From Nanobdellota archaeon (GTDB taxonomy: Archaea > Nanobdellota > Nanobdellia > Pacearchaeales > GW2011-AR1): a DNA stretch of 64,000 nt. The notes under the pieces were generated by a model. It made no database searches. It saw only the letters and a program-made list of their open reading frames with translations, and was not told the DNA's origin. A program made the translations under genes and the position numbers. Every line of letters starts with the position of its first letter. Positions within the stretch are counted from its first letter, which is position 1. The stretch spans positions 32,001 to 96,000 of the forward strand of contig JBBSXO010000006.1 in NCBI GenBank assembly GCA_038045705.1. Reading direction: 5' to 3'. Shown in pieces: positions 1-64,000 of this stretch.

Positions 1-344
1 TCATCACCCATCCAGTATCTATAAAGCATTTCAGCATTTACTCCTTTAATCATATAAACTCCATTTTCACGAAACGCGGGAAAAACCCAATCATCTTTTT
101 GCAAAGCAAAGACACTTCCTATCTGACAAGCCTCCTGTCCTCGCATAGGTGCATAAGTTCCGAGCCTTCCCTGCCTCTGTAACTTCAGCGCCTTATCATC
201 GAAAGCGCGAGTCAAAATAAGTGATTTATACATCTCTTTTAATACATCATCAGAAATCTTAGGTTTTAACTTTTCATCACATACAGCATTTTCATCAAGA
301 ATCTGTAAATATTTAACTTCAAAGTTAGCAATCACCTTTTCCAT
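1..344 (-). CDS. pdhA: Pyruvate dehydrogenase E1 alpha subunit (runs off window start)
   Basis: Manual translation from ATG at 344: MEKVIANFEVKYLQILDE...TRAFDDKALKLQRQGRLGTYAPMRGQEACQIG...DDWVFPAFRE, typical 2-oxoacid dehydrogenase E1 alpha N-terminus; not in the ORF track. Confidence 0.85.
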   Translation of the reverse strand, partial: MEKVIANFEVKYLQILDENAVCDEKLKPKISDDVLKEMYKSLILTRAFDDKALKLQRQGRLGTYAPMRGQEACQIGSVFALQKDDWVFPAFRENGVYMIKGVNAEMLYRYWMGD

Positions 345-345
345 T

Positions 346-750
346 TTAGATTATTTTCAACCCCCTAATTTTCTCAAAATCTTTTTTATTATTGGTCTTT
401 AATGAATAGCCTAATTTTAAAGCAATTGCTCCAATAAACATATCTTTGAAATCAATTATGTTACCTTCAGAACTAAGTTTTGCAAGTTGTTGAGCAGCTT
501 CTCGTGCAGTTTCTTTGTCAAGAGTTAAAATAGTTAAATTATCTAATAAATGATTAACAGCTATAATACTATTGTCTGGGTCAGTAGATTTATAAGACCC
601 ATAATATAATTCAAAAATATTAATAGTAGTGGTCGCTAATTGGAAATTATCTTCATTCTCTTCAAACCATTTCAAAGTATTATCTTTTTTTCTTAACAAA
701 TCTACTAGAACATCAGTATCTATACAGAGGGTATCTTCCATCTTTTCCAT
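346..750 (-). CDS. vapC: PIN-domain toxin (VapC family)
   Basis: IDTDVLVD, E, DMFIGAIA and TNNKKDF PIN motifs; overlaps upstream antitoxin; true start may be the ATG at 741. Confidence 0.9.
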   Translation of the reverse strand: MEKMEDTLCIDTDVLVDLLRKKDNTLKWFEENEDNFQLATTTINIFELYYGSYKSTDPDNSIIAVNHLLDNLTILTLDKETAREAAQQLAKLSSEGNIIDFKDMFIGAIALKLGYSLKTNNKKDFEKIRGLKII

Positions 751-971
751 CCTCTTTTAAGTTCATTTCTAATATTTTTCCATTCTTCATCAGTCATTTT
801 CCAACTTCCAGCTAACTCACTCAATTTCATTTTTTTCACATTTTTTGATGCTAAATCATTAATTGCATCATCAAAAGAAGCTTTTTTTCCTTTAATCTTC
901 TGAATTTCAGTGGCTATTTCCAGAAGTTTTCTATAATTATCTTCACTAATCTTTATTGTTTTAGACACCAT
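720..971 (-). CDS. Archaeal VapB-type antitoxin
   Basis: SKTIKISEDNYRKL...SFDDAI...LAGSW pattern; directly upstream of and overlapping the PIN gene. Confidence 0.8.
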   Translation of the reverse strand: MVSKTIKISEDNYRKLLEIATEIQKIKGKKASFDDAINDLASKNVKKMKLSELAGSWKMTDEEWKNIRNELKRGWKRWKIPSV

Positions 972-1017
972 ATTACTACTAAGTAACCAAGTAACTTAGT
1001 GTATTTAAACTTTTCTT

Positions 1018-1281
1018 TTACCCTTTAGCCCACTTCTTCAAATCTTCGTAAGTTCCAGAGCCACAAATAAACTTACCAGTTTTATCATTATAAAAAAAAG
1101 GAACTCCACCACAACGGCCTTTATCCAAATCCTGCAACTTCTTAGCATTTGCACCATTATGCCATGTTTCAACTTGTTCAACTTTCACTTTAAGCTCTTT
1201 CTCAAGTTTTTCAACAAGTGGCATCATCTCATGGCAATGCACACATTCAGTTCCATAAAACATTAACAAAGCCATAGTCAA
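1018..1281 (-). CDS. Thioredoxin/glutaredoxin-like protein
   Basis: CVHC motif and GGVPFF cis-Pro loop. Confidence 0.8.
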   Translation of the reverse strand: MTMALLMFYGTECVHCHEMMPLVEKLEKELKVKVEQVETWHNGANAKKLQDLDKGRCGGVPFFYNDKTGKFICGSGTYEDLKKWAKG

Positions 1282-1361
1282 AACAAACTTAGAGTATATT
1301 TAAATTTTAACTTTTATTTTACAAGATTTGTTAATGGATTTTTCCAAATCTCCAAGTATTT

Positions 1362-1787
1362 CTATTGTTCCCATACTCTTCCACCATAAAAATCTTGTAA
1401 AACTAATTTAGCATCTTGAACTATTTTAGCGCCTTCTTGTCCACCACAATATTCTAATTTACACATAACCCCAGGTTTGCCAGTAGAACGAGAACCCCCA
1501 ATAGCACCAGGCATGCCTTGATGATATGCTTGATAATCCCTTAAATCAATACTTAATTCTTGATTTCTTAGAGTATAAGCTTTGACATAGCCTCCTTTTC
1601 CAACTGCCCAATGAAGGGGAATAGGAACATCTTGAGAAGCTCTAATTGTAATATAAGAAACCACTTGAAGACAATCAGGAGGATCAAAACAAATATTTTT
1701 AGCGCTCATCTTTTCTAACAAATCACTTACAGGTTTAGTTCTGATTAAAATACCACCAGCAACAAAAATCTCATCATTTATTTTCAT
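1362..1787 (-). CDS. Hypothetical protein
   Basis: 141-aa ORF with an upstream TATA-like sequence; no recognised motif. Confidence 0.6.
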   Translation of the reverse strand: MKINDEIFVAGGILIRTKPVSDLLEKMSAKNICFDPPDCLQVVSYITIRASQDVPIPLHWAVGKGGYVKAYTLRNQELSIDLRDYQAYHQGMPGAIGGSRSTGKPGVMCKLEYCGGQEGAKIVQDAKLVLQDFYGGRVWEQ

Positions 1788-1877
1788 CTAATTCACATCT
1801 AAAATTAACTTATAAATATAATTGCTTTGAATAGTATAAAACAATATCTATTTAATCTCTAAAATCTTTCTTTATTT

Positions 1878-2501
1878 ATGAAATCTGAATTGATGGATAT
1901 ACAAAAATCCCATCAGTTAATTAGTAATTTTATAGATATCCCAAAGTCACAGCTTATTCGTTCTATAAAAGAACTAAAAATGAAATCACCTCTAGTTCTA
2001 AAGATTATCTCTCCAGATGCAATTCATAAAACTGAAATAGGAGGAGTTTCAATAGTTCATAGAGATGAAGAAATAGAATCTTCATTTAACGAACTGATTG
2101 AAAATGCTAAAAAACATAGAATTAAATTAAAAGGGATACTTGCACAGGAATATATAGAAGGTCAACAATTAATTATAGGTCTAAAAAAAGATACAACTTT
2201 CAATCATGTTATTTTATTTGGTTTAGGTGGAATATTTACAGAACTATTAAATGATATTTCAATAAGAAAATGTCCAATAACAAAAGAAGAAGCACAAGAC
2301 ATGATAAACGAGTTAAAATCAAGAAAACTTTTCGAAGGTTTCAGAAACATAAAATTAAACATAGAAAAATTAAAAGAAGATCTAGTAGAAATTTCAAAAA
2401 TACCTCAGAAACATAAAAATATCGCTGAGCTAGATATAAATCCTTATGTCTTAAACAACAAAGAAGGTAAAGCCGTAGACGTAAGAATCGTTTTAGGATA
2501 A
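1878..2501 (+). CDS. ADP-forming acetate-CoA ligase beta subunit (ATP-grasp)
   Basis: PLVLKIISPDAIHKTEIGGV, FGLGGIFTE and ELDINP motifs. Confidence 0.85.
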   Translation: MKSELMDIQKSHQLISNFIDIPKSQLIRSIKELKMKSPLVLKIISPDAIHKTEIGGVSIVHRDEEIESSFNELIENAKKHRIKLKGILAQEYIEGQQLIIGLKKDTTFNHVILFGLGGIFTELLNDISIRKCPITKEEAQDMINELKSRKLFEGFRNIKLNIEKLKEDLVEISKIPQKHKNIAELDINPYVLNNKEGKAVDVRIVLG

Positions 2502-2512
2502 ATAAATTCTAG

Positions 2513-2824
2513 TTATTTTCTTTTCTTAAACTTTCTCCAAATCAGTGAAAAAAGAAGAGACAATAAAACGAATTCCACAATGGTAATAATAATCATAATC
2601 AAAAGAGCAAAAAAAGTTTTTGGTCCAAACCCATCACTTTCTCCAAATACAAACAAGATAAAACTTTGAGGAGCCACTGGCAAGAAAAATATTGAAATAG
2701 CATCACATATCTCGCCCTTATAAATATAATGTGCCGGGTTCCATTGACACTTCAACATTCCCACAATCGCTATAACTGAAAACAAAACTCCTATAATCAG
2801 ACCTACAACTATCTCTTTTCTCAT
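2513..2824 (-). CDS. Small membrane protein
   Basis: Hydrophobic segments and a basic C-terminus. Confidence 0.6.
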   Translation of the reverse strand: MRKEIVVGLIIGVLFSVIAIVGMLKCQWNPAHYIYKGEICDAISIFFLPVAPQSFILFVFGESDGFGPKTFFALLIMIIITIVEFVLLSLLFSLIWRKFKKRK

Positions 2825-2829
2825 CTAAA

Positions 2830-3651
2830 TTAAATTTTAACTTTAGAAACAGGAACAAGATCTTTCCATGTATTTTCAACCATTTGGTTCATAGACTTAG
2901 CAAAATAATCGCTTGACAACCAAACTCCGAAGTCATAATTTGGATGAACCGTCTTATCATCAAGCAACAAAAGCATTATTTGCTCATTGTCAATAATGGC
3001 AAATCTACCATGGGGTTTATCAAGATGCCTCATATCAGCTATCTTCGAAAGCTCACGGGCAAATTTAACATTTTCAGCATTTATTGGAGCAGCTATCTTC
3101 AAAGCAACCCCTCTCTTCTTAGCTTTTTCAAGACTAGGCATAAGTGACTCGAACTTTCTATTTAGACCCTCAGAAGTTGTAATAATGACTGCATTCTTTT
3201 TAGCATTTCTCAGCATCATATCCATATGACTGTAAATATTTTGTCTGCCCTTCAAACTTCCAGATAAATCTGAAGGTTCTACATATTTAACACCATTCTC
3301 ATACAAAGAAGCAAGTTCATTCAAAACATCTCCACCTTTTATTTCTTCAAGGTATTTCGTTTTTTCCTGGGCAATATTCAACATATGTTTCTTCACTCTA
3401 TCAACAACTTCATCTGGCTTAAGAGCTAAGAACTTAATCGGCTTTCCAAGTTTCATTACAACAAAGCCCTTCTTTTCCAAAGACTCAAGAATATCATAAG
3501 TTCTACTTCTAGGAACATCAGAGATAGTGCTTAACTCTCCAGCAGTCGAAACACCTCTAGAAAGCAAAGAAGTCCAGACCTTCACCTCATACAAGTTAAG
3601 GTCAAAGATCTTACGAAGTCTGCTTAAAAATTCCGCGTTTACAATCATCAA
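2830..3651 (-). CDS. TrmB family transcriptional regulator
   Basis: LNLYEVKVW...VPRSRTYDILESLEKKGFV helix-turn-helix; C-terminal PLD-like effector domain. Confidence 0.9.
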   Translation of the reverse strand: MMIVNAEFLSRLRKIFDLNLYEVKVWTSLLSRGVSTAGELSTISDVPRSRTYDILESLEKKGFVVMKLGKPIKFLALKPDEVVDRVKKHMLNIAQEKTKYLEEIKGGDVLNELASLYENGVKYVEPSDLSGSLKGRQNIYSHMDMMLRNAKKNAVIITTSEGLNRKFESLMPSLEKAKKRGVALKIAAPINAENVKFARELSKIADMRHLDKPHGRFAIIDNEQIMLLLLDDKTVHPNYDFGVWLSSDYFAKSMNQMVENTWKDLVPVSKVKI

Positions 3652-3698
3652 ACAAAACAGAGCTCGCGACTATTTAAATCTTTTCAGAAATTTACTCT

Positions 3699-6479
3699 TT
3701 AAAATTTAAATCCAATTTCTTCGTCTTTAACTTTCAAAAAAGTCCATTTTATATTTTTATCGTCGGAAAAATATAGCTTGTTGGCACCAACCCTTTTAGA
3801 TATAAAATCAACATAAGGACTCAAAGAGACCTTCATTTTATTACTAAGGTACAACTCAAGAGTAATTCTTTCCTCTTTCTTCATATTTCTTTCCTTTCGC
3901 ACAGATTGTATTTTTCTGGCAATTTCACGCGCAAAGCCTTCGGCTTCAAGTTCAGGAGTAATATTTAAGTCCAGTGTAATTATTTCTTGATCTCCTTTTT
4001 CAAATTCTAGTGTTTTAAGATTGAGCTGCTTGAGAATAAGCTCATTTAATTCTTCATTTAATTTCATTTTAGTCTTTATTATGGCACCTCCTAGAGGCCA
4101 TCTTAGTCCAATTTTAGCTTTATCCCTTTCAGCAAGTCCCTTTTCAATTAATTTGAGTGCATAAGTAAATTCACTCTCCAATTCAATTTTTATTTTCTTT
4201 TTATCTCCTTGTGGCCACACTGAAAAATGAACAGATTTATCTTGGAAATCAGAATAGATTACTTCAGAAATATTTGGCGCATAAGGAGCAAGCATTCTAA
4301 CAATATTCTCTATTATTTCAGAAATAATCTCTTTGACTCCTTTGTCTTCTCTGTCTCTTATAATTTTAATATAAGTTTTAGAGAAATCATCAACTATAAA
4401 TTCCATTAATGGATTTAATGCTCTTTCAATTTGATAATTCTCTAAATTAGTTGTTACTGTATCAATTGTAGAATTTAATCTAGAAATAATCCATTTATCT
4501 TCTATTCTATATTTTGTTTTTTTTGTATTATTCAGTTCTTTATAGAATTGATGAAGATTCAGTAGAGTATTCATGAAAGGCATAATTTCTTTCTTTACAG
4601 TTTCAATTCCGAATTTCTTGGAGTTCCCTATTTCAACAGTACAGAACTGTAATCTTGTTGCGTCAACTCCCAACGTATCAAGAACCATGTCGTGATCTAA
4701 TATATTTCCTTTACTCTTACTCATTTTTTCTCCTTTTTCATCGACAATATGTCCTGCACAAATAACATTTCTGTAAGCTACATCATCAAATAATACCGTT
4801 GCAATAACATGTAATGTGTAAAACCATCCTCTTGTTTGATCAATTGCTTCAGTAATGAAATCATAAGGGAATCTCTTTGCAAATTTGTCTTTGTTTTCAA
4901 ATGGATAGTGAAATTGAGCAAAACTTGCGCACCCAGAATCGTACCAACAGTCAATTACATCTGACACTCTTCTCATTTCTTTCTTGCATTTTTTACATGT
5001 GAATGTTATATCATCTATCCAAGGTTTGTGTAAGTCTATTTCTTTGTCTGTTATTTTTTTATTAGATTTATTTTTTAATTCTTCAATACCTCCAATTATT
5101 TCTTCTTCACCGCAAGAACATCTCCATATTGGCAAAGGAGTTCCCCAGAATTTCTTTCTTGATAATGCCCAGTCTTTTACATTCTTTAGCCACTCGCCAA
5201 ATCTTCCTTCTTTTATGTGTTTAGGAGTCCAATTTATTTTTTTATTTAGTTCTATTAATTTATCTTTGTATTTTGTGACGCGAATAAACCATGATTTGAT
5301 TGCATAATACATTAATGGAGTATCACATCTCCAACAGAAAGGATATTCATGTTCATATCTTATTTTCTTGAATAGTTTGCCTTCTGTTTTCAGTCTGATT
5401 ATTATGGGTAAATTTGCGTCTTTGATGAATATATCTTTGTAGTCAGCTACTTCGTGAGTAAATTTACCATTTTCATCGATAGGTTGTACAAATGGTAATT
5501 TCTCTTTTTTGCAAACTTCATAGTCCACTTCTCCAAAAGCAGGAGCCATGTGTACTAAACCAGTTCCATCAGTTTCAGTAACAAAATCTCCAGAAATTAC
5601 TCTAAATGCATCTAAATCCTTAAAGTAAGGGAATAGTGGTTCATATTTCATGTCAACAAGCTTACTTCCCTTCACTGTTTTGACTATTTTTGCTTCAGGG
5701 AAGTGAGTTTTAGTAAGTTCTTTTGCAATTACTAGTGTCTGTCCTGTTTCTTTATCATGAACATAATTATAATCTATTTCAGAGTTAACTGCAATACCCA
5801 CATTAGAAGGCAATGTCCAAGGAGTTGTTGTAAATACTAAGAAATATTCGTCTTTTTTATCTTTTACTTTGAACTTTACTATTATTGAATCATCTTTTAC
5901 ATTTTTGTAGCCTTGAGCAACTTCGTGACTTGATAGGGGAGTTTGACATCTTGGACAAAAAGGAACTACTTTATGAGATTCATACAAATCTTTTTTATTA
6001 TATAATTGTTTAAGTGACCACCATACACTTTCTATATAATTGTTGTCAAGAGTTTCGTAAGGTTCTTCCAAGTTGGTTTCGTAATCAAGTCTTGCAGTAG
6101 ATTTATTCCATGATTCTATATATGAAAATACACTTTTCTTACATTCATTTATGAAATTTGCTTCTCCAAAAGTCAGAATTTCCTTTTTGCTATTTAATTT
6201 AAGCTTTTTTTCTATTTGTACTTCAACAGGCAGTCCATGGCAATCCCATCCAGCTTTTCTAGGAACATTAAAGCCTTGCATATATCTGAATTTATTAATT
6301 ATGTCTTTGTAGGTTCTAACTTCAAGATGGTGTAATGCAGGAGGAGCGTTGGCAGTAGGAGGACCTTCTAAAAAACTGAATAACTTCTTTCTTTTAGGGT
6401 CATCTGCTACTCTTTTTGCAATATCCTTTTTAGTCAATATTTCAGAAGCCTTTCTTTCAATTTCCTTAAAATCGTACAT
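3699..6479 (-). CDS. ileS: Isoleucine--tRNA ligase (IleRS2 type, ALHH signature)
   Basis: EGPPTAN, GWDCHGLP, TTTPWTLPSN, GTGLVHMAP, DQTRGWFY and KMSKS motifs. Confidence 0.97.
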   Translation of the reverse strand: MYDFKEIERKASEILTKKDIAKRVADDPKRKKLFSFLEGPPTANAPPALHHLEVRTYKDIINKFRYMQGFNVPRKAGWDCHGLPVEVQIEKKLKLNSKKEILTFGEANFINECKKSVFSYIESWNKSTARLDYETNLEEPYETLDNNYIESVWWSLKQLYNKKDLYESHKVVPFCPRCQTPLSSHEVAQGYKNVKDDSIIVKFKVKDKKDEYFLVFTTTPWTLPSNVGIAVNSEIDYNYVHDKETGQTLVIAKELTKTHFPEAKIVKTVKGSKLVDMKYEPLFPYFKDLDAFRVISGDFVTETDGTGLVHMAPAFGEVDYEVCKKEKLPFVQPIDENGKFTHEVADYKDIFIKDANLPIIIRLKTEGKLFKKIRYEHEYPFCWRCDTPLMYYAIKSWFIRVTKYKDKLIELNKKINWTPKHIKEGRFGEWLKNVKDWALSRKKFWGTPLPIWRCSCGEEEIIGGIEELKNKSNKKITDKEIDLHKPWIDDITFTCKKCKKEMRRVSDVIDCWYDSGCASFAQFHYPFENKDKFAKRFPYDFITEAIDQTRGWFYTLHVIATVLFDDVAYRNVICAGHIVDEKGEKMSKSKGNILDHDMVLDTLGVDATRLQFCTVEIGNSKKFGIETVKKEIMPFMNTLLNLHQFYKELNNTKKTKYRIEDKWIISRLNSTIDTVTTNLENYQIERALNPLMEFIVDDFSKTYIKIIRDREDKGVKEIISEIIENIVRMLAPYAPNISEVIYSDFQDKSVHFSVWPQGDKKKIKIELESEFTYALKLIEKGLAERDKAKIGLRWPLGGAIIKTKMKLNEELNELILKQLNLKTLEFEKGDQEIITLDLNITPELEAEGFAREIARKIQSVRKERNMKKEERITLELYLSNKMKVSLSPYVDFISKRVGANKLYFSDDKNIKWTFLKVKDEEIGFKF

Positions 6480-6519
6480 TCTAATTTAATGGCTCTATTT
6501 GAGCTTTTATAGTTTACTT

Positions 6520-6771
6520 TTACCTATTCCTCTCAACAGCCCATCTTTTATCATATCTCTTCAAAACACTAACATAAGAAACAATACAAATGAACCCTAA
6601 GCTTAAAGTAATAATTTCATCATAAAATGAAAATATCATTGTTAAAACAAAAGATAATTCACAGAGTATTTTTATGTAGGCAAATCCGTCTATCAGCTCA
6701 TCATGGGCAAGTTTAGCAATAACAAAGCCAGTCGGTATTGCTAAAATCAGGATCAAAAAATAAAACAACAT
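6520..6771 (-). CDS. Small membrane protein
   Basis: Hydrophobic 83-aa ORF coupled to the CBS gene. Confidence 0.65.
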   Translation of the reverse strand: MLFYFLILILAIPTGFVIAKLAHDELIDGFAYIKILCELSFVLTMIFSFYDEIITLSLGFICIVSYVSVLKRYDKRWAVERNR

Positions 6772-7160
6772 CAGTCAATCAAAAAGTCATCACTATCCCA
6801 GACTTTTAGTAAATCTTTAGAATCAAGTATTCCAACAAGTTTTCCTCTTAAATCTACGACAGGGAATATTCCTACTTCCTTTTCTCTAACTAACTCGATA
6901 GCTTTTTGTATTTTATCGCTGTCTTTTATAGTTATAACATTTTTAGTCATCACTTCAGAAACTTTCTTTGATTGTCCAAAATATTTTATCAAATCATGAT
7001 GTGTTATTATTCCAACAATCTTACTGTCTTTTTCGACAATCAAACTATTTATAGAATACTTAGTCATAATTTTAGCAGCTTCAGATAATGTAACATCTCT
7101 TTCAGTAACAACTGGCTTCTTCATTAAGTCTTTGATTTTCATTTTATATGACCTTAGCAC
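6771..7160 (-). CDS. CBS domain protein
   Basis: Two CBS repeats (IVGIIT, LVGILD); likely start at the ATG at 7142. Confidence 0.9.
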   Translation of the reverse strand: MLRSYKMKIKDLMKKPVVTERDVTLSEAAKIMTKYSINSLIVEKDSKIVGIITHHDLIKYFGQSKKVSEVMTKNVITIKDSDKIQKAIELVREKEVGIFPVVDLRGKLVGILDSKDLLKVWDSDDFLID

Positions 7161-7683
7161 TTATTATAATAACTTCTTCTAAAGGTCTATCCTCAGAATC
7201 AGTCTCAACACCAGCTATTGAATCTACAACTTCCAGACCTTCAATGACTTTCCCAAATACAGGGTGCTTTCCATCTAGAAAATTATTATCTGCTAAATTA
7301 ATAAAAAATTGACTTCCACCAGTATTAGGACCAGCGTTAGCCATTGAGATAGTTCCTCTATCATTCCTATCAAGATTAGTCCCAGTAAACTCATCTTTTA
7401 TTTTATATCCTGGTCCACCCATCCCAGTCCCTGTTGGATCCCCTCCTTGTATCATGAAACCACTAATAACTCTATGAAAAATTATTCCATCATAAAATCC
7501 TTGCTCAACAAGTTTAACAAAATTACCAGCAGTGATTGGCATTTCACCAGTATAAATTTCAAGAACAATAGTCCCTTTATTAGTTTCAAGTGCTACTTTA
7601 GTGTGTTTAGATACCATGAGATTAAATGCAATAACTACAACTATAATTAAAATCACCCCTATTAAAATCTTTTTCTTATACAT
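7144..7683 (-). CDS. Cyclophilin-type peptidyl-prolyl isomerase with N-terminal membrane anchor
   Basis: FHRVISGFMIQGGDP, SMANAGPNTGGSQFFI and LDGKHPVFG motifs. Confidence 0.95.
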   Translation of the reverse strand: MYKKKILIGVILIIVVVIAFNLMVSKHTKVALETNKGTIVLEIYTGEMPITAGNFVKLVEQGFYDGIIFHRVISGFMIQGGDPTGTGMGGPGYKIKDEFTGTNLDRNDRGTISMANAGPNTGGSQFFINLADNNFLDGKHPVFGKVIEGLEVVDSIAGVETDSEDRPLEEVIIISAKVI

Positions 7684-7714
7684 AACCTAAAGAAAGATTG
7701 TCGATTAATAAACC

Positions 7715-8407
7715 TTATTTCCTTGCAATTTTCCAAAGAATCTCAAAATATTTCTTATATCCAGAGGCAAACTCTTCCTGTTGAACCACTAAAGCAAAAG
7801 GATTCTTACCCCATAAAATCATAGCAACATTAATTCCATAAATATTAATTACCATATGACTTGAATATTTTTCAGCAAGATATCTAGTTTCAGCAAGTAT
7901 TTTTGGGCTAATACTTTTATCACTTGTAATTACCCTTATTTTTACTCTTTTTTCTTTTCTACGTTCATTAAACCATTTAAAGTAGTAAGGCATTGCATTA
8001 TAAGCATCTCTAGTTGCTCCAAGTATCAATATTTCAGGATATTCAAGTTGACTTTCAAAAACCATCTTCATTCCATTTTTTCCCTTATAAAAATTAGTCT
8101 GTTCTTTCTTTTTAGAAGTGTTAAATTTTTGTTTTAAACTTTCAACCAAAGGAGTAAGCATATTCTTTTTTTCATCGATAACATCAAGAATTCTTTGTGG
8201 GTTAACAGCCGTGAAAACTCTTCTATTGTTCTCAATAATATAACTAATAAGTCCTTTTTGAATAAGAGTTTCAGTCACATCATAAACAGTTCTTCTATGG
8301 AGTCCAGTTTTTCTGGAGATCTTTCCAGCAAGAGATGACCCTAAGTCAACTAGAGAAGTATAAACTTTTTGTTCATTATCTGTTAATCCAGCTTCTTTCA
8401 AATCCAT
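7715..8407 (-). CDS. TrmB family transcriptional regulator
   Basis: GLTDNEQKVY...GLHRRTVYD helix-turn-helix; YKGKNG linker. Confidence 0.85.
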   Translation of the reverse strand: MDLKEAGLTDNEQKVYTSLVDLGSSLAGKISRKTGLHRRTVYDVTETLIQKGLISYIIENNRRVFTAVNPQRILDVIDEKKNMLTPLVESLKQKFNTSKKKEQTNFYKGKNGMKMVFESQLEYPEILILGATRDAYNAMPYYFKWFNERRKEKRVKIRVITSDKSISPKILAETRYLAEKYSSHMVINIYGINVAMILWGKNPFALVVQQEEFASGYKKYFEILWKIARK

Positions 8408-8526
8408 AGATATTCAAATATTTTAGTATTTTTAACTATTTCTAGTGTGGTGTATAGGCTCACCTCATAAATTCATTATCAGTTTTTCCCAATAATTTTT
8501 AAGAAATGTAAGGAGGAAAAAACAAA

Positions 8527-8994
8527 ATGAACACAGAAACAAAATTGCTAGAACTGATAGCAATGGATAGGATTGAAATTCCAATCTCAAGCATGTCTGG
8601 AAAACTCAAAAGGCAGAAACCTAAAATTGCAGAAGAAGTAGATTTGCAAGGAAAGTTAATCTACCAAGGTGAAAGATGCTATGCCAGAATTGAGTCAGAA
8701 GATCTTGAAAAAGCTAGAGGTATGCGAGAAGGAATAAATGAGTTTGCAAAACTACATCCAAAGTATGGAACAATTTTAAGTGGTTTAATAGAACAGAAAA
8801 GAGTAGAAAGAGAAACTCATATGTATTTTGGAATGAATGATGGTTGTAAATTATCGGATAGAGATTATGTTGGAGTAATGCAAAGTTTAGGTTTTACAGA
8901 AACAACTGCAAGAAATCTTTATCCGGAGCTAATGCAAGTAAGCAGAAACTTATCAAAAAAACGCGATGAAGAGCGTAGAATCCTGATAGGATAA
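8527..8994 (+). CDS. Hypothetical protein
   Basis: 155-aa ORF preceded by an AGGAGG Shine-Dalgarno; divergent from the TrmB gene. Confidence 0.75.
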   Translation: MNTETKLLELIAMDRIEIPISSMSGKLKRQKPKIAEEVDLQGKLIYQGERCYARIESEDLEKARGMREGINEFAKLHPKYGTILSGLIEQKRVERETHMYFGMNDGCKLSDRDYVGVMQSLGFTETTARNLYPELMQVSRNLSKKRDEERRILIG

Positions 8995-9013
8995 TCAAAA
9001 TAGTCTTTATTCT

Positions 9014-9490
9014 TTATTTTTTCAATTCTGCATAACTAAACAATACATTAAATGCATCACACCAAATAAGAACAGTATCGTACTTTTCTAAATCAACATC
9101 ATTTAGAATTTCATAATTGACGTTTCCTTTAGTTGCTTTTATTTTTCCTAAATTAACAAAATCATCTGAATTAACATCGGTAGCTAAATAAATAAACAAG
9201 TCTGGACCATTCACAGTTTCTAAATTCTCAAATCTTAATATTTTTCTACCATTATCATCATAAACTGCAACTCTCCCAGAAACATCATGTGCAGAAGGAA
9301 CTAATTCTCCAGATAATATTTCCACAACAGATCCAACTTTAGTACCCATCGGACTTCCCATTACATAATTAACCATTGGTAAAATATCATTAGATTCTTT
9401 TATAATAAACAAAGGTGATATCAGATAATAAGCAACAGAAAAAAAGATAATTGCTATTACAATCATTATCTTCTTTTTTATATATTGCAT
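9014..9490 (-). CDS. DM13 domain protein
   Basis: HDVSG, NGPDLFIYL and IWCDAFNVLF motifs; N-terminal anchor. Confidence 0.9.
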   Translation of the reverse strand: MQYIKKKIMIVIAIIFFSVAYYLISPLFIIKESNDILPMVNYVMGSPMGTKVGSVVEILSGELVPSAHDVSGRVAVYDDNGRKILRFENLETVNGPDLFIYLATDVNSDDFVNLGKIKATKGNVNYEILNDVDLEKYDTVLIWCDAFNVLFSYAELKK

Positions 9491-9987
9491 GATGCTTGAC
9501 CTCTTTTCATAAGATAATTCTGATGATAATCCTCAGCATTTATATAAGTAGAAGCTTCTTCAATAACTGTAGCAATAGCACGAGAATGTTTATTTTGTTC
9601 TTTTCTTAGAGATTCTTGTGCTTGTCTTTTTTGATTGTTATCAAAATAAAAAATTACAGACCTATATTGATACCCTACATCAGGACCTTGCCTATTCATG
9701 TGAGTTGGATCATGAATCTCCCAGAATATTTCTAAGAGTTTATTGTAAGTTATTTGTTTTGGATCAAATGTTATTCTAACAACTTCAGCATGTCCGCTTT
9801 TTCCTTGACAAACTTCTTCATAAGTTTTTACATTTTTATCTCCACCAGCGTATCCAACTTCAGTATTAACAACTCCAGGTAACTTTCTAAACGATTCCTC
9901 AACACCCCAAAAACATCCAGCCCCAAACATAGCTAATTTTAATTCGTTTTTAGCTTTACTCTCTTTTTTTACAATTGCTTTTTTCAT
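9478..9987 (-). CDS. msrA: Peptide-methionine (S)-S-oxide reductase
   Basis: GCFWG and AEDYHQNYL motifs. Confidence 0.95.
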   Translation of the reverse strand: MKKAIVKKESKAKNELKLAMFGAGCFWGVEESFRKLPGVVNTEVGYAGGDKNVKTYEEVCQGKSGHAEVVRITFDPKQITYNKLLEIFWEIHDPTHMNRQGPDVGYQYRSVIFYFDNNQKRQAQESLRKEQNKHSRAIATVIEEASTYINAEDYHQNYLMKRGQASCNI

Positions 9988-10002
9988 TTTATTTGAACTA
10001 AT

Positions 10003-11127
10003 TTAATTTTCATAAATAAAATCTTTTACCTTTTTTCTAGCAGCTTCTCTTTTCTTTTGGTGCTCTTTCAAGAACTCATTTATCTTATCAATAGTTATTT
10101 GTTTCAGTTCTCCAGATGTCATAGCTCCAGACTTATAAGCGTTATGAATTTCTCTAAGTTTTTTATCATCAGTTTCAAACATGTATCTTAAATATTGAAA
10201 AGCTACATCTATATCAGGGTTTCCTCCATGTCTTCTGTGTTCTTCAAGAGTATCACGACCTCCAGAGAAAGCATATTTTTTTATTTTTCTTTCAACTTCT
10301 TTTGGACTATCAGTAGTATAAATCGCTGTGTCTTGTTTGGAAGAACTCATTTTCCCCCCAGCACCTGTTAAAGGTGGAAGGAAACTACATTGTATTGAGG
10401 CAGGCTTATGATGTCCCAATTTTGGTAAGATATCTCTAGTCAACCTAAAATGCGCATCTTGATCAATTGCATGAGGTATTAAGCAAGGAATTTTCTTACG
10501 GTGAATTATCGAAGGTAAAAATGCAGGAACGGCCTGCATGGATGTATAAAATATCTGTCCTATGTTGGAGCTATCTTCAAGTCCAAAAGAAGATTTTACC
10601 ATTGAGAAAGTTATCTTTTTAGCAACTTTGCATGCTTCGGGATAAAGTAAGTCTGCATGTTTTGTATCAACTATAAAATGCGTCTTCTTTGGATCGAATC
10701 CGAGCGCAATAACATCAAGCATATTTTCTTCCAAATATTTCTGAGTATCTTCAAAACTCAAATCTTTCTTGAATAAAAATTTCTCTTCATCTGGAAACTG
10801 GAACCATAATTCAACATCGAAAGCATCTTGAAGCCATTTTGTAAATTGCCAAGCCATTAAATGTCCTAGGTGTATTGGACCAGAAGGAGATCTACCAGTA
10901 TAAAGAAAGAATTTATTTCCTTTTTCATATTCGTCAAGCAACCATTTTAAATCCCTATGAGCAAAAAATATTTTTCTATCAAGCATAAAGTTTTTACCAG
11001 CTATTTTTTCAATTCTCTTAATTAACCCATCAGATAATTCTTCAACGCCAAATTCCTTTACGATTCTCTTATAATCCACATTTTCAGAAACCTCCCATGG
11101 GGTAACGAATTGTTTATTATCTACCAT
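10003..11127 (-). CDS. trpS: Tryptophan--tRNA ligase (archaeal/eukaryotic type)
   Basis: VTPW, YTGRSPS-HLGH, AIDQD and KMSSS motifs. Confidence 0.95.
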   Translation of the reverse strand: MVDNKQFVTPWEVSENVDYKRIVKEFGVEELSDGLIKRIEKIAGKNFMLDRKIFFAHRDLKWLLDEYEKGNKFFLYTGRSPSGPIHLGHLMAWQFTKWLQDAFDVELWFQFPDEEKFLFKKDLSFEDTQKYLEENMLDVIALGFDPKKTHFIVDTKHADLLYPEACKVAKKITFSMVKSSFGLEDSSNIGQIFYTSMQAVPAFLPSIIHRKKIPCLIPHAIDQDAHFRLTRDILPKLGHHKPASIQCSFLPPLTGAGGKMSSSKQDTAIYTTDSPKEVERKIKKYAFSGGRDTLEEHRRHGGNPDIDVAFQYLRYMFETDDKKLREIHNAYKSGAMTSGELKQITIDKINEFLKEHQKKREAARKKVKDFIYEN

Positions 11128-11388
11128 GCTTAATTAATTGTAAAACCTAATATAAACATGTCGTTTTAATACTAGTTAAAAGTCTAAAATCTTAATAGAG
11201 TTGAAGATAGCTACAAAGCTAGGTTTTTAGCGATGTTTCCAATTAACTCAAAAGTATATGCGGATGTTAATGCAAAAATAGGTCAAGTTCTAAAAGTAAG
11301 GAAATCTTTCATCAGTTCTTTATCCACAAGAGCATAGCATAAATTGTCAATAACCTTTTTATACTACTAGAACATACATAATGAAAAG

Positions 11389-12540
11389 ATGGTATTTGAT
11401 TTTGTGGTTATAGGTGCTACGGGTATGCAAGGGCGCATAGTAACTAGAGACTTACTTGAAAATGGTTATTCTGTTCTATTGTGTGGAAGAGACAAAAAAA
11501 GAGTAGAATATCTTTTACATAAACACAATAGAACAGCATTCGAATATGTAGATGCTAGAGAATTAGAAAAGATGACAAGAGTATTCAAAAAATCTGGAGC
11601 TAAAATTATCATCAATTGTGTAGAAGGAGACTGGAATCTAAATGTCTTAAAATCTGCAATAAAAGCAGATATGCACTGCATAGACCTTGGTTCAGAGATA
11701 CCCATGACTAAAGAACAATTCGCTTTACATAATACCCTAAAAGATAAAAATCTAACACACATAACTGGTTGCGGTTCAGTTCCAGGAATAGGGAATGTTC
11801 TTCTAAATTTTGCAGCACAGAAGTTCGATTCAATACATACAATAGAAGTTGGCTTTGCTTGGAACTCAAATATAAAAAAATTTGTAGTTCCATTTTCAAT
11901 GGAAAGCATAATAGAAGAATTCACAGAACCTTCAACTAACATAAAAGATGGTAAATTTGTAAAGTCAAGACCACTTGACACTTTGATGAAAACAAAAGAA
12001 CCGTTCGTAGGGAAAGAAGAGTGCATGTTTGTGCGCCACCCAGAAACTTACACATTTTACCATTATTACAAAAACAAAGGCCTGAAGAATGTTAGATTTT
12101 ATGCTGAATTTCCACCACATTCTTTTGATGTAATTAAGCAACTGATAGATTTAGGTTTTGATAAAAAGGATAAAATACCAGTAGATGGAGTACACGTCAA
12201 ACCTATAGATGTAGTTACTCAAACTCTTAAAGACTTAAAATTTCCAGAAGGCTATAAAGAAAAAGAAAATCTATGGTTAAGATTGTATGGTAAGCATAAT
12301 GGTAAAAGAAAAAATATTCTTATAGAATGTATAGTTGGCACAAATAAAGGATGGGAAGATGCTGGTTGCAATATAGATACTGGAATGCCTGCAAGTATAA
12401 TAGCTCAAATGATAAAAGAAAAAGTAATTACAGAAAAAGGAAGCTTTGCTCCAGAAGCAGTTGTTCCACCCAAAACATTCTTTCATGAGCTAAAGAAAAG
12501 AGATATGATAATATACGAAAACGGCAAAAAGGTAAACTAA
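11389..12540 (+). CDS. Saccharopine dehydrogenase family protein
   Basis: Rossmann GATG, GCGSVPG, HPE and G.FAPE motifs. Confidence 0.85.
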   Translation: MVFDFVVIGATGMQGRIVTRDLLENGYSVLLCGRDKKRVEYLLHKHNRTAFEYVDARELEKMTRVFKKSGAKIIINCVEGDWNLNVLKSAIKADMHCIDLGSEIPMTKEQFALHNTLKDKNLTHITGCGSVPGIGNVLLNFAAQKFDSIHTIEVGFAWNSNIKKFVVPFSMESIIEEFTEPSTNIKDGKFVKSRPLDTLMKTKEPFVGKEECMFVRHPETYTFYHYYKNKGLKNVRFYAEFPPHSFDVIKQLIDLGFDKKDKIPVDGVHVKPIDVVTQTLKDLKFPEGYKEKENLWLRLYGKHNGKRKNILIECIVGTNKGWEDAGCNIDTGMPASIIAQMIKEKVITEKGSFAPEAVVPPKTFFHELKKRDMIIYENGKKVN

Positions 12541-12541
12541 C

Positions 12542-13726
12542 ATGAATATCAAACATAAAGTTTTTTGGAAGAATCCAGGTTACAGAGGATATTCTAAATT
12601 AAATAAAGATATTGAATGTGATTATCTTATAGTTGGTGGAGGAATATCAGGAGTTTCACTAGCTTATTTTCTTTCAACTTTGGGTGCAAAGAATGTAATC
12701 TTAATCGAAAAGGATATTCTGGGTTCTGGAGCAACTTCGCATTCGGCAGGAATGCTGACATTAAGAGGAGAATTAGATTTAACTCAGATATTTAATATCC
12801 TGGGTAAGAAAAAAGGATCTGAATATTGGGAAGCTAATAAGCACGGTTTAGATATAGTACGAAATATTATCTCTAGAGAGGGTATGAATTGTGATTATGA
12901 ACCAAATAATACTCTGTTTGGAAATATTAAAGGAGATTCAACTCATTCGTATTTGAGCAAAGAATATCTACTAGAAAAAGAACTAGATCAAAAAGCAACA
13001 TTTTTAATAGGAGAAGAAATCAAAAAAGAACTCAATACTCCTCTGTTCGATCAGGCAGTTCTTTCATATGACCATGGGATTTCAGTAAATCCAGTAAAAC
13101 ATGTTCAAGAATTAGCAAGGGTAACAGCAAGAAAAGGAGTAAGATTTTTTGAAAAAACAAGACTAAACAGTTATACGAAAAATATCGCAACAGCGAATCA
13201 CCATAAAATAAAATTCAAAAAAATAATTCTTGCAATTGACAAAGATTTTAATCATCCTCATGTAAAAAACAGAAAATCCACTATAGTAATTACGAAACCT
13301 CTTACTGATAAAGAAATAGAAAACATAGGTATGAAAACAAGAAAATTTATTTGGGATACAGAAGATGAATACCACTATCTAAAACTAACCAAAGAAAATC
13401 GTATGATGATAGGTTTTGGAGATTTATTTGTAAAAAAAAGACATAAGAAATTATCTCCTCATACTCACCATCTACATAAGATAATATCTTTTACAAAGAG
13501 ATTATTCCCTCAGATTAATCTTAAACCTGAATATGCATGGTCTGGTATTTTCTCAACTAGCTCAAATTTACTTCCTGTGATTCATGAAAAAGAAAACAGG
13601 ATTTCTGTATCAGGTGCAGGCTCACAAGTTGTATGTGTTCTAGCATCACATTACATAGCTCATAAGTTGATGGGTGGAAAATCACCTCTAGACAAAATAC
13701 TTAAGAACACCTGGATAATAAAGTAA
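12542..13726 (+). CDS. FAD-dependent oxidoreductase (DAO/PuuB-like)
   Basis: IVGGGISG, GSGATSHSAG and YAWSG motifs; coupled to the saccharopine dehydrogenase gene. Confidence 0.85.
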   Translation: MNIKHKVFWKNPGYRGYSKLNKDIECDYLIVGGGISGVSLAYFLSTLGAKNVILIEKDILGSGATSHSAGMLTLRGELDLTQIFNILGKKKGSEYWEANKHGLDIVRNIISREGMNCDYEPNNTLFGNIKGDSTHSYLSKEYLLEKELDQKATFLIGEEIKKELNTPLFDQAVLSYDHGISVNPVKHVQELARVTARKGVRFFEKTRLNSYTKNIATANHHKIKFKKIILAIDKDFNHPHVKNRKSTIVITKPLTDKEIENIGMKTRKFIWDTEDEYHYLKLTKENRMMIGFGDLFVKKRHKKLSPHTHHLHKIISFTKRLFPQINLKPEYAWSGIFSTSSNLLPVIHEKENRISVSGAGSQVVCVLASHYIAHKLMGGKSPLDKILKNTWIIK

Positions 13727-13727
13727 T

Positions 13728-14156
13728 ATGGGCTTCATAAAAGCTGGATTTACGGGTGGATTTCTAGGAATAGTAATTAGTATAGCAGACATTTTTATAA
13801 ACTCAAAAATTTTAGAAAAATTATCTTCTTTAGGAGTATATGTGGCAAGTTCATTTGGAAAGGTTTGCATAAACACAATCACAAATGAATGTACATTTTC
13901 TGAAAAATTTACCACAATTCTTGCAACAATTGTAGGCAACACAGTGGCTTATTTTATAGCATTTTCTCTAATAAGCTTAACAGTAAGCATAATTGCAATG
14001 TGGCTTACACCATCTAAAAAAGAACAACAAATAATAGTTCAACAACCCCAAATGATCCAAACTCCTCAAGTTCAAGAAGTAAAACAAACAGAACAAAAGA
14101 TGGCATTAGAAAAAAGACCTATAAAGAGAGCCAAAATATCAAAAAAGAGAAAATAA
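13728..14156 (+). CDS. Membrane protein
   Basis: Two hydrophobic segments and a Gln/Lys-rich tail. Confidence 0.65.
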   Translation: MGFIKAGFTGGFLGIVISIADIFINSKILEKLSSLGVYVASSFGKVCINTITNECTFSEKFTTILATIVGNTVAYFIAFSLISLTVSIIAMWLTPSKKEQQIIVQQPQMIQTPQVQEVKQTEQKMALEKRPIKRAKISKKRK

Positions 14157-14168
14157 ATAGTTTAAAAA

Positions 14169-14573
14169 CTAAATTTCTTCTTCATCTTCAGAATCGTCAG
14201 AATTGCTAGGTTCTACAAATTCAGATTCTTCATCTACGTCCAGTTCTAACTCTTTCAAAATAGCAATTATCTTATCTAATTTGACATTAATTTGTTTTAA
14301 GTCTTCAGAATTTCCAGGACTCGAAAAGTTACTTCTTCTATCTCCTTGTTTCTCAAAGCATTGACTACAAAGAACAGGTTTAGTTCCTGTTGGTTTGAAT
14401 GGAACTTGACAAGCCTTTCCGCAAGTACTGCAAGTAGCATCAAACATTTCAGTATTCCTTCTCTCAGGTCTTCTATCGCGATTAAATCCTCCGCCAAAGC
14501 CCCCGCCATTAAAGTCTCTACCACGAGGTCTTCCACCGAATCCACCACGATTTCCTCCATCAAATCTACCCAT
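14169..14573 (-). CDS. CxxC-x17-CxxC domain protein
   Basis: Gly/Arg-rich N-terminus then MFDATCSTCGKACQVPFKP...PVLCSQCF. Confidence 0.9.
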   Translation of the reverse strand: MGRFDGGNRGGFGGRPRGRDFNGGGFGGGFNRDRRPERRNTEMFDATCSTCGKACQVPFKPTGTKPVLCSQCFEKQGDRRSNFSSPGNSEDLKQINVKLDKIIAILKELELDVDEESEFVEPSNSDDSEDEEEI

Positions 14574-14616
14574 GATAAAACGTTAAAATCTGGCTATTTA
14601 AATGTGTCTAAGAGAA

Positions 14617-15099
14617 TTAATTTTTTTTCAAATCGTCTTTTTTAACATTGAGCATGACATTTTCCCCTATCTCTCTAATACAGTTTGAGGGAATTGTTAT
14701 TTCTTCCTTGAATAAGAAAGAAAGAATATTGGGTCTGACAATTAAACTTACAATTTGATTTTTATTTTCATAAAGTTCTATAGAAGAAACTCTTCCAATT
14801 ATTCTTCCATCTTTATCAAAAACAACTTTACCTTTAACTTCATAAGAAACTCTTATTTTCAGAAAGACAGCATGTTCTGTTATTTTATTGATATAATTTC
14901 TGCCAACAGTCAATCCTTTTCTCAAAAACCCTTTATCTACAGATATCCCTACGAATTCCAATTCATTAGGGTCTATAAGCACTTTTTCTATAACTCCGAT
15001 AAATGTTCCATCGAAATCAATTACTTCTTTACCTAATAGATCCTCAGACGTTAGAGCTTTGCTCAAGTCTCTTCCAGAGATAGACTTTTGTGGCATCAT
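14617..15099 (-). CDS. PRC-barrel domain protein (two barrels)
   Basis: LLGKEVIDFDGTFIG and VKGKVVFDKDGRIIG repeats. Confidence 0.85.
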   Translation of the reverse strand: MMPQKSISGRDLSKALTSEDLLGKEVIDFDGTFIGVIEKVLIDPNELEFVGISVDKGFLRKGLTVGRNYINKITEHAVFLKIRVSYEVKGKVVFDKDGRIIGRVSSIELYENKNQIVSLIVRPNILSFLFKEEITIPSNCIREIGENVMLNVKKDDLKKN

Positions 15100-15544
15100 A
15101 TTTTCTTTTTACAGTAACAGAAGAAGCTATTTGCTTAATCTCAGATTCGGGAATAAGATATTTTCTCCACCAGCTTCGTATAATTAAACTTTCTATTTCA
15201 TTAGTTGTTCCTTTTCGGTTTACTTGTGTAACTCTTCCTAAGACCATGCCATCTAAAGTAATTACTTTTTTTCCTTTTAGCAAAATACTAAGCTCTGTAT
15301 TAAGTATTACTGACTGCATTGAAAGTGTAGAAAAGTAAGCTCTTCCAATGTAAATTGGTTTTTCAAATTCTCTTTTAACAACTATCCCCTCCAATTCTAA
15401 GTTTTCAAAGTTAACTCTTACTTCAGAAATCATACCAACAATAACTCCGCCACTAGATAAAACTCTTTTACCTATTAACTTTCTTATATTTACAGTTTGA
15501 TCTAAATTCACTTCTTTTTTTGTTACGTATTGATAATCTACCAC
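15044..15544 (-). CDS. PRC-barrel domain protein (two barrels)
   Basis: LIGKRVLSSGGVIVG and LKGKKVITLDGMVLG repeats. Confidence 0.85.
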   Translation of the reverse strand: MVDYQYVTKKEVNLDQTVNIRKLIGKRVLSSGGVIVGMISEVRVNFENLELEGIVVKREFEKPIYIGRAYFSTLSMQSVILNTELSILLKGKKVITLDGMVLGRVTQVNRKGTTNEIESLIIRSWWRKYLIPESEIKQIASSVTVKRKYDATKVYLWKRLEQSSNV

Positions 15545-15572
15545 TAATTTAGATAGTTCTGTAGTATAAATA

Positions 15573-16193
15573 CTATGCGGAAATTAAATAGAAAATAAGA
15601 ATCAATGTAATATATTTGCATATTTTACCTAATAACGTCAAGGTGAATAAACGTGCGAAATTGTATCTTGCAATTCCTAATGCAAAAGTCAACAGCGGTC
15701 CAGGAAATGGTAAAAAGTTAAAAAGAAATATGCCAACTGAACCGTATTTATTAACAAATCTTCTTCCCTCATAAACTTTCTTCTTAGATATAATATGCAT
15801 TATTAATGGGCTTATTTTTTTCCCAGCATAATAGTTCAGAACTTGAGAGATCATATATCCGATAGTAGAAAAAATTAGAGCAAGAAAGTAATTATTTCCT
15901 TTCAATAATCCATAATAAAATATTATCTCATCAGGTGACGGAACAAAAAATATTCCACCTATTAGATGGGCTAGAAACAAACCCCAGAGTGTAACGTTTT
16001 TAATATTATCTGTTAAAAAAAGTACCAAATTTTCAAAATAAGGAAGAGAGTATAATAATTGATAGAAAAATGTCGAAAAAAAGATGCTTATAATTAAAAT
16101 TATAAGTAATATTATTATTGAAGAAATAAGTGTCCAGATTTTATGGGTATGTGAATTCTCCTGAATAAAGTTATAATCTGTCATATCTACCAT
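15573..16193 (-). CDS. VTT/DedA-like membrane protein
   Basis: PSPDE, KYGSVGIFLFNFLPFP and GKICKY patterns. Confidence 0.75.
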   Translation of the reverse strand: MVDMTDYNFIQENSHTHKIWTLISSIIILLIILIISIFFSTFFYQLLYSLPYFENLVLFLTDNIKNVTLWGLFLAHLIGGIFFVPSPDEIIFYYGLLKGNNYFLALIFSTIGYMISQVLNYYAGKKISPLIMHIISKKKVYEGRRFVNKYGSVGIFLFNFLPFPGPLLTFALGIARYNFARLFTLTLLGKICKYITLILIFYLISA

Positions 16194-16233
16194 AATATAC
16201 TTTAGTTATTATATTCTTTCCTAAGAATTATAT

Positions 16234-16395
16234 TCAAAGTTGCCCATTCTGGGTGAATTTTCTCATTGCCTGCTCAAGAACAACTTGAGGAGCAAATCCC
16301 TTTCTACTGCATGCCTTCATAAATTCATCAAATGTATTTTGGTCAACCATAAAGTCAAGTTTTCTTTTCTTTGCTCCTGGTGGTGTTGCTGCCAT
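16234..16395 (-). CDS. Small ribbon-helix-helix-like protein (53 aa)
   Basis: Manual translation MAATPPGAKKRKLDFMVDQNTFDEFMKACSRKGFAPQVVLEQAMRKFTQNGQL; TTTATAAA about 25 bp upstream; below the ORF-track cutoff. Confidence 0.7.
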   Translation of the reverse strand: MAATPPGAKKRKLDFMVDQNTFDEFMKACSRKGFAPQVVLEQAMRKFTQNGQL

Positions 16396-16447
16396 ACTAA
16401 ATCTAGATATTATATGTTTATAAACATTCAGAATGATTTTTTGATTG

Positions 16448-16861
16448 TCAATTCTTCCAATTTTTATTTGGTTGCATCATCCCAACTCTGTTGCCTTCCG
16501 TATCAAAAAATGAAACATAAGTTCCGAATCCTGGTATTTCCATTGGTTCTCCTGATATTTCACCACCTGCAACTCTAATATTCTTAATAGCTTCTTTGTA
16601 ATCATCAACACCTATAACAACAGAAGGATAGTTTGAAGTAGCATCATCCGTCTTTTTGTAAAAACCCCCATTAATTGCTCCAGGCTTTTTAGGAAAAGAA
16701 GTCTCTTCATCGATTTCAGTTGTAGTTGCAAGTACATAGTTTCCCATTTCATCCCCAAGCATATTAGTTTTCCATCCAAATACTTTAGAATAGAATTCCA
16801 TCATTCGATTCATATCTTTTGCAGGCATTTCAAAATGTACTACAGAGTTCATTTTAACCAT
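16448..16861 (-). CDS. VOC/glyoxalase family protein
   Basis: VVHFEMPA...FYSKVFGW and FDTEGNRVG motifs. Confidence 0.9.
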   Translation of the reverse strand: MVKMNSVVHFEMPAKDMNRMMEFYSKVFGWKTNMLGDEMGNYVLATTTEIDEETSFPKKPGAINGGFYKKTDDATSNYPSVVIGVDDYKEAIKNIRVAGGEISGEPMEIPGFGTYVSFFDTEGNRVGMMQPNKNWKN

Positions 16862-16915
16862 ACGGCAAAATTACCCCTAAGCATTAATAAATTTATGCAG
16901 TCTAGTCATCTCAAT

Positions 16916-17556
16916 TTATCTAATTAATTTTTTAGGAAATTCCTTTGCTATACGCGGATTTTCTTTTTTGAATCTTTTTATTATCCTATCAAGAAAAGCA
17001 ATTTGACCAAATTTAATGTAGAAATAACCGACTAAAGAAGAGAATAAAGCTCCGATGTTATTCACAATTAAGTCTCCCATTGTATCAACTAATCCAGATT
17101 TTTGCATATTCAGTCCAAAAAATTGATCCATTCCAAATTCGAATATTTCCCAAATTCCTCCAATAGCTGCAGCAAGGGAAAATGAGAAAATAGCAATACT
17201 ACCTGGAGCAGCTACAATATTTCTGTTTCTGTAGAGGATTAAAAGAATAAGAAAGCCAACCAATCCTATAATAACTCCTGTAATGGTATGTAAACCAAGA
17301 TCCCACCACCAAAATGAAGAATAATATCCTCTAAGTTCTCCAAGAAAAATAGAACAGTAGATTAAGAGCACGATGAATATCTCAAATTCTATTGGAATGT
17401 CTATCCTATAACGTCTTTCAATAAAAAAAGCAAAAAATGTTAATAAAAGTGCGAAAATAACAATTCCTAAAACGTGCCAGTTTTCAGATAGTATAGACCT
17501 ATATAAAGCAAGTATTAAAGTAATTCTAACAAACCAAATAAAAAAGAAGTGAAACT
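16916..17556 (-). pseudogene. Integral membrane protein (DUF2238-like), apparently 5'-truncated
   Basis: WWWDLGLH, IWEIFEF and DTMGDL motifs; the frame stays open and hydrophobic upstream of the GTG at 17371 to about 17556 with no start codon. Confidence 0.6.
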
Positions 17557-18125
17557 TACTCCAAGATGGTCTAACTCCAGAAAATAAAACATTAAGAGAA
17601 ATATATGATCTTCAAAATACTGAAAAAGTCTTTTTTGAATTGTTTAATTCAAATGAAGAAATTACTCATGAATTTATAATTAATGTTCATGATTCTCTTT
17701 TAGAAAATATCGATCCAAGAAAAGGTTATAGAACAACGGACGTAAGAGTCATAAGAAGTAACTTTGATGCTACTCCTGCACCTTATGTTAAAACAGATAT
17801 GAATTTATTAGTAAAATGGTATGAAGATCATAAAAATAAGTTGCATCCATTAACTTTAGCTACAATTTTTCACCATAAGTTTGAGAAAATCCATCCATTT
17901 ATGGATGGAAATGGAAGAACTGGAAGAATGATATTAAGTTATATTTTATTAAAAAACAACTATCCAGCGCTGATAATCCGTAAAAAAACTAAGTCTCTTT
18001 ATCTTAATGCATTAAAAAAGGCAGATAAAAGTGATTTAACAAAGTTTCCAATGGAAGATTATTCAGAGATAGTTCAGTTTAACGTGCAAGAAATGATTGA
18101 TACTTATTGGAATATCTTTCTTTAA
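17553..18125 (+). pseudogene. Fic family protein, 5'-truncated
   Basis: HPFMDGNGRTGR motif; the frame extends upstream as NLLQDGLTPENKTLREIYDLQN to a TGA at 17550, with no ATG and no N-terminal SxxIEG helix. Confidence 0.7.
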
Positions 18126-18182
18126 AGCTAAGAGATTTTAAGGATTGTCGAATGTGGATACAATAGTACTATGATGGTATAA

Positions 18183-18266
18183 CGCCCGGACCAGGAATCG
18201 AACCTGGGCATCGCTTGCGCGAAACAAGTTCTCCAAACTTGCGCAATTCCATTATGCGATCCGGGC
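18183..18266 (-). tRNA. tRNA-Ser(GGA)
   Basis: GCCCGGA/TCCGGGC acceptor stem, CAAGT-TTGGAGA-ACTTG anticodon arm, long variable arm, CCAGG-TTCGATT-CCTGG T arm, discriminator G. Confidence 0.95.
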
Positions 18267-18317
18267 AATTAGATATTTCCTAGAATAAAAGAAGTCTTTT
18301 AAATATTAGTAATAAAC

Positions 18318-18995
18318 TTATTTTCCGTTTCTGGTCTTGTACAATGGTTCGAAATTTTCTAGTATCTGTCTAGCTACTTCTTCCTGTGAAAGGTTAGCAT
18401 TAATCTTTACAACTCTCCCAAGTAGTTTATTTGTAATTGAATCTAATTCTAAGGAATTAGCATATATTAATTCGTGACAAGCCACTACCTTTCTTATAAA
18501 ATCTGGTTGTTCAAATATTTCTTTTGTCTGACATCTCTTTGCAATTCTTCTTATGGCCTCTTCAGCATCTAAATCAAGATAGTATGTAACATCTGGAGCT
18601 TCTATCTCAGCTATTTCATGAGCCCTTATTAATTCATCCATTGGTTGATTTTGGGCAGACTGATATGCTAAAGTTGACATAGAGAATCTATCTCCTAAGA
18701 CAACTCTTTGTTTTGCAACGTCAGGTTTTATTTCGTTATGATAATGAGGTTTTCTATCTTCTCCTACAAAAAGTTCAGTCATTCTTCTAGCATTAGTCAT
18801 AGGATCATCTTGTTTTTCAAGCATCCCTATTAATTCCCTGGCTTTATGAGTTGGTTCTCGTGTAAGAACAATATTTTGATATTTATTCCAGCCTCTTATA
18901 GCTTTTTCCACATGCCCAATGGCAGTTCCTTTTCCAGACCCATCAACACCTTCAAAAACTACAAATAAACCGACAACCATTTTATTTCCTTTCAT
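18318..18995 (-). CDS. tmk: Thymidylate kinase
   Basis: FEGVDGSGKGT, TREP and DRFSMSTLAYQ motifs. Confidence 0.92.
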   Translation of the reverse strand: MKGNKMVVGLFVVFEGVDGSGKGTAIGHVEKAIRGWNKYQNIVLTREPTHKARELIGMLEKQDDPMTNARRMTELFVGEDRKPHYHNEIKPDVAKQRVVLGDRFSMSTLAYQSAQNQPMDELIRAHEIAEIEAPDVTYYLDLDAEEAIRRIAKRCQTKEIFEQPDFIRKVVACHELIYANSLELDSITNKLLGRVVKINANLSQEEVARQILENFEPLYKTRNGK

Positions 18996-19485
18996 AAGTC
19001 ACAAATTCGTACTCTGCTCTATGACCTTCTGCAACTTTTTGCCAAACATTTAAGTCTATTTTTGGAAAGAAAGAATCTCCAGTATAGTTTCTGTGGATGT
19101 GAGTTATTTCAAGCCTATCTGCAATCTCTATAGATGATCTATAAATTTCTTCACCACCAATTACATAAACTTCTCCATCTTCTCTAAATTTTCTAGCTTC
19201 TTCAATGGCTGTCTCAAGATTAAGTCTATAAATCACATCTGATTTATCAGAATGGTTAAGAGTTCTACTCACCACTACATTTAATCTATTTTTTAGTGGA
19301 GTTCCAATAGATTCATAGGTTTTACGACCCATAATCACTCCATGATTAGCAGTTAATCTTACAAATCTCTCCATATCTTCTCTAATTCTCATGCTAAACT
19401 CAGGATCATCTACCCATGGCATCTTTCCTTGGTAACCAATAACATTATCATTTGCAACAGCAGCAATTAGAATTATTTTTCCCAT
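18982..19485 (-). CDS. folA: Dihydrofolate reductase
   Basis: VIG...MPW, IMGRKTYES, IGGEEIY and GDSFFP motifs. Confidence 0.95.
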   Translation of the reverse strand: MGKIILIAAVANDNVIGYQGKMPWVDDPEFSMRIREDMERFVRLTANHGVIMGRKTYESIGTPLKNRLNVVVSRTLNHSDKSDVIYRLNLETAIEEARKFREDGEVYVIGGEEIYRSSIEIADRLEITHIHRNYTGDSFFPKIDLNVWQKVAEGHRAEYEFVTYERK

Positions 19486-20547
19486 TTAAACCGCCATCAT
19501 TCTTTTTATTGTTGGATGAGGATTATAACTCTTTAATTCAAAATCATCTACAGTCAAATCTTCTAGTTTTTTTGGGGTGATTCTCAATACAGGAAGATTT
19601 TTTGGTTTTCTAGCAAGTTGTTCTATTATTCCCGTAACATGATCTAACCCTTGTTCAAGATTTTCTTCAACAGGTGCATTTTGCTCAATATGTTCTTTTA
19701 TCTGGAGAAAGTCTTCTGCAGTGGAAGCACCTCTAACTCTTGTTTTAAGATCTCTTAAACTGTCATTATACCATTTTCCTCTTTCTCCCCTCCCACAATA
19801 GAAATGAGCATCTCCAAAACTGTGTACAAATCTTCCTGCTTTGAGTCCTACTTGTTCAGCAATTATATGAGTTAATAAAGCATAACCAGCAATATTAAAT
19901 GGAACTCCTAGAAACATATCAGCAGATCTCTGATACATATTACAGTCTAACTTATCTCCAGCAACATTAAATTGAAAAATTGAATGGCATGGAGGTAAAG
20001 CCATATTATCTACTTCAGCTACATTCCAAGCACTAACCATCAGCCTTCTAGAATTAGGAGATTTCCTTAAAGTTTCGGCAACTTTTCTAATTTGATCAAT
20101 CTCAGCACCTTCAATAGTCTTCCATTTTCTCCATTGTTTCCCATAAACATCTCCTAATGTTCCATGTTTAATTGCAAATTCATCATCATCTATAACTTTA
20201 GAAATAAAAGCAGTTTTTTCGTCAACCCATTGTTGAGTGTAAGGTCTAACCTCCTCCTGTCTGCCTTGACTTCTGAGATAATGATGAAAAGCATTATCGT
20301 CCCATATATGAACTTCATTCTTTAATAGTTTCCTGATATTTGTGTCTCCACTTAGAAACCATAATAGTTCATGTACCACATGTTTGAAAGGTATTTTTTT
20401 TGTAGTAGCTAGCGGAAATCCTTCTGACAAGTCATATTCGGTTTGTCCTCCAAATCTTGATAGGCTATCAACTCCCGTCCTGTTTGGTTTGTATACTGTA
20501 TATTTATCAAATAAAACTCTGACTGCATGAGAAAGATATTGATCCAT
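19486..20547 (-). CDS. thyA: Thymidylate synthase (with insertions)
   Basis: RTG, ELLWFL, SRR, ALPPCH, QRSADMFLGVPFNIA and GDAH motifs. Confidence 0.96.
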   Translation of the reverse strand: MDQYLSHAVRVLFDKYTVYKPNRTGVDSLSRFGGQTEYDLSEGFPLATTKKIPFKHVVHELLWFLSGDTNIRKLLKNEVHIWDDNAFHHYLRSQGRQEEVRPYTQQWVDEKTAFISKVIDDDEFAIKHGTLGDVYGKQWRKWKTIEGAEIDQIRKVAETLRKSPNSRRLMVSAWNVAEVDNMALPPCHSIFQFNVAGDKLDCNMYQRSADMFLGVPFNIAGYALLTHIIAEQVGLKAGRFVHSFGDAHFYCGRGERGKWYNDSLRDLKTRVRGASTAEDFLQIKEHIEQNAPVEENLEQGLDHVTGIIEQLARKPKNLPVLRITPKKLEDLTVDDFELKSYNPHPTIKRMMAV

Positions 20548-20601
20548 AGCTAAAAAAAGTTATTTTGTTTTTAATAGATATGTATTCTGAAAAGCATACA
20601 A

Positions 20602-21222
20602 TCACAACTTACTCAAATAATCTTTAATAAACGGCCATGAAATACGAGTCCAAGATTCTACTTCATTATTTGAACTAGAGAATATCTCCTCAATCTCGTT
20701 TATCGAGTAAAATTTACCATGAGTCATATCTTCAATAGGTTTAACTTCGTGATCTGTTTCAGCCAAAGCTACAATGCCAAAATGCACTTCACCCACAGTA
20801 TCGCTATCATCATTAACAAATCCAACAATTTTAGGGATAGGATATTCTTTAATAAATACTTCTTCTTTTAATTCTCTAATCATTGCATCAAGTATGGGGT
20901 TATCAGAATTTTCTTCAGTTTTTTTATCAATATGTCCTCCGACACCACCAGAAAATTTGTCTCGTAATCTACCCTCATTACCCGTTTTTGATCTTTTATA
21001 TAAAAAAATTTTTTTCTCAGATGGGTTTAATATCCATACATAAGGAATTGGTTGTTTTATCGAAGAATCATTCTCAAGTCCATGAGTTCTAATTAAATAA
21101 TTATAATTTTCAAGTATTATATCTAAATAATTTTTTTCATCAATAGGATTAAATCCTTGAAAGTCACTTTCTTTAAACAAAACATCTCTCTTAACAACCA
21201 GAATCTCATCACCCATTCCCAT
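20602..21222 (-). CDS. NUDIX family phosphoesterase
   Basis: KQPIPY, GVGGHI, RELKEEV and VGEVHFG motifs. Confidence 0.85.
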   Translation of the reverse strand: MGMGDEILVVKRDVLFKESDFQGFNPIDEKNYLDIILENYNYLIRTHGLENDSSIKQPIPYVWILNPSEKKIFLYKRSKTGNEGRLRDKFSGGVGGHIDKKTEENSDNPILDAMIRELKEEVFIKEYPIPKIVGFVNDDSDTVGEVHFGIVALAETDHEVKPIEDMTHGKFYSINEIEEIFSSSNNEVESWTRISWPFIKDYLSKL

Positions 21223-21254
21223 AAATCAAAATAATAAAATACCTATTTAAAGAT

Positions 21255-22295
21255 TTATATGAATTTTTTTCTAAAACGAGACATAACCCTTTTTTCAATA
21301 CAAGACTTCAATATCGCAGGAATCCAGCCAGTCATAATAAATTTTTTATATTCAATTACTCCAGAATTCTTTCCTAAAGATATTACCATCAGTCTTTTCT
21401 TGGAGATATATTTCTGCATCTTTCTCCCATTCATATGAGCAAGTAAATTTTGAGCTACAACTTTACCATGTTTCTCTGCATTTTGAGCAGTCTTTTCTTC
21501 AACTATGTTTGAGACATCACCAGCTACAAATATGTTTTCCATTTGTGGAATTTGCAAATACTCATTTACCTCTATTCCTTTAGGTGCAAATTTTGAAAAA
21601 TCTCCTTGCATAAATCCAATATTTGGTTTTATACCTACTGTAAAAAAAGCCATATCGTAATGGTATTTTTTCCCAGATTCTCCAATTATTTCTTTTTTAG
21701 TTTTATCAACTATTTTTTCATTAAAGTTCATTTCAACCCCTCTTTTTTCTAGAAATTTTCTGGCGTATTCGCTAGTCTTTTCATTGTTTCTTTCAAGTAG
21801 TTTTGGACCTGCACTAATAATAGAAATTTTTTTGTCATTATAGTGGGTTGCTAGCTCCGTAGCAAGTTCAACCCCTACCAGACCACCTCCAACGATCACA
21901 ATCCTATTAGATTTCTGTATTTTTTTATTAGCTTCAAGTAAGTGTTTAACTCTTGTAGCAAAGAAAGTATCTTCTTCTTTTATGGGATTATTATAATTGC
22001 TTCCAGAGGCTATAACTAGGTAATCATAATTTATTTTCTCATTACTAGCAAGTATAACTTTATTATCTTCAATCTTCTTAACATGACCAACAACAACCTT
22101 AGTATTTGATAAATAATCTTTATGTTTTACATGTAATTTCTTATAATGTTCAGGTTCTACAAGCACACGCAATATACCAGGAGTATATTCAAAGTAATCT
22201 TCAGTGTCAATTAAAGTTAAATTGCATTTACCATTAAGTTTTTTAGCAACAGTTGTCCCAGCAAAACCACCACCAATAATCACAACCTTTTTCAT
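21255..22295 (-). CDS. NAD(P)/FAD-dependent oxidoreductase (AIFM2/NDH-2-like)
   Basis: GGGFAG, GGGLVGVELA and FVAGD motifs. Confidence 0.88.
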   Translation of the reverse strand: MKKVVIIGGGFAGTTVAKKLNGKCNLTLIDTEDYFEYTPGILRVLVEPEHYKKLHVKHKDYLSNTKVVVGHVKKIEDNKVILASNEKINYDYLVIASGSNYNNPIKEEDTFFATRVKHLLEANKKIQKSNRIVIVGGGLVGVELATELATHYNDKKISIISAGPKLLERNNEKTSEYARKFLEKRGVEMNFNEKIVDKTKKEIIGESGKKYHYDMAFFTVGIKPNIGFMQGDFSKFAPKGIEVNEYLQIPQMENIFVAGDVSNIVEEKTAQNAEKHGKVVAQNLLAHMNGRKMQKYISKKRLMVISLGKNSGVIEYKKFIMTGWIPAILKSCIEKRVMSRFRKKFI

Positions 22296-22485
22296 ATAAC
22301 TAATAAAAATCTCAGAATTATAAGGTTATTCTTTTAGAATGTTTAAGATAGTAATACTTCCTACCATCAACAATTTTAGTAATTATTTTCATAAATCTAT
22401 TATACCTACAAACTACTTAAATTTTGCTATTTTAGCAAAATGTGGGTATAAAGTCTCGCTTTATTTTTACATGCGTTAGCAAATA

Positions 22486-22950
22486 TCAATAATCATAATA
22501 TCCTTCATCTTCAAAACCTTCATTCCCAAAGCCCCTAAGTTTACCCACCAAACCAGCAACTTGAACCCTTTCAATATGTTTTAGAGAATTGAAGACTGAA
22601 GCAAGATTATCCCATCCATAAGTATCAGGAAGCTGTTTTTTAAGAAAAAGTAATCTCGCTTCAACCTCTTCTATTCCTGGAAATGGTGTTGTCGCTTGTG
22701 CCACACAAAACCCCACAGAAAATCCCCAATTAGTGTTAATAGGGTATAGAATTAAATCAACATTTTTTCGCACAATTTTCAAAAGTCGTTCTGCCTCCCA
22801 TTCATTTATTTTTTTATCAGGGTGATAACAATCAAACTCTACTTTCCCAGTAAGACGAATATCATATTCCCTAACATAATGAAGACGTTTGTCAAGTCTT
22901 TCTAAAAATTTCAAATCAGACTCTGAAGCAACTTCCACATGACCAACCAT
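22486..22950 (-). CDS. Hypothetical protein
   Basis: 154-aa ORF with an upstream TATA-like box. Confidence 0.6.
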   Translation of the reverse strand: MVGHVEVASESDLKFLERLDKRLHYVREYDIRLTGKVEFDCYHPDKKINEWEAERLLKIVRKNVDLILYPINTNWGFSVGFCVAQATTPFPGIEEVEARLLFLKKQLPDTYGWDNLASVFNSLKHIERVQVAGLVGKLRGFGNEGFEDEGYYDY

Positions 22951-23014
22951 AAATAATAATTACATTTAGAATTTATAAGTATTATCTAGAAACAAAACAT
23001 CTATTGATAATTTA

Positions 23015-23323
23015 TTATTCCTTAATATCTATCTTAATCTGAACACTTCTTGGAATCTTAAGCATCATTAATGGGCGTAAAACTCTGTCTTGAGCAGGCA
23101 TGTCAATAATTCTTTTATGAACTCTCATTTCAAATCTGTCAAAAGTAGCGGTTCCATTTCCACAGGGGGACTTTCTTGTAGTAACCTTCATGTGTCTTGT
23201 TGGTAGTGGAATAGGACCCCTCATATTAATACCAGATTTATCAGAAAGGTCTTTAATCATTCCAATAACTGAGTTCAACTGACCTATATCTATACTTGAT
23301 AGTTTTATTCTTACTACGCCCAT
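23015..23323 (-). CDS. rpsJ: 30S ribosomal protein uS10
   Basis: GPIPLPT, TRKSPCGNG and MRVHKRII motifs (archaeal type); start placed at the ATG of MGVVRIKL. Confidence 0.95.
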   Translation of the reverse strand: MGVVRIKLSSIDIGQLNSVIGMIKDLSDKSGINMRGPIPLPTRHMKVTTRKSPCGNGTATFDRFEMRVHKRIIDMPAQDRVLRPLMMLKIPRSVQIKIDIKE

Positions 23324-23545
23324 GTTGTCCCAAAGCAAAAAACGGTTCTTAAACCTTGCGGTAGATGACAAGTTTTAAGCTCGAGAATATCAGTTTTTGT
23401 TATCAAAAAATCGATGCGATTGGTACTAGATTTTTGGATGCATGAAAATTCTTTAAATAGAGAATTTTCTGCACAGAAGTTTGTTTGTAAAGACAAACTT
23501 CTTGTGCTCATGATGTTAAGAGACATCGAGACATAAAATTACGTT

Positions 23546-26230
23546 TCATTCAAATCTTTTCTGAACTAATATCCCTACTAAACTCAAGAGAAACACAATA
23601 AAAGTAGTTATTGCTATACGAGACCAGTCCATAAAAGAAAGAGGAATAGTATCAAATAAATTACCAAGGGGTGTATAGAGAACCATTAACTGTAATATAA
23701 ATGAGGCAAATACAGCAAGAAACAACCAGAAATTACTAAATGTAGGGATATTAGCTTCTTTCCTAACAATGTAAACTCTTGCAAGTTCAAGAACAACAAT
23801 AGAAGTAAACGCAATAGTTTGTGCATGGGCTATATCATTAAAGCTACTCAAACTCCAAGTAAATAATGCAAGAACTCCAGCAACAATCAAAGAAGAGGTA
23901 TAAAACATACTAAACAATCTACCTCTAGTTAATATTGGTTCATCTTTTTTTCTAGGTGCTTTTTCCATTGAGCCCTTAGGGTATGGGTCAACACTCAATG
24001 CTAAAGCAGGCAATCCATCAGTAACCAGATTTATCCATAATAACATTAAAGCAGTGAATGGTAGAGGCAACCCAAATATTATTGCTAGGACAACTATCAT
24101 AACTTCAGCTAAATTAGAAGAAAGTAAGTATTTTACAAAAGAAATGATATTGGAATAAATTCCCCTTCCTTCCTCAACAGCTGAAACGATAGTTGAAAAA
24201 TTATCATCTATTAAGATCATATCACTCGCTTCTTTAGAAACATCTGTTCCCTTGATACCCATTGCAATTCCCAAATTTGCAGATTTCAAAGCAGGAGCAT
24301 CATTTACTCCATCTCCAGTCATAGCTACAATGGCTCCCGATTCTTGCAACAATTTAACAATTTCTAGTTTGTGGGCAGGTTCAACCCTAGCAAATATATT
24401 TGTTGTCTTTATTATTTGTCTCTTCTCTATACTGCCTAACTGTGCAAAATGAACTCCTTCAATACTTTCCACAGTTAAACCAATATCTTTAGCGATAGCA
24501 CTAGCAGTATTAATATTGTCTCCAGTAATCATTATTACTCTAATTCCAGCATTTTTTGTCCTGACAATATAATCTTTAATCTCTGGTTTAGGAGGGTCGA
24601 TCATTCCTTGAAGACCTACAAATATCAAATCGCTTTCAGACATTTTTTCTTTTTTTCTAGCTATTTTATAAGCAAAGCCTAAAACTCGTAAAGCACTAGA
24701 AGCGTATAATTTATTTTTATCTAAAATTTCTTTACGTATTTTATCTGTAAATCTAACAATTCTATTATCTATAAAGATATAATTACATTTTTCTATAATC
24801 CTTTCAGGAGCACCTTTAGTACAAAATAAAAACTTACTCCCATCTTTGTGAAGAGTACTCATCATTTTTCTCGAAGCATCAAAAGGCAATTCATCTACTC
24901 TAACAAATTTTTCTCGAAGCTCTCTATAATTTAACCCAGCTTTAAGAGCACTAACAAGTAAAGCAGCCTCAGTAGGGTCCCCAGTAATAGTCACCTCTTG
25001 AGTTTTATGCAAAACAGCATTATTGCACAAAGCTCCAATCTTCAAGATAAGTGAATCTTTTTCAGTAAATGTTTTTCCGTTTAAAGATATCAAACCTTTA
25101 TCAAAGTAACCTTCTCCAGATACAACATAATCTTTTTTATTTGTAAAAATATTTCTTACAGTCATTTCATTTTTAGTTAAAGTTCCAGTCTTATCACAGC
25201 ATATTACATTAGTCTCACCTAAAGTTTCGACAGAAGGCAATCTTCTAATCAATGAATTTTTTTTAAGAAGCCTTTTAACACCTATCGCAAGAGATATAGT
25301 AACAACAGCAGGTAGACCTTCAGGAACAGCAGCAACAGCAAGGGCAATAGCCGTTAGTAACCATGTTCTAACGTGCTTTCCAAAGTTAGAATAATCTCCT
25401 GCTAGTAATTCATAGATTAAACCTTCACGAAAGAAACCAATCAAAAATATAAGTAGTGAAACAAAGATAACCCCAAGACCAACATATTTTCCAAATTTAT
25501 CTAATTTAATCTGCAGGGGGGTAGCTTCTTTTTTAACATCATTTAAAAGATGAGCTATTTTTCCTAACTCAGTTTTCATACCTGTAGAAGTTACAATGCA
25601 AAGACCACGACCATTAGTTATTAAAGTCCCAGAAAAAATCATATTCTTTTGGTCATTAATTACAAGATTCCCAATGAGTGCATCAGAAAGTTTAGAACTA
25701 GGAGAAGATTCTCCAGTTAAAGAAGATTCTAAACAAGAGAGTGAGTGACTTTCAATAACGCGAGCATCAGCAGGAACTTTATCTCCCTCTTCAACAACAA
25801 TTATATCTCCTGGTACAATTTCTTTAGAATCTATCTCGCGAAGTTCTTTGTTTCTTATTACTCTAGCTTTAAGTGAAGACAATTTCTTTAAAGATTCAAT
25901 AGACTTCTCAGCCCTATATTCTTGAACAAATCCAAAAGTAGCGTTTAAGAGTAAAATAGCAAATATTACTACAGAATCAATATACTCTTTAAGAAGAACT
26001 GAAATAAGTAGGGCAAATATAAGTAAATAAATAATAAAACTTCTAAACTGTCTAAAGAATATAATTAAACCAGAAACAGAACTTTCTTTTTTTATTTCAT
26101 TAAACCCAAAATCCGTTAGTCTTTGTTTAGCTATAACCTCTGTCAACCCAGTTTTACTACTAGATCCAAATTGAGAAATTACCTTATTAATTTCTAAAGA
26201 ATAATATCTATCACCCATTTTAACAAACAA
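23546..26230 (-). CDS. P-type ATPase, Ca2+-transporting IIA type
   Basis: TGES, PEGLP, DKTGT, KGAPE, TGDGVND and NLVTDG motifs. Confidence 0.95.
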   Translation of the reverse strand: MFVKMGDRYYSLEINKVISQFGSSSKTGLTEVIAKQRLTDFGFNEIKKESSVSGLIIFFRQFRSFIIYLLIFALLISVLLKEYIDSVVIFAILLLNATFGFVQEYRAEKSIESLKKLSSLKARVIRNKELREIDSKEIVPGDIIVVEEGDKVPADARVIESHSLSCLESSLTGESSPSSKLSDALIGNLVINDQKNMIFSGTLITNGRGLCIVTSTGMKTELGKIAHLLNDVKKEATPLQIKLDKFGKYVGLGVIFVSLLIFLIGFFREGLIYELLAGDYSNFGKHVRTWLLTAIALAVAAVPEGLPAVVTISLAIGVKRLLKKNSLIRRLPSVETLGETNVICCDKTGTLTKNEMTVRNIFTNKKDYVVSGEGYFDKGLISLNGKTFTEKDSLILKIGALCNNAVLHKTQEVTITGDPTEAALLVSALKAGLNYRELREKFVRVDELPFDASRKMMSTLHKDGSKFLFCTKGAPERIIEKCNYIFIDNRIVRFTDKIRKEILDKNKLYASSALRVLGFAYKIARKKEKMSESDLIFVGLQGMIDPPKPEIKDYIVRTKNAGIRVIMITGDNINTASAIAKDIGLTVESIEGVHFAQLGSIEKRQIIKTTNIFARVEPAHKLEIVKLLQESGAIVAMTGDGVNDAPALKSANLGIAMGIKGTDVSKEASDMILIDDNFSTIVSAVEEGRGIYSNIISFVKYLLSSNLAEVMIVVLAIIFGLPLPFTALMLLWINLVTDGLPALALSVDPYPKGSMEKAPRKKDEPILTRGRLFSMFYTSSLIVAGVLALFTWSLSSFNDIAHAQTIAFTSIVVLELARVYIVRKEANIPTFSNFWLFLAVFASFILQLMVLYTPLGNLFDTIPLSFMDWSRIAITTFIVFLLSLVGILVQKRFE

Positions 26231-26263
26231 ACATTATTAAGTATAAAAATCCCCCTAAAGTAA

Positions 26264-26683
26264 ATGGGTAATATGTTTAAAAAAGTGAAAGCTAAAACGG
26301 TGGAAGAATACATTAATTCGATCACGGGAGAAAGAAAAGAACAAATTGTTTTTTTACATAATCTAATAAAAAAGACAGTTCCAAGTCTAAAACCTCACTT
26401 CGCTTACAACATGCTTGGGTATGGCTCTTTCAAATATAAAAGTAACAAGAAAGAAATGCTTAACTGGCCAGTAATTGCTTTAGCAAACCAAAAGAATTAC
26501 ATCTCATTATACATATGTGCAACAAATAATGGAAAATATATAGCAGAAGAAAATAAATCAAAATTAGGAAAGGTCAGTGTAGGAAGAAGTTGTATTAGAT
26601 TCAAAAAACTAGAAGACTTAAATCTAGAGACTCTAAAGAAAGTAATAAAACTAGCCTCAAAAAACCCAGGACTTCGAAACTAA
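26264..26683 (+). CDS. DUF1801 family protein
   Basis: TVEEYI, GYG.F.Y, QKNYISLY and GRSCIRFKK motifs. Confidence 0.8.
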   Translation: MGNMFKKVKAKTVEEYINSITGERKEQIVFLHNLIKKTVPSLKPHFAYNMLGYGSFKYKSNKKEMLNWPVIALANQKNYISLYICATNNGKYIAEENKSKLGKVSVGRSCIRFKKLEDLNLETLKKVIKLASKNPGLRN

Positions 26684-26724
26684 AATATACAAAAATTTAT
26701 ATACTATAGATATTCTATAGAATT

Positions 26725-26970
26725 ATGCAAAACCAAATAAGCACAATCCAATTAAGAGATAAAGTAAAGCAAGCACTAGACAGATTAAAACAAAAGTCTA
26801 ACGAAAGCTATGAAGAAGTAATAGTTAAGTTAATTGAAGAAAAAGAAAAAAAGGATATCAAAAAATTGCTTAAAGAACAGTGCATTGAAATGTATGATCT
26901 AGATAGAGAAATAGCAAAAGAATGGGAAGGCACTTTAATGGATGGTTTAGACAAAAATGAAAAATGGTAA
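26725..26970 (+). CDS. Antitoxin of MazF pair
   Basis: STIQL...ESYEEVI DNA-binding pattern and acidic C-terminus; overlaps mazF. Confidence 0.75.
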   Translation: MQNQISTIQLRDKVKQALDRLKQKSNESYEEVIVKLIEEKEKKDIKKLLKEQCIEMYDLDREIAKEWEGTLMDGLDKNEKW

Positions 26971-27311
26971 ATATTAAGAGGGGAGAAATTTTTTTAGCAA
27001 ACTTAGAACCAGTTAAGGGAAGCGAGCAAGGAGGGATTAGACCAGTACTAGTGATTCAAAATGACATCTCAAATGAATATAGCCCCATAACAATAGTTGC
27101 TGCACTTACATCTAAGATCAAAATTACAAAGTTTATAACAAATATATTTATTCCAAAAAGTCAGACAGGTTTAGATAAAGACTCAATAATATTGTTAAAT
27201 CAAATAAAAACAATAGATAAATCAAGAATAATAAAGAGAATAGGAACAGTAGATAATGAATTAATGAATAAAGTAGATAATGCTATAAAAATAAGTCTTG
27301 CTCTTGACTAA
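26964..27311 (+). CDS. mazF: PemK/MazF family toxin
   Basis: RGEIF, GSEQGGIRPVLVIQND and QIKTIDKSR motifs. Confidence 0.95.
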   Translation: MVNIKRGEIFLANLEPVKGSEQGGIRPVLVIQNDISNEYSPITIVAALTSKIKITKFITNIFIPKSQTGLDKDSIILLNQIKTIDKSRIIKRIGTVDNELMNKVDNAIKISLALD

Positions 27312-27327
27312 TCAAAAAATTTCTTAG

Positions 27328-27429
27328 TCAGCAAAATTCACAGACATTCTTTGCATTTTTCTTATCTTCTTTCTTCCCTTTCTCTTTTTTGTCTTTTTTC
27401 ATATCTTTCCCTTTTTTATTCTCTACCAT
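27328..27429 (-). CDS. Small Lys-rich peptide ending in CxxC (33 aa)
   Basis: Manual translation MVENKKGKDMKKDKKEKGKKEDKKNAKNVCEFC; TTTATATA about 25-30 bp upstream. Confidence 0.55.
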   Translation of the reverse strand: MVENKKGKDMKKDKKEKGKKEDKKNAKNVCEFC

Positions 27430-27719
27430 ATAAAATAAAGTCTTAACTAATATATAAATTTTATTAAACCGTAAAGTGAGCCCGGCTCCGCCGCGAAGCC
27501 GAGCTCTTTCATCTCAGTTTAGGAGATGAATATAAGAAAAACCTTGTAATGGGTTTTTAACATGCAAAAGTCTTTCTAAATGGTTATTTAAGACTTTTGA
27601 ATATCTAACCCAAACAAACTTAAAATTTAATACTAGTTGAAATCTTTAGATTGGAGTTAAGTTATTATCTTGGAGACTATCAACTGTAATCCCAAAACAC
27701 TAGCAAACTCATCAGAGTT

Positions 27720-27923
27720 TTATGATTTTAAACGTATCTTTTCCGAAGAAGATGCCTTTTTAACCTTTATCCAATAACGAATCGCAAATATTAAAAAACC
27801 AAACCCAACCACAAAATAGATTAGATGCATTTTCATGCCAAGAAACATAAAACAAAAAGTAAAGATAGAAAGAGAGGTAGCTAAAAAGAAATCGCTATCT
27901 TTCTCAGATGTGAACTGCATCAT
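27720..27923 (-). CDS. Small two-helix membrane protein
   Basis: MMQFTSEKDSDFFLATSL...; the longer track ORF overlaps the antiporter gene, so the downstream ATG was chosen. Confidence 0.45.
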   Translation of the reverse strand: MMQFTSEKDSDFFLATSLSIFTFCFMFLGMKMHLIYFVVGFGFLIFAIRYWIKVKKASSSEKIRLKS

Positions 27924-27976
27924 TGGGTGAATATCAATAGATTTAAAATCGTTTCCATTCTTTAAACCAAGAGGCG

Positions 27977-29653
27977 ATGGATAGTTTACTTTCACAAATA
28001 GGAATAATTGTAGGCATAGCTGCAATAATAGCTCTTCTTGGCAGAGTTATCAAACAACCATCAATAATAGCTTATCTAATTACAGGGGTTTTAGTAGGTC
28101 CTTTAGTCTTCAATTTAATAGATCCTACAATTCATTTACAGTCTCTAGCAAGTATAGGAATAACACTTTTACTTTTTATCATAGGAACAAGTTTAGATTT
28201 CAGAATTTTAAAAAGCGTAGGAGGAGCGTCAATTATAGGGGGTATTTCAACAGTAGTAATTGTATGTTCAGTAATATTCTTGATAGCTCAATTTCTTAAC
28301 TTTAGTTTAGTTCCAGCTTTATATATAGCCATAGCATTTTCTTTCTCAAGCGCAGTTGTGGTTGTAAAAATCCTATCCGATAAAAAAGAGATAGAAACAT
28401 TGCATGGACAGATAGCTTTGGGGATACTAATCGTAGAAAGTTTCATTGCAGCCTTAGCATTAATGATAATTCCAGTAATTTCAAACGATGGATTTTCAGG
28501 AATTTTGTCACAAATATCTAAATTTGTTTTAATGATTGCTCTAGTTGTTTTTGTTGGACATTTTATATTTTCAAAGATGTTAAGTTTTGCAGCTAAAAAT
28601 CAAGAAGTTCTTTTCCTTGTAAGCATAGCATGGGCACTAGCTGTTGGAGCAATATTCGAAATTTTAGGTTTATCTACTGAAATAGGAGCTCTAATTGCTG
28701 GAATGGTAATTGCATCTTCAAGATATAATCTGGAAATAAAATCAAAAGTAAAAGGAATAAGAGACTTTTTCGTAATTCTATTCTTCGTATATTTTGGAGC
28801 ACAGCTTTCAGCACCAATAACAACAGAGTTAGTAAAACAAGCAGTAATATTCTCAGTTTTTGTTTTAATTGGAAAACCAGTAATTGTAATGGCTCTAACA
28901 AGATCATTTGGATTCAAGAAAAGAACAAACTTTATGATTGGAACTAGCTTAACACAAGTAAGTGAATTCTCTTTAATAGTGATCTTACTTGGTTATAGTT
29001 TAGGACATATTTCCCAATCAGTATTTTCATTAACAATTCTAGTTACATTAGTTACAGTGTCTTTAAGCAGTTATGCGATTTATTTTTCAACTCCGATCTA
29101 TGAATCTATTTCCAGATTTCTAGGATTGTTTGATGGAAAAAAGAGAAACATAGGAAATAACAATAAAAAAGAAAAGTATGACATAATACTATTAGGATAT
29201 AGCAGATTAGGTTTTAATCTTGTCAAAGCTTTTGATCTTGCAAAGAAAAAATACTTAGTAGTGGATTATAATCCATTAACTATAATGAATCTTTCTAAAA
29301 GAGGGATAAATTGTGTATATGGAGATGTTAACGACTCTGAGTTTCTAAAAGGAATAAACATCAAATCAGTTAAAATGATAGTCTCAACTATACCAGATTA
29401 TTCTGCAAATCTAAACATAATAAAATCAATAAACTATAAAGAAACAACATTTATAGCAACATCAAATCAAATACATAACGCAATAGAATTATACAAAAAC
29501 GGCGCAGACTATGTTATAATGCCACATTATCTAGGTGGAGATCACATAGCAAGTATGCTCATAAGGGACAGCTTTAATAAAAAGACATTAAAAGAAGAAG
29601 GCAAAAATCATATAAAACAAATTCAAGAGAGACTAAAAGATAATTCTATCTAA
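27977..29653 (+). CDS. Kef-type (CPA2) cation:proton antiporter with TrkA-N domain
   Basis: Many transmembrane segments, QVSEFS, then GYSRLG and YGD TrkA-N motifs. Confidence 0.9.
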   Translation: MDSLLSQIGIIVGIAAIIALLGRVIKQPSIIAYLITGVLVGPLVFNLIDPTIHLQSLASIGITLLLFIIGTSLDFRILKSVGGASIIGGISTVVIVCSVIFLIAQFLNFSLVPALYIAIAFSFSSAVVVVKILSDKKEIETLHGQIALGILIVESFIAALALMIIPVISNDGFSGILSQISKFVLMIALVVFVGHFIFSKMLSFAAKNQEVLFLVSIAWALAVGAIFEILGLSTEIGALIAGMVIASSRYNLEIKSKVKGIRDFFVILFFVYFGAQLSAPITTELVKQAVIFSVFVLIGKPVIVMALTRSFGFKKRTNFMIGTSLTQVSEFSLIVILLGYSLGHISQSVFSLTILVTLVTVSLSSYAIYFSTPIYESISRFLGLFDGKKRNIGNNNKKEKYDIILLGYSRLGFNLVKAFDLAKKKYLVVDYNPLTIMNLSKRGINCVYGDVNDSEFLKGINIKSVKMIVSTIPDYSANLNIIKSINYKETTFIATSNQIHNAIELYKNGADYVIMPHYLGGDHIASMLIRDSFNKKTLKEEGKNHIKQIQERLKDNSI

Positions 29654-30264
29654 TCATCTATAATTATTCTCTTAAATAAGTCAAGGAATCTTAATACTAT
29701 CTCAAGACCAACTATAAATAAAAGAACATATCCAACAAAAATCATAAGCTGAGATATATTTTCAATAGCCTCACCAAACCTCACAAAGTCAAGTAATTTA
29801 TGGCTCAATAACGTTATAGCAAGTATTGTGAATGGTAAAAGTTTAGCTACTTCGGCAGATATTTCAGAATTATAATATGCAAGCAATCTAATTGAACCCA
29901 CAACTGCAGCAGATAAAACCAGAATTTGTTCTAGAGAGTTTACTTCAGAGAATAAAATTAAAACAAGTGCAAACAGCATATACCAGAATAAGACTAAAAA
30001 AGGCAAAATTACAATATATTCAATAAAGTAAAGAATCCCTGCAAACACCTTATTTAGAGTAGGATGGTCAAAAGAGTTATACTGTCCCAAATTAAGAGAG
30101 ATTATATCCTTTCTAGAAATCACTTTATGAACTTTCCATATGAATATGGAATAAATAAAGATCAGCAATGTGTAAACTGCCACATTAAAAATATTCTGAT
30201 AAATCTCTGGAAGAGAACCAATATAATTAATTAAATTACTAAAATAGTCTAATCCAATCACCAT
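29650..30264 (-). CDS. Membrane protein
   Basis: Multiple hydrophobic helices. Confidence 0.7.
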   Translation of the reverse strand: MVIGLDYFSNLINYIGSLPEIYQNIFNVAVYTLLIFIYSIFIWKVHKVISRKDIISLNLGQYNSFDHPTLNKVFAGILYFIEYIVILPFLVLFWYMLFALVLILFSEVNSLEQILVLSAAVVGSIRLLAYYNSEISAEVAKLLPFTILAITLLSHKLLDFVRFGEAIENISQLMIFVGYVLLFIVGLEIVLRFLDLFKRIIIDD

Positions 30265-30327
30265 TTAAACTTTAAGAATCAAGGATATTTAAAATGAGTC
30301 ATACAAAAACCATAAATACATCAAAAA

Positions 30328-31197
30328 TTGAAAATACCTATGACTATTCAGATAATTCTCTTTTACAAATTTGTAAGTCTTAATAATCTGGAATCTCTCA
30401 AAAAAAGACATTTAAATTTCTGCAACAATCTAAGTCTAAAAGGAAAAGTCTTGTTAGCAAAAGAGGGCATAAATGGTTCTATTTCAGGGACAAAAGAACA
30501 GATAGAACTGTATATACACGAGTTAAGAAAAGACTCTAGATTTTCGGATATTGAATTTAAAATAGAAGAGGGTATTATCAACCCCTTTGATAAAATGTTA
30601 GTAAGAGTAAGAAAAGAAATAATCAGGTTAGGAGAGGAAATTGACCTTACAAAAGTAGGCAAATATATTTCACCACAAGAATTTCTTGAATCTTACAAAG
30701 ACACAAATGTAGTAATAATTGATGCAAGAAATGAATATGAATCTAAAGTTGGAAAGTTTAAAGGAGCAATTATACCAAAAATTGAAACCTTTAGAGAATT
30801 TCCAGAATTTGTAAAAAATCTAAATATACCAAAAGATACAAAGATACTAACTTACTGCACAGGTGGAATTCGCTGCGAAAAAGCAAGTGCATACATGGTA
30901 AAAGAAGGTTTTACTAATGTAAGCCAATTACACGGAGGAATAATTAAATTCTGTCAAACTATTCCAAACACAGATGTCTGGGAAGGACAATGCTTTGTGT
31001 TTGACAATCGTCTTTCATCTCCAATAGGACAAGATAAAAAACAAATCAATAACTGTATACATTGTAACACACAATCAGACCTTTATAGAAACTGCAAAAT
31101 AAAAGTATGCAACAAACTCATATTTATTTGTAATAATTGCCGAAAAGACTTTCATGCTTGTTGTTCAGAAGATTGTATGAAGAAATTATTGAGGTAA
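30328..31197 (+). CDS. trhO: TrhO/YceA-family rhodanese-related tRNA hydroxylase
   Basis: FYKF, EGING, DARNEYE, YCTGGIRCEKAS and CFVFD.R motifs plus Cys-rich tail; likely start at ATG 30340. Confidence 0.88.
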   Translation: MKIPMTIQIILFYKFVSLNNLESLKKRHLNFCNNLSLKGKVLLAKEGINGSISGTKEQIELYIHELRKDSRFSDIEFKIEEGIINPFDKMLVRVRKEIIRLGEEIDLTKVGKYISPQEFLESYKDTNVVIIDARNEYESKVGKFKGAIIPKIETFREFPEFVKNLNIPKDTKILTYCTGGIRCEKASAYMVKEGFTNVSQLHGGIIKFCQTIPNTDVWEGQCFVFDNRLSSPIGQDKKQINNCIHCNTQSDLYRNCKIKVCNKLIFICNNCRKDFHACCSEDCMKKLLR

Positions 31198-31304
31198 ATC
31201 AGATTATTAGGAGATGCTGGATTTATCGATATTGTTAAGTTTAGAGGAATAAGATTAAATTAAAGATGTTACAAAAGTTAAAAGATATAATTGGAAAGTG
31301 GTCT

Positions 31305-31724
31305 CTAGGTTAATTCTTGATAAACCATCCATTCAGCATAACCAGGAAATTCTCTTTGATATCCAGCTTGTGCAGGATTAATTGATGGCCAGTTTATCCA
31401 AGGATTCATCCAACCATTAGAAGTCTTAAGTAACCAATGCCCTTCAGGATACTTTCTGCTTCTTCTAGAAAATGCTATTGTGCCTTCTCTTCCTAATATT
31501 GCTTTATCCCTAGCTGGAGCTACTCTCTTAAAAGTATAATTTATTCCATTCTTATTAAGTGCTTTAACTAAGTCTAGACAAGAATAACCAGAAGTATAGG
31601 ATTTTTCCAATCTTCCAGATAATTTTCTTGCTTCTTGGTATGTTATTCCTAGCTCAGAAGCAACACAAGCTAAGCCACATCCCATGCCTTCTTCTTGAGC
31701 CACTAGTCTATGTTTTCTCATCAA
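31305..31724 (-). CDS. Putative C39-like cysteine peptidase fold protein
   Basis: Q-x5-CGLAC near the N-terminus, then GHW and NPW. Confidence 0.55.
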   Translation of the reverse strand: MMRKHRLVAQEEGMGCGLACVASELGITYQEARKLSGRLEKSYTSGYSCLDLVKALNKNGINYTFKRVAPARDKAILGREGTIAFSRRSRKYPEGHWLLKTSNGWMNPWINWPSINPAQAGYQREFPGYAEWMVYQELT

Positions 31725-31857
31725 AACAATCTAATAAACTGGCTTAAAAACCTGTCGATATTTTTTTAATTTTATATTCGATAAAATAATAATTAAACCT
31801 TTGACAGTATCCTTTGTAAAACATTCATTCTAAAAATAAAAATTCATTCCCTTAAAA

Positions 31858-32163
31858 TCAAACACCATTATAGAATCTAGCAAAAACCCATCCCATTACA
31901 TAAAACATAACATAACTCTGTAACAATCCAATTAATATAGTCCAATCATAAAATGAAAAACCTATCGGATACTTAGCAATTATAAATGCAGTCTCAAAAT
32001 TACTAAACCAAACAAACAACCCGTAAAATACGAGAACAACCATTGCCATCATTCCCATAGCATGACCTAAAGCATAAGGCTTTAAGTCACCAGTTTTCAA
32101 ATGTTCAATGTGTTCTGAATGCACATGAGATTTAGAATGTTGATGCATCGACCCTCTTTTCAT
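31858..32163 (-). CDS. Small membrane protein with His-rich N-terminus
   Basis: HQHSKSHVHSEH followed by two hydrophobic helices. Confidence 0.65.
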   Translation of the reverse strand: MKRGSMHQHSKSHVHSEHIEHLKTGDLKPYALGHAMGMMAMVVLVFYGLFVWFSNFETAFIIAKYPIGFSFYDWTILIGLLQSYVMFYVMGWVFARFYNGV

Positions 32164-32248
32164 AAACAGTATAAATGAGGATTATATTTAAATCTTACTT
32201 TAGCAAGATTTAATGTATTAATTTGATTTACATAGATATAAACTTTAT

Positions 32249-32857
32249 TTAGAAGTGTTCAGAATAATCATCTCTAAATAGGTTTTGATTTAAATAACGA
32301 ACATCAATATTTCCCAAGTAATTATCTGCTTGATCAGCTACCTCGTTAAGTTTTGCGAATTCCTCTAAATCTTTAGGAATTTTATTATCAAAAATACCAA
32401 GTAATCCAAAAAAACCAATCGTAAATATTGGTAATCCAGTAGATATTGCTACCATACCAGCACAAGTCTCACCACTACCTCCAAAAAATCCTCCTCCAAG
32501 CATAGACATAGTTCCTACAGTTGCTAAGATTTTATCGGATAATTTGACTACCGGTCTTTTTCTTTCTCTATCATACGCTTCTCTAACTGTGGAATATTCA
32601 AGCTTTCTTGAGTTGAAATTTCTACCACTAGCAAAAGTGAGAACATCTAATAGTTTTTCAGGCACACTTCCTACTTTTTCAGGATCTTCAGGATCTAATT
32701 CCGATAGAGGCATTTGTCTAGTCTCTTGGGTATAAGGAGGAAAAGGTCTTTTTATATCATAAAATGAAGGAATCACTACACGCGCTAATTTAGCCTCACC
32801 TCTTAGTGTCTTTTGATAGAGATGTTTGGCATTTGTTGTTATTGGTACTTTTGTCAT
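32249..32857 (-). CDS. Hypothetical membrane protein
   Basis: 202-aa ORF with a central hydrophobic hairpin. Confidence 0.6.
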   Translation of the reverse strand: MTKVPITTNAKHLYQKTLRGEAKLARVVIPSFYDIKRPFPPYTQETRQMPLSELDPEDPEKVGSVPEKLLDVLTFASGRNFNSRKLEYSTVREAYDRERKRPVVKLSDKILATVGTMSMLGGGFFGGSGETCAGMVAISTGLPIFTIGFFGLLGIFDNKIPKDLEEFAKLNEVADQADNYLGNIDVRYLNQNLFRDDYSEHF

Positions 32858-32914
32858 AATTGAAACTCTAAATTTCTGTTTATAAACCTTTGTAATGTAA
32901 CTACTAAAGAGTTA

Positions 32915-33325
32915 TCACTTAACAATCAGATTCCCTTTCATTCCGTTAGCTCTATGCTTTCCAACGCTACAATAATACTCAAATGTACCTTTTTTATCCG
33001 CAATAAACTCAACAAAAGTAGAATCATCTGTTTCTCTAACTTGTTTAGTTGTCGCATTAAACTCATCTACTACCCAATCATGAAAACCCTTAGTGCTTGT
33101 AAATTCAATTCTTACTTTATCTCCACGATTAACCTCTATATCTGGATTATCAACACCATCAATCATAAATTTAAAATTCTCTCCAGTAATTACAAATTTT
33201 TTAACTTCAGAGTTGCCTTCTGAAATTACATTACCAGTTACTCCAGAGTTAGAATTAATCGCAAGAAAAATGATAAGAGACCCAAGTGCTATCAGAATAA
33301 TCGATGCAATTAGTAACTTTTTCAT
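32915..33325 (-). CDS. Cupredoxin domain protein
   Basis: Signal anchor, H ligand and YYCSVGKHRANGM type-1 copper ligand loop. Confidence 0.9.
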   Translation of the reverse strand: MKKLLIASIILIALGSLIIFLAINSNSGVTGNVISEGNSEVKKFVITGENFKFMIDGVDNPDIEVNRGDKVRIEFTSTKGFHDWVVDEFNATTKQVRETDDSTFVEFIADKKGTFEYYCSVGKHRANGMKGNLIVK

Positions 33326-33511
33326 ACTTTATGTTATAAGTCATGTTTTATAAATTTAAGTCTTTTAGAAAATATATAAAAATAGTTCAAATAAGTAAGA
33401 CTTAAGCCCACAAATATCAATTCGCAATGTTTGAAGCTTGTCCTCTACAAGTGAAAGCCAATGAATATAAATTCACAAGGTTTAAAAACAAATTCCATGT
33501 CAAAGTTTTAA

Positions 33512-33583
33512 GCTCGTCTAGTATATCGGTTAGTACATGGCCCTGTCGCGGCCAAGAGCCGGGTTCGATTCCCGGGACGGGCG
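33512..33583 (+). tRNA. tRNA-Asp(GTC), integration target
   Basis: GCTCGTC/GACGGGC acceptor stem, TGGCC-CTGTCGC-GGCCA anticodon arm, CCGGG-TTCGATT-CCCGG T arm, discriminator G. Confidence 0.96.
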
Positions 33584-33584
33584 T
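33572..33584 (+). repeat. attL core (13 bp CCGGGACGGGCGT)
   Basis: tRNA 3' end, identical to 63240-63252. Confidence 0.9.
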
Positions 33585-33586
33585 TA

Positions 33587-33633
33587 CCCCATCTTGCGAT
33601 TTTAATGAGATGGAATATACAAGTTTTATACAA
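33587..33633 (+). repeat. Left terminal imperfect inverted repeat
   Basis: TACAAGTTTTATACAA (33618-33633) is the exact reverse complement of 63185-63200; CCCCATCTTGCGATT (33587-33601) matches the reverse complement of 63219-63233 at 13/15. Confidence 0.85.
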
Positions 33634-33666
33634 GCCGTTTAAAAAAATGGTTTGAGGTAAAACAAC

Positions 33667-34839
33667 GTGAAACTTGATCCGTATAAACATAAAGAAAGAT
33701 ACATAGCTTGGAAGAATAAAATAGGTTCGGTTATTCCAGATATTACTATTCAAAATTCCCAGATAATTTTACAATATCTAAACGATATGGAAAGGGGTTT
33801 AAATGTCTCCATATTAAGCCAAAAAGGTCCGAGAAGTTATATTCGCCTTAATTCTTTAAGAGAAAAAATTATAGGATATGCAAAAAAGTTTAATGAATTA
33901 TATAATTTAGAAACAATTACAGATATCTCTGAAGACCAGTTACTTAATTTCTTTGCAGATATGAGAGATGGAGTTATTAAAAGAAAAGATGGTAAGGAGT
34001 ATCAATCTGTGGATACTTCTGCGCGTATATTCAAAGCATTCTGGCATTGGCATCAAAAAGTAAGCAGAAAAAAAGGGATTGAGATAAAAGATATTACCTT
34101 AGATCTAGATACAAAAGCAAAGAAACCTGATTGGGTTTACCTTACTGAAAAAGAGGTCAGGGTATTATGCGATAATGCTAAACCAGACTACAAGGCACTT
34201 ATAATGTTTCTTTTTGATACTGGAATTAGATCTCCTACAGAACTAATGAATGTTAAATTATCTGATTTATTTAATGATTGTAAAGAAGTTAATATTCGCG
34301 AAGAAACGAGTAAAACATTTGGGAGAAGAGTAAAATTAATGCTATGCTCCGATGCTATACGGGATTATATTGAAAGAAATGGGCTAAAAACCGATGATTA
34401 TTTATTTCCTATAACGCCTGCAAGAGTTAATGAATACTTGAAGAGACTTGCTAAAAGAATTTTTGGAGAAAAAATAACCCCTGCAGGTGCAAAATATTCT
34501 GAAATTACAATGTATGATTTTAGGCACATAGCATGTTGCTATTGGTTACCACGATATAAGTCAGAATCAGCCCTCAAATATAGATTTGGATGGAGAGATA
34601 GTGAGAAAATCCATTATTATTCAGAATTATTGGGTATGAGTGATACTATCTCTGAAGAAGACATGCTTTTAGATGTTACAAAGACTGAGATTGAAAAGAG
34701 TCTAAAAAAATCAGATCAAGAAAAAGAAATACTAAGTGACAGAGTAAGATCGCTAGAAAAAGAAATATCTGAGATGAAGAAAATATCTTTAGAACTTATA
34801 AGAGTCTCAACACCTAAGAATCAATATTTACTATCTTGA
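33667..34839 (+). CDS. Tyrosine recombinase/integrase
   Basis: DTGIRSP (R), ETSKT (K), YDFRH, FGW and HYY catalytic residues; C-terminal coiled coil; starts 83 bp after attL. Confidence 0.92.
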   Translation: MKLDPYKHKERYIAWKNKIGSVIPDITIQNSQIILQYLNDMERGLNVSILSQKGPRSYIRLNSLREKIIGYAKKFNELYNLETITDISEDQLLNFFADMRDGVIKRKDGKEYQSVDTSARIFKAFWHWHQKVSRKKGIEIKDITLDLDTKAKKPDWVYLTEKEVRVLCDNAKPDYKALIMFLFDTGIRSPTELMNVKLSDLFNDCKEVNIREETSKTFGRRVKLMLCSDAIRDYIERNGLKTDDYLFPITPARVNEYLKRLAKRIFGEKITPAGAKYSEITMYDFRHIACCYWLPRYKSESALKYRFGWRDSEKIHYYSELLGMSDTISEEDMLLDVTKTEIEKSLKKSDQEKEILSDRVRSLEKEISEMKKISLELIRVSTPKNQYLLS

Positions 34840-35041
34840 CTTTTTGTTTTGTATTAAGAATAGTATCAATTTTTTTATCCATTTCTAAAATAGTTAATTC
34901 TATTTTATTTAATTGAGGTATCTCTTTTATCTTCCTCCTACAAATTTCTGAGACAGATACTTTATTTTCTTCAGCAATTTTCTTCAATTTATCCAGCAAA
35001 TCAGTTTCAAGGTATAAATGAAGTTGAGAATTCTTTTTCAT
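34814..35041 (-). CDS. Ribbon-helix-helix/CopG-like DNA-binding protein
   Basis: QLHLYLETDLLDKLKKIAEENKVSVSEICR pattern. Confidence 0.7.
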   Translation of the reverse strand: MKKNSQLHLYLETDLLDKLKKIAEENKVSVSEICRRKIKEIPQLNKIELTILEMDKKIDTILNTKQKVKIVNIDS

Positions 35042-35109
35042 TAGAATGTTTATCTATCTTTTTCTTTTCAAGATAAGCAATGAGATATTTCATCTTTAGA
35101 ATAATCTCT

Positions 35110-35685
35110 TCAGTGGTTAGTTCTTCCTCTAGAGTCATTATTAAATTTCTTGGTCTCATTGCCCCAGCAGTCCCAACCGCTAAAAGTTTCTCTTGCAAAT
35201 AATTCTATTCTAGGTAAATCTCCAAGTAATTCTACAATATTATTTCTTATTTGATCTGGTTTTCTACTATGCTCTCTTAATGGAGAAAGAACAACTTGTC
35301 TAACTCTATTAGATTTTCTGATTAATTTTCCTTTTAATCCTAATAAACATATTTCTGTATTTGCTCGAGTCCAATTACCAAGACCCATAAATGGAAGCCC
35401 ATCACGTTTATTGGTTTTAACCCAAGTAAATGCTACTGTAACATATCTAAAACCCCATTTCTTCAAAGTTTCAATACATTCAGATAAAATTGGGTAAGTT
35501 GCCCATAAGAAAAGAGCACAGTTTTCATCAGTGATCTGTTGAATTGGGAATTTCTGAATATCTTTAATTGGAACACAAGGATACTTTTTTGTCGCATTTG
35601 TTGTACTGTATTTCCAGGGAGGATCTGCATAGATAATATTGTATTTTTTATTAATATCTAACTTCCATAAAAAATCTTTTTTCAT
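35110..35685 (-). CDS. MT-A70 family adenine methyltransferase
   Basis: IYADPPW, LFLWAT, WVKTN, EHSRKP and RIELFAR motifs. Confidence 0.93.
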   Translation of the reverse strand: MKKDFLWKLDINKKYNIIYADPPWKYSTTNATKKYPCVPIKDIQKFPIQQITDENCALFLWATYPILSECIETLKKWGFRYVTVAFTWVKTNKRDGLPFMGLGNWTRANTEICLLGLKGKLIRKSNRVRQVVLSPLREHSRKPDQIRNNIVELLGDLPRIELFARETFSGWDCWGNETKKFNNDSRGRTNH

Positions 35686-35720
35686 GAAAAGAATCTGTAA
35701 AAAGTCATTATAAAAAATCG

Positions 35721-35780
35721 GGGACTAACTGGGCGTCTATCTGGTCGACTACTTAGATGTCCATTTAGTCGACTAAATGG
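35721..35780. repeat. Five degenerate 12-bp tandem repeats containing a perfect 20-bp palindrome
   Basis: gggactaactgg|gcgtctatctgg|tcgactacttag|atgtccatttag|tcgactaaatgg; CCATTTAGTCGACTAAATGG at 35761-35780 is self-complementary. Confidence 0.75.
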
Positions 35781-35820
35781 TCTCCGATTGCCTATAAACA
35801 ATTTAGATCACAGCACAGAC

Positions 35821-36003
35821 ATGAAATTTTGCATTGTATGCGAAGCTGAAACTAAAGAAAGAGAGTTTTGCGAAAATTGTTTGACTTTCATAAAATGGAA
35901 GTACGAAAATAATTTTGAGGAACAGTTAGAAAGATTTCGTAAGCTGAAAGCCTACCTCGAAGATTGGCGTAACCAATCAACTGAAAAGGAGGTGGAAGAA
36001 TGA
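35821..36003 (+). CDS. Small zinc-finger protein, first gene of the transfer-like operon
   Basis: MKFCIVC...FCENC; ATGA overlap with the pilin gene; ATG 35821 preferred to the track TTG. Confidence 0.65.
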   Translation: MKFCIVCEAETKEREFCENCLTFIKWKYENNFEEQLERFRKLKAYLEDWRNQSTEKEVEE

Positions 36004-36329
36004 AGGTACAAAAACTTGTTAGCCTTTTACTTGTTGCATATATTTTTGCTTTGCAGATTGTTAGTGCTCAGTTTAATGGGACAATAACTCAGGAAGAACA
36101 GGAGACATTTGATACTATACTTGAACCAGTATTAAAAATATACAATTTAGTAAAGTATTCTGCGACTTTTATTGCAGTAATAATGCTTGTATTTGCTGGT
36201 ATAAGCTACATAACTAGTGGATCAAATCCTACAAAACGTGAAAGTTCCAAGAATACTATAATGTATGTGTTTATTGGACTTGCAATAATTTGGGCAGCAC
36301 CTTGGTTTGTGCAGTTTATAGTTAACTGA
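36000..36329 (+). CDS. VirB2/TrbC-like pilin
   Basis: Signal peptide, two hydrophobic helices around AGISYITSGSNPTKRESSK; AGGAGGTG Shine-Dalgarno at 35987-35994. Confidence 0.8.
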   Translation: MKVQKLVSLLLVAYIFALQIVSAQFNGTITQEEQETFDTILEPVLKIYNLVKYSATFIAVIMLVFAGISYITSGSNPTKRESSKNTIMYVFIGLAIIWAAPWFVQFIVN

Positions 36330-36331
36330 TT

Positions 36332-36733
36332 ATGAAAACTAAATTAACTAAAGCAGTAGGTACTCTTGCAATAGTATTTATGATTCTATTTTTGCTGTTG
36401 CAAGAGGCAACTGCCTGCCCATCGCGTTTGAGATGCTCTAATTTTACTAATATGGATAAAAGAAATGATTGCAACTATATTTGGTCTCAAACATCAGGTG
36501 CTGAAAGACAAGAGGCAGTATGTATTTTATGGGACCAAGAGTATGGATTTCCTGGATACAACCATTCCGTTTATCCTAATGCGGAATCCAATTTTACGTT
36601 TTCTCATAAAGAAATAGAAACAAGTAGATTTATTTTGTTTTTCAAAATAATTATATTTCTGTTATTTAATTATATCTTGTTTTCCATTCTAACTAAGACT
36701 TCATTCGTTAGAAGATGCCTTCCTGCGGGTTAG
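36332..36733 (+). CDS. Cys-containing membrane-anchored protein in the transfer-like operon
   Basis: N-terminal signal, four Cys in the ectodomain, C-terminal transmembrane helix. Confidence 0.65.
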   Translation: MKTKLTKAVGTLAIVFMILFLLLQEATACPSRLRCSNFTNMDKRNDCNYIWSQTSGAERQEAVCILWDQEYGFPGYNHSVYPNAESNFTFSHKEIETSRFILFFKIIIFLLFNYILFSILTKTSFVRRCLPAG

Positions 36734-37524
36734 TTAATCTTGGAGCTTGTCTCCCAGAGATGTTTTTTAATTTTATTTTTAATTTAATTAATGCTCCTGT
36801 TCAACCCTTCTTACAAGTAGTTCTTAATTTGCTCTCTGCAGAAGCTCATTTTTCTATCTTCCTTAGTTTATGGGTAATCATTGTTTATATGTTATCAATG
36901 TTTTACGCATTGCTTATCGTTGGAGTGGGTTTTAGTTTCCTTATCTCTGGCTATGACTTTGAGAAAAGAGAACAGACAAAGGAATGGTTGAGAAACATAA
37001 TAATTATGATAATCTTAATCCAATCCTCATTCTTTATCTACGGGTTAATTATGGATTTAGCTTCCACGATGACTTCTGCAGTTTTAAGTATTGTAAGCCC
37101 TAATTTCTTCAGTTTACAAGTTAGTAGCAGTCTTGGTTTGGGTTTAGCAATAACTTTACTCTTTGTTTATGTAATTACTTTAATTGTTACCATAATTGTC
37201 TTAACTCTAAGATATGCAATAGTTGCAATAGGAGTAGTTTTATTGCCTATTGGAATTTTCTTCTACTTTCTTTCACCGCTAAGATCTTTTGGTTCATTAA
37301 TCTTAAACATATTAGGAATGGCTATATTTATCACATTTTTTGATGCACTTTTACTCATAGGATTTTCTTCATTAATGAATGTTGAAATATTTGATCAGTT
37401 TCAAATTGTAATTTTAATAACTGCATTTTTGCTAATTGACATCTTAATGGTTGTTCTGTTATTTTTCGCAATAACTAAAGCTGCATTTGGAATTTATGAT
37501 AAATTTAGCAGGTGGAAGAAATAA
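36715..37524 (+). CDS. VirB6-like polytopic membrane protein
   Basis: About six hydrophobic helices; LRYAIVAIGVVLLPIGIFFY resembles the VirB6/TrbL core; lies between pilin and VirB4. Confidence 0.65.
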   Translation: MPSCGLVNLGACLPEMFFNFIFNLINAPVQPFLQVVLNLLSAEAHFSIFLSLWVIIVYMLSMFYALLIVGVGFSFLISGYDFEKREQTKEWLRNIIIMIILIQSSFFIYGLIMDLASTMTSAVLSIVSPNFFSLQVSSSLGLGLAITLLFVYVITLIVTIIVLTLRYAIVAIGVVLLPIGIFFYFLSPLRSFGSLILNILGMAIFITFFDALLLIGFSSLMNVEIFDQFQIVILITAFLLIDILMVVLLFFAITKAAFGIYDKFSRWKK

Positions 37525-38282
37525 TGGCTTATGAAATACCTCAACAACTAGAATACAAAGAGAAAATAATGTTTGGGTTAAATTTTAAGCAATTAGCTTA
37601 TCTTTTTATTTTTGCACCAATTCTATTTGTTATTTTTTTTAAGACTGCCTGGCATAATGCAATAAAGATATTTTTTATGTCAATTTTTGGAGGTTTAGCT
37701 ATAGGGTTTATCTTTCTTGATTTAGATAAACATCTTCAAAATTGGTTTTACTGGTATAAATCAAAGAAGTTAGAGTTAGATCATAAATTAGCCTTATTCA
37801 TACCAATAAAAGAAGTAAAAGATAGTTTGGTTATAACTAGGGATAATAGGAAACTAGCAATTATCAAGATTACTCCTATTAATTTCTCAATTAAACATGA
37901 AGAGTCTAAGAATGCAATATCAATAGCATTTCAGAAATTTCTCAATGGTTTAGATTTTCCTATACAGATTATAATGAATACTGAACACCTTGATCTACGA
38001 GATTATTTTGCAGAAGTTGAAAGAAAGATAAAAGACTCCAAACAATTTAGATATTTGTTTGAAGGTTACAAGAGACATCTAGAGTCAATAACTAAAGAAA
38101 AAGATGTGATGAATAGGGTTTTTTATCTAGTTCTTACAGAAAGAACTGATATTAATATACAATTACAGATTTGTCAGACAAAATTATCTAATATTGGTTT
38201 AAAGAGTTTGAGACTAAAAGATAATGAATTAAAAGAATTGCTTAGAAGATTTTTCTTAGCAAGGAGAAATCATGCTAAGTAA
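37524..38282 (+). CDS. PrgI/VirB3-like protein with soluble C-terminal extension
   Basis: AYEIPQQLEYKEKIMFGLNFKQL PrgI-like start, two helices, then PINF...LNGLDFPIQI. Confidence 0.7.
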   Translation: MAYEIPQQLEYKEKIMFGLNFKQLAYLFIFAPILFVIFFKTAWHNAIKIFFMSIFGGLAIGFIFLDLDKHLQNWFYWYKSKKLELDHKLALFIPIKEVKDSLVITRDNRKLAIIKITPINFSIKHEESKNAISIAFQKFLNGLDFPIQIIMNTEHLDLRDYFAEVERKIKDSKQFRYLFEGYKRHLESITKEKDVMNRVFYLVLTERTDINIQLQICQTKLSNIGLKSLRLKDNELKELLRRFFLARRNHAK

Positions 38283-40581
38283 AAAAGAAAGACCTAAAGA
38301 AAATACGGAATTTTTACCTTTAAAGATAGAAAACACCCCCAGTTATCTTAAAATAACAGACGGAATAAAAGAACCAATCTTTAGTAGAACAATTTATGCT
38401 CATGGATATCCTAGAAGTGTAGAAACTGGATTTTTGGACAAAATAATTAGCACAATGGGTAACTTTGATCTTTCTATGCACATTGAACCTTTTGATATAG
38501 AAACAATGATGATCTTTCTAAACAAAGAACTTCAAAAACAAGGCTCTGACCTCTATACAGCTAAGGCAAAAAACATTCTTAGCCCGAGTCTTGAGATAAA
38601 GTACAAAGACACAAAAGCAGTCTTAGAAAATCTCCAAAAAGGTAAGGATAAATTGTTTAACGTAAGTCTTTACATAAATTGTAGAGCTAAATCTAAAGAA
38701 GATCTGGATCTTTTAACTAAATTAATACAAGCCGAACTTAACTCGCTACTGATAATCCCTAAAGTACCAAATTTTAGGATGGCTCAGGGTTTCCAGTCAT
38801 CTTCTCCTTTAGCCATGAATAAACTTAAGCAAATAAGAAGTGTGCCTACTGAAGCATTATCTGCATTCTTTCCGTTTACTTCTTCATTTCTTCAAGCAGA
38901 TAAAACAGGAGTATGGTTAGGGCAAAATAAGAATAATATTCCCATAATAAAGGATATTTTCAATCTAAGTAACCCAAATGGTTTGTGTTTAGCTAGTTCG
39001 GGATCTGGTAAAAGCTATATGGCTAAACTCCTTATTTCACGTTATTTGCTTAATGGAACTAATGTAATGATAATTGACCCGCAAGGTGAGTACAAAGCTC
39101 TTGTAAAGCGATTTAATGGCCAATTAATCGATTTAAGCACGCACTCTGAGACAATAATTAATCCTTTAGATTTGATGGGTCATGACTATCCCGAAAAGCG
39201 TTTAGCTTTAATCGATTTGATGCATCTAATGCTTGGAGATCTTAGCGATCCACAAAAAGCTATTCTAGAAAAGGCAATAACAACATCTTATGAAGAAAGA
39301 GGAATTTATATGAATAAAGTAGTTTCTTGGAGCAGAAAGCCTCCAATCATTGAAGATGTTCTAAATGTATTGAAGAAAGATGAAAAGAAAGCTACTCAAA
39401 TAGAAAAGACTACAATAAGAAGCCTCATAAATCGTCTAGATGGTTATGTAAATGGAGTATTTTCTTTTCTTAATCAGGAAACTAAGATTAACTTTGATAA
39501 TCAATTTGTATGTTTTGATATAGGAAATCTGCCAAAACAAATCAAACCCCTAATGATGTTTATGGTTTTAGATTATATTTACATGAAAATGAAGAAAGAC
39601 TTGAATAGAAAACTCTTGGTTATCGATGAAGCTTGGGCACTTCTAAGGCAAACTCATGAAGCATCTTATGTATTTGAGATAGTAAAAACATGTCGTAAGT
39701 TCAATCTAGCTTTATTTTTGATTAATCAAGAAGTTGAAGGTATGCTTGATTCAGAAGCGGGTAAATCTGTGTTAGCAAATAGTTCTTACACTCTCTTAAT
39801 GCGTCAAAAGCCAGCCGTAATAAGAAATATTCAGAAAACATTTTTTCTAAGTGACTCAGAAGTCAACCATTTACTTACGGCTGGCGTGGGAGAAGGAATT
39901 TTGGTAATGGAGGATGATCATTCTGAAATAAAAATCATAGCTTCTCCTGAAGAACATAATATTATAACTACGAAGCCGGATGAGTTATTAACCAATCAAA
40001 AGAAAGTAAGTGAAAAAGAGCGTCTTCAGCTATTACAAGAACAATATGATTTACGGAAAGAAAAAAGAGACGAAAGACAAAAAATAGAAATAAAGATAGA
40101 CAAAGATGTAGGATGTGTTAAACTAAAAGACATATTAAAAGATGAAGTAAACTACCTCAAAAATTTAGGGTATAAGATTTACAGAAGTAAGAGCATCCTA
40201 AGCAATAAAACAGAAAGTTATTTGATAGAACAAAAGAAAACAGAAAGCCCGCAACATATTTTTATGGTAAAAGATATTTCAGACTATTTGAAAAAGTTTA
40301 CAGATAAGGTTAGAATATATGAAACTGTGCAACCAGATATAGTTTTCGAGATAAATGAAAAGAAATATGCTATTGAAGTGGAAACAGGTAGTTTATTAAA
40401 ATCAAATAAAAAAGCATTGAAAGATAAAATAGAATTACTAAATAAAAAATATAAAGATAGATGGTTTTTTGTCGTAACTAATAGAAATATTGCATCAAAA
40501 TATTCAGAATTAGGTAAAACTTATGATAAAAGATATATTAATACATTATTAAAACGCTTAATTGTAGAAAATAGCCAGTGA
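38272..40581 (+). CDS. virB4: VirB4-family ATPase with C-terminal PD-(D/E)xK-like nuclease domain
   Basis: Walker A ASSGSGKS, IIDPQGEY, INPLD, Walker B VIDEAW, RKFN, Q; tail ESPQH...PDIVF...AIEVETG. Confidence 0.88.
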   Translation: MLSKKERPKENTEFLPLKIENTPSYLKITDGIKEPIFSRTIYAHGYPRSVETGFLDKIISTMGNFDLSMHIEPFDIETMMIFLNKELQKQGSDLYTAKAKNILSPSLEIKYKDTKAVLENLQKGKDKLFNVSLYINCRAKSKEDLDLLTKLIQAELNSLLIIPKVPNFRMAQGFQSSSPLAMNKLKQIRSVPTEALSAFFPFTSSFLQADKTGVWLGQNKNNIPIIKDIFNLSNPNGLCLASSGSGKSYMAKLLISRYLLNGTNVMIIDPQGEYKALVKRFNGQLIDLSTHSETIINPLDLMGHDYPEKRLALIDLMHLMLGDLSDPQKAILEKAITTSYEERGIYMNKVVSWSRKPPIIEDVLNVLKKDEKKATQIEKTTIRSLINRLDGYVNGVFSFLNQETKINFDNQFVCFDIGNLPKQIKPLMMFMVLDYIYMKMKKDLNRKLLVIDEAWALLRQTHEASYVFEIVKTCRKFNLALFLINQEVEGMLDSEAGKSVLANSSYTLLMRQKPAVIRNIQKTFFLSDSEVNHLLTAGVGEGILVMEDDHSEIKIIASPEEHNIITTKPDELLTNQKKVSEKERLQLLQEQYDLRKEKRDERQKIEIKIDKDVGCVKLKDILKDEVNYLKNLGYKIYRSKSILSNKTESYLIEQKKTESPQHIFMVKDISDYLKKFTDKVRIYETVQPDIVFEINEKKYAIEVETGSLLKSNKKALKDKIELLNKKYKDRWFFVVTNRNIASKYSELGKTYDKRYINTLLKRLIVENSQ

Positions 40582-40696
40582 CTGCATTGAGTCACCTAGA
40601 TTTTCATGAAAAAGGAGCATTTTTTAGCATTTTGTCGACTATTATATTTTATTGCTCTCTAAAAAAGTCACTAAAAGAATTAGCCCTTTCTTTAGT

Positions 40697-42265
40697 TTAA
40701 ATTACAGTAAATTCAAAAGCATCAGAAATAGAAACTACATTACCATTAGAGTCTAAAGTAACAAATGATGTATAAAAGGTAGAATTGCTTAGAGAAGGAA
40801 TATTAGGTATTGCTAAGGTAACTTTAGATTGATTGATTCTCAATCTTCCAATAGAATTATATAAACCAATACTTTGGGGATTAGTTAAAGATGTTTGTAA
40901 TAAAGGGGTGTTGTCTAAAGGAGTTATTCTTCCATCAGGCAGTGTAACTCCTTGGGAAATATTTGTAGACATTCCTAAAACATAATTTGCTTTAAGGTCG
41001 TAAGATTCCTGTAATAAGAAGTTAACGCTTGATCCAACTCTTGGACTTCCAAGCATAACAATATTAGAAGGATTAAGAGATCTCTGGTATTTTACTCTTG
41101 CAGTTCTATATTGACCTTCATGCCATACTATATGTATATTTCCTTGTCTATCTGAAGCAAATTTTGGCGAATAAATTTGTCCTGCTCCCATAATAGTTGG
41201 ACCAATAATAATATTTCCAAGAGAATCTAATTGGCTAAATACTCTGCCTTGTCCAAATATACCTATACGCCCAAGAGAGTTAACTACGATTCCATCATTT
41301 CCAACATTTGGTAAAACTAATTTCTTATTTATTAAAAATGTACCATTGCTGTTTATTTTAGATAAATAGATACCAGAAGCATTATTATAATCAGAATTCC
41401 AAGAAAAGATAACATTATTTTGTTTATCGATTGCAATTGCTGGATAATCAGAGCCACCCATACCAATATCTAATTGAGAACCATTTATTAGTACATTTCC
41501 GAACTGATCTATGTAAGAATACTTAACATGAGCAACCCTGCTAGTAGAATTAGCAACAAACTCTTCCATCCACATCAAATAAGAAAAACCATTATTATCT
41601 GTAGCTAGCTTAATAACTAAAGGTTCGAAAATGCCTGCATTATAGACAGAATATATTGGAACTAAAAGATTACCTTGATTGTCGAACTTTCCATAGTAAA
41701 CATCATGATCTCCGCGCCAAGCGACATTTATGTTTCCGAGATTATCAACAGATAACTGCGGGTCTCCAGTTCCACTTCCAGGCAATAAAACTCCATTTAC
41801 TGCAATAGTACCATTAGCATAAAGCCGTGTATATCTAGTACCATGAAGAGTACTTCCAATCAAATCATACATCCATACAATATGAATATTATCAAATTTA
41901 TCCACAGCAATTGAAGAGAAGAATCCATAAGTGCTATTAAAATTGGTTAATTGTTGGTTACTAATAATTGTATTTCCAAATTTATCTAATTTGGTATAAA
42001 ATACTTCTCCGATGATATTTGACAATTTTTGCATCCAAATAATATGCACGTTCCCTTGAGAATCTGTAGCTATAGATGGGTCTGCTGCAGTTAAAGTCAA
42101 ATTAAGTAGAGAAATTAGAGATTCATTACTCCAATGTATTTGGGGTTCAATAGCTGAAGCTGGGGAAAGCAGAGGATAAGATGTAAAAAATCCTATTGCA
42201 ACTAAAATAAAAATTAATGCTACCAGATTCTTATTTTTCTTCATAAAACTCCAGAAATTAATCAT
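40697..42265 (-). CDS. Secreted beta-propeller-like repeat protein
   Basis: Signal peptide; repeated P-x-I-A-x-D-x-x-G-N-x-H-I-x-W units; distinct C-terminal beta domain. Confidence 0.75.
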   Translation of the reverse strand: MINFWSFMKKNKNLVALIFILVAIGFFTSYPLLSPASAIEPQIHWSNESLISLLNLTLTAADPSIATDSQGNVHIIWMQKLSNIIGEVFYTKLDKFGNTIISNQQLTNFNSTYGFFSSIAVDKFDNIHIVWMYDLIGSTLHGTRYTRLYANGTIAVNGVLLPGSGTGDPQLSVDNLGNINVAWRGDHDVYYGKFDNQGNLLVPIYSVYNAGIFEPLVIKLATDNNGFSYLMWMEEFVANSTSRVAHVKYSYIDQFGNVLINGSQLDIGMGGSDYPAIAIDKQNNVIFSWNSDYNNASGIYLSKINSNGTFLINKKLVLPNVGNDGIVVNSLGRIGIFGQGRVFSQLDSLGNIIIGPTIMGAGQIYSPKFASDRQGNIHIVWHEGQYRTARVKYQRSLNPSNIVMLGSPRVGSSVNFLLQESYDLKANYVLGMSTNISQGVTLPDGRITPLDNTPLLQTSLTNPQSIGLYNSIGRLRINQSKVTLAIPNIPSLSNSTFYTSFVTLDSNGNVVSISDAFEFTVI

Positions 42266-42283
42266 ATTTAAAGCCTATTATCT

Positions 42284-42655
42284 TCAAGGTATTGTATAAA
42301 ATCCTCTACCGTCTACATCTAAATCGCCAAAGGGATCAGGGTGGAAAGCTATTGTTCTTGTTTCCATTTCTGTGTTAATATCATCTCTTATTGCTACATC
42401 TAAGTCTGTAATTCGATTGACCGTTCCTCTAAATTGTCTTTCACACTTTCCCGCTTCTAAAATTGCTATGTAATTAGTATACCCATCTTCTGAATATATT
42501 TTATAAGCATAATCAACATCAATTATTCCATTAGCTTGGCATCTTGGGTTTATAGTTATATTAGCGCTTGGTTGTGCTTGAACTGCAATTATTGTCACTC
42601 CTATAAATAATATCATTCCTAAAAAATATAGTATTTGATTTTTCATAATGGACAA
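42284..42655 (-). CDS. Secreted hypothetical protein
   Basis: Signal peptide ending AVQA. Confidence 0.65.
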   Translation of the reverse strand: MSIMKNQILYFLGMILFIGVTIIAVQAQPSANITINPRCQANGIIDVDYAYKIYSEDGYTNYIAILEAGKCERQFRGTVNRITDLDVAIRDDINTEMETRTIAFHPDPFGDLDVDGRGFYTIP

Positions 42656-44331
42656 ACTCCTGCCGTGTTATCTATCCAAGACAGACCCCCGTTGTTGCAA
42701 TAGACTAACGCTTGATTAGTAGTAGGAGTTTTATTTAAAGGTACCCATGCAGTTGAGTTCCAATAAATTACACTTCGATTCACTCTAGTCCATTGGCTTT
42801 CAACAGTTAGAGATTTATTTAAGCAATTTCCACCAGTTACACAAATATCTTTTGTATTGTTTAGTGGATTCCTCAATGCAATTTTATAACTATCTAAGTA
42901 TGTAGAAGCTACATTATCTTGAGCATTTAATTCTAATGTTTGTTGCGCAACATTATTTGTGAATACCCAATTACCTGTAAAAGAAGCATTACCTAAAGAT
43001 AGTTGAGAATTTGCAGTATCAGTAGGTAATATGTATAATCCGTTTGCTATTCCTCCTACATTAAGAGTTCCATTTCCACCAGTCATTTTTATCAGCGGAA
43101 TTCCAAATATTGATACAAGCGTTGTTGTTACATCAAATGTAGTTGCAGAAAGTGCTACACCAGCTTGTGAATCATCTAATCTTAATTTTTTTCCAAATAT
43201 TCTATCTAAAACTGTTAAATCTTGTGTAGAGAAGTTTAATCCAACGTAAGAAGAAGCATTTACAACTCCGTTAACTATAACTGATCCATTAACATGAAAT
43301 TTTTCCTGAGGGTTAACAGTTCCAATGCCAACTTTTCCATCGCTTTTCCATGACATTATTCCGTTTAATTGACTTCCACTACGATTGTTGGATACATCTA
43401 GTTTCAAAAGACCAACCCCAGGATGATTAACAAATGCATAAGTCAATGGATTAAGCTCATTTATAGCTCCAGACAATAGTAAAGTTGCAGCACCATCTGC
43501 TATCTGTGAACCAGTAAATCCAGTATGGCCTCCCATTATATTAAGAGTTCCCCTTCCATTAGTGCCGTTTCCAGCAATTAATATCTGAGAACGAATATCA
43601 GTTCCCTCGTTAGTTGTAACCTTTATGCCCCCAGTAGCATTTCCATTCCATATAGTTAATATATGATCTGGAGTTGTAAGACCAATTCCTATTTTTGAAC
43701 CACTTTGAAAAATAGCAGAACTATTCAAACCAGTAGTAGAATTCCATCTAGAAATATATCCAGAAATCCCTTGACCAGTTAAAGTTCCCGTAGAAGGAAG
43801 ATTTGTTAATTGTGATCCGTCACCAATAAAGTATGGAGAGGTAACTCTTTCGGAAAAGTATCCTGATTTAGCGCTAACATTGTTAGTAATATTTATGTTC
43901 TTTCTATTCTCTGAGAAAAGAAGGTTGTCGCTTTCATTAATTGCCCAAATAATATTACCTTTTATTACTCTTATAACTAAATCTCCCGTCTGAGCAATGG
44001 AAGAGTAATGCCCTGCAGCTAAAGCAAGCCCTAAGTTAGCAAGAATGCTCGTCTCGTTCTTAAAACCAAGAGCAGGAGAATTTGATTGTGCTTGCGCACC
44101 AGCTATTGTAAGACCCTCACCAGGTCTTTGAACATTTATGCTATGATAATTTGAAGTCATATTTTCAGCTGTGAAGTTTCCGTTGCGGAAAATAATATTT
44201 CCAGCAGAAACAGATGTAATGAAGAAAGACAGAATAAGAAGAGAAATAATAGATTTTAATCCATTCCCCTTCATATACGGAAGTGTCTTCTCATATTTAT
44301 ATATGTTGTGTTTAAAATATGACATTTTCAT
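42643..44331 (-). CDS. Secreted fibre/adhesin-like protein
   Basis: Signal peptide (likely start MKGNGLK), FIGDGSQLTNL, KIGIGLTTP and KVGIGTVNPQEKFHVNG repeats typical of fibre-like beta proteins. Confidence 0.7.
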   Translation of the reverse strand: MKMSYFKHNIYKYEKTLPYMKGNGLKSIISLLILSFFITSVSAGNIIFRNGNFTAENMTSNYHSINVQRPGEGLTIAGAQAQSNSPALGFKNETSILANLGLALAAGHYSSIAQTGDLVIRVIKGNIIWAINESDNLLFSENRKNINITNNVSAKSGYFSERVTSPYFIGDGSQLTNLPSTGTLTGQGISGYISRWNSTTGLNSSAIFQSGSKIGIGLTTPDHILTIWNGNATGGIKVTTNEGTDIRSQILIAGNGTNGRGTLNIMGGHTGFTGSQIADGAATLLLSGAINELNPLTYAFVNHPGVGLLKLDVSNNRSGSQLNGIMSWKSDGKVGIGTVNPQEKFHVNGSVIVNGVVNASSYVGLNFSTQDLTVLDRIFGKKLRLDDSQAGVALSATTFDVTTTLVSIFGIPLIKMTGGNGTLNVGGIANGLYILPTDTANSQLSLGNASFTGNWVFTNNVAQQTLELNAQDNVASTYLDSYKIALRNPLNNTKDICVTGGNCLNKSLTVESQWTRVNRSVIYWNSTAWVPLNKTPTTNQALVYCNNGGLSWIDNTAGVCPL

Positions 44332-47300
44332 ATAATCCTCCAGTTAAGCAAAGATTTCCGTTAAAGTCAATGTAACTCATATTGTATCCAGTTAAATTCT
44401 GTATGAGAAAAGAATCTCTTATAGGATTACATGAACTTATCATATCTGAACAGGTTCCAGATTCTAAGCACATATTACCAGTAGTGTCAATGTAAGCTGT
44501 AGAGCTATCTGTAGAATTTCCGATAACCAAAGAACCGTTAGGTGCAACGCAGTTGCTTGATATCGAACAAGTACCTTTAAGAGCAATATTGCCCCAGTCT
44601 CCTAACCATGCAACATTTGATGCAGTTGAGTCTTGTATTAGAAATTTATTAGTGTCATTTCTCATTGGATTAAGAGTTACAGAATTAGAGGGAGAGTAAT
44701 AAGCCGAGTAAGTATTGCTTCCATTAACATCTATCGATCTGCATGAGAAAATAACTGGGTATTCTGGAGCGATGGAATTAAAGTTCCAATTTAACGTTTG
44801 ACTAGCCGTATGATTTCCTATACTATGGAATGCTAAATCATAAAATGCATTTATATTATAAGTGATATTATCATTTTCAGCATCGGTAGACCCAGAACAG
44901 TTGAGATTCATGCTATAATAAAAAGTATTTGTTGAACATGCAGCACCATTACAAAGAAGAGAAGTTGGAGTAGTTGGAGGAGTATTGTAAGTGCAGTTAA
45001 GACTACAACTTCCAGTACCAGCAACAACACCATTACACTGACTGTCTGCTGTACATCCAGTAGCAAAACTTGAAGATCTACAAACATTGTCTCCCCTATC
45101 TTCTCCACTAGCACTAGAAGAACATTTATCTGCAAAATAAGTTAGAGCACTAGCACAGGTTGTTATATTACTGCCTGAAGAAAGTCCATCACATAATGGT
45201 TGTGCACAAGAACATCCAGTTTCTCCACATTCAAAGACTGAAGTTACATCCTGATAACCACATACACTACTACATTCTTCTTCATAATAAGAAATTCCAG
45301 AACACAAATTCAAATCATCTCCTGTTTGTCGTTCATCACAACTAGATATTCCTAAAGTAGTAGAAAATTCGCAATAATTTGTTTCCTGACTGTCAAAATA
45401 GCCATTATACGGACTAAAACACCAACCATCATCACTTAAACCAACACCATCATTATCACAAAAGTTTGATTGACATTGAGCACTAGAAGTGCAAGATTGC
45501 CCATTGGATAAATCAGAAACACAACTCCAAGTATTCCAGCTACCAGATTTATTACAAAATTGATTTGAAGCACAGTCACTATTACTATAGCAATTCAAAA
45601 CATAAATGTAAGGGTTATTTGTATATGAAGGGTTAAATGGATCAAAACCAGTGGTACACCAATAAGATGAAGTGTCATCGTAACCTATAATCTCTTCAAA
45701 GTGTGCTGTTGCAGGAGCATTAGTTACATTTATCACGCCCTGATTGCCCGATAGTGGATTTCCACCACAGCCACCAGAACCACAACTACTTGGATTAATA
45801 TCATAATAAACATCTTGAGCATCAACTGCTTTCCAACCAACTTTATAATTTCCTATAGTATAGGGGTCACTATTATCAACTACTTGTCCCCAAGAAATGT
45901 TATTTACATTACTATACACATTTATAGCAACAGTTACATCACAATTTCCAAAACTATTAGTTGTACAATATTCATAACCTGGCTCCGTACATGTAGAATT
46001 TCCACCACCAGCGCCACTACAAGAAGCATCATTAACACATCTTGTCTGCGCATTACAACCTGAAGGAGTACAAGTTCTTGTTTCTAATCTTTGACCCTCT
46101 CCACATCCCCCTCCACCACAAGAACCAGAAACCCAGTTACTACATTGACAACTTGAACTAAGAACACTAACCCATATAGGATTTGTATAAGTTCTATAAG
46201 TTCCCCCAGATCCAATGCATTCAGCCCTAAAATATGTATCTCCAGGATTTGCAAGAGCTAGATTGGGCAAAGTAATGGGGCTTGAACTGCCACTGATATT
46301 AACGGGTCCATAATGAGTCAATTCAAGATTACTCCCAATTGTTGATTTGTAAACTCTAAGAGTACATGAATGATCTAAATCATAAGTTATCCTCATATTC
46401 AAAATATCATTGGTATTTGCACTAACTTCTCCACCCATTTGAGTCCATGTTGATTGAGAATTCTTTTTTGCTTCTATTATAACATATCCATTATTAGACA
46501 CAACATTCGTTCCAGCAGCTAAAGCAGATTGAATATTAGAATGGGTGATGGTGGAAGCTGGAACATAGTTATAATTTATGTCAGAAACATGTCCATGTTC
46601 ATCGGTGCCCCCATATGCATAAACGCGCTCATCTTGTTGCAAGAGATTATACCATGCATTAAAATTATCAGCATCATCATCAAGGCTATCAGAAGTGAAA
46701 TTTCCATTCCAAATTTCAACCCCATCATATCCCGAAACAGAATATATTGATTCAAAATCAAGAAAAGTAGTGGTGCTGGATGAAGGATGAGGGTGATTAA
46801 GAATGGAGATACCACCTTGGCTAGCAATAGAATTAACTCCGCTTTGAGCAGATGGGCCCGAAGGGCAATGAACTGCAGAAGGTGTTTGAGATATCAAACT
46901 GCTTAGCCCATATCCTCCAATATGAGCCTCTCCTGGACCAGTTGAACCAGTATAACAACTAAAAAGATTTTCATTATCCCCAGAAATATCCTGAGTGCTT
47001 AATTCTTCTCCCATAAGACAAGTAAATGTACTATTTCGGGCATTCACACAATCATTTCTTACTGTACCAAACTCACCAGCATCAATACAATAACTGTGAT
47101 CTGAAAATCCAAGATAATCTAGTCCTAAATTTGCAGCTTCATCTGCTAATTCTTGAACTTCATAACCTATCAAATGTCCTTCAAGACCTATGGGGAGGCA
47201 GTTATCTGAATTTGTAAATGGATTGCTATCATATCCACCCACTGTGCTAAATCCAGTATGTTGATGTAGACTCCCTTTATAAAAATTAATTGCCAAACCA

Positions 47301-47362
47301 TCCTCAGAAAACAAGATCACTGTAAGAATAATAAAAATAAAGACGACATAATTTATCTTCAT
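44312..47362 (-). CDS. Secreted PHP-type metallohydrolase fused to Cys-rich and repeat domains
   Basis: HQHT, SDH, GEE, NHP, VEIWNG and GGTDEH metal ligands; long Cys-rich region; three C-terminal repeats. Confidence 0.8.
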   Translation of the reverse strand: MKINYVVFIFIILTVILFSEDGLAINFYKGSLHQHTGFSTVGGYDSNPFTNSDNCLPIGLEGHLIGYEVQELADEAANLGLDYLGFSDHSYCIDAGEFGTVRNDCVNARNSTFTCLMGEELSTQDISGDNENLFSCYTGSTGPGEAHIGGYGLSSLISQTPSAVHCPSGPSAQSGVNSIASQGGISILNHPHPSSSTTTFLDFESIYSVSGYDGVEIWNGNFTSDSLDDDADNFNAWYNLLQQDERVYAYGGTDEHGHVSDINYNYVPASTITHSNIQSALAAGTNVVSNNGYVIIEAKKNSQSTWTQMGGEVSANTNDILNMRITYDLDHSCTLRVYKSTIGSNLELTHYGPVNISGSSSPITLPNLALANPGDTYFRAECIGSGGTYRTYTNPIWVSVLSSSCQCSNWVSGSCGGGGCGEGQRLETRTCTPSGCNAQTRCVNDASCSGAGGGNSTCTEPGYEYCTTNSFGNCDVTVAINVYSNVNNISWGQVVDNSDPYTIGNYKVGWKAVDAQDVYYDINPSSCGSGGCGGNPLSGNQGVINVTNAPATAHFEEIIGYDDTSSYWCTTGFDPFNPSYTNNPYIYVLNCYSNSDCASNQFCNKSGSWNTWSCVSDLSNGQSCTSSAQCQSNFCDNDGVGLSDDGWCFSPYNGYFDSQETNYCEFSTTLGISSCDERQTGDDLNLCSGISYYEEECSSVCGYQDVTSVFECGETGCSCAQPLCDGLSSGSNITTCASALTYFADKCSSSASGEDRGDNVCRSSSFATGCTADSQCNGVVAGTGSCSLNCTYNTPPTTPTSLLCNGAACSTNTFYYSMNLNCSGSTDAENDNITYNINAFYDLAFHSIGNHTASQTLNWNFNSIAPEYPVIFSCRSIDVNGSNTYSAYYSPSNSVTLNPMRNDTNKFLIQDSTASNVAWLGDWGNIALKGTCSISSNCVAPNGSLVIGNSTDSSTAYIDTTGNMCLESGTCSDMISSCNPIRDSFLIQNLTGYNMSYIDFNGNLCLTGGLYENVIF

Positions 47363-47808
47363 TTCCTATCCTCATAAATCTTCCAAATTAAGGCTAGCGC
47401 CGAAAAAATTAATAAAGAAATCCCTACAAAATAAGCCATCCTGAGATTAGAACTTGCTTCAAGCAAAAATCTCGAAAAATTGGAATTCAAAGCAACTCCT
47501 ATGGGCCAAAATGAAGTAGCAATTACACTGATTAAAATAAGTTCTTTACTTTCATCTTTAGCTCTTTTTAATAAAATTAAGAGTATCCATGGAAGAATCA
47601 ACCAAAATATCAAATTTACTATTAATACTTCTGGAATAATAATTAAAGATTCACCACCTCTAGTTCCAAAAACTGTTTGAGAAATTAGAGTTGCAATTAA
47701 TCCTGGAATGAATGTCACTAAAATCACTAAATCGCTCTTTGAAAATAAAAATCCTGCTAAAATAAAAATAAATGCACAGCACAAAACCAGATAAATTTTA
47801 TTCTTCAT
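47359..47808 (-). CDS. Membrane protein
   Basis: About four hydrophobic helices; overlaps the next gene. Confidence 0.7.
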   Translation of the reverse strand: MKNKIYLVLCCAFIFILAGFLFSKSDLVILVTFIPGLIATLISQTVFGTRGGESLIIIPEVLIVNLIFWLILPWILLILLKRAKDESKELILISVIATSFWPIGVALNSNFSRFLLEASSNLRMAYFVGISLLIFSALALIWKIYEDRK

Positions 47809-47811
47809 TTA

Positions 47812-49482
47812 TCAAATAACCTCCATTATGTGTTCTGTAGAGATTTGACGTTCCTCTCCCAAGTAGTTGTAATCTAAAGTTATATTTATCCACTCATCAT
47901 TTCCAACAGTGAAATCCCCATAGAATATTTCCTCATATCTTATCCTTATTTTTTCCACATAAACGTTTAGGGTAGGTTCAGTAAGATTAAACTCAAATCC
48001 TTGTTCGATAGATAAATCTTTATTGAAGTAGAGACTTCCGTTTGAAATGTAGATGCTTAAATTTCCTAGCTCAATAACATCATTAAGGTAAATGCTATGG
48101 CTAACAACAATAGTTCTATTATGATCAACATGATTAACAGTGTAACTGGATATATCATGCTCTAAGGACACATTAATACCAACTGCAATTGTTCTATTTT
48201 CACTCCAAGTTCCTTGAGAACTATTGTCGTAAGCCAAGAAAGAGTATGTATAGTTTCCTTCCGAGATGTTAGCTAAAACAAATGTCGTAAAATTAGTTGC
48301 TCCAGTTAAAATTACAGTTTCTTCTAATTGCCAACTACCTCCAGTATTAGAATATAAAGAGATATTGGTCAAAACATAATCATCTGTAACATTCGGAGTC
48401 AAAAATAAATAACCATCCCCATCTAAATAGTTATCTTCTGGAGAGAGAGTAATATATCTTGGAGCAGTGTCTCCTTGTTCTGTAACCGTTAATAGGATCT
48501 CACTATCACCTACACCATTATCAGAGTCATATACATAGAATGTAATATATTCTGAACCGTACCAGTTAGTTTCCGAAGTTAAGGTTACTATTCCAGAGGT
48601 TTCATCTACTTCTGCAGATATGTGGTCTGAAGAACTAGCATTATAAGTTAGCTCATCGCTGTCAGAATCTGAAGAGTACTCACTAAGATTAACTACTTTC
48701 AATGAATCTTCGCCCCAAGTTTGTGAAGACAGTTCAGAAAATACAGGAAGAGGATTTTGAACTGCTATAGTTCTATTTACCGTAGACCATGCAGAGTTAG
48801 GAGAAGAAGCAAAATCATAGCAGATAATATTCCATTTAAATGTAAGATCATTAGGGACATTATTTAACTCAAAAGTCTGTGAAATATTTTTAATAACAAA
48901 ATAATTAGTCTGATTCGCAGCCCAAGTTCCACTCATATTGGTATAAAGACTACAATTTACTATCCACCCATCGTCATCAACACTATAATTTAATTGTAAT
49001 GTTCTATCAGTTGAATTAAATCCATTGGACGGACCTTCAATGTTCACCACAGGGGGAGTGGTGTCATTGAACACGTCAAAAACTCTTGCTTCAGACTGGC
49101 TAATATTTCCATCCGACCAAGAACAATTAACACTCCAACTATATTCATCATTTTGAAGATTATTTAGATAAAAATAATTTGTTGAGGAACTACTAATATT
49201 AATTTCAGTTTGATTTATTATACCATCAAAAATAAAGCTACAATTATCCATAGTATAAGAAGAATTAGTAATTATATAAGAAAATGCTACATTTCCATCA
49301 AATTCTACAGATCCATTTTCAGGAGTTTGAAGTTCAACAATATAACCATAACCACCACTAGTACCTTGAGCACTAACAAAAAAGAAAAACAAAAAGACTA
49401 ATACTAATAAAATAGAAAAAGTGGAAAAAATCATAAAATATTGATTAATTATATTGAACCTTTTAAGATTTCCTTTCACCAT
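47812..49482 (-). CDS. Acidic surface protein with Ig-like/cadherin-like repeats
   Basis: N-terminal anchor; DTTPPVV, DSDSDELTY and repeated NCSLY/W modules; many N-x-S/T sequons. Confidence 0.75.
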   Translation of the reverse strand: MVKGNLKRFNIINQYFMIFSTFSILLVLVFLFFFFVSAQGTSGGYGYIVELQTPENGSVEFDGNVAFSYIITNSSYTMDNCSFIFDGIINQTEINISSSSTNYFYLNNLQNDEYSWSVNCSWSDGNISQSEARVFDVFNDTTPPVVNIEGPSNGFNSTDRTLQLNYSVDDDGWIVNCSLYTNMSGTWAANQTNYFVIKNISQTFELNNVPNDLTFKWNIICYDFASSPNSAWSTVNRTIAVQNPLPVFSELSSQTWGEDSLKVVNLSEYSSDSDSDELTYNASSSDHISAEVDETSGIVTLTSETNWYGSEYITFYVYDSDNGVGDSEILLTVTEQGDTAPRYITLSPEDNYLDGDGYLFLTPNVTDDYVLTNISLYSNTGGSWQLEETVILTGATNFTTFVLANISEGNYTYSFLAYDNSSQGTWSENRTIAVGINVSLEHDISSYTVNHVDHNRTIVVSHSIYLNDVIELGNLSIYISNGSLYFNKDLSIEQGFEFNLTEPTLNVYVEKIRIRYEEIFYGDFTVGNDEWINITLDYNYLGEERQISTEHIMEVI

Positions 49483-49977
49483 TTATTTTATGATTGAGAA
49501 TTCTGCCGAAGAAATAGAATCTGCATCAGCAGTTATACCCTTCAACTCAACTGTAATATCCTCCTTACCATCTTTATCTAGATCTATCTCATAAGTATTT
49601 CCTTCATCTAAAATGAAAGAAAGAGCTATTTGCTCATCGTCAACATAATTGTTTAGACCATCTTCTAAGTCTAAAATTATGAAAGTTGGACCTTCTTTTC
49701 TCACTCCTTTATACTGAAGCCCATACCAATTACCATTAAATTCAAACTTTAACCTTCCAGGCTTCATATTGAAAGAATTGTCCTGTCCCAAAATAATCTC
49801 TGAAACTGGAACGGCTGCACCACCAAACCCGGAATTAGATAATTCAGGCATAACAGCAACAATATCTAGTTCTTCACCTGAAGAGTTTACTGAATTCAGA
49901 AAGATAAATATAACCAAGAAAAAGAGAAGACTGAAAAAAAGTACAAATGACTTAATTTTCATAAAACTCACTAGCAA
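49483..49977 (-). CDS. Membrane-anchored hypothetical protein
   Basis: N-terminal helix and a DLDKDGKED Ca-binding-like motif. Confidence 0.65.
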   Translation of the reverse strand: MLVSFMKIKSFVLFFSLLFFLVIFIFLNSVNSSGEELDIVAVMPELSNSGFGGAAVPVSEIILGQDNSFNMKPGRLKFEFNGNWYGLQYKGVRKEGPTFIILDLEDGLNNYVDDEQIALSFILDEGNTYEIDLDKDGKEDITVELKGITADADSISSAEFSIIK

Positions 49978-50066
49978 AACCGCTTTATATATTTACCTAG
50001 AAATTTTTCTCTTTAGAATTAGAGCATTCTATGAATATATAAAAGATGCCGAATTATTCTAATTAG

Positions 50067-50990
50067 ATGAACTTAAGTAAATATCTCTTAATGCTATTTT
50101 TAGTAAGCATTATTTCAATTCTAGTTCTTACATTAAAGCAATCACCCATCATTCAAGAGTATGCAGATTCACCATTTTGTGGAAATAATATATGCGAAAG
50201 AAATGAAGAAATATACTGCCTTGATTGTAACTTAAGTTGTAAATCTGAATTATGTAACTCAAAAATTAACGTCTTATGTGATAATTGCAGTGTTGAAAGC
50301 GAGTTAATTCAGGAATTGTTTGATCATCAAATTATAATATATAATTGCCTTTCAAATTATTATGGTTATAACCCTTCTAGATTGGTTTACCACACTGTAA
50401 AGAATGCTGATGAAACAGGAGAAGTATGTAATGGGGATGATGGGTGTTATGTTGGAGGAGGAAATTTTGGAGAGAAAGAAGGAATAATCCAAGAACAGAT
50501 ACCTGGATTGGTGAATTTTGGGAACTTCAGGGTAAAAAATAAAGAAGATGTAGGTTTTGAAGTTCATGAATTATCTCACGCATTTACTTATTATGGACTT
50601 GGAAGAATACCTTCATGGTTAAACGAAGGAATTGCCATTTACTCAGAAAGCAAATTAAGTTGCGATAGTGAGATTAGAGAAGATGAAATTATAGAAATCT
50701 ACGAGTTATATAATAATCAAACTATTACAATACCAGCTAATGAATATGAAAGAACAAAAAATAGCCCTCATGTAGTTGGATCAAGATATTTAGGTTATCT
50801 TGAGGATGTATATGGATGTGATAAAGAGTGTGTTTCTAAAATAATTCACTCATTATATTCATATAGACAAAACCATACTAAGTATGACTTAAGAAAGCAA
50901 GTAATAACTAATAAAATAATAAAGGAAAAGTCAGAAGAAGTAATTGGTAGAGATTTAACTAAAATATTTGACATATTGGAAATAAATTGA
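50067..50990 (+). CDS. Secreted gluzincin-like zinc metallopeptidase
   Basis: HELSH followed by WLNEGIA; Cys-rich N-terminal CGNNICE module. Confidence 0.75.
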   Translation: MNLSKYLLMLFLVSIISILVLTLKQSPIIQEYADSPFCGNNICERNEEIYCLDCNLSCKSELCNSKINVLCDNCSVESELIQELFDHQIIIYNCLSNYYGYNPSRLVYHTVKNADETGEVCNGDDGCYVGGGNFGEKEGIIQEQIPGLVNFGNFRVKNKEDVGFEVHELSHAFTYYGLGRIPSWLNEGIAIYSESKLSCDSEIREDEIIEIYELYNNQTITIPANEYERTKNSPHVVGSRYLGYLEDVYGCDKECVSKIIHSLYSYRQNHTKYDLRKQVITNKIIKEKSEEVIGRDLTKIFDILEIN

Positions 50991-51040
50991 TGATTTTGTT
51001 TTTTAGCAAGGTTTATAACTCAAAATAAGCGACCCTTATT

Positions 51041-51487
51041 ATGAAAATTAAAGTATTATTCTATATCTCTTTATTAGTGATAGCTTCTTTATTTTTGATC
51101 CAGAATAGCTCAGCTAGCCCAGTGCCTAACGCTATTATGCCAGATTTAGTATTTACAAATATAACTTATAAGATCTCTTTTATTAATACAACTAATTCTG
51201 TAACCTATTGGGATGTAAGAGTTATAGGGACATTAACAAATAACGGGTCAATCTTCGCTACTTCTTCTACTAGCTCGAGTGGATTATCAAGAGTTGGAAG
51301 CACTTCTGGCTACGGGCAAGCTATTCCAACGCCTTCAATAATGCCTAGGGTAAGCACAAAAGTTAGATGGAATTTTGTAGGATATACTGGGCAATATTCT
51401 ATGTGGTTTCATGCAGATGTTTTTAACAATGTAACTGAATTTGATGAAACTAATAATTTTATTGGCACAATTATAACTCTCCCTTAA
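51041..51487 (+). CDS. CARDB-like secreted protein
   Basis: PDLVF start and DVFNNVTEFDETNN end. Confidence 0.75.
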   Translation: MKIKVLFYISLLVIASLFLIQNSSASPVPNAIMPDLVFTNITYKISFINTTNSVTYWDVRVIGTLTNNGSIFATSSTSSSGLSRVGSTSGYGQAIPTPSIMPRVSTKVRWNFVGYTGQYSMWFHADVFNNVTEFDETNNFIGTIITLP

Positions 51488-52010
51488 TAAATTTTGATGA
51501 ATTCATCATATTTTGTGCAGCTTTCAAGAAAGTTAAATCTCTATCTCTAATAAATTTACCTTCAACTTTAGTAGGCTTATCATTTTCAAAAGTTTCAATA
51601 GCTTCATCTAAAGTCATCCAAACTAACTCAAACTCTTCAATCATTTCTTTCTCAGTAAATTGAGGTTTTCCTTTAGATAAAATCTTTCCAATATAACAAT
51701 AAGATATCTGTTTCATATCAAAACCCCATTTGAAATTTTTATCAGAACGATATTCTACAATCTTACCAACTTCAGATTTTATCTCCATTTTAGCTCCGAC
51801 TTCCTCAAGAGCCTCTCTTAGCAAAGCATTCTCTTTTGTTTCCCCTTCATCTATGCCTCCGCCTGGAAGCTTATGAAAATTTCCGCTTGCAACAAACAAT
51901 ATTGGAACTAAACCATTTTCATCAAAAAGAACAGCTCTTGAAGCCTCACGAAGTTTAATATTAGAATTCTCTTTAAAATCAGGATCTTTAAACTCTTTAA
52001 GAAGTCTCAT
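51471..52010 (-). CDS. NUDIX hydrolase
   Basis: Nudix box GGIDEGETKENALLREALEEVG. Confidence 0.9.
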   Translation of the reverse strand: MRLLKEFKDPDFKENSNIKLREASRAVLFDENGLVPILFVASGNFHKLPGGGIDEGETKENALLREALEEVGAKMEIKSEVGKIVEYRSDKNFKWGFDMKQISYCYIGKILSKGKPQFTEKEMIEEFELVWMTLDEAIETFENDKPTKVEGKFIRDRDLTFLKAAQNMMNSSKFIKGEL

Positions 52011-52810
52011 TTCAAATTTCCATATTTAGATAACAAATTACCTAGCTGTTCTTTTCTTTGACTAAGCCCAGCATATTTTTTCTCCTTAAAATAATGGCAA
52101 TAATAAATATCCTGTAATAACCAGTTTAAGAAGATAAAATCTTGGTATTTTTCATCCCAAAATTGAGTTGAAGATATAGAAGAGTATCCTTTCCTAAACT
52201 GTTTTTGTTCTTTAGGTTTCTTAAACCACTTAAAGAATGCCTTACCAATAGCAAAAAGCTTTGGTCTTTCAGCAATACTATCTATATCTACAAGATAAAC
52301 ATTACCATTTCTTAATCTAAGATTGCTACCATGAAGATCGTTTGCATCTAAAGTAAAAATGGGTTTTGTCTTCTTCAATAAAAACTGATATATTTTTTCT
52401 ACTCTTTCAATTTCTTCTTTAGGCAAGAGTTTAGCCTTTCTTACTTCATTCAAATTCTTCTCAAATCTTCGCGTAACGCTGCCATTAACTTTTATTTTAT
52501 TGATATAAGCACAAATTTTACCAACCCGATAAATTACTGATTTTGACTCTTTCTTAATAAGGTCTCTTCCTTCAATATATTCATAAAGAACATCTTTTCC
52601 AACTCTTCCTAAAAATTTAGGTAAAAAGCCGTACTTTTCAAGTTTATGAGATATTTCTTCGAAATATTTAGCTCTTTTAAGAGTCTTATATTTTCTTAAA
52701 ACATATTTTCTTCCTTCGTAAGTAAGTAAATGAACTTCACCGCTCCAACCCTCTCCACCATCATCAGAAGTTAAAACAGATATTTTACCATTTTTTAATA
52801 TATTTTTCAC
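52007..52810 (-). CDS. APH/choline-kinase-like phosphotransferase
   Basis: GEGWSG loop, YVLRK, DLHGSN and LVDID motifs. Confidence 0.75.
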   Translation of the reverse strand: MKNILKNGKISVLTSDDGGEGWSGEVHLLTYEGRKYVLRKYKTLKRAKYFEEISHKLEKYGFLPKFLGRVGKDVLYEYIEGRDLIKKESKSVIYRVGKICAYINKIKVNGSVTRRFEKNLNEVRKAKLLPKEEIERVEKIYQFLLKKTKPIFTLDANDLHGSNLRLRNGNVYLVDIDSIAERPKLFAIGKAFFKWFKKPKEQKQFRKGYSSISSTQFWDEKYQDFIFLNWLLQDIYYCHYFKEKKYAGLSQRKEQLGNLLSKYGNLK

Positions 52811-53403
52811 TTTAAATCTCCTAAGTGTTCATTATAATGTAATTTACTAATAAATAACTTTTTGTTCTTATCTAACTCTACAACAGTCACAGAAGCGTTA
52901 GGGCTACCTTTCTCAATAATCTCAGAATTATCTTTATTTTTAACCAACAGCATTTTTAACAAAGAAACTTTTGTTCCACCATGAGTCATAATTAAAACTG
53001 TTTTGTCTTTCCATTTTTTACTATTCTCTGTTAAAAATGTCTCTGCCCTTTTATCAACATCTTCAGGAGTTTCTCCGCCAGGAGGAGCTTTGTTAGGATT
53101 ATTCTTCCCCCATTCCTTTAACTCACCAGTAGGTTTACCTTCAAAAATACCCTTACCTCTTTCTCTCAAAAGATGAGAGTAATTAGCTTCCATTTTAATT
53201 ATCTTTAATAATGGAGCAATAGATTCTCTACATCTTCCCAAATCTGAACAATAAACTAAATCTATTTTTTCATTTTTCAAATAATTAGCTAATTTTTCGA
53301 CTTGCTTTAATCCAATCTCACTAAGTTTACCTTGATTTTGACCTTGAGTTATTCCTTCTTTATTTTCAACGGTTTCACCATGTCTTACAATAATTAATCT
53401 CAT
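52807..53403 (-). CDS. Histidine phosphatase family protein
   Basis: RHGET, SDLGR, LRE and THGG motifs. Confidence 0.92.
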   Translation of the reverse strand: MRLIIVRHGETVENKEGITQGQNQGKLSEIGLKQVEKLANYLKNEKIDLVYCSDLGRCRESIAPLLKIIKMEANYSHLLRERGKGIFEGKPTGELKEWGKNNPNKAPPGGETPEDVDKRAETFLTENSKKWKDKTVLIMTHGGTKVSLLKMLLVKNKDNSEIIEKGSPNASVTVVELDKNKKLFISKLHYNEHLGDLK

Positions 53404-54329
53404 TTTTCAGCCTCTAACCTTCTCTCTTTTTCCACGTTTAACATGGCTATATGGTTACCTATTGGAGTTAATGTTCTAAGCATCATAAGAAAATAATGGA
53501 TTATTATAGGATCTTCTTTTTTAATAAGCTCAAGGTTACTTTCAAAGTTTCCTTTTCTTGACTCAAAAAATTTCTGTACATTGTCCTTTTGATCATTAAC
53601 TACCGCATTGTAAAGTTCTTGATAATGATCTCTTACTTCCTTAAGGAGTCTTAATTCAGACTCACTTAATTTTGGCTTCTTTTGAGCATTTAGATGATCA
53701 TAAGAATAATTGATAAGAAGAGAGATTTCAATAATTGCATTAAAAAAGTCGTAAGCATACTTTGAGTTTACTGAATCAAATATTTCTCTTTTGTTTATCA
53801 ATCTCTTTGATAAATTACACAGCCTGCATAAAGTAGTGTGGAGTTCTTTTATCTCATAACTCATTTCAAAATTGCCTTTTTCACCTTCTTCTAACAAATA
53901 GTCTAACTTTGAAAGCAAAATCCACATTATCTTTCTTACAATTTGGCCATACTCTGAATCATCTGTATGTACCATACACTTAAGTCTACATACATTATTA
54001 TCACTCTTTACTAATTCAAGACCAGTTAATAATCTAAGATCTTCTCTGATTTGAGGCAATTGTTTAGGTGAAGTATATTTTATATTGATTTCATCAAATC
54101 CAGAAGTGTATAGGTGGCGGATAATTCTTCCAATATACCATTCACCTCCGTTTTCTAAAGGAATTGTTACTGGCTCAAAAGATTTGTCTTGTATTGATAT
54201 AACAAGCTTTCCACGTGAAGGTTCTACATTAACTAATTGTCCTTGTTTGAGATTATTATTTTTTACCCAGTTAGATGGAAGCGAGACAGTGAGAGTACCT
54301 TCTCCGTGCTTTACAACTTTTCTCTTCAT
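53400..54329 (-). CDS. AbrB-N/PhoU-like archaeal regulator
   Basis: RKVVKHGEGTLTVSLPSNWV AbrB-like N-terminus; LYTSGFDEI; helical C-terminus. Confidence 0.8.
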   Translation of the reverse strand: MKRKVVKHGEGTLTVSLPSNWVKNNNLKQGQLVNVEPSRGKLVISIQDKSFEPVTIPLENGGEWYIGRIIRHLYTSGFDEINIKYTSPKQLPQIREDLRLLTGLELVKSDNNVCRLKCMVHTDDSEYGQIVRKIMWILLSKLDYLLEEGEKGNFEMSYEIKELHTTLCRLCNLSKRLINKREIFDSVNSKYAYDFFNAIIEISLLINYSYDHLNAQKKPKLSESELRLLKEVRDHYQELYNAVVNDQKDNVQKFFESRKGNFESNLELIKKEDPIIIHYFLMMLRTLTPIGNHIAMLNVEKERRLEAEK

Positions 54330-54350
54330 AGTTCGAGAAATATAAGTTCT

Positions 54351-54419
54351 TTATTTAAATTTATGGTTATGTACACATATTTATACAATGTGTGTTTATA
54401 CACACAATAAGTATATAAT
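54351..54419. promoter_or_regulatory. Divergent promoters with operator-like palindrome
   Basis: TGTGTGT-TTAT-ACACACA at 54389-54406, between a minus-strand TTTAAATA and a plus-strand TATATAAT (54412-54419). Confidence 0.6.
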
Positions 54420-54440
54420 AAAACCTCAGATATATGAGTT

Positions 54441-55424
54441 ATGACTCAAACAATAGAGAATGTATTGGGAAGATTCCCTTTACGCGTTTCTATTACAGAT
54501 AATTGTAATCTATCTTGTGTTTTCTGTTCAAATGAAGGTTTAGGAGCAGAACGTAACCAAGTTTCAATGCAACCAGAAGATTTTCGATATTTAGCAACCA
54601 CATTAAGAGCTCATGGACTAAATCATATTTCTCTTTCGGGCGGAGACCCAACTGCTCATCCTGCTGCACGAGAAATGGTTGAAATTGCTAATGAATCAGA
54701 AATTCCTCAAAGATTCTACCATACCAATGGAATACTTCTTGGAAGAGATGGACTAGCAGATGCTCTTGAACAATTTAGTAAAATTGGAGTTTCACTACAT
54801 ACAACTGATTCCGCAAGATATAGCCAAATAACTGGGGGGAGACCAGCACATTATGATAAAGTAATGGCTGGATTAAAATCTCTAGGGGAAAAAGGATTGG
54901 GACAAAAAGTAGAGGTAAAACACGTTACTGTAAAAGGAATGAATGATGACTCTGAATCTTTGAGTGGTACTCTAGATTTATGCGCACAGTACGGTTTCAA
55001 ATTTAAATTTCTAAATTTTGAAGCAATTCATGCTGGACAGGTTGGTTTAGTGCAGAATGCAGAAGTAATTAGACAAAGAGTTAGAGATTTAGGAGCGGTT
55101 CATCTTCCTGACCAAGGAGGAGTTTTCAGAGGACAGGATTCTTACTTACCAATTCAATGGTTTAGTTACAAAGGAACTAAAGGCGTTGTTATAGATGTTG
55201 GTTGCGGAAGACCTGAGGTTTGCAGAAGCTGTCATGATTCTAATGAAATATATGTAACTCCCAAGCTCAGCATAAAGCCTTGCAAAATGAGCAGTCATGA
55301 AATTTCTCTTAAAGAAGCAATTGATCGTAGAGATGAAGGAGCACTTATAAGTTCAATAATGGAATCAAGAGCATTCTTACGCACACAACCAGGATTAGGT
55401 AAAACCTATTGGGAGCAAAGATGA
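54441..55424 (+). CDS. MoaA-like radical SAM enzyme (divergent)
   Basis: LRVSITDNCNLSCVFC, SGGDP, TNG and C-terminal CRSC...KPC cluster ligands; no terminal GG. Confidence 0.85.
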   Translation: MTQTIENVLGRFPLRVSITDNCNLSCVFCSNEGLGAERNQVSMQPEDFRYLATTLRAHGLNHISLSGGDPTAHPAAREMVEIANESEIPQRFYHTNGILLGRDGLADALEQFSKIGVSLHTTDSARYSQITGGRPAHYDKVMAGLKSLGEKGLGQKVEVKHVTVKGMNDDSESLSGTLDLCAQYGFKFKFLNFEAIHAGQVGLVQNAEVIRQRVRDLGAVHLPDQGGVFRGQDSYLPIQWFSYKGTKGVVIDVGCGRPEVCRSCHDSNEIYVTPKLSIKPCKMSSHEISLKEAIDRRDEGALISSIMESRAFLRTQPGLGKTYWEQR

Positions 55425-56098
55425 ATAAAAAATTAGTAATGTTATATACAAAGTTCCCTGAAATTGGAAAATCAAAAACAAGAATAGCAAGAGAAAGCTC
55501 AGAATTATTCGCGTATATTGTAAGTCTTTGCACACTTAAGGATACTATAAACAAAGTGAGCAATTCAAAAAGTTATGATTTTATTGCAGTAGTTAATAGT
55601 AAAGAAGAGTCTCAATTGTTCAGAGAGAAACTTGGAATTAATGTTTATGTTTTAAATGAATCTTTATTACAAAGCGACCAAAGTCAAAGATTTTCATTTC
55701 TATTTTCCAATTTTAAGAAAAGCTATGAAAAAATAATTTTAATCCCAAGTGATGTTCCCTCAATCGCCGAATCTAGCCTAATTAACGCATTTAATATTTT
55801 GGAAAATAATGATTATGTATTTGGCCCAGAATACAATGGAGGAGTATACCTTATCGGAATGAATAAAAATCCAGACAATATTTTTGATAGAGTTAGATGG
55901 AGTACTGAAAATTCTTTTAAAGATTTAGTAAATAATAGTAAAAACAAAAGTTATCTGTTAAAATTAAAGGGTGATCTCAATAAATTACAAGACTTAAATT
56001 TATTTAAAGAAGACATAGAAAAAAGATCCCCATTACTCTATGAGTTTCTTGCTAATAATTTCTACAAAGGGGTCAAAATTAATTATGCTTACAATTGA
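55421..56098 (+). CDS. DUF2064/CofC-like GT-A fold transferase
   Basis: KFPEIGKSKTRI, SDVP, GPEYNGGVYLIG, W-ST and DL..L.DL motifs; ATGA overlap with the radical SAM gene. Confidence 0.8.
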   Translation: MNKKLVMLYTKFPEIGKSKTRIARESSELFAYIVSLCTLKDTINKVSNSKSYDFIAVVNSKEESQLFREKLGINVYVLNESLLQSDQSQRFSFLFSNFKKSYEKIILIPSDVPSIAESSLINAFNILENNDYVFGPEYNGGVYLIGMNKNPDNIFDRVRWSTENSFKDLVNNSKNKSYLLKLKGDLNKLQDLNLFKEDIEKRSPLLYEFLANNFYKGVKINYAYN

Positions 56099-56714
56099 AC
56101 TATTTGGTATTTCAAGAACAGGTAAAACTTCTACTTTGAGAAACCTTGCTTCACATTTCGAAGCAAATGGAGAAAGATGCGAAATTATTGGAAGAGCCCC
56201 AATAGATTTCAAAAGTTGTAGAGATCTTGAAGACTTTCATCAAAAAATGCTATTATACTTAGAACAAAGAATTCCAGAGGCTCAAGAAAGAAAACCACAT
56301 TATCTGTTGATGGACAGAGGACCTTATGATAGGCAAGTTATGCTAGAAGCAGACCATCAAGACGGAAAAGTAGGAGATCAAGTTTATAGAGATGCAACCC
56401 AAAGACTGCTTAGTTTAGAACCAAAAATTGATATTCCTTTAATTTTTCTTGTAGATCCTACAACTTCTCTAGCTAGAATTGGTTCACAAAGAGACGAAGG
56501 CCTAGACTATTCTCATATGTGTGTTGGGCTTAACACGAGAGACAATGTTGCTGAATTAGGTAGATTATTTGATCAGTATTCTGCTTTACAAAGGGCAAAG
56601 AAAGGCATTATAAGCGTTTATACTGGCGGAAGTGCAACAGATACATTACAATCAGCCTTAAGGGTAATAGCATCGACAAAAGTTAAAAACAATGGAGAAC
56701 ATACACAATCATGA
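56085..56714 (+). CDS. P-loop nucleoside monophosphate kinase-like protein
   Basis: IELFGISRTGKTS Walker A and LLMDRG; start at ATG 56085. Confidence 0.75.
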   Translation: MLTIELFGISRTGKTSTLRNLASHFEANGERCEIIGRAPIDFKSCRDLEDFHQKMLLYLEQRIPEAQERKPHYLLMDRGPYDRQVMLEADHQDGKVGDQVYRDATQRLLSLEPKIDIPLIFLVDPTTSLARIGSQRDEGLDYSHMCVGLNTRDNVAELGRLFDQYSALQRAKKGIISVYTGGSATDTLQSALRVIASTKVKNNGEHTQS

Positions 56715-57223
56715 AAGAAATAGAGATTAAACTAAAATACAGCGATGAAAATGCGCTAAGAAAGAAAATAAAAAGTATTGGAAAACACACAGAGACCTAT
56801 GAGATTGTTGATTGTTATTATGGAAGAGATGGCGAAAACATGAAGACTGCTGAAAAATTGCTAAGGATAAGAACAAAGAAAGGAGTATCTGAGCTTACAT
56901 TTAAAGGTAAAAAAGAGACAGAAGGAAATGTCTGGGAAAGAGTTGAGATAAATGTTCCAATTGGGGATTCTGAGAAGATGGAACTTGTTCTAAAAAACCT
57001 TGGACTAAAAAGAATTCTAAAAAATCGAACAATTAGAGAATACTGGAACATTAATGGAACAGAATTAGGAATTATGAAAATTAAAGAACCAGCAGAAGTT
57101 GATTTTGTAGAGATCGAAGGTAAAACTAAAGAAGATGTTGAAAGAGTTACTGGCTTGTTTAAAGGAATTTTAGAGCCTATTGGTAAAGACCATTTCAAAA
57201 AATTAGATGAGGCTAACAAATAA
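56711..57223 (+). CDS. CYTH domain protein (class IV adenylate cyclase/triphosphatase)
   Basis: EIEIK, LRIR, LTFKG, R.E and FVEIE motifs. Confidence 0.9.
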   Translation: MKEIEIKLKYSDENALRKKIKSIGKHTETYEIVDCYYGRDGENMKTAEKLLRIRTKKGVSELTFKGKKETEGNVWERVEINVPIGDSEKMELVLKNLGLKRILKNRTIREYWNINGTELGIMKIKEPAEVDFVEIEGKTKEDVERVTGLFKGILEPIGKDHFKKLDEANK

Positions 57224-57795
57224 TGTTGCCAGAGATATTTATCATAAGGCATCCAGAAACAATCAATAATAAAGAAAAGATCATTGAAGATCCTATGGGA
57301 GGAGATTTATCTGAATATGGTAAATCTCAGATACCTGATGCAGTTAAGAGTTTATTATCTTTAGAAATTTCTAAAGTATACTCTAGCGATTCTGCACGAT
57401 GTAAAGAACTTGCTGAAGCATTTTCTAATGAATCTGAGATAGATATCCATTATGATCCTATGCTTCGCGAAGTCAATAGTGGAGATTGGATCGGCATGAA
57501 AAAAATAGAAGTTAAAAAGCTTATAGCACAGAATAAAAGACCAAGAAATGGAGAAAATTTAGATCAATTAATGCAAAGAGCTAAAGTTGTCCTTAACAAA
57601 TTAATTCAAGAAAAAGGTAGAATATTATTAATCACTCATGGTTGTCTAAGTAAAATGATTATAGGTGCAACAATGAATATGGGTGCTTATGAAGCAGATG
57701 AAAAAGTAAGCATAAAAAATTGTCAGATAATAAAATTGGATTTCAAAAATATAGGGTCAAAACAGATTCCACTTATTCAAAACAGAAAAAATTAG
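57223..57795 (+). CDS. Histidine phosphatase family protein
   Basis: RHPET, SSDSAR, LRE and ITHG motifs. Confidence 0.88.
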   Translation: MLPEIFIIRHPETINNKEKIIEDPMGGDLSEYGKSQIPDAVKSLLSLEISKVYSSDSARCKELAEAFSNESEIDIHYDPMLREVNSGDWIGMKKIEVKKLIAQNKRPRNGENLDQLMQRAKVVLNKLIQEKGRILLITHGCLSKMIIGATMNMGAYEADEKVSIKNCQIIKLDFKNIGSKQIPLIQNRKN

Positions 57796-57818
57796 AGGTA
57801 TAGTGATTGGATTAATTA

Positions 57819-58133
57819 ATGAGGAACACACTACAAAAAGAGAAAAGTAAAGAAAATCTTTTATCTGAGATGCTCTCATATCTCGAACCAAAGGAAACTA
57901 TCCAAATTAATGGGAAACTTTCTTATAAGGAAAGTTTAGGTTCTTGGAATGTAATTCAATTGCAAAAAGAGATTATTGATTTATTTCCTCAACTTAGAGA
58001 GAAAAGAAGTAATTTTGGTTATACTATGTTCTATAATCGCTCGTTTAAGGAATCGAGAAAAATAATTGATGAGCTAGAAAAAAACGGGGTTGTTCCTATT
58101 TTTCTGTTGTTAGGTAAGGTAAAAGAAAGATAG
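57819..58133 (+). CDS. Hypothetical protein
   Basis: 104-aa ORF; no recognised motif. Confidence 0.6.
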   Translation: MRNTLQKEKSKENLLSEMLSYLEPKETIQINGKLSYKESLGSWNVIQLQKEIIDLFPQLREKRSNFGYTMFYNRSFKESRKIIDELEKNGVVPIFLLLGKVKER

Positions 58134-58180
58134 TAAACTAGAATCTGAAGTTTTTTATATCATCGATATCTAGAGATTTT

Positions 58181-59149
58181 ATGAAAAAAGAACCAATCTC
58201 AAAGAGACAGCATTATGTTAATCAAGCTTACTTAAAAAATTTTAGAATAGAAAGTACGGAAGATAGTTTATTTATGTATGATAAAGAGAAAATGTCTATT
58301 GCTAGGGTAAAAACTGCAAATGTAGCCAGCGAGAATTTCTTTTATGATAGGACAGAAGAGCGCATTATAGAGAAGACTTTAGCAGAATTTGAAGGTAAAT
58401 GTAATGTTATCTTAAAAAAGGTCATCGAAAAGGAAGATTTAGACCAATTAATTAGTGAAGAAAAGGAGCTTTTAGCGACGTTTTTAGCAGTTCAATTTTT
58501 AAGATCAAAAGAATTAAGAATTGATTATAAACAGATTGCAGAGGCTGTTTTAGAAAGGGTTGCTGAGAAAATAGTTCCAGATTTTAAGAAAGGAGATATT
58601 AAAGTCGTAGAAGATTCTTTATCTGGACTTCATGTACATACGATTTTTAAAGAATCTGGACATTTTGCAAAATTATTTCTTGATAAATCATGGAAATTAT
58701 GTATCAATAATTCCTCTATTCCTTTTTGGACTTCCGATAATCCTTGTGCAATACATAACGATCTTGAGCCAGAACCATTCAAAAGCAATCTAGGAATTGA
58801 ATGTAAGGGCTTTCAGTTGCATTTTCCATTATCTTCAAGGTTACTCTTAATAATTATTGACAAAAACATTAAGGTAATTGATTTAAGTAATGCAAAAGAA
58901 ATAAAATATCCAAAAAAGAGAAGTTTTTACAGGAATATAGATAAGAAACTAGACGTTCCTTTATTTACTTTAATGCCTCCAAAGGAATTTGTTGGAGGGG
59001 ACAGAGTTACTTTTGAGAATAATTTGCAGGTAATATCTGCGACAAGATTTATCTTTTCTTCAAATGAAGATTTTTCTCTTGCTGACAAATATTTAAAAGA
59101 ACAACCGATACATAGAAATGCAAATAGAGGAAGATTTAAAGTAATGTAA
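58181..59149 (+). CDS. DUF4238 domain protein
   Basis: RQHYVNQAYLKNF, FWTSDNP and FPLS motifs. Confidence 0.85.
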   Translation: MKKEPISKRQHYVNQAYLKNFRIESTEDSLFMYDKEKMSIARVKTANVASENFFYDRTEERIIEKTLAEFEGKCNVILKKVIEKEDLDQLISEEKELLATFLAVQFLRSKELRIDYKQIAEAVLERVAEKIVPDFKKGDIKVVEDSLSGLHVHTIFKESGHFAKLFLDKSWKLCINNSSIPFWTSDNPCAIHNDLEPEPFKSNLGIECKGFQLHFPLSSRLLLIIIDKNIKVIDLSNAKEIKYPKKRSFYRNIDKKLDVPLFTLMPPKEFVGGDRVTFENNLQVISATRFIFSSNEDFSLADKYLKEQPIHRNANRGRFKVM

Positions 59150-59205
59150 TTGACTATCAATTTAATATCTAAAATTTTAAAATCTCCTAATGATTTCGGA
59201 GAATT

Positions 59206-59775
59206 ATGAAAAAAGAATGCGTTGAACATTACAATAAGATTAAGATAAGTAATATCAGCATACTTAGTTCTAACAAAAAGTTAAGCGACTATGAGAGAAA
59301 TTTAAAACTAGAATATGCCCGAGAAGAGCAATACGAGTCTGACTCATTTAATCTTAAACTTGCAGATAGTAGATGTAACTTGGGTGGTTGGCGTCTCTGG
59401 TTTATGTGTCAAGGGTGCGAAAAGAAAGTTGGAACCCTATTCTACAAATATGACCCTCAAAATCTAAGATGTAGAAACTGTTTAAATCTTACTTATGAGG
59501 CAAGACAGAATAAAAGAAAAGAGGCATTTCATCTTATTGGTAATGCAATAAGGCTTAAACAAAAATATGATTTAATAGGAGAAAGGCTGTTAAGGAAAGG
59601 AATACATGCAAAGACTCGCCTCAGACTTTGGTCAGAAAAAACAATATTAGGGGAAGAACTAATAGAAGTTCTAGCCTTACAAAAAGAAGTCTTATCCAAT
59701 AATTCTGTTAAATATGGAAAAAGAATGCAAGAACTAATAGAAAATAAAAAATTAGATTTTACAACAAGACCATAA
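59206..59775 (+). CDS. Zinc-finger protein of mobile elements
   Basis: GGWRLWFMCQGC...CRNCLNLTY. Confidence 0.65.
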   Translation: MKKECVEHYNKIKISNISILSSNKKLSDYERNLKLEYAREEQYESDSFNLKLADSRCNLGGWRLWFMCQGCEKKVGTLFYKYDPQNLRCRNCLNLTYEARQNKRKEAFHLIGNAIRLKQKYDLIGERLLRKGIHAKTRLRLWSEKTILGEELIEVLALQKEVLSNNSVKYGKRMQELIENKKLDFTTRP

Positions 59776-59797
59776 TTACAATTTTCTATTACCTTCT

Positions 59798-60016
59798 TTA
59801 TCTAAAATTATTCTTTCCTTTTACATATTTTATAAGAACTAAGAAAATTCCTAAAATAACAGACACTACTCCTGAAGAAGAGTTGCTTAGTGGAAATGAA
59901 GGATAAAGAGCCTTTGCAATTAATAGAGCCATGTAGATTACCACTGCTGAAACAAAGAAGACTCTAAAAGCTCCTATAATATCCCCTACAACATTATCAG
60001 ACCAGTGTTTAGCCAT
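59798..60016 (-). CDS. Small membrane protein
   Basis: Two hydrophobic helices. Confidence 0.6.
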   Translation of the reverse strand: MAKHWSDNVVGDIIGAFRVFFVSAVVIYMALLIAKALYPSFPLSNSSSGVVSVILGIFLVLIKYVKGKNNFR

Positions 60017-60067
60017 AGAAATTATGATTATCCTAAATATTTAAATTCTTTCAACCTTTATAAAAAT

Positions 60068-60601
60068 ATGGGAAATAGAGAGTATCAAGTATGGGATAAA
60101 AAAGGAGAAGGAGAAGAGTCTTGGATGCAATTTAGAAGATTTGCAGTATCTTATAGAAAGGCTTTTCAAACATGTATTAAAAAAGAAGTTGAAGATGCAT
60201 CAAACGGCTTAATATTTGATGATGAAGATATTTTTCCATCTTTGTTATTATTCAATCATTATGTAGAACTCTCTTTGAAAGCCTTACTTGAAAAATCTGG
60301 AAGCAACTTTAAAAGTCATATTTTAAAAGATTTATTAGAAGAGGTTGAAAAGAACTATCCTGACTTTAAACTCAGCAACTTACCAAGAAAATTAATAACT
60401 GATATTGATTTAATTAACCCAGCTAGACCTTTATTAGACCACGAAGGTTTTAGGTATCCTTTAGATAATAAAAGAAATAAGATCTGGGTTACTGAAAGAA
60501 ATAATCATGCTTTTATTGTTCTTGGTGGAGTTCATACTTCTTCAATAAATCTAATAAATGAGATAGAAGCTTACTTTAAAGATAAGATAATAAAAGCTTA
60601 G
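60068..60601 (+). CDS. HEPN-like domain protein
   Basis: HYVELSLKALL, SH.L..L and FRYP pattern; start placed at ATG 60068. Confidence 0.6.
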   Translation: MGNREYQVWDKKGEGEESWMQFRRFAVSYRKAFQTCIKKEVEDASNGLIFDDEDIFPSLLLFNHYVELSLKALLEKSGSNFKSHILKDLLEEVEKNYPDFKLSNLPRKLITDIDLINPARPLLDHEGFRYPLDNKRNKIWVTERNNHAFIVLGGVHTSSINLINEIEAYFKDKIIKA

Positions 60602-60618
60602 TATTCTAATAATTTAAT

Positions 60619-61047
60619 ATGACTACAAAAAACACAATCCGTAATTCAGATAGATCAAAGTTAAATAAACATAAGAAGACCATTTTAGAGCATTATTTAT
60701 CTAGCTTTAATTCAGAACATTTTTGCAATAGGTGTAAGAAAGTCTTGCCCTTGCCAGAACTTGAGATACATCATCTTAGCTATGAAACTGAAAGTTATCG
60801 CTATGGAGAAATAGTTTGCAGACCTTGTCATGAGGCTACCGAAAAAGGTATTATTTCTTCTTTTCATGAGCAAAAAAACACAGGTATTCAGAATGTCTTT
60901 GTATTTCAGAAATATTTATCTGGAATGGCAATTATCTCTAGATTAGAAGACGGAAGAATCTTGCAGAGGATGAGATTAAGACTTAGAGCTGGGGAAGAAG
61001 TAAAACCATTAGTTTTAATGGGGATTTTTACAGATAGAAAGATATAA
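60619..61047 (+). CDS. HNH-like endonuclease
   Basis: CNRC...LEIHH...VCRPCH. Confidence 0.7.
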   Translation: MTTKNTIRNSDRSKLNKHKKTILEHYLSSFNSEHFCNRCKKVLPLPELEIHHLSYETESYRYGEIVCRPCHEATEKGIISSFHEQKNTGIQNVFVFQKYLSGMAIISRLEDGRILQRMRLRLRAGEEVKPLVLMGIFTDRKI

Positions 61048-61071
61048 ATTAGGTTTCTTGATAGAGTTTTC

Positions 61072-61377
61072 ATGGAAATTGTTAAACAAATATTGGCAAC
61101 AGTTCTATTTTTAGCAATGGCTTATGTTGCCTTTGATGTAAGCTTATTATTTTTTATTTTCTTCATTTTAGGTGGAATATATTCTCTGATATTTCATGAT
61201 GCTTGGGAAAGACCAGGGGTTCCAATTTTATGGTTTGCTGGAGGGCTTATTTGTAGAGTAGCTTTATCAGGAATATTGCTTCCAATCTTGAAATATGAAA
61301 ATTTAATAGATCTAGTTATAGGATTATTTGCTTTCGGAGTAGTTTATTTAATAGGTCACAGAGTTAGGAATGGATGA
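61072..61377 (+). CDS. Small membrane protein
   Basis: Mostly hydrophobic 101-aa ORF. Confidence 0.65.
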   Translation: MEIVKQILATVLFLAMAYVAFDVSLLFFIFFILGGIYSLIFHDAWERPGVPILWFAGGLICRVALSGILLPILKYENLIDLVIGLFAFGVVYLIGHRVRNG

Positions 61378-61962
61378 ATGATGCCTAAAACCTTTGAAAA
61401 ACAACAACTAACAATAAATTGGATTTTAGTAGGCATAGCTATAATTGGACTATATTTCACACACCTTCAAATTAATATAAATGATCAAAATACTAAGTTA
61501 TATGAACAGACTGTAAGACCAAATATAAAAATAAGTTCTTACAATCTTGACAGTAACCTTGAGGTTTATTATCGGAATAGAATTTCTGCTATAAATCTAG
61601 ATAATTCTTCTGGTACGGTTCTTAATTTTTTCATTACCAATATCGGAAAAATTGATGCTAAATGGGTTTCCATTATGATAAATAATTCATGGGCATCAAA
61701 TATCCGTTTAAATTTTGATAACATATCTTCAGGAGAAACCGAATTTGGACAGATAATCATGACTACAAGAGAGTGCCAAGATTGGAACATATTTGGAAAA
61801 TCTGAAGGAAAAAGTTTAGATTCTTGCAAAGCAAGTGAGAATAATATAAGTTTAGGAAAGGAAAATATAGAACTTAAAATAGAATGTATAAATTGCGACC
61901 CTCCAACCCAATATCAAGATTTAGAAGTTTGCTTTGAAAGTATTAATAACAATATTTGCTAA
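61378..61962 (+). CDS. Membrane-anchored Ig-like hypothetical protein
   Basis: N-terminal helix, ITNIGKIDA strand motif, several Cys. Confidence 0.6.
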   Translation: MMPKTFEKQQLTINWILVGIAIIGLYFTHLQININDQNTKLYEQTVRPNIKISSYNLDSNLEVYYRNRISAINLDNSSGTVLNFFITNIGKIDAKWVSIMINNSWASNIRLNFDNISSGETEFGQIIMTTRECQDWNIFGKSEGKSLDSCKASENNISLGKENIELKIECINCDPPTQYQDLEVCFESINNNIC

Positions 61963-61977
61963 AATCAAAGGATTAGG

Positions 61978-61999
61978 TTTATACAAGTCGTTTAAAAAA
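61978..61999 (+). repeat. Internal copy of the left-end/integrase-promoter motif
   Basis: TTTATACAAGTCGTTTAAAAAA matches 33625-33646 at 21/22. Confidence 0.75.
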
Positions 62000-62073
62000 T
62001 ATCAAAAATGCCACAAAACTAATAAATAAAATGAATGGACAAGACTTAATTACATCTAAATGTTAGAGAAAAT

Positions 62074-63105
62074 ATGCCTCAGAAAACTATGATCTATGAA
62101 ATAAAAGAAATGAAACAACAAGAAAATAATAAATCTGTTAGTCATAAGTATAGACTTATAGGTGTAATTATAGGGGCAATTATTAGTGCTATATTTTTAG
62201 TTTCCATCCTAATGAGTAATCCATTTAGTATCCAAAATCTTATGTTTGGAGCAATACCTTTTATTATTTGGATAATCTTAGGATTATATATTGGGCACTC
62301 TATAGAAAGAAAACATTATAGGACTTTGATGGTTTTCTCAATATTTTTTATTATTCCAATCATACTTAATCTTGCTGGTCCAGTAAATGAATTTATTTAT
62401 CCTGAAAGCACTTTTAGTGAGAAGATTACTATAAGATTTGATTCTGTTAACTCAGACAATAAATCCTATGTTAATTATGATAATCCCCTTTTGGATAGTA
62501 CTGCTGTTTGGAATTCAGTTTATAATGCAACAGTAATTAAAGATGGCTATGTCGATGGGGTTGGTGATAAAAAATACTTCTTAACCAAAGGTACTAAAAT
62601 AACTCTAGAAAAGGGTGATGGAAATATTAGTAAAATTTATAATAATTACATTAAAACAGGCGTAGAGCCAAAATTGGCAGAGAATTATATCCAACAAAGC
62701 TATGGGAGTCGTACACCACCAATAATTGGAGAAAATTATGAAGTGATACTGTTTAGTGGGGATGGCAAATCATTTTCCTTCCAACATTATGTGGATGATA
62801 AAGGTCTAACTCTATCACAAGAGTATGGTAAAAAAACAGCCTTGTCTAATGGCTTATTTTCTCTTGTTATTCTATCAACTCCAATTTATGTTTTTACTTA
62901 CGGCTTTTTTATATGGTATATGTTTTTAATAATGACTTATGGTTTAGGACTAATCTTTATTATTTTGGGGTTATTTATCACAAATTGGGCATCTAAAGAT
63001 CACGTGGGAAATATAAGAAGAATTGATTTCTTAATAATTTTCTTACAATATCTAACTTGTTTGGGAACGATTATTACTTTAACGGGCATATTACCAACTT
63101 GGTAA
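62074..63105 (+). CDS. Membrane protein with extracellular loop
   Basis: About three N-terminal and three C-terminal helices. Confidence 0.7.
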   Translation: MPQKTMIYEIKEMKQQENNKSVSHKYRLIGVIIGAIISAIFLVSILMSNPFSIQNLMFGAIPFIIWIILGLYIGHSIERKHYRTLMVFSIFFIIPIILNLAGPVNEFIYPESTFSEKITIRFDSVNSDNKSYVNYDNPLLDSTAVWNSVYNATVIKDGYVDGVGDKKYFLTKGTKITLEKGDGNISKIYNNYIKTGVEPKLAENYIQQSYGSRTPPIIGENYEVILFSGDGKSFSFQHYVDDKGLTLSQEYGKKTALSNGLFSLVILSTPIYVFTYGFFIWYMFLIMTYGLGLIFIILGLFITNWASKDHVGNIRRIDFLIIFLQYLTCLGTIITLTGILPTW

Positions 63106-63184
63106 GACAGAGGCGACTTCTGACTTTTCTAATCAATCACTTTCATCTAGACAAAACTTATAAACTCTGCAAGTCTTTAGAATG

Positions 63185-63233
63185 TTGTATAAAACTTGTA
63201 CATAAAACATTCCACTCTAATCGCAAAACGGGG
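63185..63233 (-). repeat. Right terminal imperfect inverted repeat
   Basis: TTGTATAAAACTTGTA and AATCGCAAAACGGGG mirror the left end. Confidence 0.85.
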
Positions 63234-63239
63234 AGTATG

Positions 63240-63252
63240 CCGGGACGGGCGT
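63240..63252 (+). repeat. attR core (13 bp)
   Basis: CCGGGACGGGCGT, a duplicate of the tRNA-Asp 3' end. Confidence 0.9.
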
Positions 63253-63429
63253 AAGCCTATTGTGGCATTTTCTAGAGACTGTAAAAACTATTTTGCGAGA
63301 GTCCCAGCAAAATACCAAGATGGTGGTACGCCCTGCCCGGGCTGAATCCCATTCTGGTATTTTCAAGAAACTCACAAGATAGCTCATTAGGTAGCAGTCG
63401 CTTTTTTAAGCGATTTGATACGGAAGAGC

Positions 63430-64000
63430 ATGAAAATAGACCCATACAACCACGAAGAAAAATACAAAGCTTGGAGAGAAAGAGTTACCAATGGTATTCC
63501 CGATATTTCCAAACAAAATTCTGATTTAATACTGACTTATCTGAAAGATATGGAACTAGGAATAAATATTGGAAATGGTAGCACTAAAGGTGCTAGAGGC
63601 TATAACAGATTAAATTCCTTAAGGGATAAACTATGTTTCTTCTCAAAACAATTTAAGTCGCATTTTGATATAGATAATATAACAACCATTTCTGAAGACC
63701 AGTTAGTTGGTTTCTTTGCAAAAATGACTTCAGGTGATATCAAACGTATAGATGGAAAAACTTACACATCAGTAGATACCTATTCCAAAATCTTTAGAGC
63801 ATTTTGGCATTGGTGGCAAAAAGTAAATCGTAAAAAAGGAGTCGATATTAAGGATATAACTACAGACTTAGATACGAGACAAAAAAAGCCAAAATGGGTA
63901 TACATGACTGAAGAAGAAGTCAAGAAATTAACAGAAAACGCTCGTTTCGATTATAAGGTGCTAATCTATTTCTTGTTTGATTCTGGAATCAGATCTCCTA
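63430..64000 (+). CDS. Second tyrosine integrase, paralogue of 33667 (runs off window end)
   Basis: Manual translation MKIDPYNHEEKYKAWRE...IFRAFWHWWQKVNRKKGVDIKDITTDLDT...LFDSGIRSP; not in the ORF track. Confidence 0.92.
   Translation, partial: MKIDPYNHEEKYKAWRERVTNGIPDISKQNSDLILTYLKDMELGINIGNGSTKGARGYNRLNSLRDKLCFFSKQFKSHFDIDNITTISEDQLVGFFAKMTSGDIKRIDGKTYTSVDTYSKIFRAFWHWWQKVNRKKGVDIKDITTDLDTRQKKPKWVYMTEEEVKKLTENARFDYKVLIYFLFDSGIRSP

Follow-up and report, generated by a model that had tools for sequence, protein, structure and literature searches.

How might an archaeal mobile element pass between cells with a minimal T4SS-like module, when no coupling protein (T4CP), relaxase or replication protein (Rep) is found beside it? 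This question is raised by a 29.7-kb element in the window, by which we mean the whole 64,000-nucleotide stretch analysed here, from a tiny archaeon of symbiotic type, whose 844-kb genome is 91.5% complete. The element lies at a tRNA-Asp (GTC) gene (33512..33583, + strand; ARAGORN) and is bounded on both sides by a 13-nt repeat of the tRNA 3′ end, CCGGGACGGGCGT. An exact-match scan placed the left att core at 33572-33584, starting inside the tRNA gene and comprising its last 12 nt and one further base, and the right copy at 63240..63252 (+ strand); the 13-mer occurs nowhere else in the genome, giving two copies in total. The element encodes a tyrosine recombinase (33667..34839, + strand; PF00589, E 2e-9; phrog_1, E 8e-18), homologues of which occur at 17 of 61 related loci. 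Beyond the right core copy lies a second, tandem element, whose integrase (at 63431) agrees with the first in 243 of 395 aligned columns (62% identity). Two minus-strand genes precede the T4SS operon: a small ribbon-helix-helix (CopG/Arc-like) regulator (34814..35041), assigned from weak RHH_1/RHH_7 and ORF56 family matches below cut-offs and clustering with genes at 13/61 loci, and a divergently oriented MT-A70-type DNA methyltransferase (35110..35685; PF05063, E 2e-32; PADLOC MTase_II, E 1e-62), for which no restriction partner was seen.

The six-gene operon described in the original prediction proved real, with six tightly packed ORFs at 35821-40581, all on the + strand and either overlapping or separated by at most 2 nt. 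Its products include a single ATPase, together with a VirB2-type pilin, a VirB6-like membrane protein and an exported protein that varies between loci. The first gene (35821..36003, + strand) specifies, from its ATG, a 60-aa zinc-ribbon-like protein with a CxxC...CxxC pattern, which had no family match in profile searches and has homologues at 9 of the 61 loci. The second (36000..36329, + strand) is a VirB2/TrbC-type pilin, with a signal peptide followed by two hydrophobic helices, that exceeds the cut-offs of both PF18895 (49.3 bits against 26.6, E 5e-13) and PF04956 (34.6 bits against 27.9, E 2e-8) and is present at 38/61 loci. The third product (36332..36733, + strand) is a Cys-rich exported protein with an N-terminal signal or TM segment, four cysteines and a C-terminal TM segment; profile searches found no family match, the Atlas was blank and homologues occur at 8/61 loci. 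It occupies a variable middle slot, which elsewhere holds proteins of 120-466 aa or a fusion to the next gene. The fourth product (36715..37524, + strand) is a polytopic membrane protein of approximately six TM helices. The five best Foldseek matches to its AF2 model (pLDDT 83.6) were TrwI/VirB6 chains (E 0.04-0.08), and VIA-align superposed it on TrwI with Z scores of 9.6, 9.6 and 9.0 (211-218 aligned residues, rmsd 5.5-6.6); the best-scoring unrelated row reached 7.1. The VirB6-like label given previously thus stands on the match of predicted fold, its sole basis, and not on sequence, in which no VirB6/TrbL match was obtained for this ORF. Towards the N-terminus it is similar to the pilin family, and 8 of 15 family members match PF18895.

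The two remaining ORFs, which had been listed as a PrgI-like gene and virB4, are one split virB3-virB4 gene, because they match adjoining stretches of the 894-position VirB4_plasma model (NF045975), at 3-276 and 299-893. What had been called a PrgI-like gene thus supplies the N-terminal third of VirB4. The first ORF (37524..38282, + strand; PF12666, 27.6 bits against a cut-off of 27) begins in a TAATG overlap with the preceding stop codon and encodes a PrgI/VirB3-like segment with two TM helices (residues 19-44 and 45-68), followed by the ~150 residues that open the VirB4 N-terminal domain. The second (38272-40581) supplies the rest of this domain and the P-loop ATPase (38272..39960, + strand), with matches to NF045971 (E 4e-87), NF045975 (E 3e-75), PF19044 (E 1e-24) and PDB 4ag5 (E 1e-33); its Walker A (GSGKS, residue 244) and Walker B (LLVIDE, residue 448) motifs are intact. 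It starts in the +1 frame with an 11-nt overlap, and an AAGGAG motif stands 5 nt ahead of its ATG. The two ORFs, of 256 and 769 aa, are translationally coupled.

The same VirB4 ORF ends in a C-terminal extension (approximately residues 565-769; 39961..40581, + strand), delimited by a 21-sequence alignment and an AF2 fold and composed of a linker helix, a small alpha/beta module and a PD-(D/E)XK nuclease-like core. The gene list of the original prediction did not include this domain. It is found on all 21 aligned VirB4s, with invariant E658, H662, D689, E702, E704 and G706 and a nearly invariant K719, and these residues are intact in the window's protein. The nearest named sequence family is CoiA, as CoiA_nuc (PF06054) matches 4/21 members, with a best E of 2e-4. 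The available text of PMC13663708 describes CoiA as a structure-specific PD-(D/E)XK endonuclease that partners a helicase. The model of the extension (pLDDT 88) matched VC1899 (Z 8.7), Hjc (Z 7.9) and Can2 (Z 7.6), although values in the range 7-9 indicate only moderate similarity. The top fold matches in both lists are mostly nucleases that we recognise as PD-(D/E)XK. The third motif reads E-x-E, in contrast to the canonical (D/E)-x-K. Judged from sequence and predicted fold, this conserved fusion is the best clue to a DNA substrate.

Consistent with the original prediction, the stretch between the att copies yielded no T4CP, relaxase or Rep, and neither did the adjacent second element, which that prediction had proposed to inspect. 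Pfam gave none among 37 large ORFs at 33667-63999, and NCBIfam none among 38 ORFs (the same set minus 63415-63999 plus two small ORFs). We also ran six-frame profiles over the whole genome (PF02534, PF10412, PF12696, PF01580, PF03432, PF08751, PF01076, PF02486 and PF03389). PF02534, PF12696 and five relaxase families gave no match at E up to 0.1, and PF10412 and PF01580 only sub-cut-off P-loop stretches. Related loci, which the prediction had treated as potentially carrying these genes, were likewise without T4CP or relaxase, with none detected in 232 neighbours of at least 110 aa around 20 loci or in 76 ORFs of 400-1000 aa around another 41; sequence profiles may overlook a divergent member of either class. 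Across the phylum, PF02534 exceeded its cut-off in only 13 of 401 genomes, and the sole long match was in a genome that lacks this VirB4. A search for an oriT or an attP/attB junction was without success.

The VirB4 module was detected in 58 of 400 sampled genomes, including 7 of 27 from the same family, and several genomes have two matches (the pair in G241 shares 78% identity). A DNA methyltransferase occupies the same position in relatives (an N6_N4_Mtase cluster at 18/61 loci, MT-A70 at 4/61) and usually adjoins the operon where the left flank is present; one relative (L052) encodes ArdA, and defence cargo is common. Other recurrent genes include an unassigned 104-aa gene (14/61 loci) and one of 57-69 aa just downstream of VirB4 (8/61). 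We conclude that a family of integrase-linked elements in Nanoarchaeota (Woese-/Pacearchaeota-type DPANN) has this module as its conserved core, and that these elements lacked a coupling protein, relaxase and Rep in every search made. It had also been suggested that the module is a secretion device for neighbouring cargo. This is not supported, since the surface-protein genes of the window are not conserved (by BLASTP, five of six match no ORF at 20 related loci and the sixth matches one; homologues occur at 4 of 43 further loci) and, in our reading, their N-termini look like ordinary export signals.

Could the module be a broken or incomplete version of a conventional system? A decayed remnant, in which a frameshifted virB4 leaves the module non-working, would fit the single 969-1035-aa VirB3-VirB4 ORF of 18/20 first-set relatives, as compared with 256 plus 769 aa here, and the in-frame stops in some relatives (G327, G057 and G353). 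However, the split is not decay, because it is real in independent contigs (four runs from two studies, with no indel) and conserved in all five closest species. These are 73-76% identical and share the +1 frame with overlaps of 11-56 nt, and in each the overlap region contains a purine-rich motif of the GGAG type. The split form also comprises 13 protein clusters of 746-798 aa, the break falls in a linker of variable length, the second ORF has its AAGGAG motif ahead of the ATG, and the Walker and nuclease residues are intact, so we regard decay as highly improbable. Canonical conjugation, with a T4CP and relaxase that are divergent, among small or unassigned ORFs, supplied in trans or in the unassembled 8% of the genome, is also improbable, if less so. 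Many element ORFs are without a family match (52007-52810, 53400-54329, 59206-59775 and 61072-63105), and candidates include the two conserved small genes, UvrD-type helicases inside or beside the operon at L059 and L058, and, in some Nanoarchaeota, 640-760-aa ORFs that match the PF02534 P-loop weakly. Yet clustering over 61 loci gave VirB4 as the only large gene conserved with the module, and the weak PF02534 ORFs are not found in the source genome and lie on contigs other than that of VirB4 in G134 and G057. As for the relaxase, none has so far been recognised on archaeal conjugative elements in the available text of PMC9905601 and PMC6563490.

Two other readings grant the module a function and assign it a different one. 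It could serve contact with a host, through which an episymbiont takes up or delivers macromolecules, the mobile element being merely a carrier. According to the accessible portions of the reports, related monoderm-type systems of Patescibacteria mostly lack a relaxase and, it is argued, were recruited to functions other than conjugation (PMC12102498), and giant surface proteins of nanohaloarchaea bear VirB4-like ATPase domains and are proposed to act on hosts (PMC10266531); the module also stands beside large surface-protein genes in the window and at L074, L083, L099 and L104. We consider this rather unlikely, as the module is patchily spread rather than universal and chromosomal, occurs together with integrases, methyltransferases and defence cargo, carries a nuclease-like, DNA-directed fusion partner and has surface-protein neighbours that are not conserved. 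Ced/Ted-like import or exchange, in which the carrier would pull in DNA from neighbours or a host for the nuclease to process, appears unlikely. A weak NCBIfam match to CedD (E 5e-12) points to it, and DPANN archaea lack many nucleotide-synthesis genes, so that imported DNA could be of use. In addition, CoiA acts on imported DNA during transformation (PMC13663708, in part). Against import, the ATPase is far nearer to conjugative VirB4s than to CedD, the module travels on integrase-bounded, multi-copy elements, and the anti-restriction genes (orphan methyltransferases, ArdA) best fit exported element DNA. Ced, moreover, is chromosomal and species-wide.

That the element is integrative and transmits itself through a single-ATPase machine, with the nuclease fused to VirB4 replacing relaxase and T4CP, is a reading to which we assign an even chance on the strength of sequence and models. 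In this mechanism, the integrase would excise the element at the 13-nt core, and VirB3/VirB4 and the VirB6-like protein would assemble a short pilus or conduit of the VirB2 type across the single membrane, with the variable Cys-rich protein as its exposed, recipient-specific part. The nuclease module of each VirB4 subunit may bind and cut element DNA at the channel entrance, and the same hexamer would then push the DNA outward; the orphan methyltransferase, or ArdA in the case of one relative, would shield it from the recipient's restriction, and the integrase would reinsert it at the recipient's tRNA-Asp. We know of no system in which DNA translocation by VirB4 alone has been demonstrated. 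None of the sequencing runs listed is recorded as RNA. The original prediction of a reduced, single-ATPase and putatively transfer-related machine in a DPANN-like archaeon survived every test run, and taken as a whole it is partly supported.

Our literature search found no description of a nuclease-fused single-ATPase element, which, if this reading is true, may show how DNA can move from cell to cell when the customary helper enzymes are absent. Relatives of its parts are known. In the available text of PMC12102498, similar relaxase-less systems of Patescibacteria are thought to serve host interaction and not conjugation. Ced and Ted move DNA with a VirB2-like pilin, a VirB6-like protein and one VirB4/HerA-type ATPase, a relaxase-free part list like that of the module, and no relaxase can be recognised on conjugative elements of archaea, as far as the accessible parts of PMC9905601 and PMC6563490 go. 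In contrast, the module's ATPase scores 293 bits against the CD1110 family and 253 against Mycoplasma ICE VirB4, compared with 45 against CedD (cut-off 600; NCBIfam), and one protein would cover the jobs that bacteria divide among relaxase, T4CP and VirB4.

The T4SS-like module occupies positions 35788-40581, in which six ORFs lie on the + strand with four overlaps and a largest gap of 2 nt. This arrangement bears out the six-gene operon of the original prediction, and family scores support its pilin and VirB4 labels. The leading gene (ATG at 35821) encodes a 60-aa Zn-ribbon-like protein with a CxxC...CxxC pattern, for which no family match was found. The 109-aa pilin scored above the gathering cut-offs of PF18895 (49.3 bits, cut-off 26.6) and PF04956 (34.6 bits, cut-off 27.9), and its hydrophobic segments span residues 3-27, 47-75 and 86-109. 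These scores, together with a predicted signal peptide and two hydrophobic helices, indicate a pilin of the VirB2/TrbC type; a match to NF045849, the pilin-like family of Mycoplasma ICE Mbov_0395, was weak (E 1e-5). The 133-aa Cys-rich protein features a signal or TM segment at its N-terminus and a TM segment at its C-terminus, and no usable Atlas match was obtained for it. In relatives, the same slot holds "middle" proteins of 386-684 aa, which gave no Pfam match.

The polytopic membrane protein of 269 aa is encoded directly 5' of virB3-virB4 in the window, a position that its homologues share in most of the 20 mapped loci. At E up to 1, neither the window protein nor any of 15 family members matched the VirB6/TrbL family, and a profile of the 15 members returned 0 matches among PDB sequences at E up to 10. 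The pilin family PF18895 matched the N-terminal part of 8 of the 15. When the predicted structure (pLDDT 83.6) was searched with Foldseek, the top five rows were TrwI/VirB6 of plasmid R388 (E 0.04-0.08). The same chains were the top three in VIA-align, with Z values of 9.6, 9.6 and 9.0 over 211-218 residues (rmsd 5.5-6.6), in a range below about 13 where helical proteins may simply have a common arrangement; the next unrelated row scored Z 7.1 and DotA Z 7.0. The modeled fold is suggestive of a VirB6-like protein but no proof of one, and the VirB6-like label given earlier may hold as a likeness to TrwI/VirB6 in fold, though not as a match to a sequence family.

The 769-aa ATPase encoded at 38272-40581 matched PF12846 (E 2e-13), PF19044 (E 1e-24), NF045971 of the CD1110 family (E 4e-87) and the VirB4 C-terminal domain structure 4ag5 in PDB (E 1e-33). 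Walker A (GSGKS at residue 244) and Walker B (LLVIDE at residue 448) are present, which indicates a predicted P-loop ATPase of the VirB4/TraG type. Its scores were below every named equivalog cut-off tested, namely CD1110 (293.1 bits, cut-off 325), Mbov_0397 (253.5, cut-off 590), TraC-F (151.6, cut-off 567) and VirB4_CagE (99.3, cut-off 643), which places it, as judged by profile scores, in the VirB4 family outside all named subfamilies. The preceding ORF (37512-38282) scored 27.6 bits for PrgI against a cut-off of 27. We placed its start at the fifth codon (ATG 37524), chosen from relatives, which overlaps the preceding stop as TAATG. NF045975, the VirB4 of Mycoplasma ICEs (894 positions), aligned through positions 3-276 with this ORF and through positions 299-893 with the ATPase ORF. 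Such a collinear, full-length match shows that a VirB4 N-terminal domain precedes the ATPase. The PrgI-like and VirB4 family labels of the original prediction remain apt, but the two ORFs form one split gene rather than two separate genes.

VirB4 occurs once in this genome. In the 401 phylum genomes sampled, the open frame carrying the VirB4 match is typically about 970-1050 aa long, and a single VirB3-VirB4 ORF of 969-1035 aa spans both window ORFs in 18 of 20 excised loci; loci L044 and L047 are split elsewhere, after the VirB3 part. The frame change in the window sits within a variable-length linker, where the second ORF begins 11 nt ahead of the end of the first in the +1 frame, with AAGGAG located 5 nt 5' of its ATG. 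Independently assembled contigs from four runs of two groundwater metagenome studies matched 38208-38512 with 0 substitutions and 0 indels; two of the four runs are possibly the source of the present assembly. None of 10 listed sequencing runs is recorded as RNA. The same split is found in all five of the closest species (L072-L075 and L104; 73-76% identity), with an N part of 209-280 aa, a C part of 748-798 aa, a +1 frame and an overlap of 11-56 nt that bears a GGAG-type motif. A word-indexed search yielded 13 clusters of 746-798 aa and about 20 clusters of 960-1075 aa. Because independent contigs agree and five sister species share the split, we ruled out an assembly error or decay and consider the split VirB4 an inherited and presumably functional arrangement.

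Residues ~565-769 of VirB4 extend past the ATPase. Across 21 aligned VirB4 C-termini, E658, H662, D689, E702, E704 and G706 are invariant, and K719 is nearly so. CoiA_nuc (PF06054) matched four of these 21 members, the window copy not among them (best E 2e-4), and a comparison of the domain with PDB sequences gave chance-level rows alone (E 0.29 or more). For an AlphaFold2 model of the domain (pLDDT 88), Foldseek returned 0 rows at E 0.001 or better, and its list was headed by YaeQ, Cdn1, PspGI, EndoMS and VC1899. VIA-align aligned the model with VC1899 (Z 8.7; 104 residues, rmsd 3.0), Hjc (Z 7.9; 96 residues, rmsd 3.5) and Can2 (Z 7.6), and Bax1 and Nt.BspD6I were also among the top fold-search rows. 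Most top rows of both searches are what we take to be PD-(D/E)XK nucleases, and the model, at moderate Z values, supports a restriction-endonuclease-like alpha/beta core. The third motif reads E-x-E, with Glu in place of the canonical Lys of (D/E)-x-K, and nuclease activity is therefore not assured; K719 might act as a stand-in for this Lys. At E 0.001 or better, a profile of the domain matched 944 cluster representatives. Among the best 150 of these, 18 are at least 750 aa and were taken as VirB4-sized by length alone, and many of the remaining are 170-370 aa with the match confined to the nuclease part. That the nuclease-like fusion is kept across VirB4s points to DNA as the substrate. We found no description of a VirB4-nuclease fusion in the literature searched.

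Other roles were considered for this ATPase. Its sole PHROGs match, phrog_2666 ("terminase large subunit"), would imply packaging and was read as common P-loop ancestry. A PADLOC match to "mad8" (E 3e-20) would imply defence by an ATPase and nuclease, and was set aside because the VirB3 part and N-domain are collinear with VirB4 and the operon includes the pilin and VirB6-like genes.

Canonical conjugative elements, as classified by CONJScan, combine VirB4 with a T4CP and a relaxase. The original prediction that T4CP, relaxase and Rep genes are absent held throughout our searches: none was detected with Pfam in 37 large ORFs at 33667-63999, nor with NCBIfam (38 ORFs), PHROGs (21) or PADLOC (22). 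We extended the search for T4CPs and relaxases to a six-frame translation of the whole genome (10 contigs, 91.5% complete), with control genomes that gave matches in each search. The T4CP families PF02534 and PF12696 matched nothing, PF10412 and PF01580 matched P-loop stretches under cut-off alone, best on VirB4 itself, and at E up to 0.1 nothing matched the relaxase families PF03432, PF08751, PF01076, PF02486 and PF03389. Homologous elements were covered by two sets of neighbouring ORFs. From 20 loci, we scanned 232 of 438 ORFs, those of at least 110 aa outside the T4SS clusters, together with nine middle proteins; from 41 further loci, a set without L096 and L099 (duplicates of L047 and L048), we scanned 76 of 677 ORFs, those of 400-1000 aa other than T4SS and integrase homologues. 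T4CP, relaxase and Rep families of Pfam were absent from these 232 and 76 ORFs. PF02534 scored above cut-off in 13 of the 401 phylum genomes, in all but one as short P-loop stretches, and the single long match belongs to a genome (G226) without a VirB4 of the present type. By these profile searches, the element appears to have neither a T4CP of the VirD4/TraG/TrwB/TcpA class nor a MOB relaxase, and would not qualify as a canonical conjugative element.

The element itself begins at a tRNA-Asp gene (tRNA call, 33512-33583, + strand), which is directly followed by a tyrosine recombinase gene (33667-34839, + strand). The 13-mer CCGGGACGGGCGT is present at 33572 and 63240, with no other copy in the 844,273-bp genome. 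A recombinase that adjoins tRNA-Asp and a 13-nt direct repeat that marks both ends constitute an integration module with att repeats. The core was found by exact-match scan alone; a repeat-finder search for a copy of the tRNA 3' end found none with 12-14-nt seeds or with 22-nt and 26-nt patterns. Just inside the cores are imperfect inverted arms (33584-33633 and 63185-63240), which share, in opposite orientation, the exact 16-nt sequence TACAAGTTTTATACAA and are possible arm sites for the integrase. Another integrase, with 62% identity to the first, begins at 63431, and two elements therefore lie in tandem. The second element (63431-64000 of the window and 95.2-117 kb of its contig, G000:C6; loci L002 and L003) carries type I R-M, HEPN, B12-radical SAM and nucleoside deoxyribosyltransferase-like genes and another copy of the 104-aa gene described below, and its far end lies past the contig. 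Followed to the contig end, this neighbour contains 0 T4SS, T4CP or relaxase genes; a weak RVT_1 match under cut-off (E 9e-5) was observed there, at L003:6379-6951. The first element also carries nucleotide-chemistry cargo at 51471-58133, which comprises NUDIX, two histidine phosphatases, a MoaA/viperin-like radical SAM protein, DUF2064, an AAA_28-like kinase and CYTH. This block, syntenic in the sister species of L073 (12.4-17.9 kb) directly 3' of VirB4, is a possible defence or counter-defence module that acts by modifying nucleotides.

VirB4 matches at E 1e-80 or better occur in 58 of 400 other sampled genomes, including the unpublished G243 and G396, and seven of 27 same-family genomes encode VirB4; a further 16 genomes gave a weak match or the C-terminal domain alone. 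Several genomes have two copies. In one such pair (L042 and L043 of G241; 78% identical), the first 60 residues are identical and the nuclease domain is the most divergent part, a pattern suggestive of recombination between elements that share a genome. Scanning of species-representative genomes yielded 43 loci under Nanoarchaeota, Woesearchaeota or Pacearchaeota titles, with several bins labelled otherwise. Seven of these (L077, L078, L085, L090, L101, L108 and L111) are from bins labelled Bacteroides, Bdellovibrionales, Babeliales, "bacterium" or Methanosarcinales, have a locus G+C of 26-38% and look DPANN-like; they are probably mis-binned symbiont contigs, with element transfer into hosts as a possible alternative.

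The predicted module recurs among DPANN genomes. When ORFs were clustered over 61 loci, many of them cut by contig ends, VirB4 was present in 60, the pilin in 38 and the VirB6-like protein in 37, plus five fused forms. Less frequent were an N6_N4 DNA methyltransferase (18 loci), an integrase (17), a 104-aa gene (14), an RHH regulator and a ~455-aa middle protein (13 each), the Zn-ribbon protein (9) and the Cys-rich protein (8), and no further conserved large gene emerged from the clusters. The 104-aa basic protein, encoded at 57819-58133 in the window and usually a few kb 3' of VirB4, is among the most conserved genes; it gave no family match and is a candidate DNA-binding accessory factor. 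Other conserved genes of unassigned function encode a protein of 57-69 aa, 3' of VirB4 in relatives, and a double-wHTH protein of ~330 aa. We found no description of this DPANN element family in the literature searched.

Neighbouring genes in related loci encode type I R-M, Shedu, GmrSD, ABC-3C and DUF2779 proteins. The DUF2779 proteins (~480-500 aa) are found in seven of the 61 loci, including L047, L056, L080, L098, L100 and L113, with RNase H-like or Cas4-like signals. One related archaeal element encodes an ArdA antirestriction protein (L052:14130-14633; PF07275, E 8e-27). Genes for UvrD/PcrA-type helicases lie in or beside the T4SS operon (L059:5608-8040, L058:15721-17823, L094:8322-11006 and L098:3069-4679), that of L059 between the VirB6-like gene and virB4, and that of L094 carries a fused PD-(D/E)XK domain; these helicases may be unwinding helpers for transfer. 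TFIIB homologues lie directly 3' of virB4 at L053:6449-7237, L059:12394-13191 and L061:7711-8502, each with a small partner gene of 84-90 aa (52 aa in L059). In other Nanoarchaeota genomes, short T4CP/VirB4-like P-loop matches fall within ORFs of 640-760 aa and within giant ORFs of 2,000-12,000 aa (e.g., G357:C3, G364:C4, G077:C10 and G146:C13), which recall the nanohaloarchaeal SPEARE proteins described in PMC10266531.

Taken together, the DPANN loci probably represent a family of integrative, self-transmissible elements that encode a minimal T4SS of monoderm/archaeal type. In such a system, VirB4 with its fused nuclease would both cut and pump DNA, and the orphan methyltransferases and ArdA would shield the DNA against restriction in the new cell. 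The module could instead be a host-interaction apparatus. However, the organ of this kind in Patescibacteria is lineage-wide in the account of PMC12102498, and the patchy, multi-copy and integrase-linked spread of the DPANN module fits a mobile element over a lineage-wide host-contact organ. A DNA importer resembling Ced is another candidate, but the window ATPase is a conjugative-type VirB4 that scores 45.4 bits for CedD (NF053655) against a cut-off of 600. Were the module decayed, as a split motor gene might suggest, the split would not be expected to be inherited in the five closest species and intact in independent contigs. A further rival is that a T4CP or relaxase is present but unrecognised.

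Regarding the machinery of a self-transmissible element, the reduced single-ATPase machine foreseen in the original prediction agrees with the one ATPase and the lack of a detected T4CP or relaxase, and is amended by the further nuclease-like domain of VirB4. Possibly, although we consider it doubtful, one polypeptide would serve three functions that bacteria keep apart, such that VirB3-VirB4 with a structure-specific nuclease builds the pilus, cuts DNA and exports it with no relaxase, T4CP or covalent pilot protein. If true, these elements would be the simplest self-transmissible DNA-transfer systems known and could model a living state that preceded the divergence of VirB4 and T4CP. Archaeal conjugation without relaxases is presented as an open question in PMC9905601 and PMC6563490, for which the family would provide a concrete candidate, with a nuclease within the only ATPase of the apparatus. 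More broadly, DPANN archaea with genomes <1 Mb carry widespread and apparently self-transmissible elements in about 1 in 7 sampled Nanoarchaeota genomes. These elements transport R-M and other defence cargo, and sometimes surface-protein modules, which bears on gene exchange among reduced symbionts. With just four or five proteins, the module is attractive for structural work, and it could help in designing tools that deliver DNA to archaea that are uncultivated or hard to manipulate genetically.

Among known systems, the best ATPase matches are to the MPF-FATA systems of wall-less or monoderm bacteria, namely those of C. difficile (CD1110; NF045971, E 4e-87) and Mycoplasma ICE (Mbov_0397; NF045975, E 3e-75), which likewise join a PrgI/VirB3 segment to VirB4 and have few parts that fit a single membrane. 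In bacteria, these systems further include a T4CP together with a relaxase or DDE transposase. In contrast, the window module scores under the equivalog cut-offs (293 vs 325 and 253 vs 590), has a nuclease-like fusion on the VirB4 C-terminus and no T4CP or relaxase found, and resides in an archaeal host, where a tyrosine integrase would carry out excision at a tRNA gene.

The Ced genes of Crenarchaeota are chromosomal and induced by DNA damage, whereas the window module lies on integrase-bounded elements with anti-restriction genes. As described by Beltran et al. (2023, PMC9905601), Ced and Ted also comprise a VirB2-like pilin, a VirB6-like protein and a single ATPase of the VirB4/HerA class, lack a relaxase and T4CP, and operate in a single-membrane archaeal envelope. 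The comparison with Ced made in the original prediction stands for this part list of pilin, VirB6-like protein and one ATPase, a likeness in composition only, but not for the ATPase, which by its CedD score does not appear to be a CedB/CedD orthologue. Furthermore, that work presents Ced as a DNA-import system and proposes HerA-NurA as the DNA-processing machinery for Ced/Ted (PMC9905601), whereas the nuclease-like domain in the window is built into the motor itself.

The thaumarchaeal ICEs and Sulfolobus conjugative plasmids described by Krupovic et al. (2019, PMC6563490) are also integrase-bounded and encode VirB4, VirB6 and VirB3 homologues. The ICEs are described with TFIIB near the T4SS genes, which is echoed by L053, L059 and L061, and with R-M cargo, and both ICEs and plasmids lack a relaxase (PMC6563490). 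These systems differ in their pair of VirB4 and VirD4/TraG ATPases and in their type IV pilus parts (PMC6563490), where the DPANN elements combine a VirB2-type pilin with a single ATPase that bears the nuclease fusion. The T4SS of Patescibacteria/CPR, as presented in PMC12102498, shares the monoderm-type VirB4, VirB2-like pilins, VirB3, VirB6 and an ultra-small episymbiont host, and most of its clusters are without a relaxase. By that account it is a chromosomal and near-ubiquitous system, in some cases close to dnaA, with T4CP homologues that are frequent in the genomes but far from virB4, and the word "nuclease" occurs 0 times in the searched text of PMC12102498. In contrast, the DPANN module, patchy and without a detected T4CP, does not follow this chromosomal, near-universal type: it occurs in 58 of 400 sampled genomes and 7 of 27 in the same family, is integrase-linked and is sometimes doubled.

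With regard to the nuclease-like domain, CoiA, a structure-specific endonuclease of the PD-(D/E)XK class, works alongside a hexameric helicase (PMC13663708). The window domain resembles PD-(D/E)XK nucleases, among them CoiA, Hjc, VC1899, Card1 and Can2, through fold matches at Z 7.6-8.7, through its invariant D...E-x-E and through the CoiA_nuc matches in four of 21 members, and differs from PD-(D/E)XK relatives in its fusion to a membrane-associated secretion ATPase, in having no CARF sensor, in the Lys-to-Glu change in motif III and in its marginal sequence similarity.

Follow-up and report, generated by a model that had tools for sequence, protein, structure and literature searches.

The described systems closest to the locus analysed here are MoaA, the GTP 3',8-cyclase (1tv7, 1tv8 and 2fb3); pVip, a viperin with a nucleotide kinase; the pairing of a TIGR04282 transferase with an ArsS-type radical SAM enzyme (the NCBIfam 'arsenosugar biosynthesis' set); the NadM-Nudix fusion; and BlsE and AbmM, nucleoside antibiotic radical SAM enzymes whose chemistry is on nucleosides or nucleotides. 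In the portion of the viperin survey available to us (10.1101/2023.09.13.557418), MoaA appears only as outgroup and control, and there is no mention of Nudix, CYTH, DPANN or Patescibacteria. The window, that is, the whole stretch of 64,000 nt that was analysed (Nanobdellota archaeon GCA_038045705.1, contig JBBSXO010000006.1, positions 32,001-96,000), contains a locus with likenesses to each of these systems, with the following features:

33512-40581, plus strand: left part of an integrated element (tRNA-Asp, integrase, MT-A70 methylase, PrgI-like protein, VirB4/TraG-like ATPase)
51471-52010, minus strand: NUDIX hydrolase (PF00293, 56.8 bits), last gene of the minus-strand operon
52007-52810, minus strand: APH/choline-kinase-like small-molecule kinase (Atlas features), in a two-gene insert
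52807-53403, minus strand: histidine phosphatase 1 (PF00300, 134 bits), in the same insert
53400-54329, minus strand: regulator with AbrB/SpoVT-type N-terminus (PF04014, below cut-off) and PhoU-like C-terminal domain (predicted fold)
54330-54440, no strand: shared intergenic control region of 111 nt, conserved core 54351-54409
54441-55424, plus strand: rSAM-B, MoaA-fold radical SAM enzyme of a new, rare family (Radical_SAM, 78 bits)
55421-56098, plus strand: DUF2064 (MobA/CofC-fold) transferase (PF09837, 58 bits)
56085-56714, plus strand: thymidylate-kinase/deoxynucleoside-kinase-like P-loop kinase (family-profile match, phrog_761)
56711-57223, plus strand: CYTH (triphosphate tunnel) enzyme (PF01928, 60.8 bits)
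57223-57795, plus strand: histidine phosphatase 2 (PF00300, 104 bits)
57819-58133, plus strand: 104-aa basic protein, no family assigned, with the gene set in 7 of 29 loci

A sequence-only reading of this DNA had described nine ORFs in two coupled divergent operons that share one intergenic region, and all of these are present. The minus-strand genes (54329 to 53400, 53403 to 52807, 52810 to 52007 and 52010 to 51471) overlap by 4 nt at each junction. On the plus strand, the end of the rSAM-B gene and the DUF2064 ATG at 55421 form an ATGA overlap, the kinase ATG at 56085 lies inside the end of the DUF2064 gene (56098), the CYTH gene overlaps the kinase gene by 4 nt, and the gene for histidine phosphatase 2 starts at the last base of the CYTH gene. 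The family labels of that reading were also borne out, the weakest being 'PhoU-like', which comes from a predicted fold, and 'APH-like', which comes from Atlas language-model features and motifs read by eye.

The best NCBIfam match of rSAM-B is MoaA, and MoaA is likewise its best structural match: an AlphaFold model of rSAM-B (pLDDT 90.4) aligns with MoaA over its full length (TM 0.71), followed by SuiB and CTP-bound viperin-like enzymes. rSAM-B has a CX3CX2C motif and four invariant C-terminal Cys, of which three align with the auxiliary-cluster Cys of MoaA; it also shares with MoaA a TNG motif and several basic residues that line the nucleotide site there, and its R15, K160 and K189 align with basic residues of MoaA. 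However, rSAM-B scores only 106 bits against the MoaA cut-off of 284; the Mob_synth_C domain, present in the true MoaAs compared, was not found in it by Pfam; the residues that follow its CxxC are D-S-N-E, in place of the R-L-R (Arg-x-Arg) of MoaA; the Arg that precedes the GGEP motif in MoaA is lost, as is the Gly-Gly tail; and the extra invariant Cys255 is a fourth Cys at the auxiliary cluster. In the tree rSAM-B forms a clade of its own (SH-aLRT 98), and the branch that divides it from MoaA has a length of 1.19 (SH-aLRT 99). The absence of moaC and other molybdenum-cofactor genes, noted at first for the window, extends to the genome (91.5% complete), in which no MoaC, MoaE or MoeA was found by a search whose controls matched in 11 of 14 genomes. 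We conclude that rSAM-B is a MoaA-fold enzyme but not a MoaA.

With pVip the gene set shares the broad radical SAM group, a kinase neighbour, a place on accessory DNA and a plausible nucleoside triphosphate substrate. A match to the PADLOC model 'Viperins associated with kinases' is weak (47.5 bits), and that model gives the pairing of a kinase with a radical SAM enzyme a precedent. Membership of the viperins themselves did not hold: rSAM-B scores 37.5 bits against a viperin cut-off of 180, and it has the MoaA-type C-terminal cluster domain, which to our knowledge viperins lack. The set further differs from pVip in that it is always coupled to DUF2064, is accompanied by CYTH and NUDIX and, in its fuller versions, contains a second radical SAM enzyme. 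BlsE and the PDB entry titled AbmM (8wm2) are among the profile and fold matches of rSAM-B, but with scores below those of MoaA, and the other genes of those pathways are absent. Judged from these relatives, rSAM-B probably acts on nucleotides.

The pairing of a DUF2064/CofC-like transferase with a radical SAM enzyme recalls the TIGR04282/ArsS set, but the DUF2064 protein reaches only 97.4 bits against the TIGR04282 cut-off of 134, rSAM-B only 37.6 against 300 for ArsS, and no arsenic genes were seen in the gene set. The DUF2064 protein also matches CofC in Pfam (25.8 bits) and 3cgx in the PDB (E 4e-13). No Pfam family reaches its cut-off with the P-loop kinase of the window, but a profile built from 14 members of the kinase's family finds structures of thymidylate kinases (3hjn, E 3.5e-7) as well as deoxyadenosine/deoxycytidine and deoxyguanosine kinases, the latter matched along their whole length. 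Its PHROGs family is thymidylate kinase, and its motifs are a Walker A GxSRxGKT and DRGxxDR. The CYTH protein, with an ExExK motif at the N-terminal end of its translation, scores 56.1 bits with TIGR00318 (CyaB), slightly below the cut-off of 57.95. A Nudix box, GGGIDEGETKENALLREALEEVG, is readable in the translation of the NUDIX hydrolase, and NUDIX orthologues lie directly behind the regulator gene in L016, L018 and L043. Orthologues of histidine phosphatase 2 occur in L016, L018, L019 and L043, after CYTH in close relatives, and a second histidine phosphatase type takes its position in L022 and L024.

To the nine genes first proposed as one pathway, two do not belong. The genes for histidine phosphatase 1, whose translation has an RHG motif, and the APH-like kinase (52007-53403) form a 1393-base lineage-specific insert that the closest relatives lack, the APH-like kinase being missing from L016 and L018, and in the DNA contig of run X9 position 52006 is joined directly to 53400. 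The APH-like kinase has no HMM match in Pfam, NCBIfam, PADLOC or PHROGs and no PDB match; an Atlas feature search places it with choline/ethanolamine kinase and APH clusters (0.98-0.99). The conserved set is thus only seven of the nine genes.

That these genes form one functional unit, as had been proposed, is upheld by the conservation of the neighbourhood in two domains of life, DPANN archaea and CPR bacteria, and by gene fusion. Among 29 non-duplicate loci in which 3 kb or more follow rSAM-B, one of them being that of the window, the DUF2064 gene follows rSAM-B in all 29, a thymidylate/deoxynucleoside-kinase-type kinase is present in 26 (16 with one form, 10 with another) and CYTH in 25; 22 loci have a NUDIX domain, which in 18 of them is fused to DUF2064 (Pfam was run on three fusions). 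The loci are related to one another, L016 and L043 being 95-96% identical to the window, so these counts overstate independence. The neighbourhood check proposed at the outset finds the gene set recurring with rSAM-B. Record titles (n=26) name Woese-, Pace- or Nanoarchaeota in 13 cases, Saccharibacteria, Buchananbacteria, Falkowbacteria or Patescibacteria in 7, 'Gammaproteobacteria' in 5 and 'Methanosarcinales' in 1. Fuller versions contain a second, paralogous radical SAM enzyme, a DUF2064-NUDIX fusion and a Gre-factor-like protein, and the window holds a reduced version of the cassette, whose fixed heart is rSAM-B translationally coupled to the DUF2064 transferase. The fusion resembles NadM-Nudix in joining a nucleotidyltransferase-fold domain to a NUDIX domain, and the NUDIX part of the L026 fusion weakly matches the NCBIfam models of NadM-Nudix; its transferase, however, is DUF2064 and not NadM, and the L026 fusion scores 26.5 bits against a cut-off of 409. 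A profile of the fused NUDIX domain weakly matches the free NUDIX of the window (E 3e-5).

The cassette is rare and looks accessory. Only 9 cluster representatives of the rSAM-B family were found at E 1e-30 among 1.84 billion, and within the genus 4 of the 16 other genomes have an orthologue. In a sample of 400 other genomes drawn from the phylum 3 have one, and in a sample of 400 from the phylum to which a CPR carrier belongs none does. Its placement on a mobile element, part of the sequence-only reading, is confirmed by the integrase at tRNA-Asp and the VirB4-like ATPase, and in L016 and L055 a VirB4-like gene directly adjoins the NUDIX gene. Downstream of the set lie DUF4238 and HEPN genes, with a type I restriction-modification system in the next bay. 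None of the proteins of the set convincingly matches a defence model of PADLOC. The CPR loci that were checked have ordinary genes around them (FtsE/FtsX, UvrD-like helicase, short-chain dehydrogenase), which limits the defence-island argument to the archaeal elements.

The regulator combines an AbrB-type N-terminus (PF04014, 19.9 bits against a cut-off of 24.7) with a small alpha/beta domain and a C-terminal domain of six helices that, judged from its predicted fold, would be PhoU-like: each of the ten PDB structures that best match the AlphaFold model of the regulator (pLDDT 81) is PhoU or PhoU-like (E 1.4e-3 to 8.5e-3). The regulator is present in 11 of the 29 loci, all archaeal-type versions; in 9 of these it lies divergent to rSAM-B, and in the other 2 it follows CYTH in convergent orientation. 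The control-region core (54351-54409) is identical to that of L018 at 58 of 59 positions, the DNA of the rSAM gene being 72% identical; the core contains ACACAT(9 nt)ATGTGT and TGTGTG-TTTATA-CACACA, and an 18-nt imperfect inverted repeat lies at 54378-54417.

The explanation that we favour, and whose chances we put at about even, treats the locus as the archaeal, reduced form of a rare cassette spread by horizontal transfer, whose product is most likely a modified nucleotide and whose use is probably in conflict. Gene families, coupling, recurrence, fusion, non-MoaA and non-viperin status, rarity and mobile context are observed here; what the enzymes act on and in which order, what they make and what it serves are inferred as follows. 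The kinase would phosphorylate a (deoxy)nucleoside phosphate towards the triphosphate, and rSAM-B would hold a nucleoside triphosphate through the basic residues common with MoaA, presumably binding the base differently from MoaA because Arg-x-Arg is gone and a fourth Cys stands at the auxiliary cluster. rSAM-B would then take a ribose hydrogen, and the nucleotide would be rearranged; DUF2064, at a guess, couples or transfers the product. CYTH, NUDIX and histidine phosphatase would trim the phosphate chain, NUDIX (fused to DUF2064 in most versions, free here) probably being the pyrophosphate-cleaving hydrolase, and trimming might release the product or keep it from the cell's own pools. Both operons may be under the AbrB/PhoU-like protein as repressor, via a strongly conserved putative operator that overlaps two TATA-like boxes. 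Rarity, a patchy distribution and carriage as integrative-element cargo beside defence-type genes would make conflict, with an antiviral or antagonistic nucleotide analogue, the likeliest use. In the interpretation first offered, the single unit, its distinctness from MoaA and its mobility stand, as does its status as undescribed, a literature search having found no paper on the gene set; the nine-gene extent does not, and product and role keep the conditional form given above. Against our reading, the two radical SAM enzymes of fuller versions are left unexplained by a simple viperin-like scheme, and the Gre-like factor and PhoU-like regulator suit a regulatory nucleotide equally well. The PADLOC result, the ordinary neighbours in CPR loci and a search of viral contigs that found no relative also count against it.

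A regulatory nucleotide (alarmone or second messenger), with the Gre-like protein as RNA polymerase effector, the hydrolases providing turnover and the PhoU-like regulator a link to phosphate status, is the alternative that survives best, and we consider it unlikely. A Gre-factor-like gene is present in 14 of the 29 loci (in 12 of them a member of one cluster, in L045 and L050 other Gre C-terminal-domain proteins), is kept in four archaeal loci, and encodes an invariant W-H-D motif at the coiled-coil tip. Just upstream of the set in L036 lie two NUDIX genes together with genes for HD_4 domain and DHH/DHHA2 proteins, and the near-threshold score of CYTH is with a class IV adenylate cyclase model. 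However, the Gre-like gene is not in the window or its closest relatives, nor was it found in the genome (one query); for a core signalling system, occurrence in 3 of 400 sampled genomes and carriage as mobile-element cargo would both be unexpected; and we know of no fit of a bacterial Gre factor to archaeal RNA polymerase and of no radical SAM enzyme that makes an alarmone.

We regard as slightly less likely still that the (deoxy)nucleotide pool is altered to supply a modified DNA or RNA precursor for the element or cell, by the logic of phage hypermodification, in which the normal dNTP is lost to a pyrophosphatase, enzymatic modification takes place on the monophosphate, and the modified monophosphate is recharged by a dedicated dNMP kinase. 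Both kinase forms fall in the thymidylate/deoxynucleoside kinase group, NUDIX and CYTH could be (d)NTP pyrophosphatases, and the element of the window encodes the MT-A70 DNA methylase; but no DNA polymerase, glycosylase or transglycosylase was found alongside the set, no relatives were found in viral contigs and phage records yielded matches at 24-26% identity only, the scheme gives DUF2064 and the second radical SAM enzyme no role, and we know of no pool-level base replacement in cellular genomes.

It is improbable that the genes are a phosphate or nucleotide scavenging regulon under the PhoU-like regulator, in which imported nucleotides are degraded and no new product is made. In its favour, this locus has four phosphohydrolase genes (NUDIX, CYTH and the two histidine phosphatases), other loci have metallophosphoesterase, HD and DHH proteins near the set, the regulator has a PhoU-like predicted fold, and the genome is small (0.84 Mb). 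Yet the invariant pair is a radical SAM enzyme and a transferase, with the hydrolases replaceable; the kinase runs counter to degradation; and basic salvage would be commoner and less patchy.

A role of the radical SAM enzymes in peptide (RiPP) maturation, with the nucleotide enzymes as bystanders, is very improbable: the structural and profile matches do include SuiB and further peptide maturases, but such matches span the generic core and are outranked by MoaA, no short precursor gene was found to be conserved next to the radical SAM enzymes, and the unvarying partners are nucleotide-type enzymes, one of them NUDIX-fused. Scarcely credible is a true MoaA in a remnant of molybdenum cofactor synthesis, which its best matches and three aligned Cys would suit and which the cut-off, missing domain and motifs, separate clade and search for partner genes contradict.

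The gene for the 104-aa protein, which has no family at E<=0.01 (Pfam, PADLOC) or 0.001 (PHROGs) save PDC-M05B (E 0.0047, PADLOC), is co-located with the set in L016, L018, L023, L026, L032 and L043 as well as in the window, and a second copy lies outside the window, in L058 (9650-9964).

All nine open reading frames reported for the locus by the sequence-only reading are present at exactly the coordinates at which it had placed them, in two divergent operons, with a further gene for a 104-aa protein following the plus-strand operon:

51471-52010, minus strand, NUDIX hydrolase
52007-52810, minus strand, APH-like kinase
52807-53403, minus strand, histidine phosphatase 1
53400-54329, minus strand, AbrB/PhoU-like regulator
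54441-55424, plus strand, radical SAM enzyme (rSAM-B)
55421-56098, plus strand, DUF2064 protein
56085-56714, plus strand, P-loop kinase
56711-57223, plus strand, CYTH enzyme
57223-57795, plus strand, histidine phosphatase 2
57819-58133, gene for the 104-aa protein

The four minus-strand genes overlap in succession, each time by 4 nt. On the plus strand, the end of the rSAM-B gene and the start of the DUF2064 gene (ATG at 55421) form an ATGA overlap, the most probable start codon of the kinase gene is an ATG at 56085, within the end of the DUF2064 gene, and the last two genes (CYTH and histidine phosphatase 2) have overlaps of 4 nt and 1 nt. A single spacer of 111 nt separates the two operons. 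G+C content is 0.37-0.39 in the radical SAM gene (54441-55424), 0.26-0.29 in the DUF2064 gene and 0.35-0.37 in the kinase gene (56085-56714), the window standing at about 0.31. Contigs from three metatranscriptome runs of one study match the two operons (90-95% identity), but finding them in RNA libraries is by itself no proof of transcription, and gaps in their coverage carry no weight either way.

Searches of Pfam and NCBIfam bear out the NUDIX, histidine phosphatase (both branch 1), radical SAM, DUF2064 and CYTH labels of the sequence-only reading; its P-loop kinase, APH-like and AbrB/PhoU-like labels are less firmly supported than it had implied. The NUDIX protein (PF00293, 56.8 bits) and the two histidine phosphatases (PF00300, 134.2 and 104.4 bits) score above the cut-offs, and their translations contain a Nudix box and RHG/RHP motifs, respectively. 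The DUF2064 protein passes the Pfam cut-off (PF09837, 58 bits vs. 25.8), with CofC as a weaker match, and falls below that of TIGR04282 (97.4 bits vs. 134); by these scores the transferase is a predicted DUF2064 member and not a member of the NCBIfam equivalog TIGR04282. The CYTH protein passes PF01928 (60.8 bits vs. 23.2), carries an ExExK motif and falls narrowly below the cut-off of TIGR00318, the CyaB class IV adenylate cyclase model (56.1 bits vs. 57.95), and these sequence tools do not discriminate between a cyclase and a triphosphatase. The kinase alone reaches no Pfam cut-off (AAA_28, 21.2 bits vs. 27) and gave no useful match in a single-sequence search of the PDB; a profile built from 14 family members matches thymidylate kinase and deoxynucleoside kinase structures in the PDB (E 3.5e-7 to 1e-3), spanning the whole length of the latter, and phrog_761 in PHROGs is a thymidylate kinase (E 3.5e-6). 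The APH-like protein (267 aa) has no HMM match in Pfam, NCBIfam, PADLOC or PHROGs and no useful match in a single-sequence PDB search; its Atlas language-model features (0.98-0.99, with 215 features shared with APH/choline kinase) are a lead only, and a DLHxxN-type loop followed by an ID motif can be read by eye. The regulator has an AbrB-type N-terminus that scores below the Pfam cut-off, no Pfam PhoU match at E 0.05 or better and no match in a profile search of the PDB. PhoU or PhoU-like proteins take all ten top places when its predicted structure (pLDDT 81) is compared with the PDB (E about 1e-3, TM up to 0.65 on the target), and the putative PhoU-like part is thus visible in the predicted structure alone.

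The sequence-only reading had raised the question of whether the gene set recurs. It does, in 29 assessable loci including the window. One genome per species yielded 26 family loci and metagenome contigs yielded 15, in which open reading frames were called, clustered and mapped; one locus with an unrelated match at 24% identity (L042) was dropped. The counts take each locus once and require 3 kb or more of sequence after rSAM-B, which excludes thirteen loci, two as duplicates (L047, L054) and the others as too short (L017, L020, L030, L031, L041, L044, L051, L053 and L055-L057); because of the relatedness among the loci, the counts do not represent independent events. A DUF2064 gene lies downstream of rSAM-B in 29/29 loci, and we conclude that rSAM-B and DUF2064 are the fixed pair of the set. 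A kinase is present in 26 of the 29, in two non-identical forms (16 and 10), the alternative form of CPR loci scoring 38.8 bits against Pfam Thymidylate_kin (cut-off 27), and 25 have CYTH. A NUDIX domain occurs in 22/29 loci; in 18 it forms the C-terminal part of a fusion with DUF2064 (including the split gene of L035; verified by Pfam in three loci) and in 4 it is free. The free NUDIX of the window matches a profile of the fused domains weakly (E 3e-5), and we therefore do not claim orthology of the two. Loci without NUDIX often have a metallophosphoesterase instead (L022, L023; also L020, L025, L029), which argues that the hydrolases are replaceable parts. The remaining members are a radical SAM paralogue, about 395 aa long, directly upstream of rSAM-B (rSAM-A; 18/29), a Gre-factor-like protein (14/29), the AbrB/PhoU-like regulator (11/29), a histidine phosphatase after CYTH (7/29) and the 104-aa gene (7/29). 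The Gre-like proteins form a family with an invariant W-H-D tip and an SPLG motif, found at L019 3101-3577, L021 13389-13865, L025 6935-7465, L026 6774-7271 and nine CPR-type loci (alignment A6); four copies are in archaeal-titled loci, where a bacterial-type Gre factor is unexpected.

The nine genes that the sequence-only reading had taken as one unit comprise a recurring core, which stands, and an insert of the window's lineage, which does not belong to it. In two close relatives, L016 and L018, whose enzymes are 96% and 71% identical to that of the window, NUDIX directly follows the regulator, and in one DNA contig of a wastewater run position 52006 continues straight into 53400, skipping 1393 bases; the order and the junction identify histidine phosphatase 1 and the APH-like kinase as the lineage insert. 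In L044 (6838-7452) an isochorismatase-family gene occupies the regulator-NUDIX slot, where the window holds the phosphatase-kinase pair; this position inside the operon seems to be a small variable site. The window's version is a reduced one, its subclade having lost the second radical SAM enzyme, the DUF2064-NUDIX fusion and the Gre-like gene; L026 (genome G310), of the same family as the window, retains all three, and one query found no Gre-like protein in the window's genome.

The cassette is rare and patchy, and is found in two domains. Thirteen carriers have DPANN archaeal titles and seven have CPR titles; six further records have titles that look unreliable. A 'Methanosarcinales' record (L037, G461) is the same genome as G200 and is placed in the window's own phylum, and two 'Gammaproteobacteria'-titled genomes (L028 and L040; G460 and G459) are just 0.8 and 1.1 Mb. 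Orthologues are present in 4 of 16 other genomes of the genus, in 3 of 400 other sampled genomes of the window's phylum and in none of 400 sampled genomes of the phylum of a CPR carrier (G458). Only 9 of 1.84 billion cluster representatives match at E 1e-30 or better; viral contigs hold no relative, and phage records give distant matches alone, at 24-26% identity, the level of MoaA. In the tree the archaeal enzymes are nested within the diversity of the others, with a support of 86 only and a root within the family that is not fixed, and a transfer from CPR to DPANN is possible. The carriers have genomes of about 0.7-1.4 Mb and otherwise shed metabolism, and the crossing between archaea and bacteria suggests that the set pays its way in an episymbiotic lifestyle.

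The window's genome (0.84 Mb, 91.5% complete) belongs with relatives whose records are titled, e.g., Woesearchaeota, Pacearchaeota and Nanoarchaeota. That the cassette is carried on a mobile element, as first read from the sequence, agrees with an integrase at tRNA-Asp, a VirB4-like ATPase and the cargo position of the cassette; the element's genes lie in the left part of the window:

33512-33583, tRNA-Asp
33667-34839, tyrosine integrase
left part of the window, MT-A70 methylase and PrgI-like protein
38272-40581, VirB4/TraG-like ATPase

In two relatives, L016 and L055, a VirB4-like gene directly adjoins the NUDIX gene, which indicates that the cassette is cargo of this element type and that the window's genome has the surface-protein genes (40697-51487) as an additional insertion. 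A search for an attachment site found no exact repeat of tRNA-Asp of at least 14 nt in the window's contig (C6). Directly downstream of the 104-aa gene, the stretch at 58181-60601 encodes one protein that matches DUF4238 (136 bits) and another that matches HEPN weakly (20.8 bits vs. a cut-off of 22), consistent with variable cargo. A second bay, beyond the window, carries a type I restriction-modification system. On that part of the contig (L058, 9650-12856) the 104-aa gene occurs again (9650-9964, minus strand), with nucleoside 2-deoxyribosyltransferase-like, B12-binding radical SAM and winged-helix genes after it and the type I restriction-modification system with a HEPN gene on its other side; the run has the look of another radical SAM module of the nucleoside type, in a neighbouring cargo bay.

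The core of the region between the operons (54351-54409) is identical to that of L018 at 58 of 59 positions, the DNA of the flanking radical SAM gene being 72% identical. Two TTTATA boxes lie in this core, one flanked by the short inverted repeat ACACAT/ATGTGT and the other by TGTGTG/CACACA, and a repeat search finds an 18-nt imperfect inverted repeat in the control region. These features fit a putative repressor site over divergent archaeal promoters. A scan for bacterial promoters and terminators returned 34 sites vs. 29.2 +/- 4.8 expected; its consensus is not archaeal and it is uninformative here.

MoaA, viperin, BlsE and the protein of a PDB entry titled AbmM, the fold relatives of rSAM-B, act on nucleotides or nucleosides. 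The DUF2064 fold is that of nucleotidyl transferases such as CofC and MobA, NUDIX enzymes cleave nucleoside diphosphate linkages, and CYTH enzymes act on triphosphates. The fold relatives, the type of kinase, the DUF2064 fold and the NUDIX and CYTH chemistries together point to a nucleotide-tailoring pathway, in which the kinase would charge a (deoxy)nucleotide, radical chemistry would rearrange it, the product would be coupled or transferred, and phosphates would finally be trimmed. The rarity and patchiness of the cassette, its jump between domains and its cargo position beside defence-type genes point to a function in conflict; the CPR loci that were checked have ordinary genes around them, and the case for a defence island is weaker there. 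We regard the whole reading, a modified-nucleotide pathway with a conflict function for which we infer step order, substrate and product, as evenly balanced between right and wrong.

The chief alternative is that the cassette makes a regulatory nucleotide. It is favoured by the Gre-like proteins, which have an invariant W-H-D at the tip of the coiled coil, where Gre factors carry their acidic residues, and by L036, which adds HD_4 and DHH phosphohydrolases. According to the hypothesis of a conflict function, the Gre-like factor could equally serve in self-protection, letting the cell's own polymerase remove a chain-ending analogue, which is speculation. A further proposal, which we consider unlikely, is that CPR and DPANN share a new two-radical-SAM pathway whose nucleotide-derived molecule targets RNA polymerase. 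In bacteria the pathway would include a Gre-like factor of its own for the secondary channel, with a W-H-D tip, which would either deliver the molecule or rescue the polymerase of the cell itself; if true, this RNA polymerase-targeted pathway would define an additional class of nucleotide-based immunity or control, exchanged between ultra-small symbionts of two domains.

Identity of rSAM-B with MoaA was rejected. The sequence-only reading had called the enzyme only MoaA-like, and this holds: rSAM-B lies in a clade separate from true MoaA and scores below the MoaA cut-offs. The best model match in NCBIfam is TIGR02666, at 106.1 bits vs. 284.05, with TIGR02668 at 99.7 vs. 325.25 and NF001199 at 92.2 vs. 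231. No Mob_synth_C domain (PF06463) is detected in rSAM-B at E 0.01 or better, and all nine MoaA-like matches (P0026-P0034) have one. The N-terminal CX3CX2C motif is kept (C22, C26 and C29, invariant), C261, C264 and C281 align with the three C-terminal Cys of MoaA, and C255 is an extra, fourth invariant Cys. In MoaA, Arg17, Arg266 and Arg268 bind the guanine base. They are the residues named in the title of PDB entry 2fb2. In the alignment with five MoaAs, R15 is kept and R15, K160 and K189 remain basic; the Arg before the GGEP motif is lost, and after the C-terminal CxxC, rSAM-B has H-D-S-N-E and the MoaAs have S/N-R-L/I/V-R, so that Arg-x-Arg is gone. The Gly-Gly tail, which is important in MoaA, is present in 5/5 MoaAs and in 0/10 cassette enzymes (A4, the alignment of both). 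In a quick maximum-likelihood tree of 56 sequences (short search, LG+G4, one long-branch row flagged), rSAM-B falls in its own clade (SH-aLRT 98) adjacent to the paralogous clade (100), and a branch of 1.19 changes per column splits both from the MoaA group (SH-aLRT 99). The absence of molybdenum cofactor genes from the window, noted from the sequence, extends to the genome, 91.5% complete, in which no MoaC, MoaE or MoeA_N was found by searches that matched 11 of 14 control genomes. The AlphaFold model of rSAM-B (pLDDT 90.4) has MoaA as its best match (TM 0.71), followed by SuiB and CTP-bound viperin-like enzymes. These comparisons of sequence, tree and model with MoaA therefore suggest that rSAM-B has the MoaA fold with a different base pocket and cluster environment; its substrate is probably a nucleoside triphosphate. 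Identity with viperin was rejected on a score far below the cut-off of NF038283 (37.5 bits vs. 180), the PADLOC pVip models matching at 47 bits over the N-terminal half only.

Among nucleotide-acting radical SAM enzymes, MoaA serves a cofactor pathway and viperin is an immune effector whose conservation extends from bacteria to humans, and on these precedents a third branch with fixed partners could reveal new nucleotide chemistry. Viperin-kinase pairs and nucleoside-antibiotic clusters are similar in logic to the cassette, but the cassette enzyme falls outside both MoaA and viperin. The NCBIfam 'arsenosugar' set likewise pairs DUF2064 with a radical SAM enzyme, but one of another family, and the DUF2064-radical SAM partnership may therefore be a wider theme. 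Literature searches found no paper on DUF2064 or on combinations of the cassette's gene families, and nothing on MoaA or radical SAM enzymes in Patescibacteria and DPANN together; titles and abstract openings of the arsenosugar literature mention no work on the transferase. The parts consulted of a viperin survey (10.1101/2023.09.13.557418) do not cover the rSAM-B clade. We think it improbable that the cassette is something categorically new, beyond known radical SAM nucleotide-tailoring sets. With five to seven genes it is small and self-contained, so its product could be directly identified by expression and mass spectrometry, and this would give DUF2064 its first function.

Further genes accompany the cassette in individual loci. 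In L036 (Falkowbacteria-titled), a run at 5035-8825 just upstream of the cassette encodes NUDIX, DUF5672, HD_4, DHH/DHHA2 and a second NUDIX, and is a run of nucleotide phosphohydrolases. In L035 (13396-14148) and L040 (13293-14051), a protein of 251-253 aa, with no Pfam or NCBIfam match and no P-loop, comes after the Gre-like gene in place of the kinase. In L027 (9603-10022), L050 (13514-13915) and L052 (13524-13931), CYTH is followed by a conserved protein of about 135 aa; it has no Pfam match and carries a DGLHR motif, which we take to be reminiscent of ParB/sulfiredoxin-type domains.
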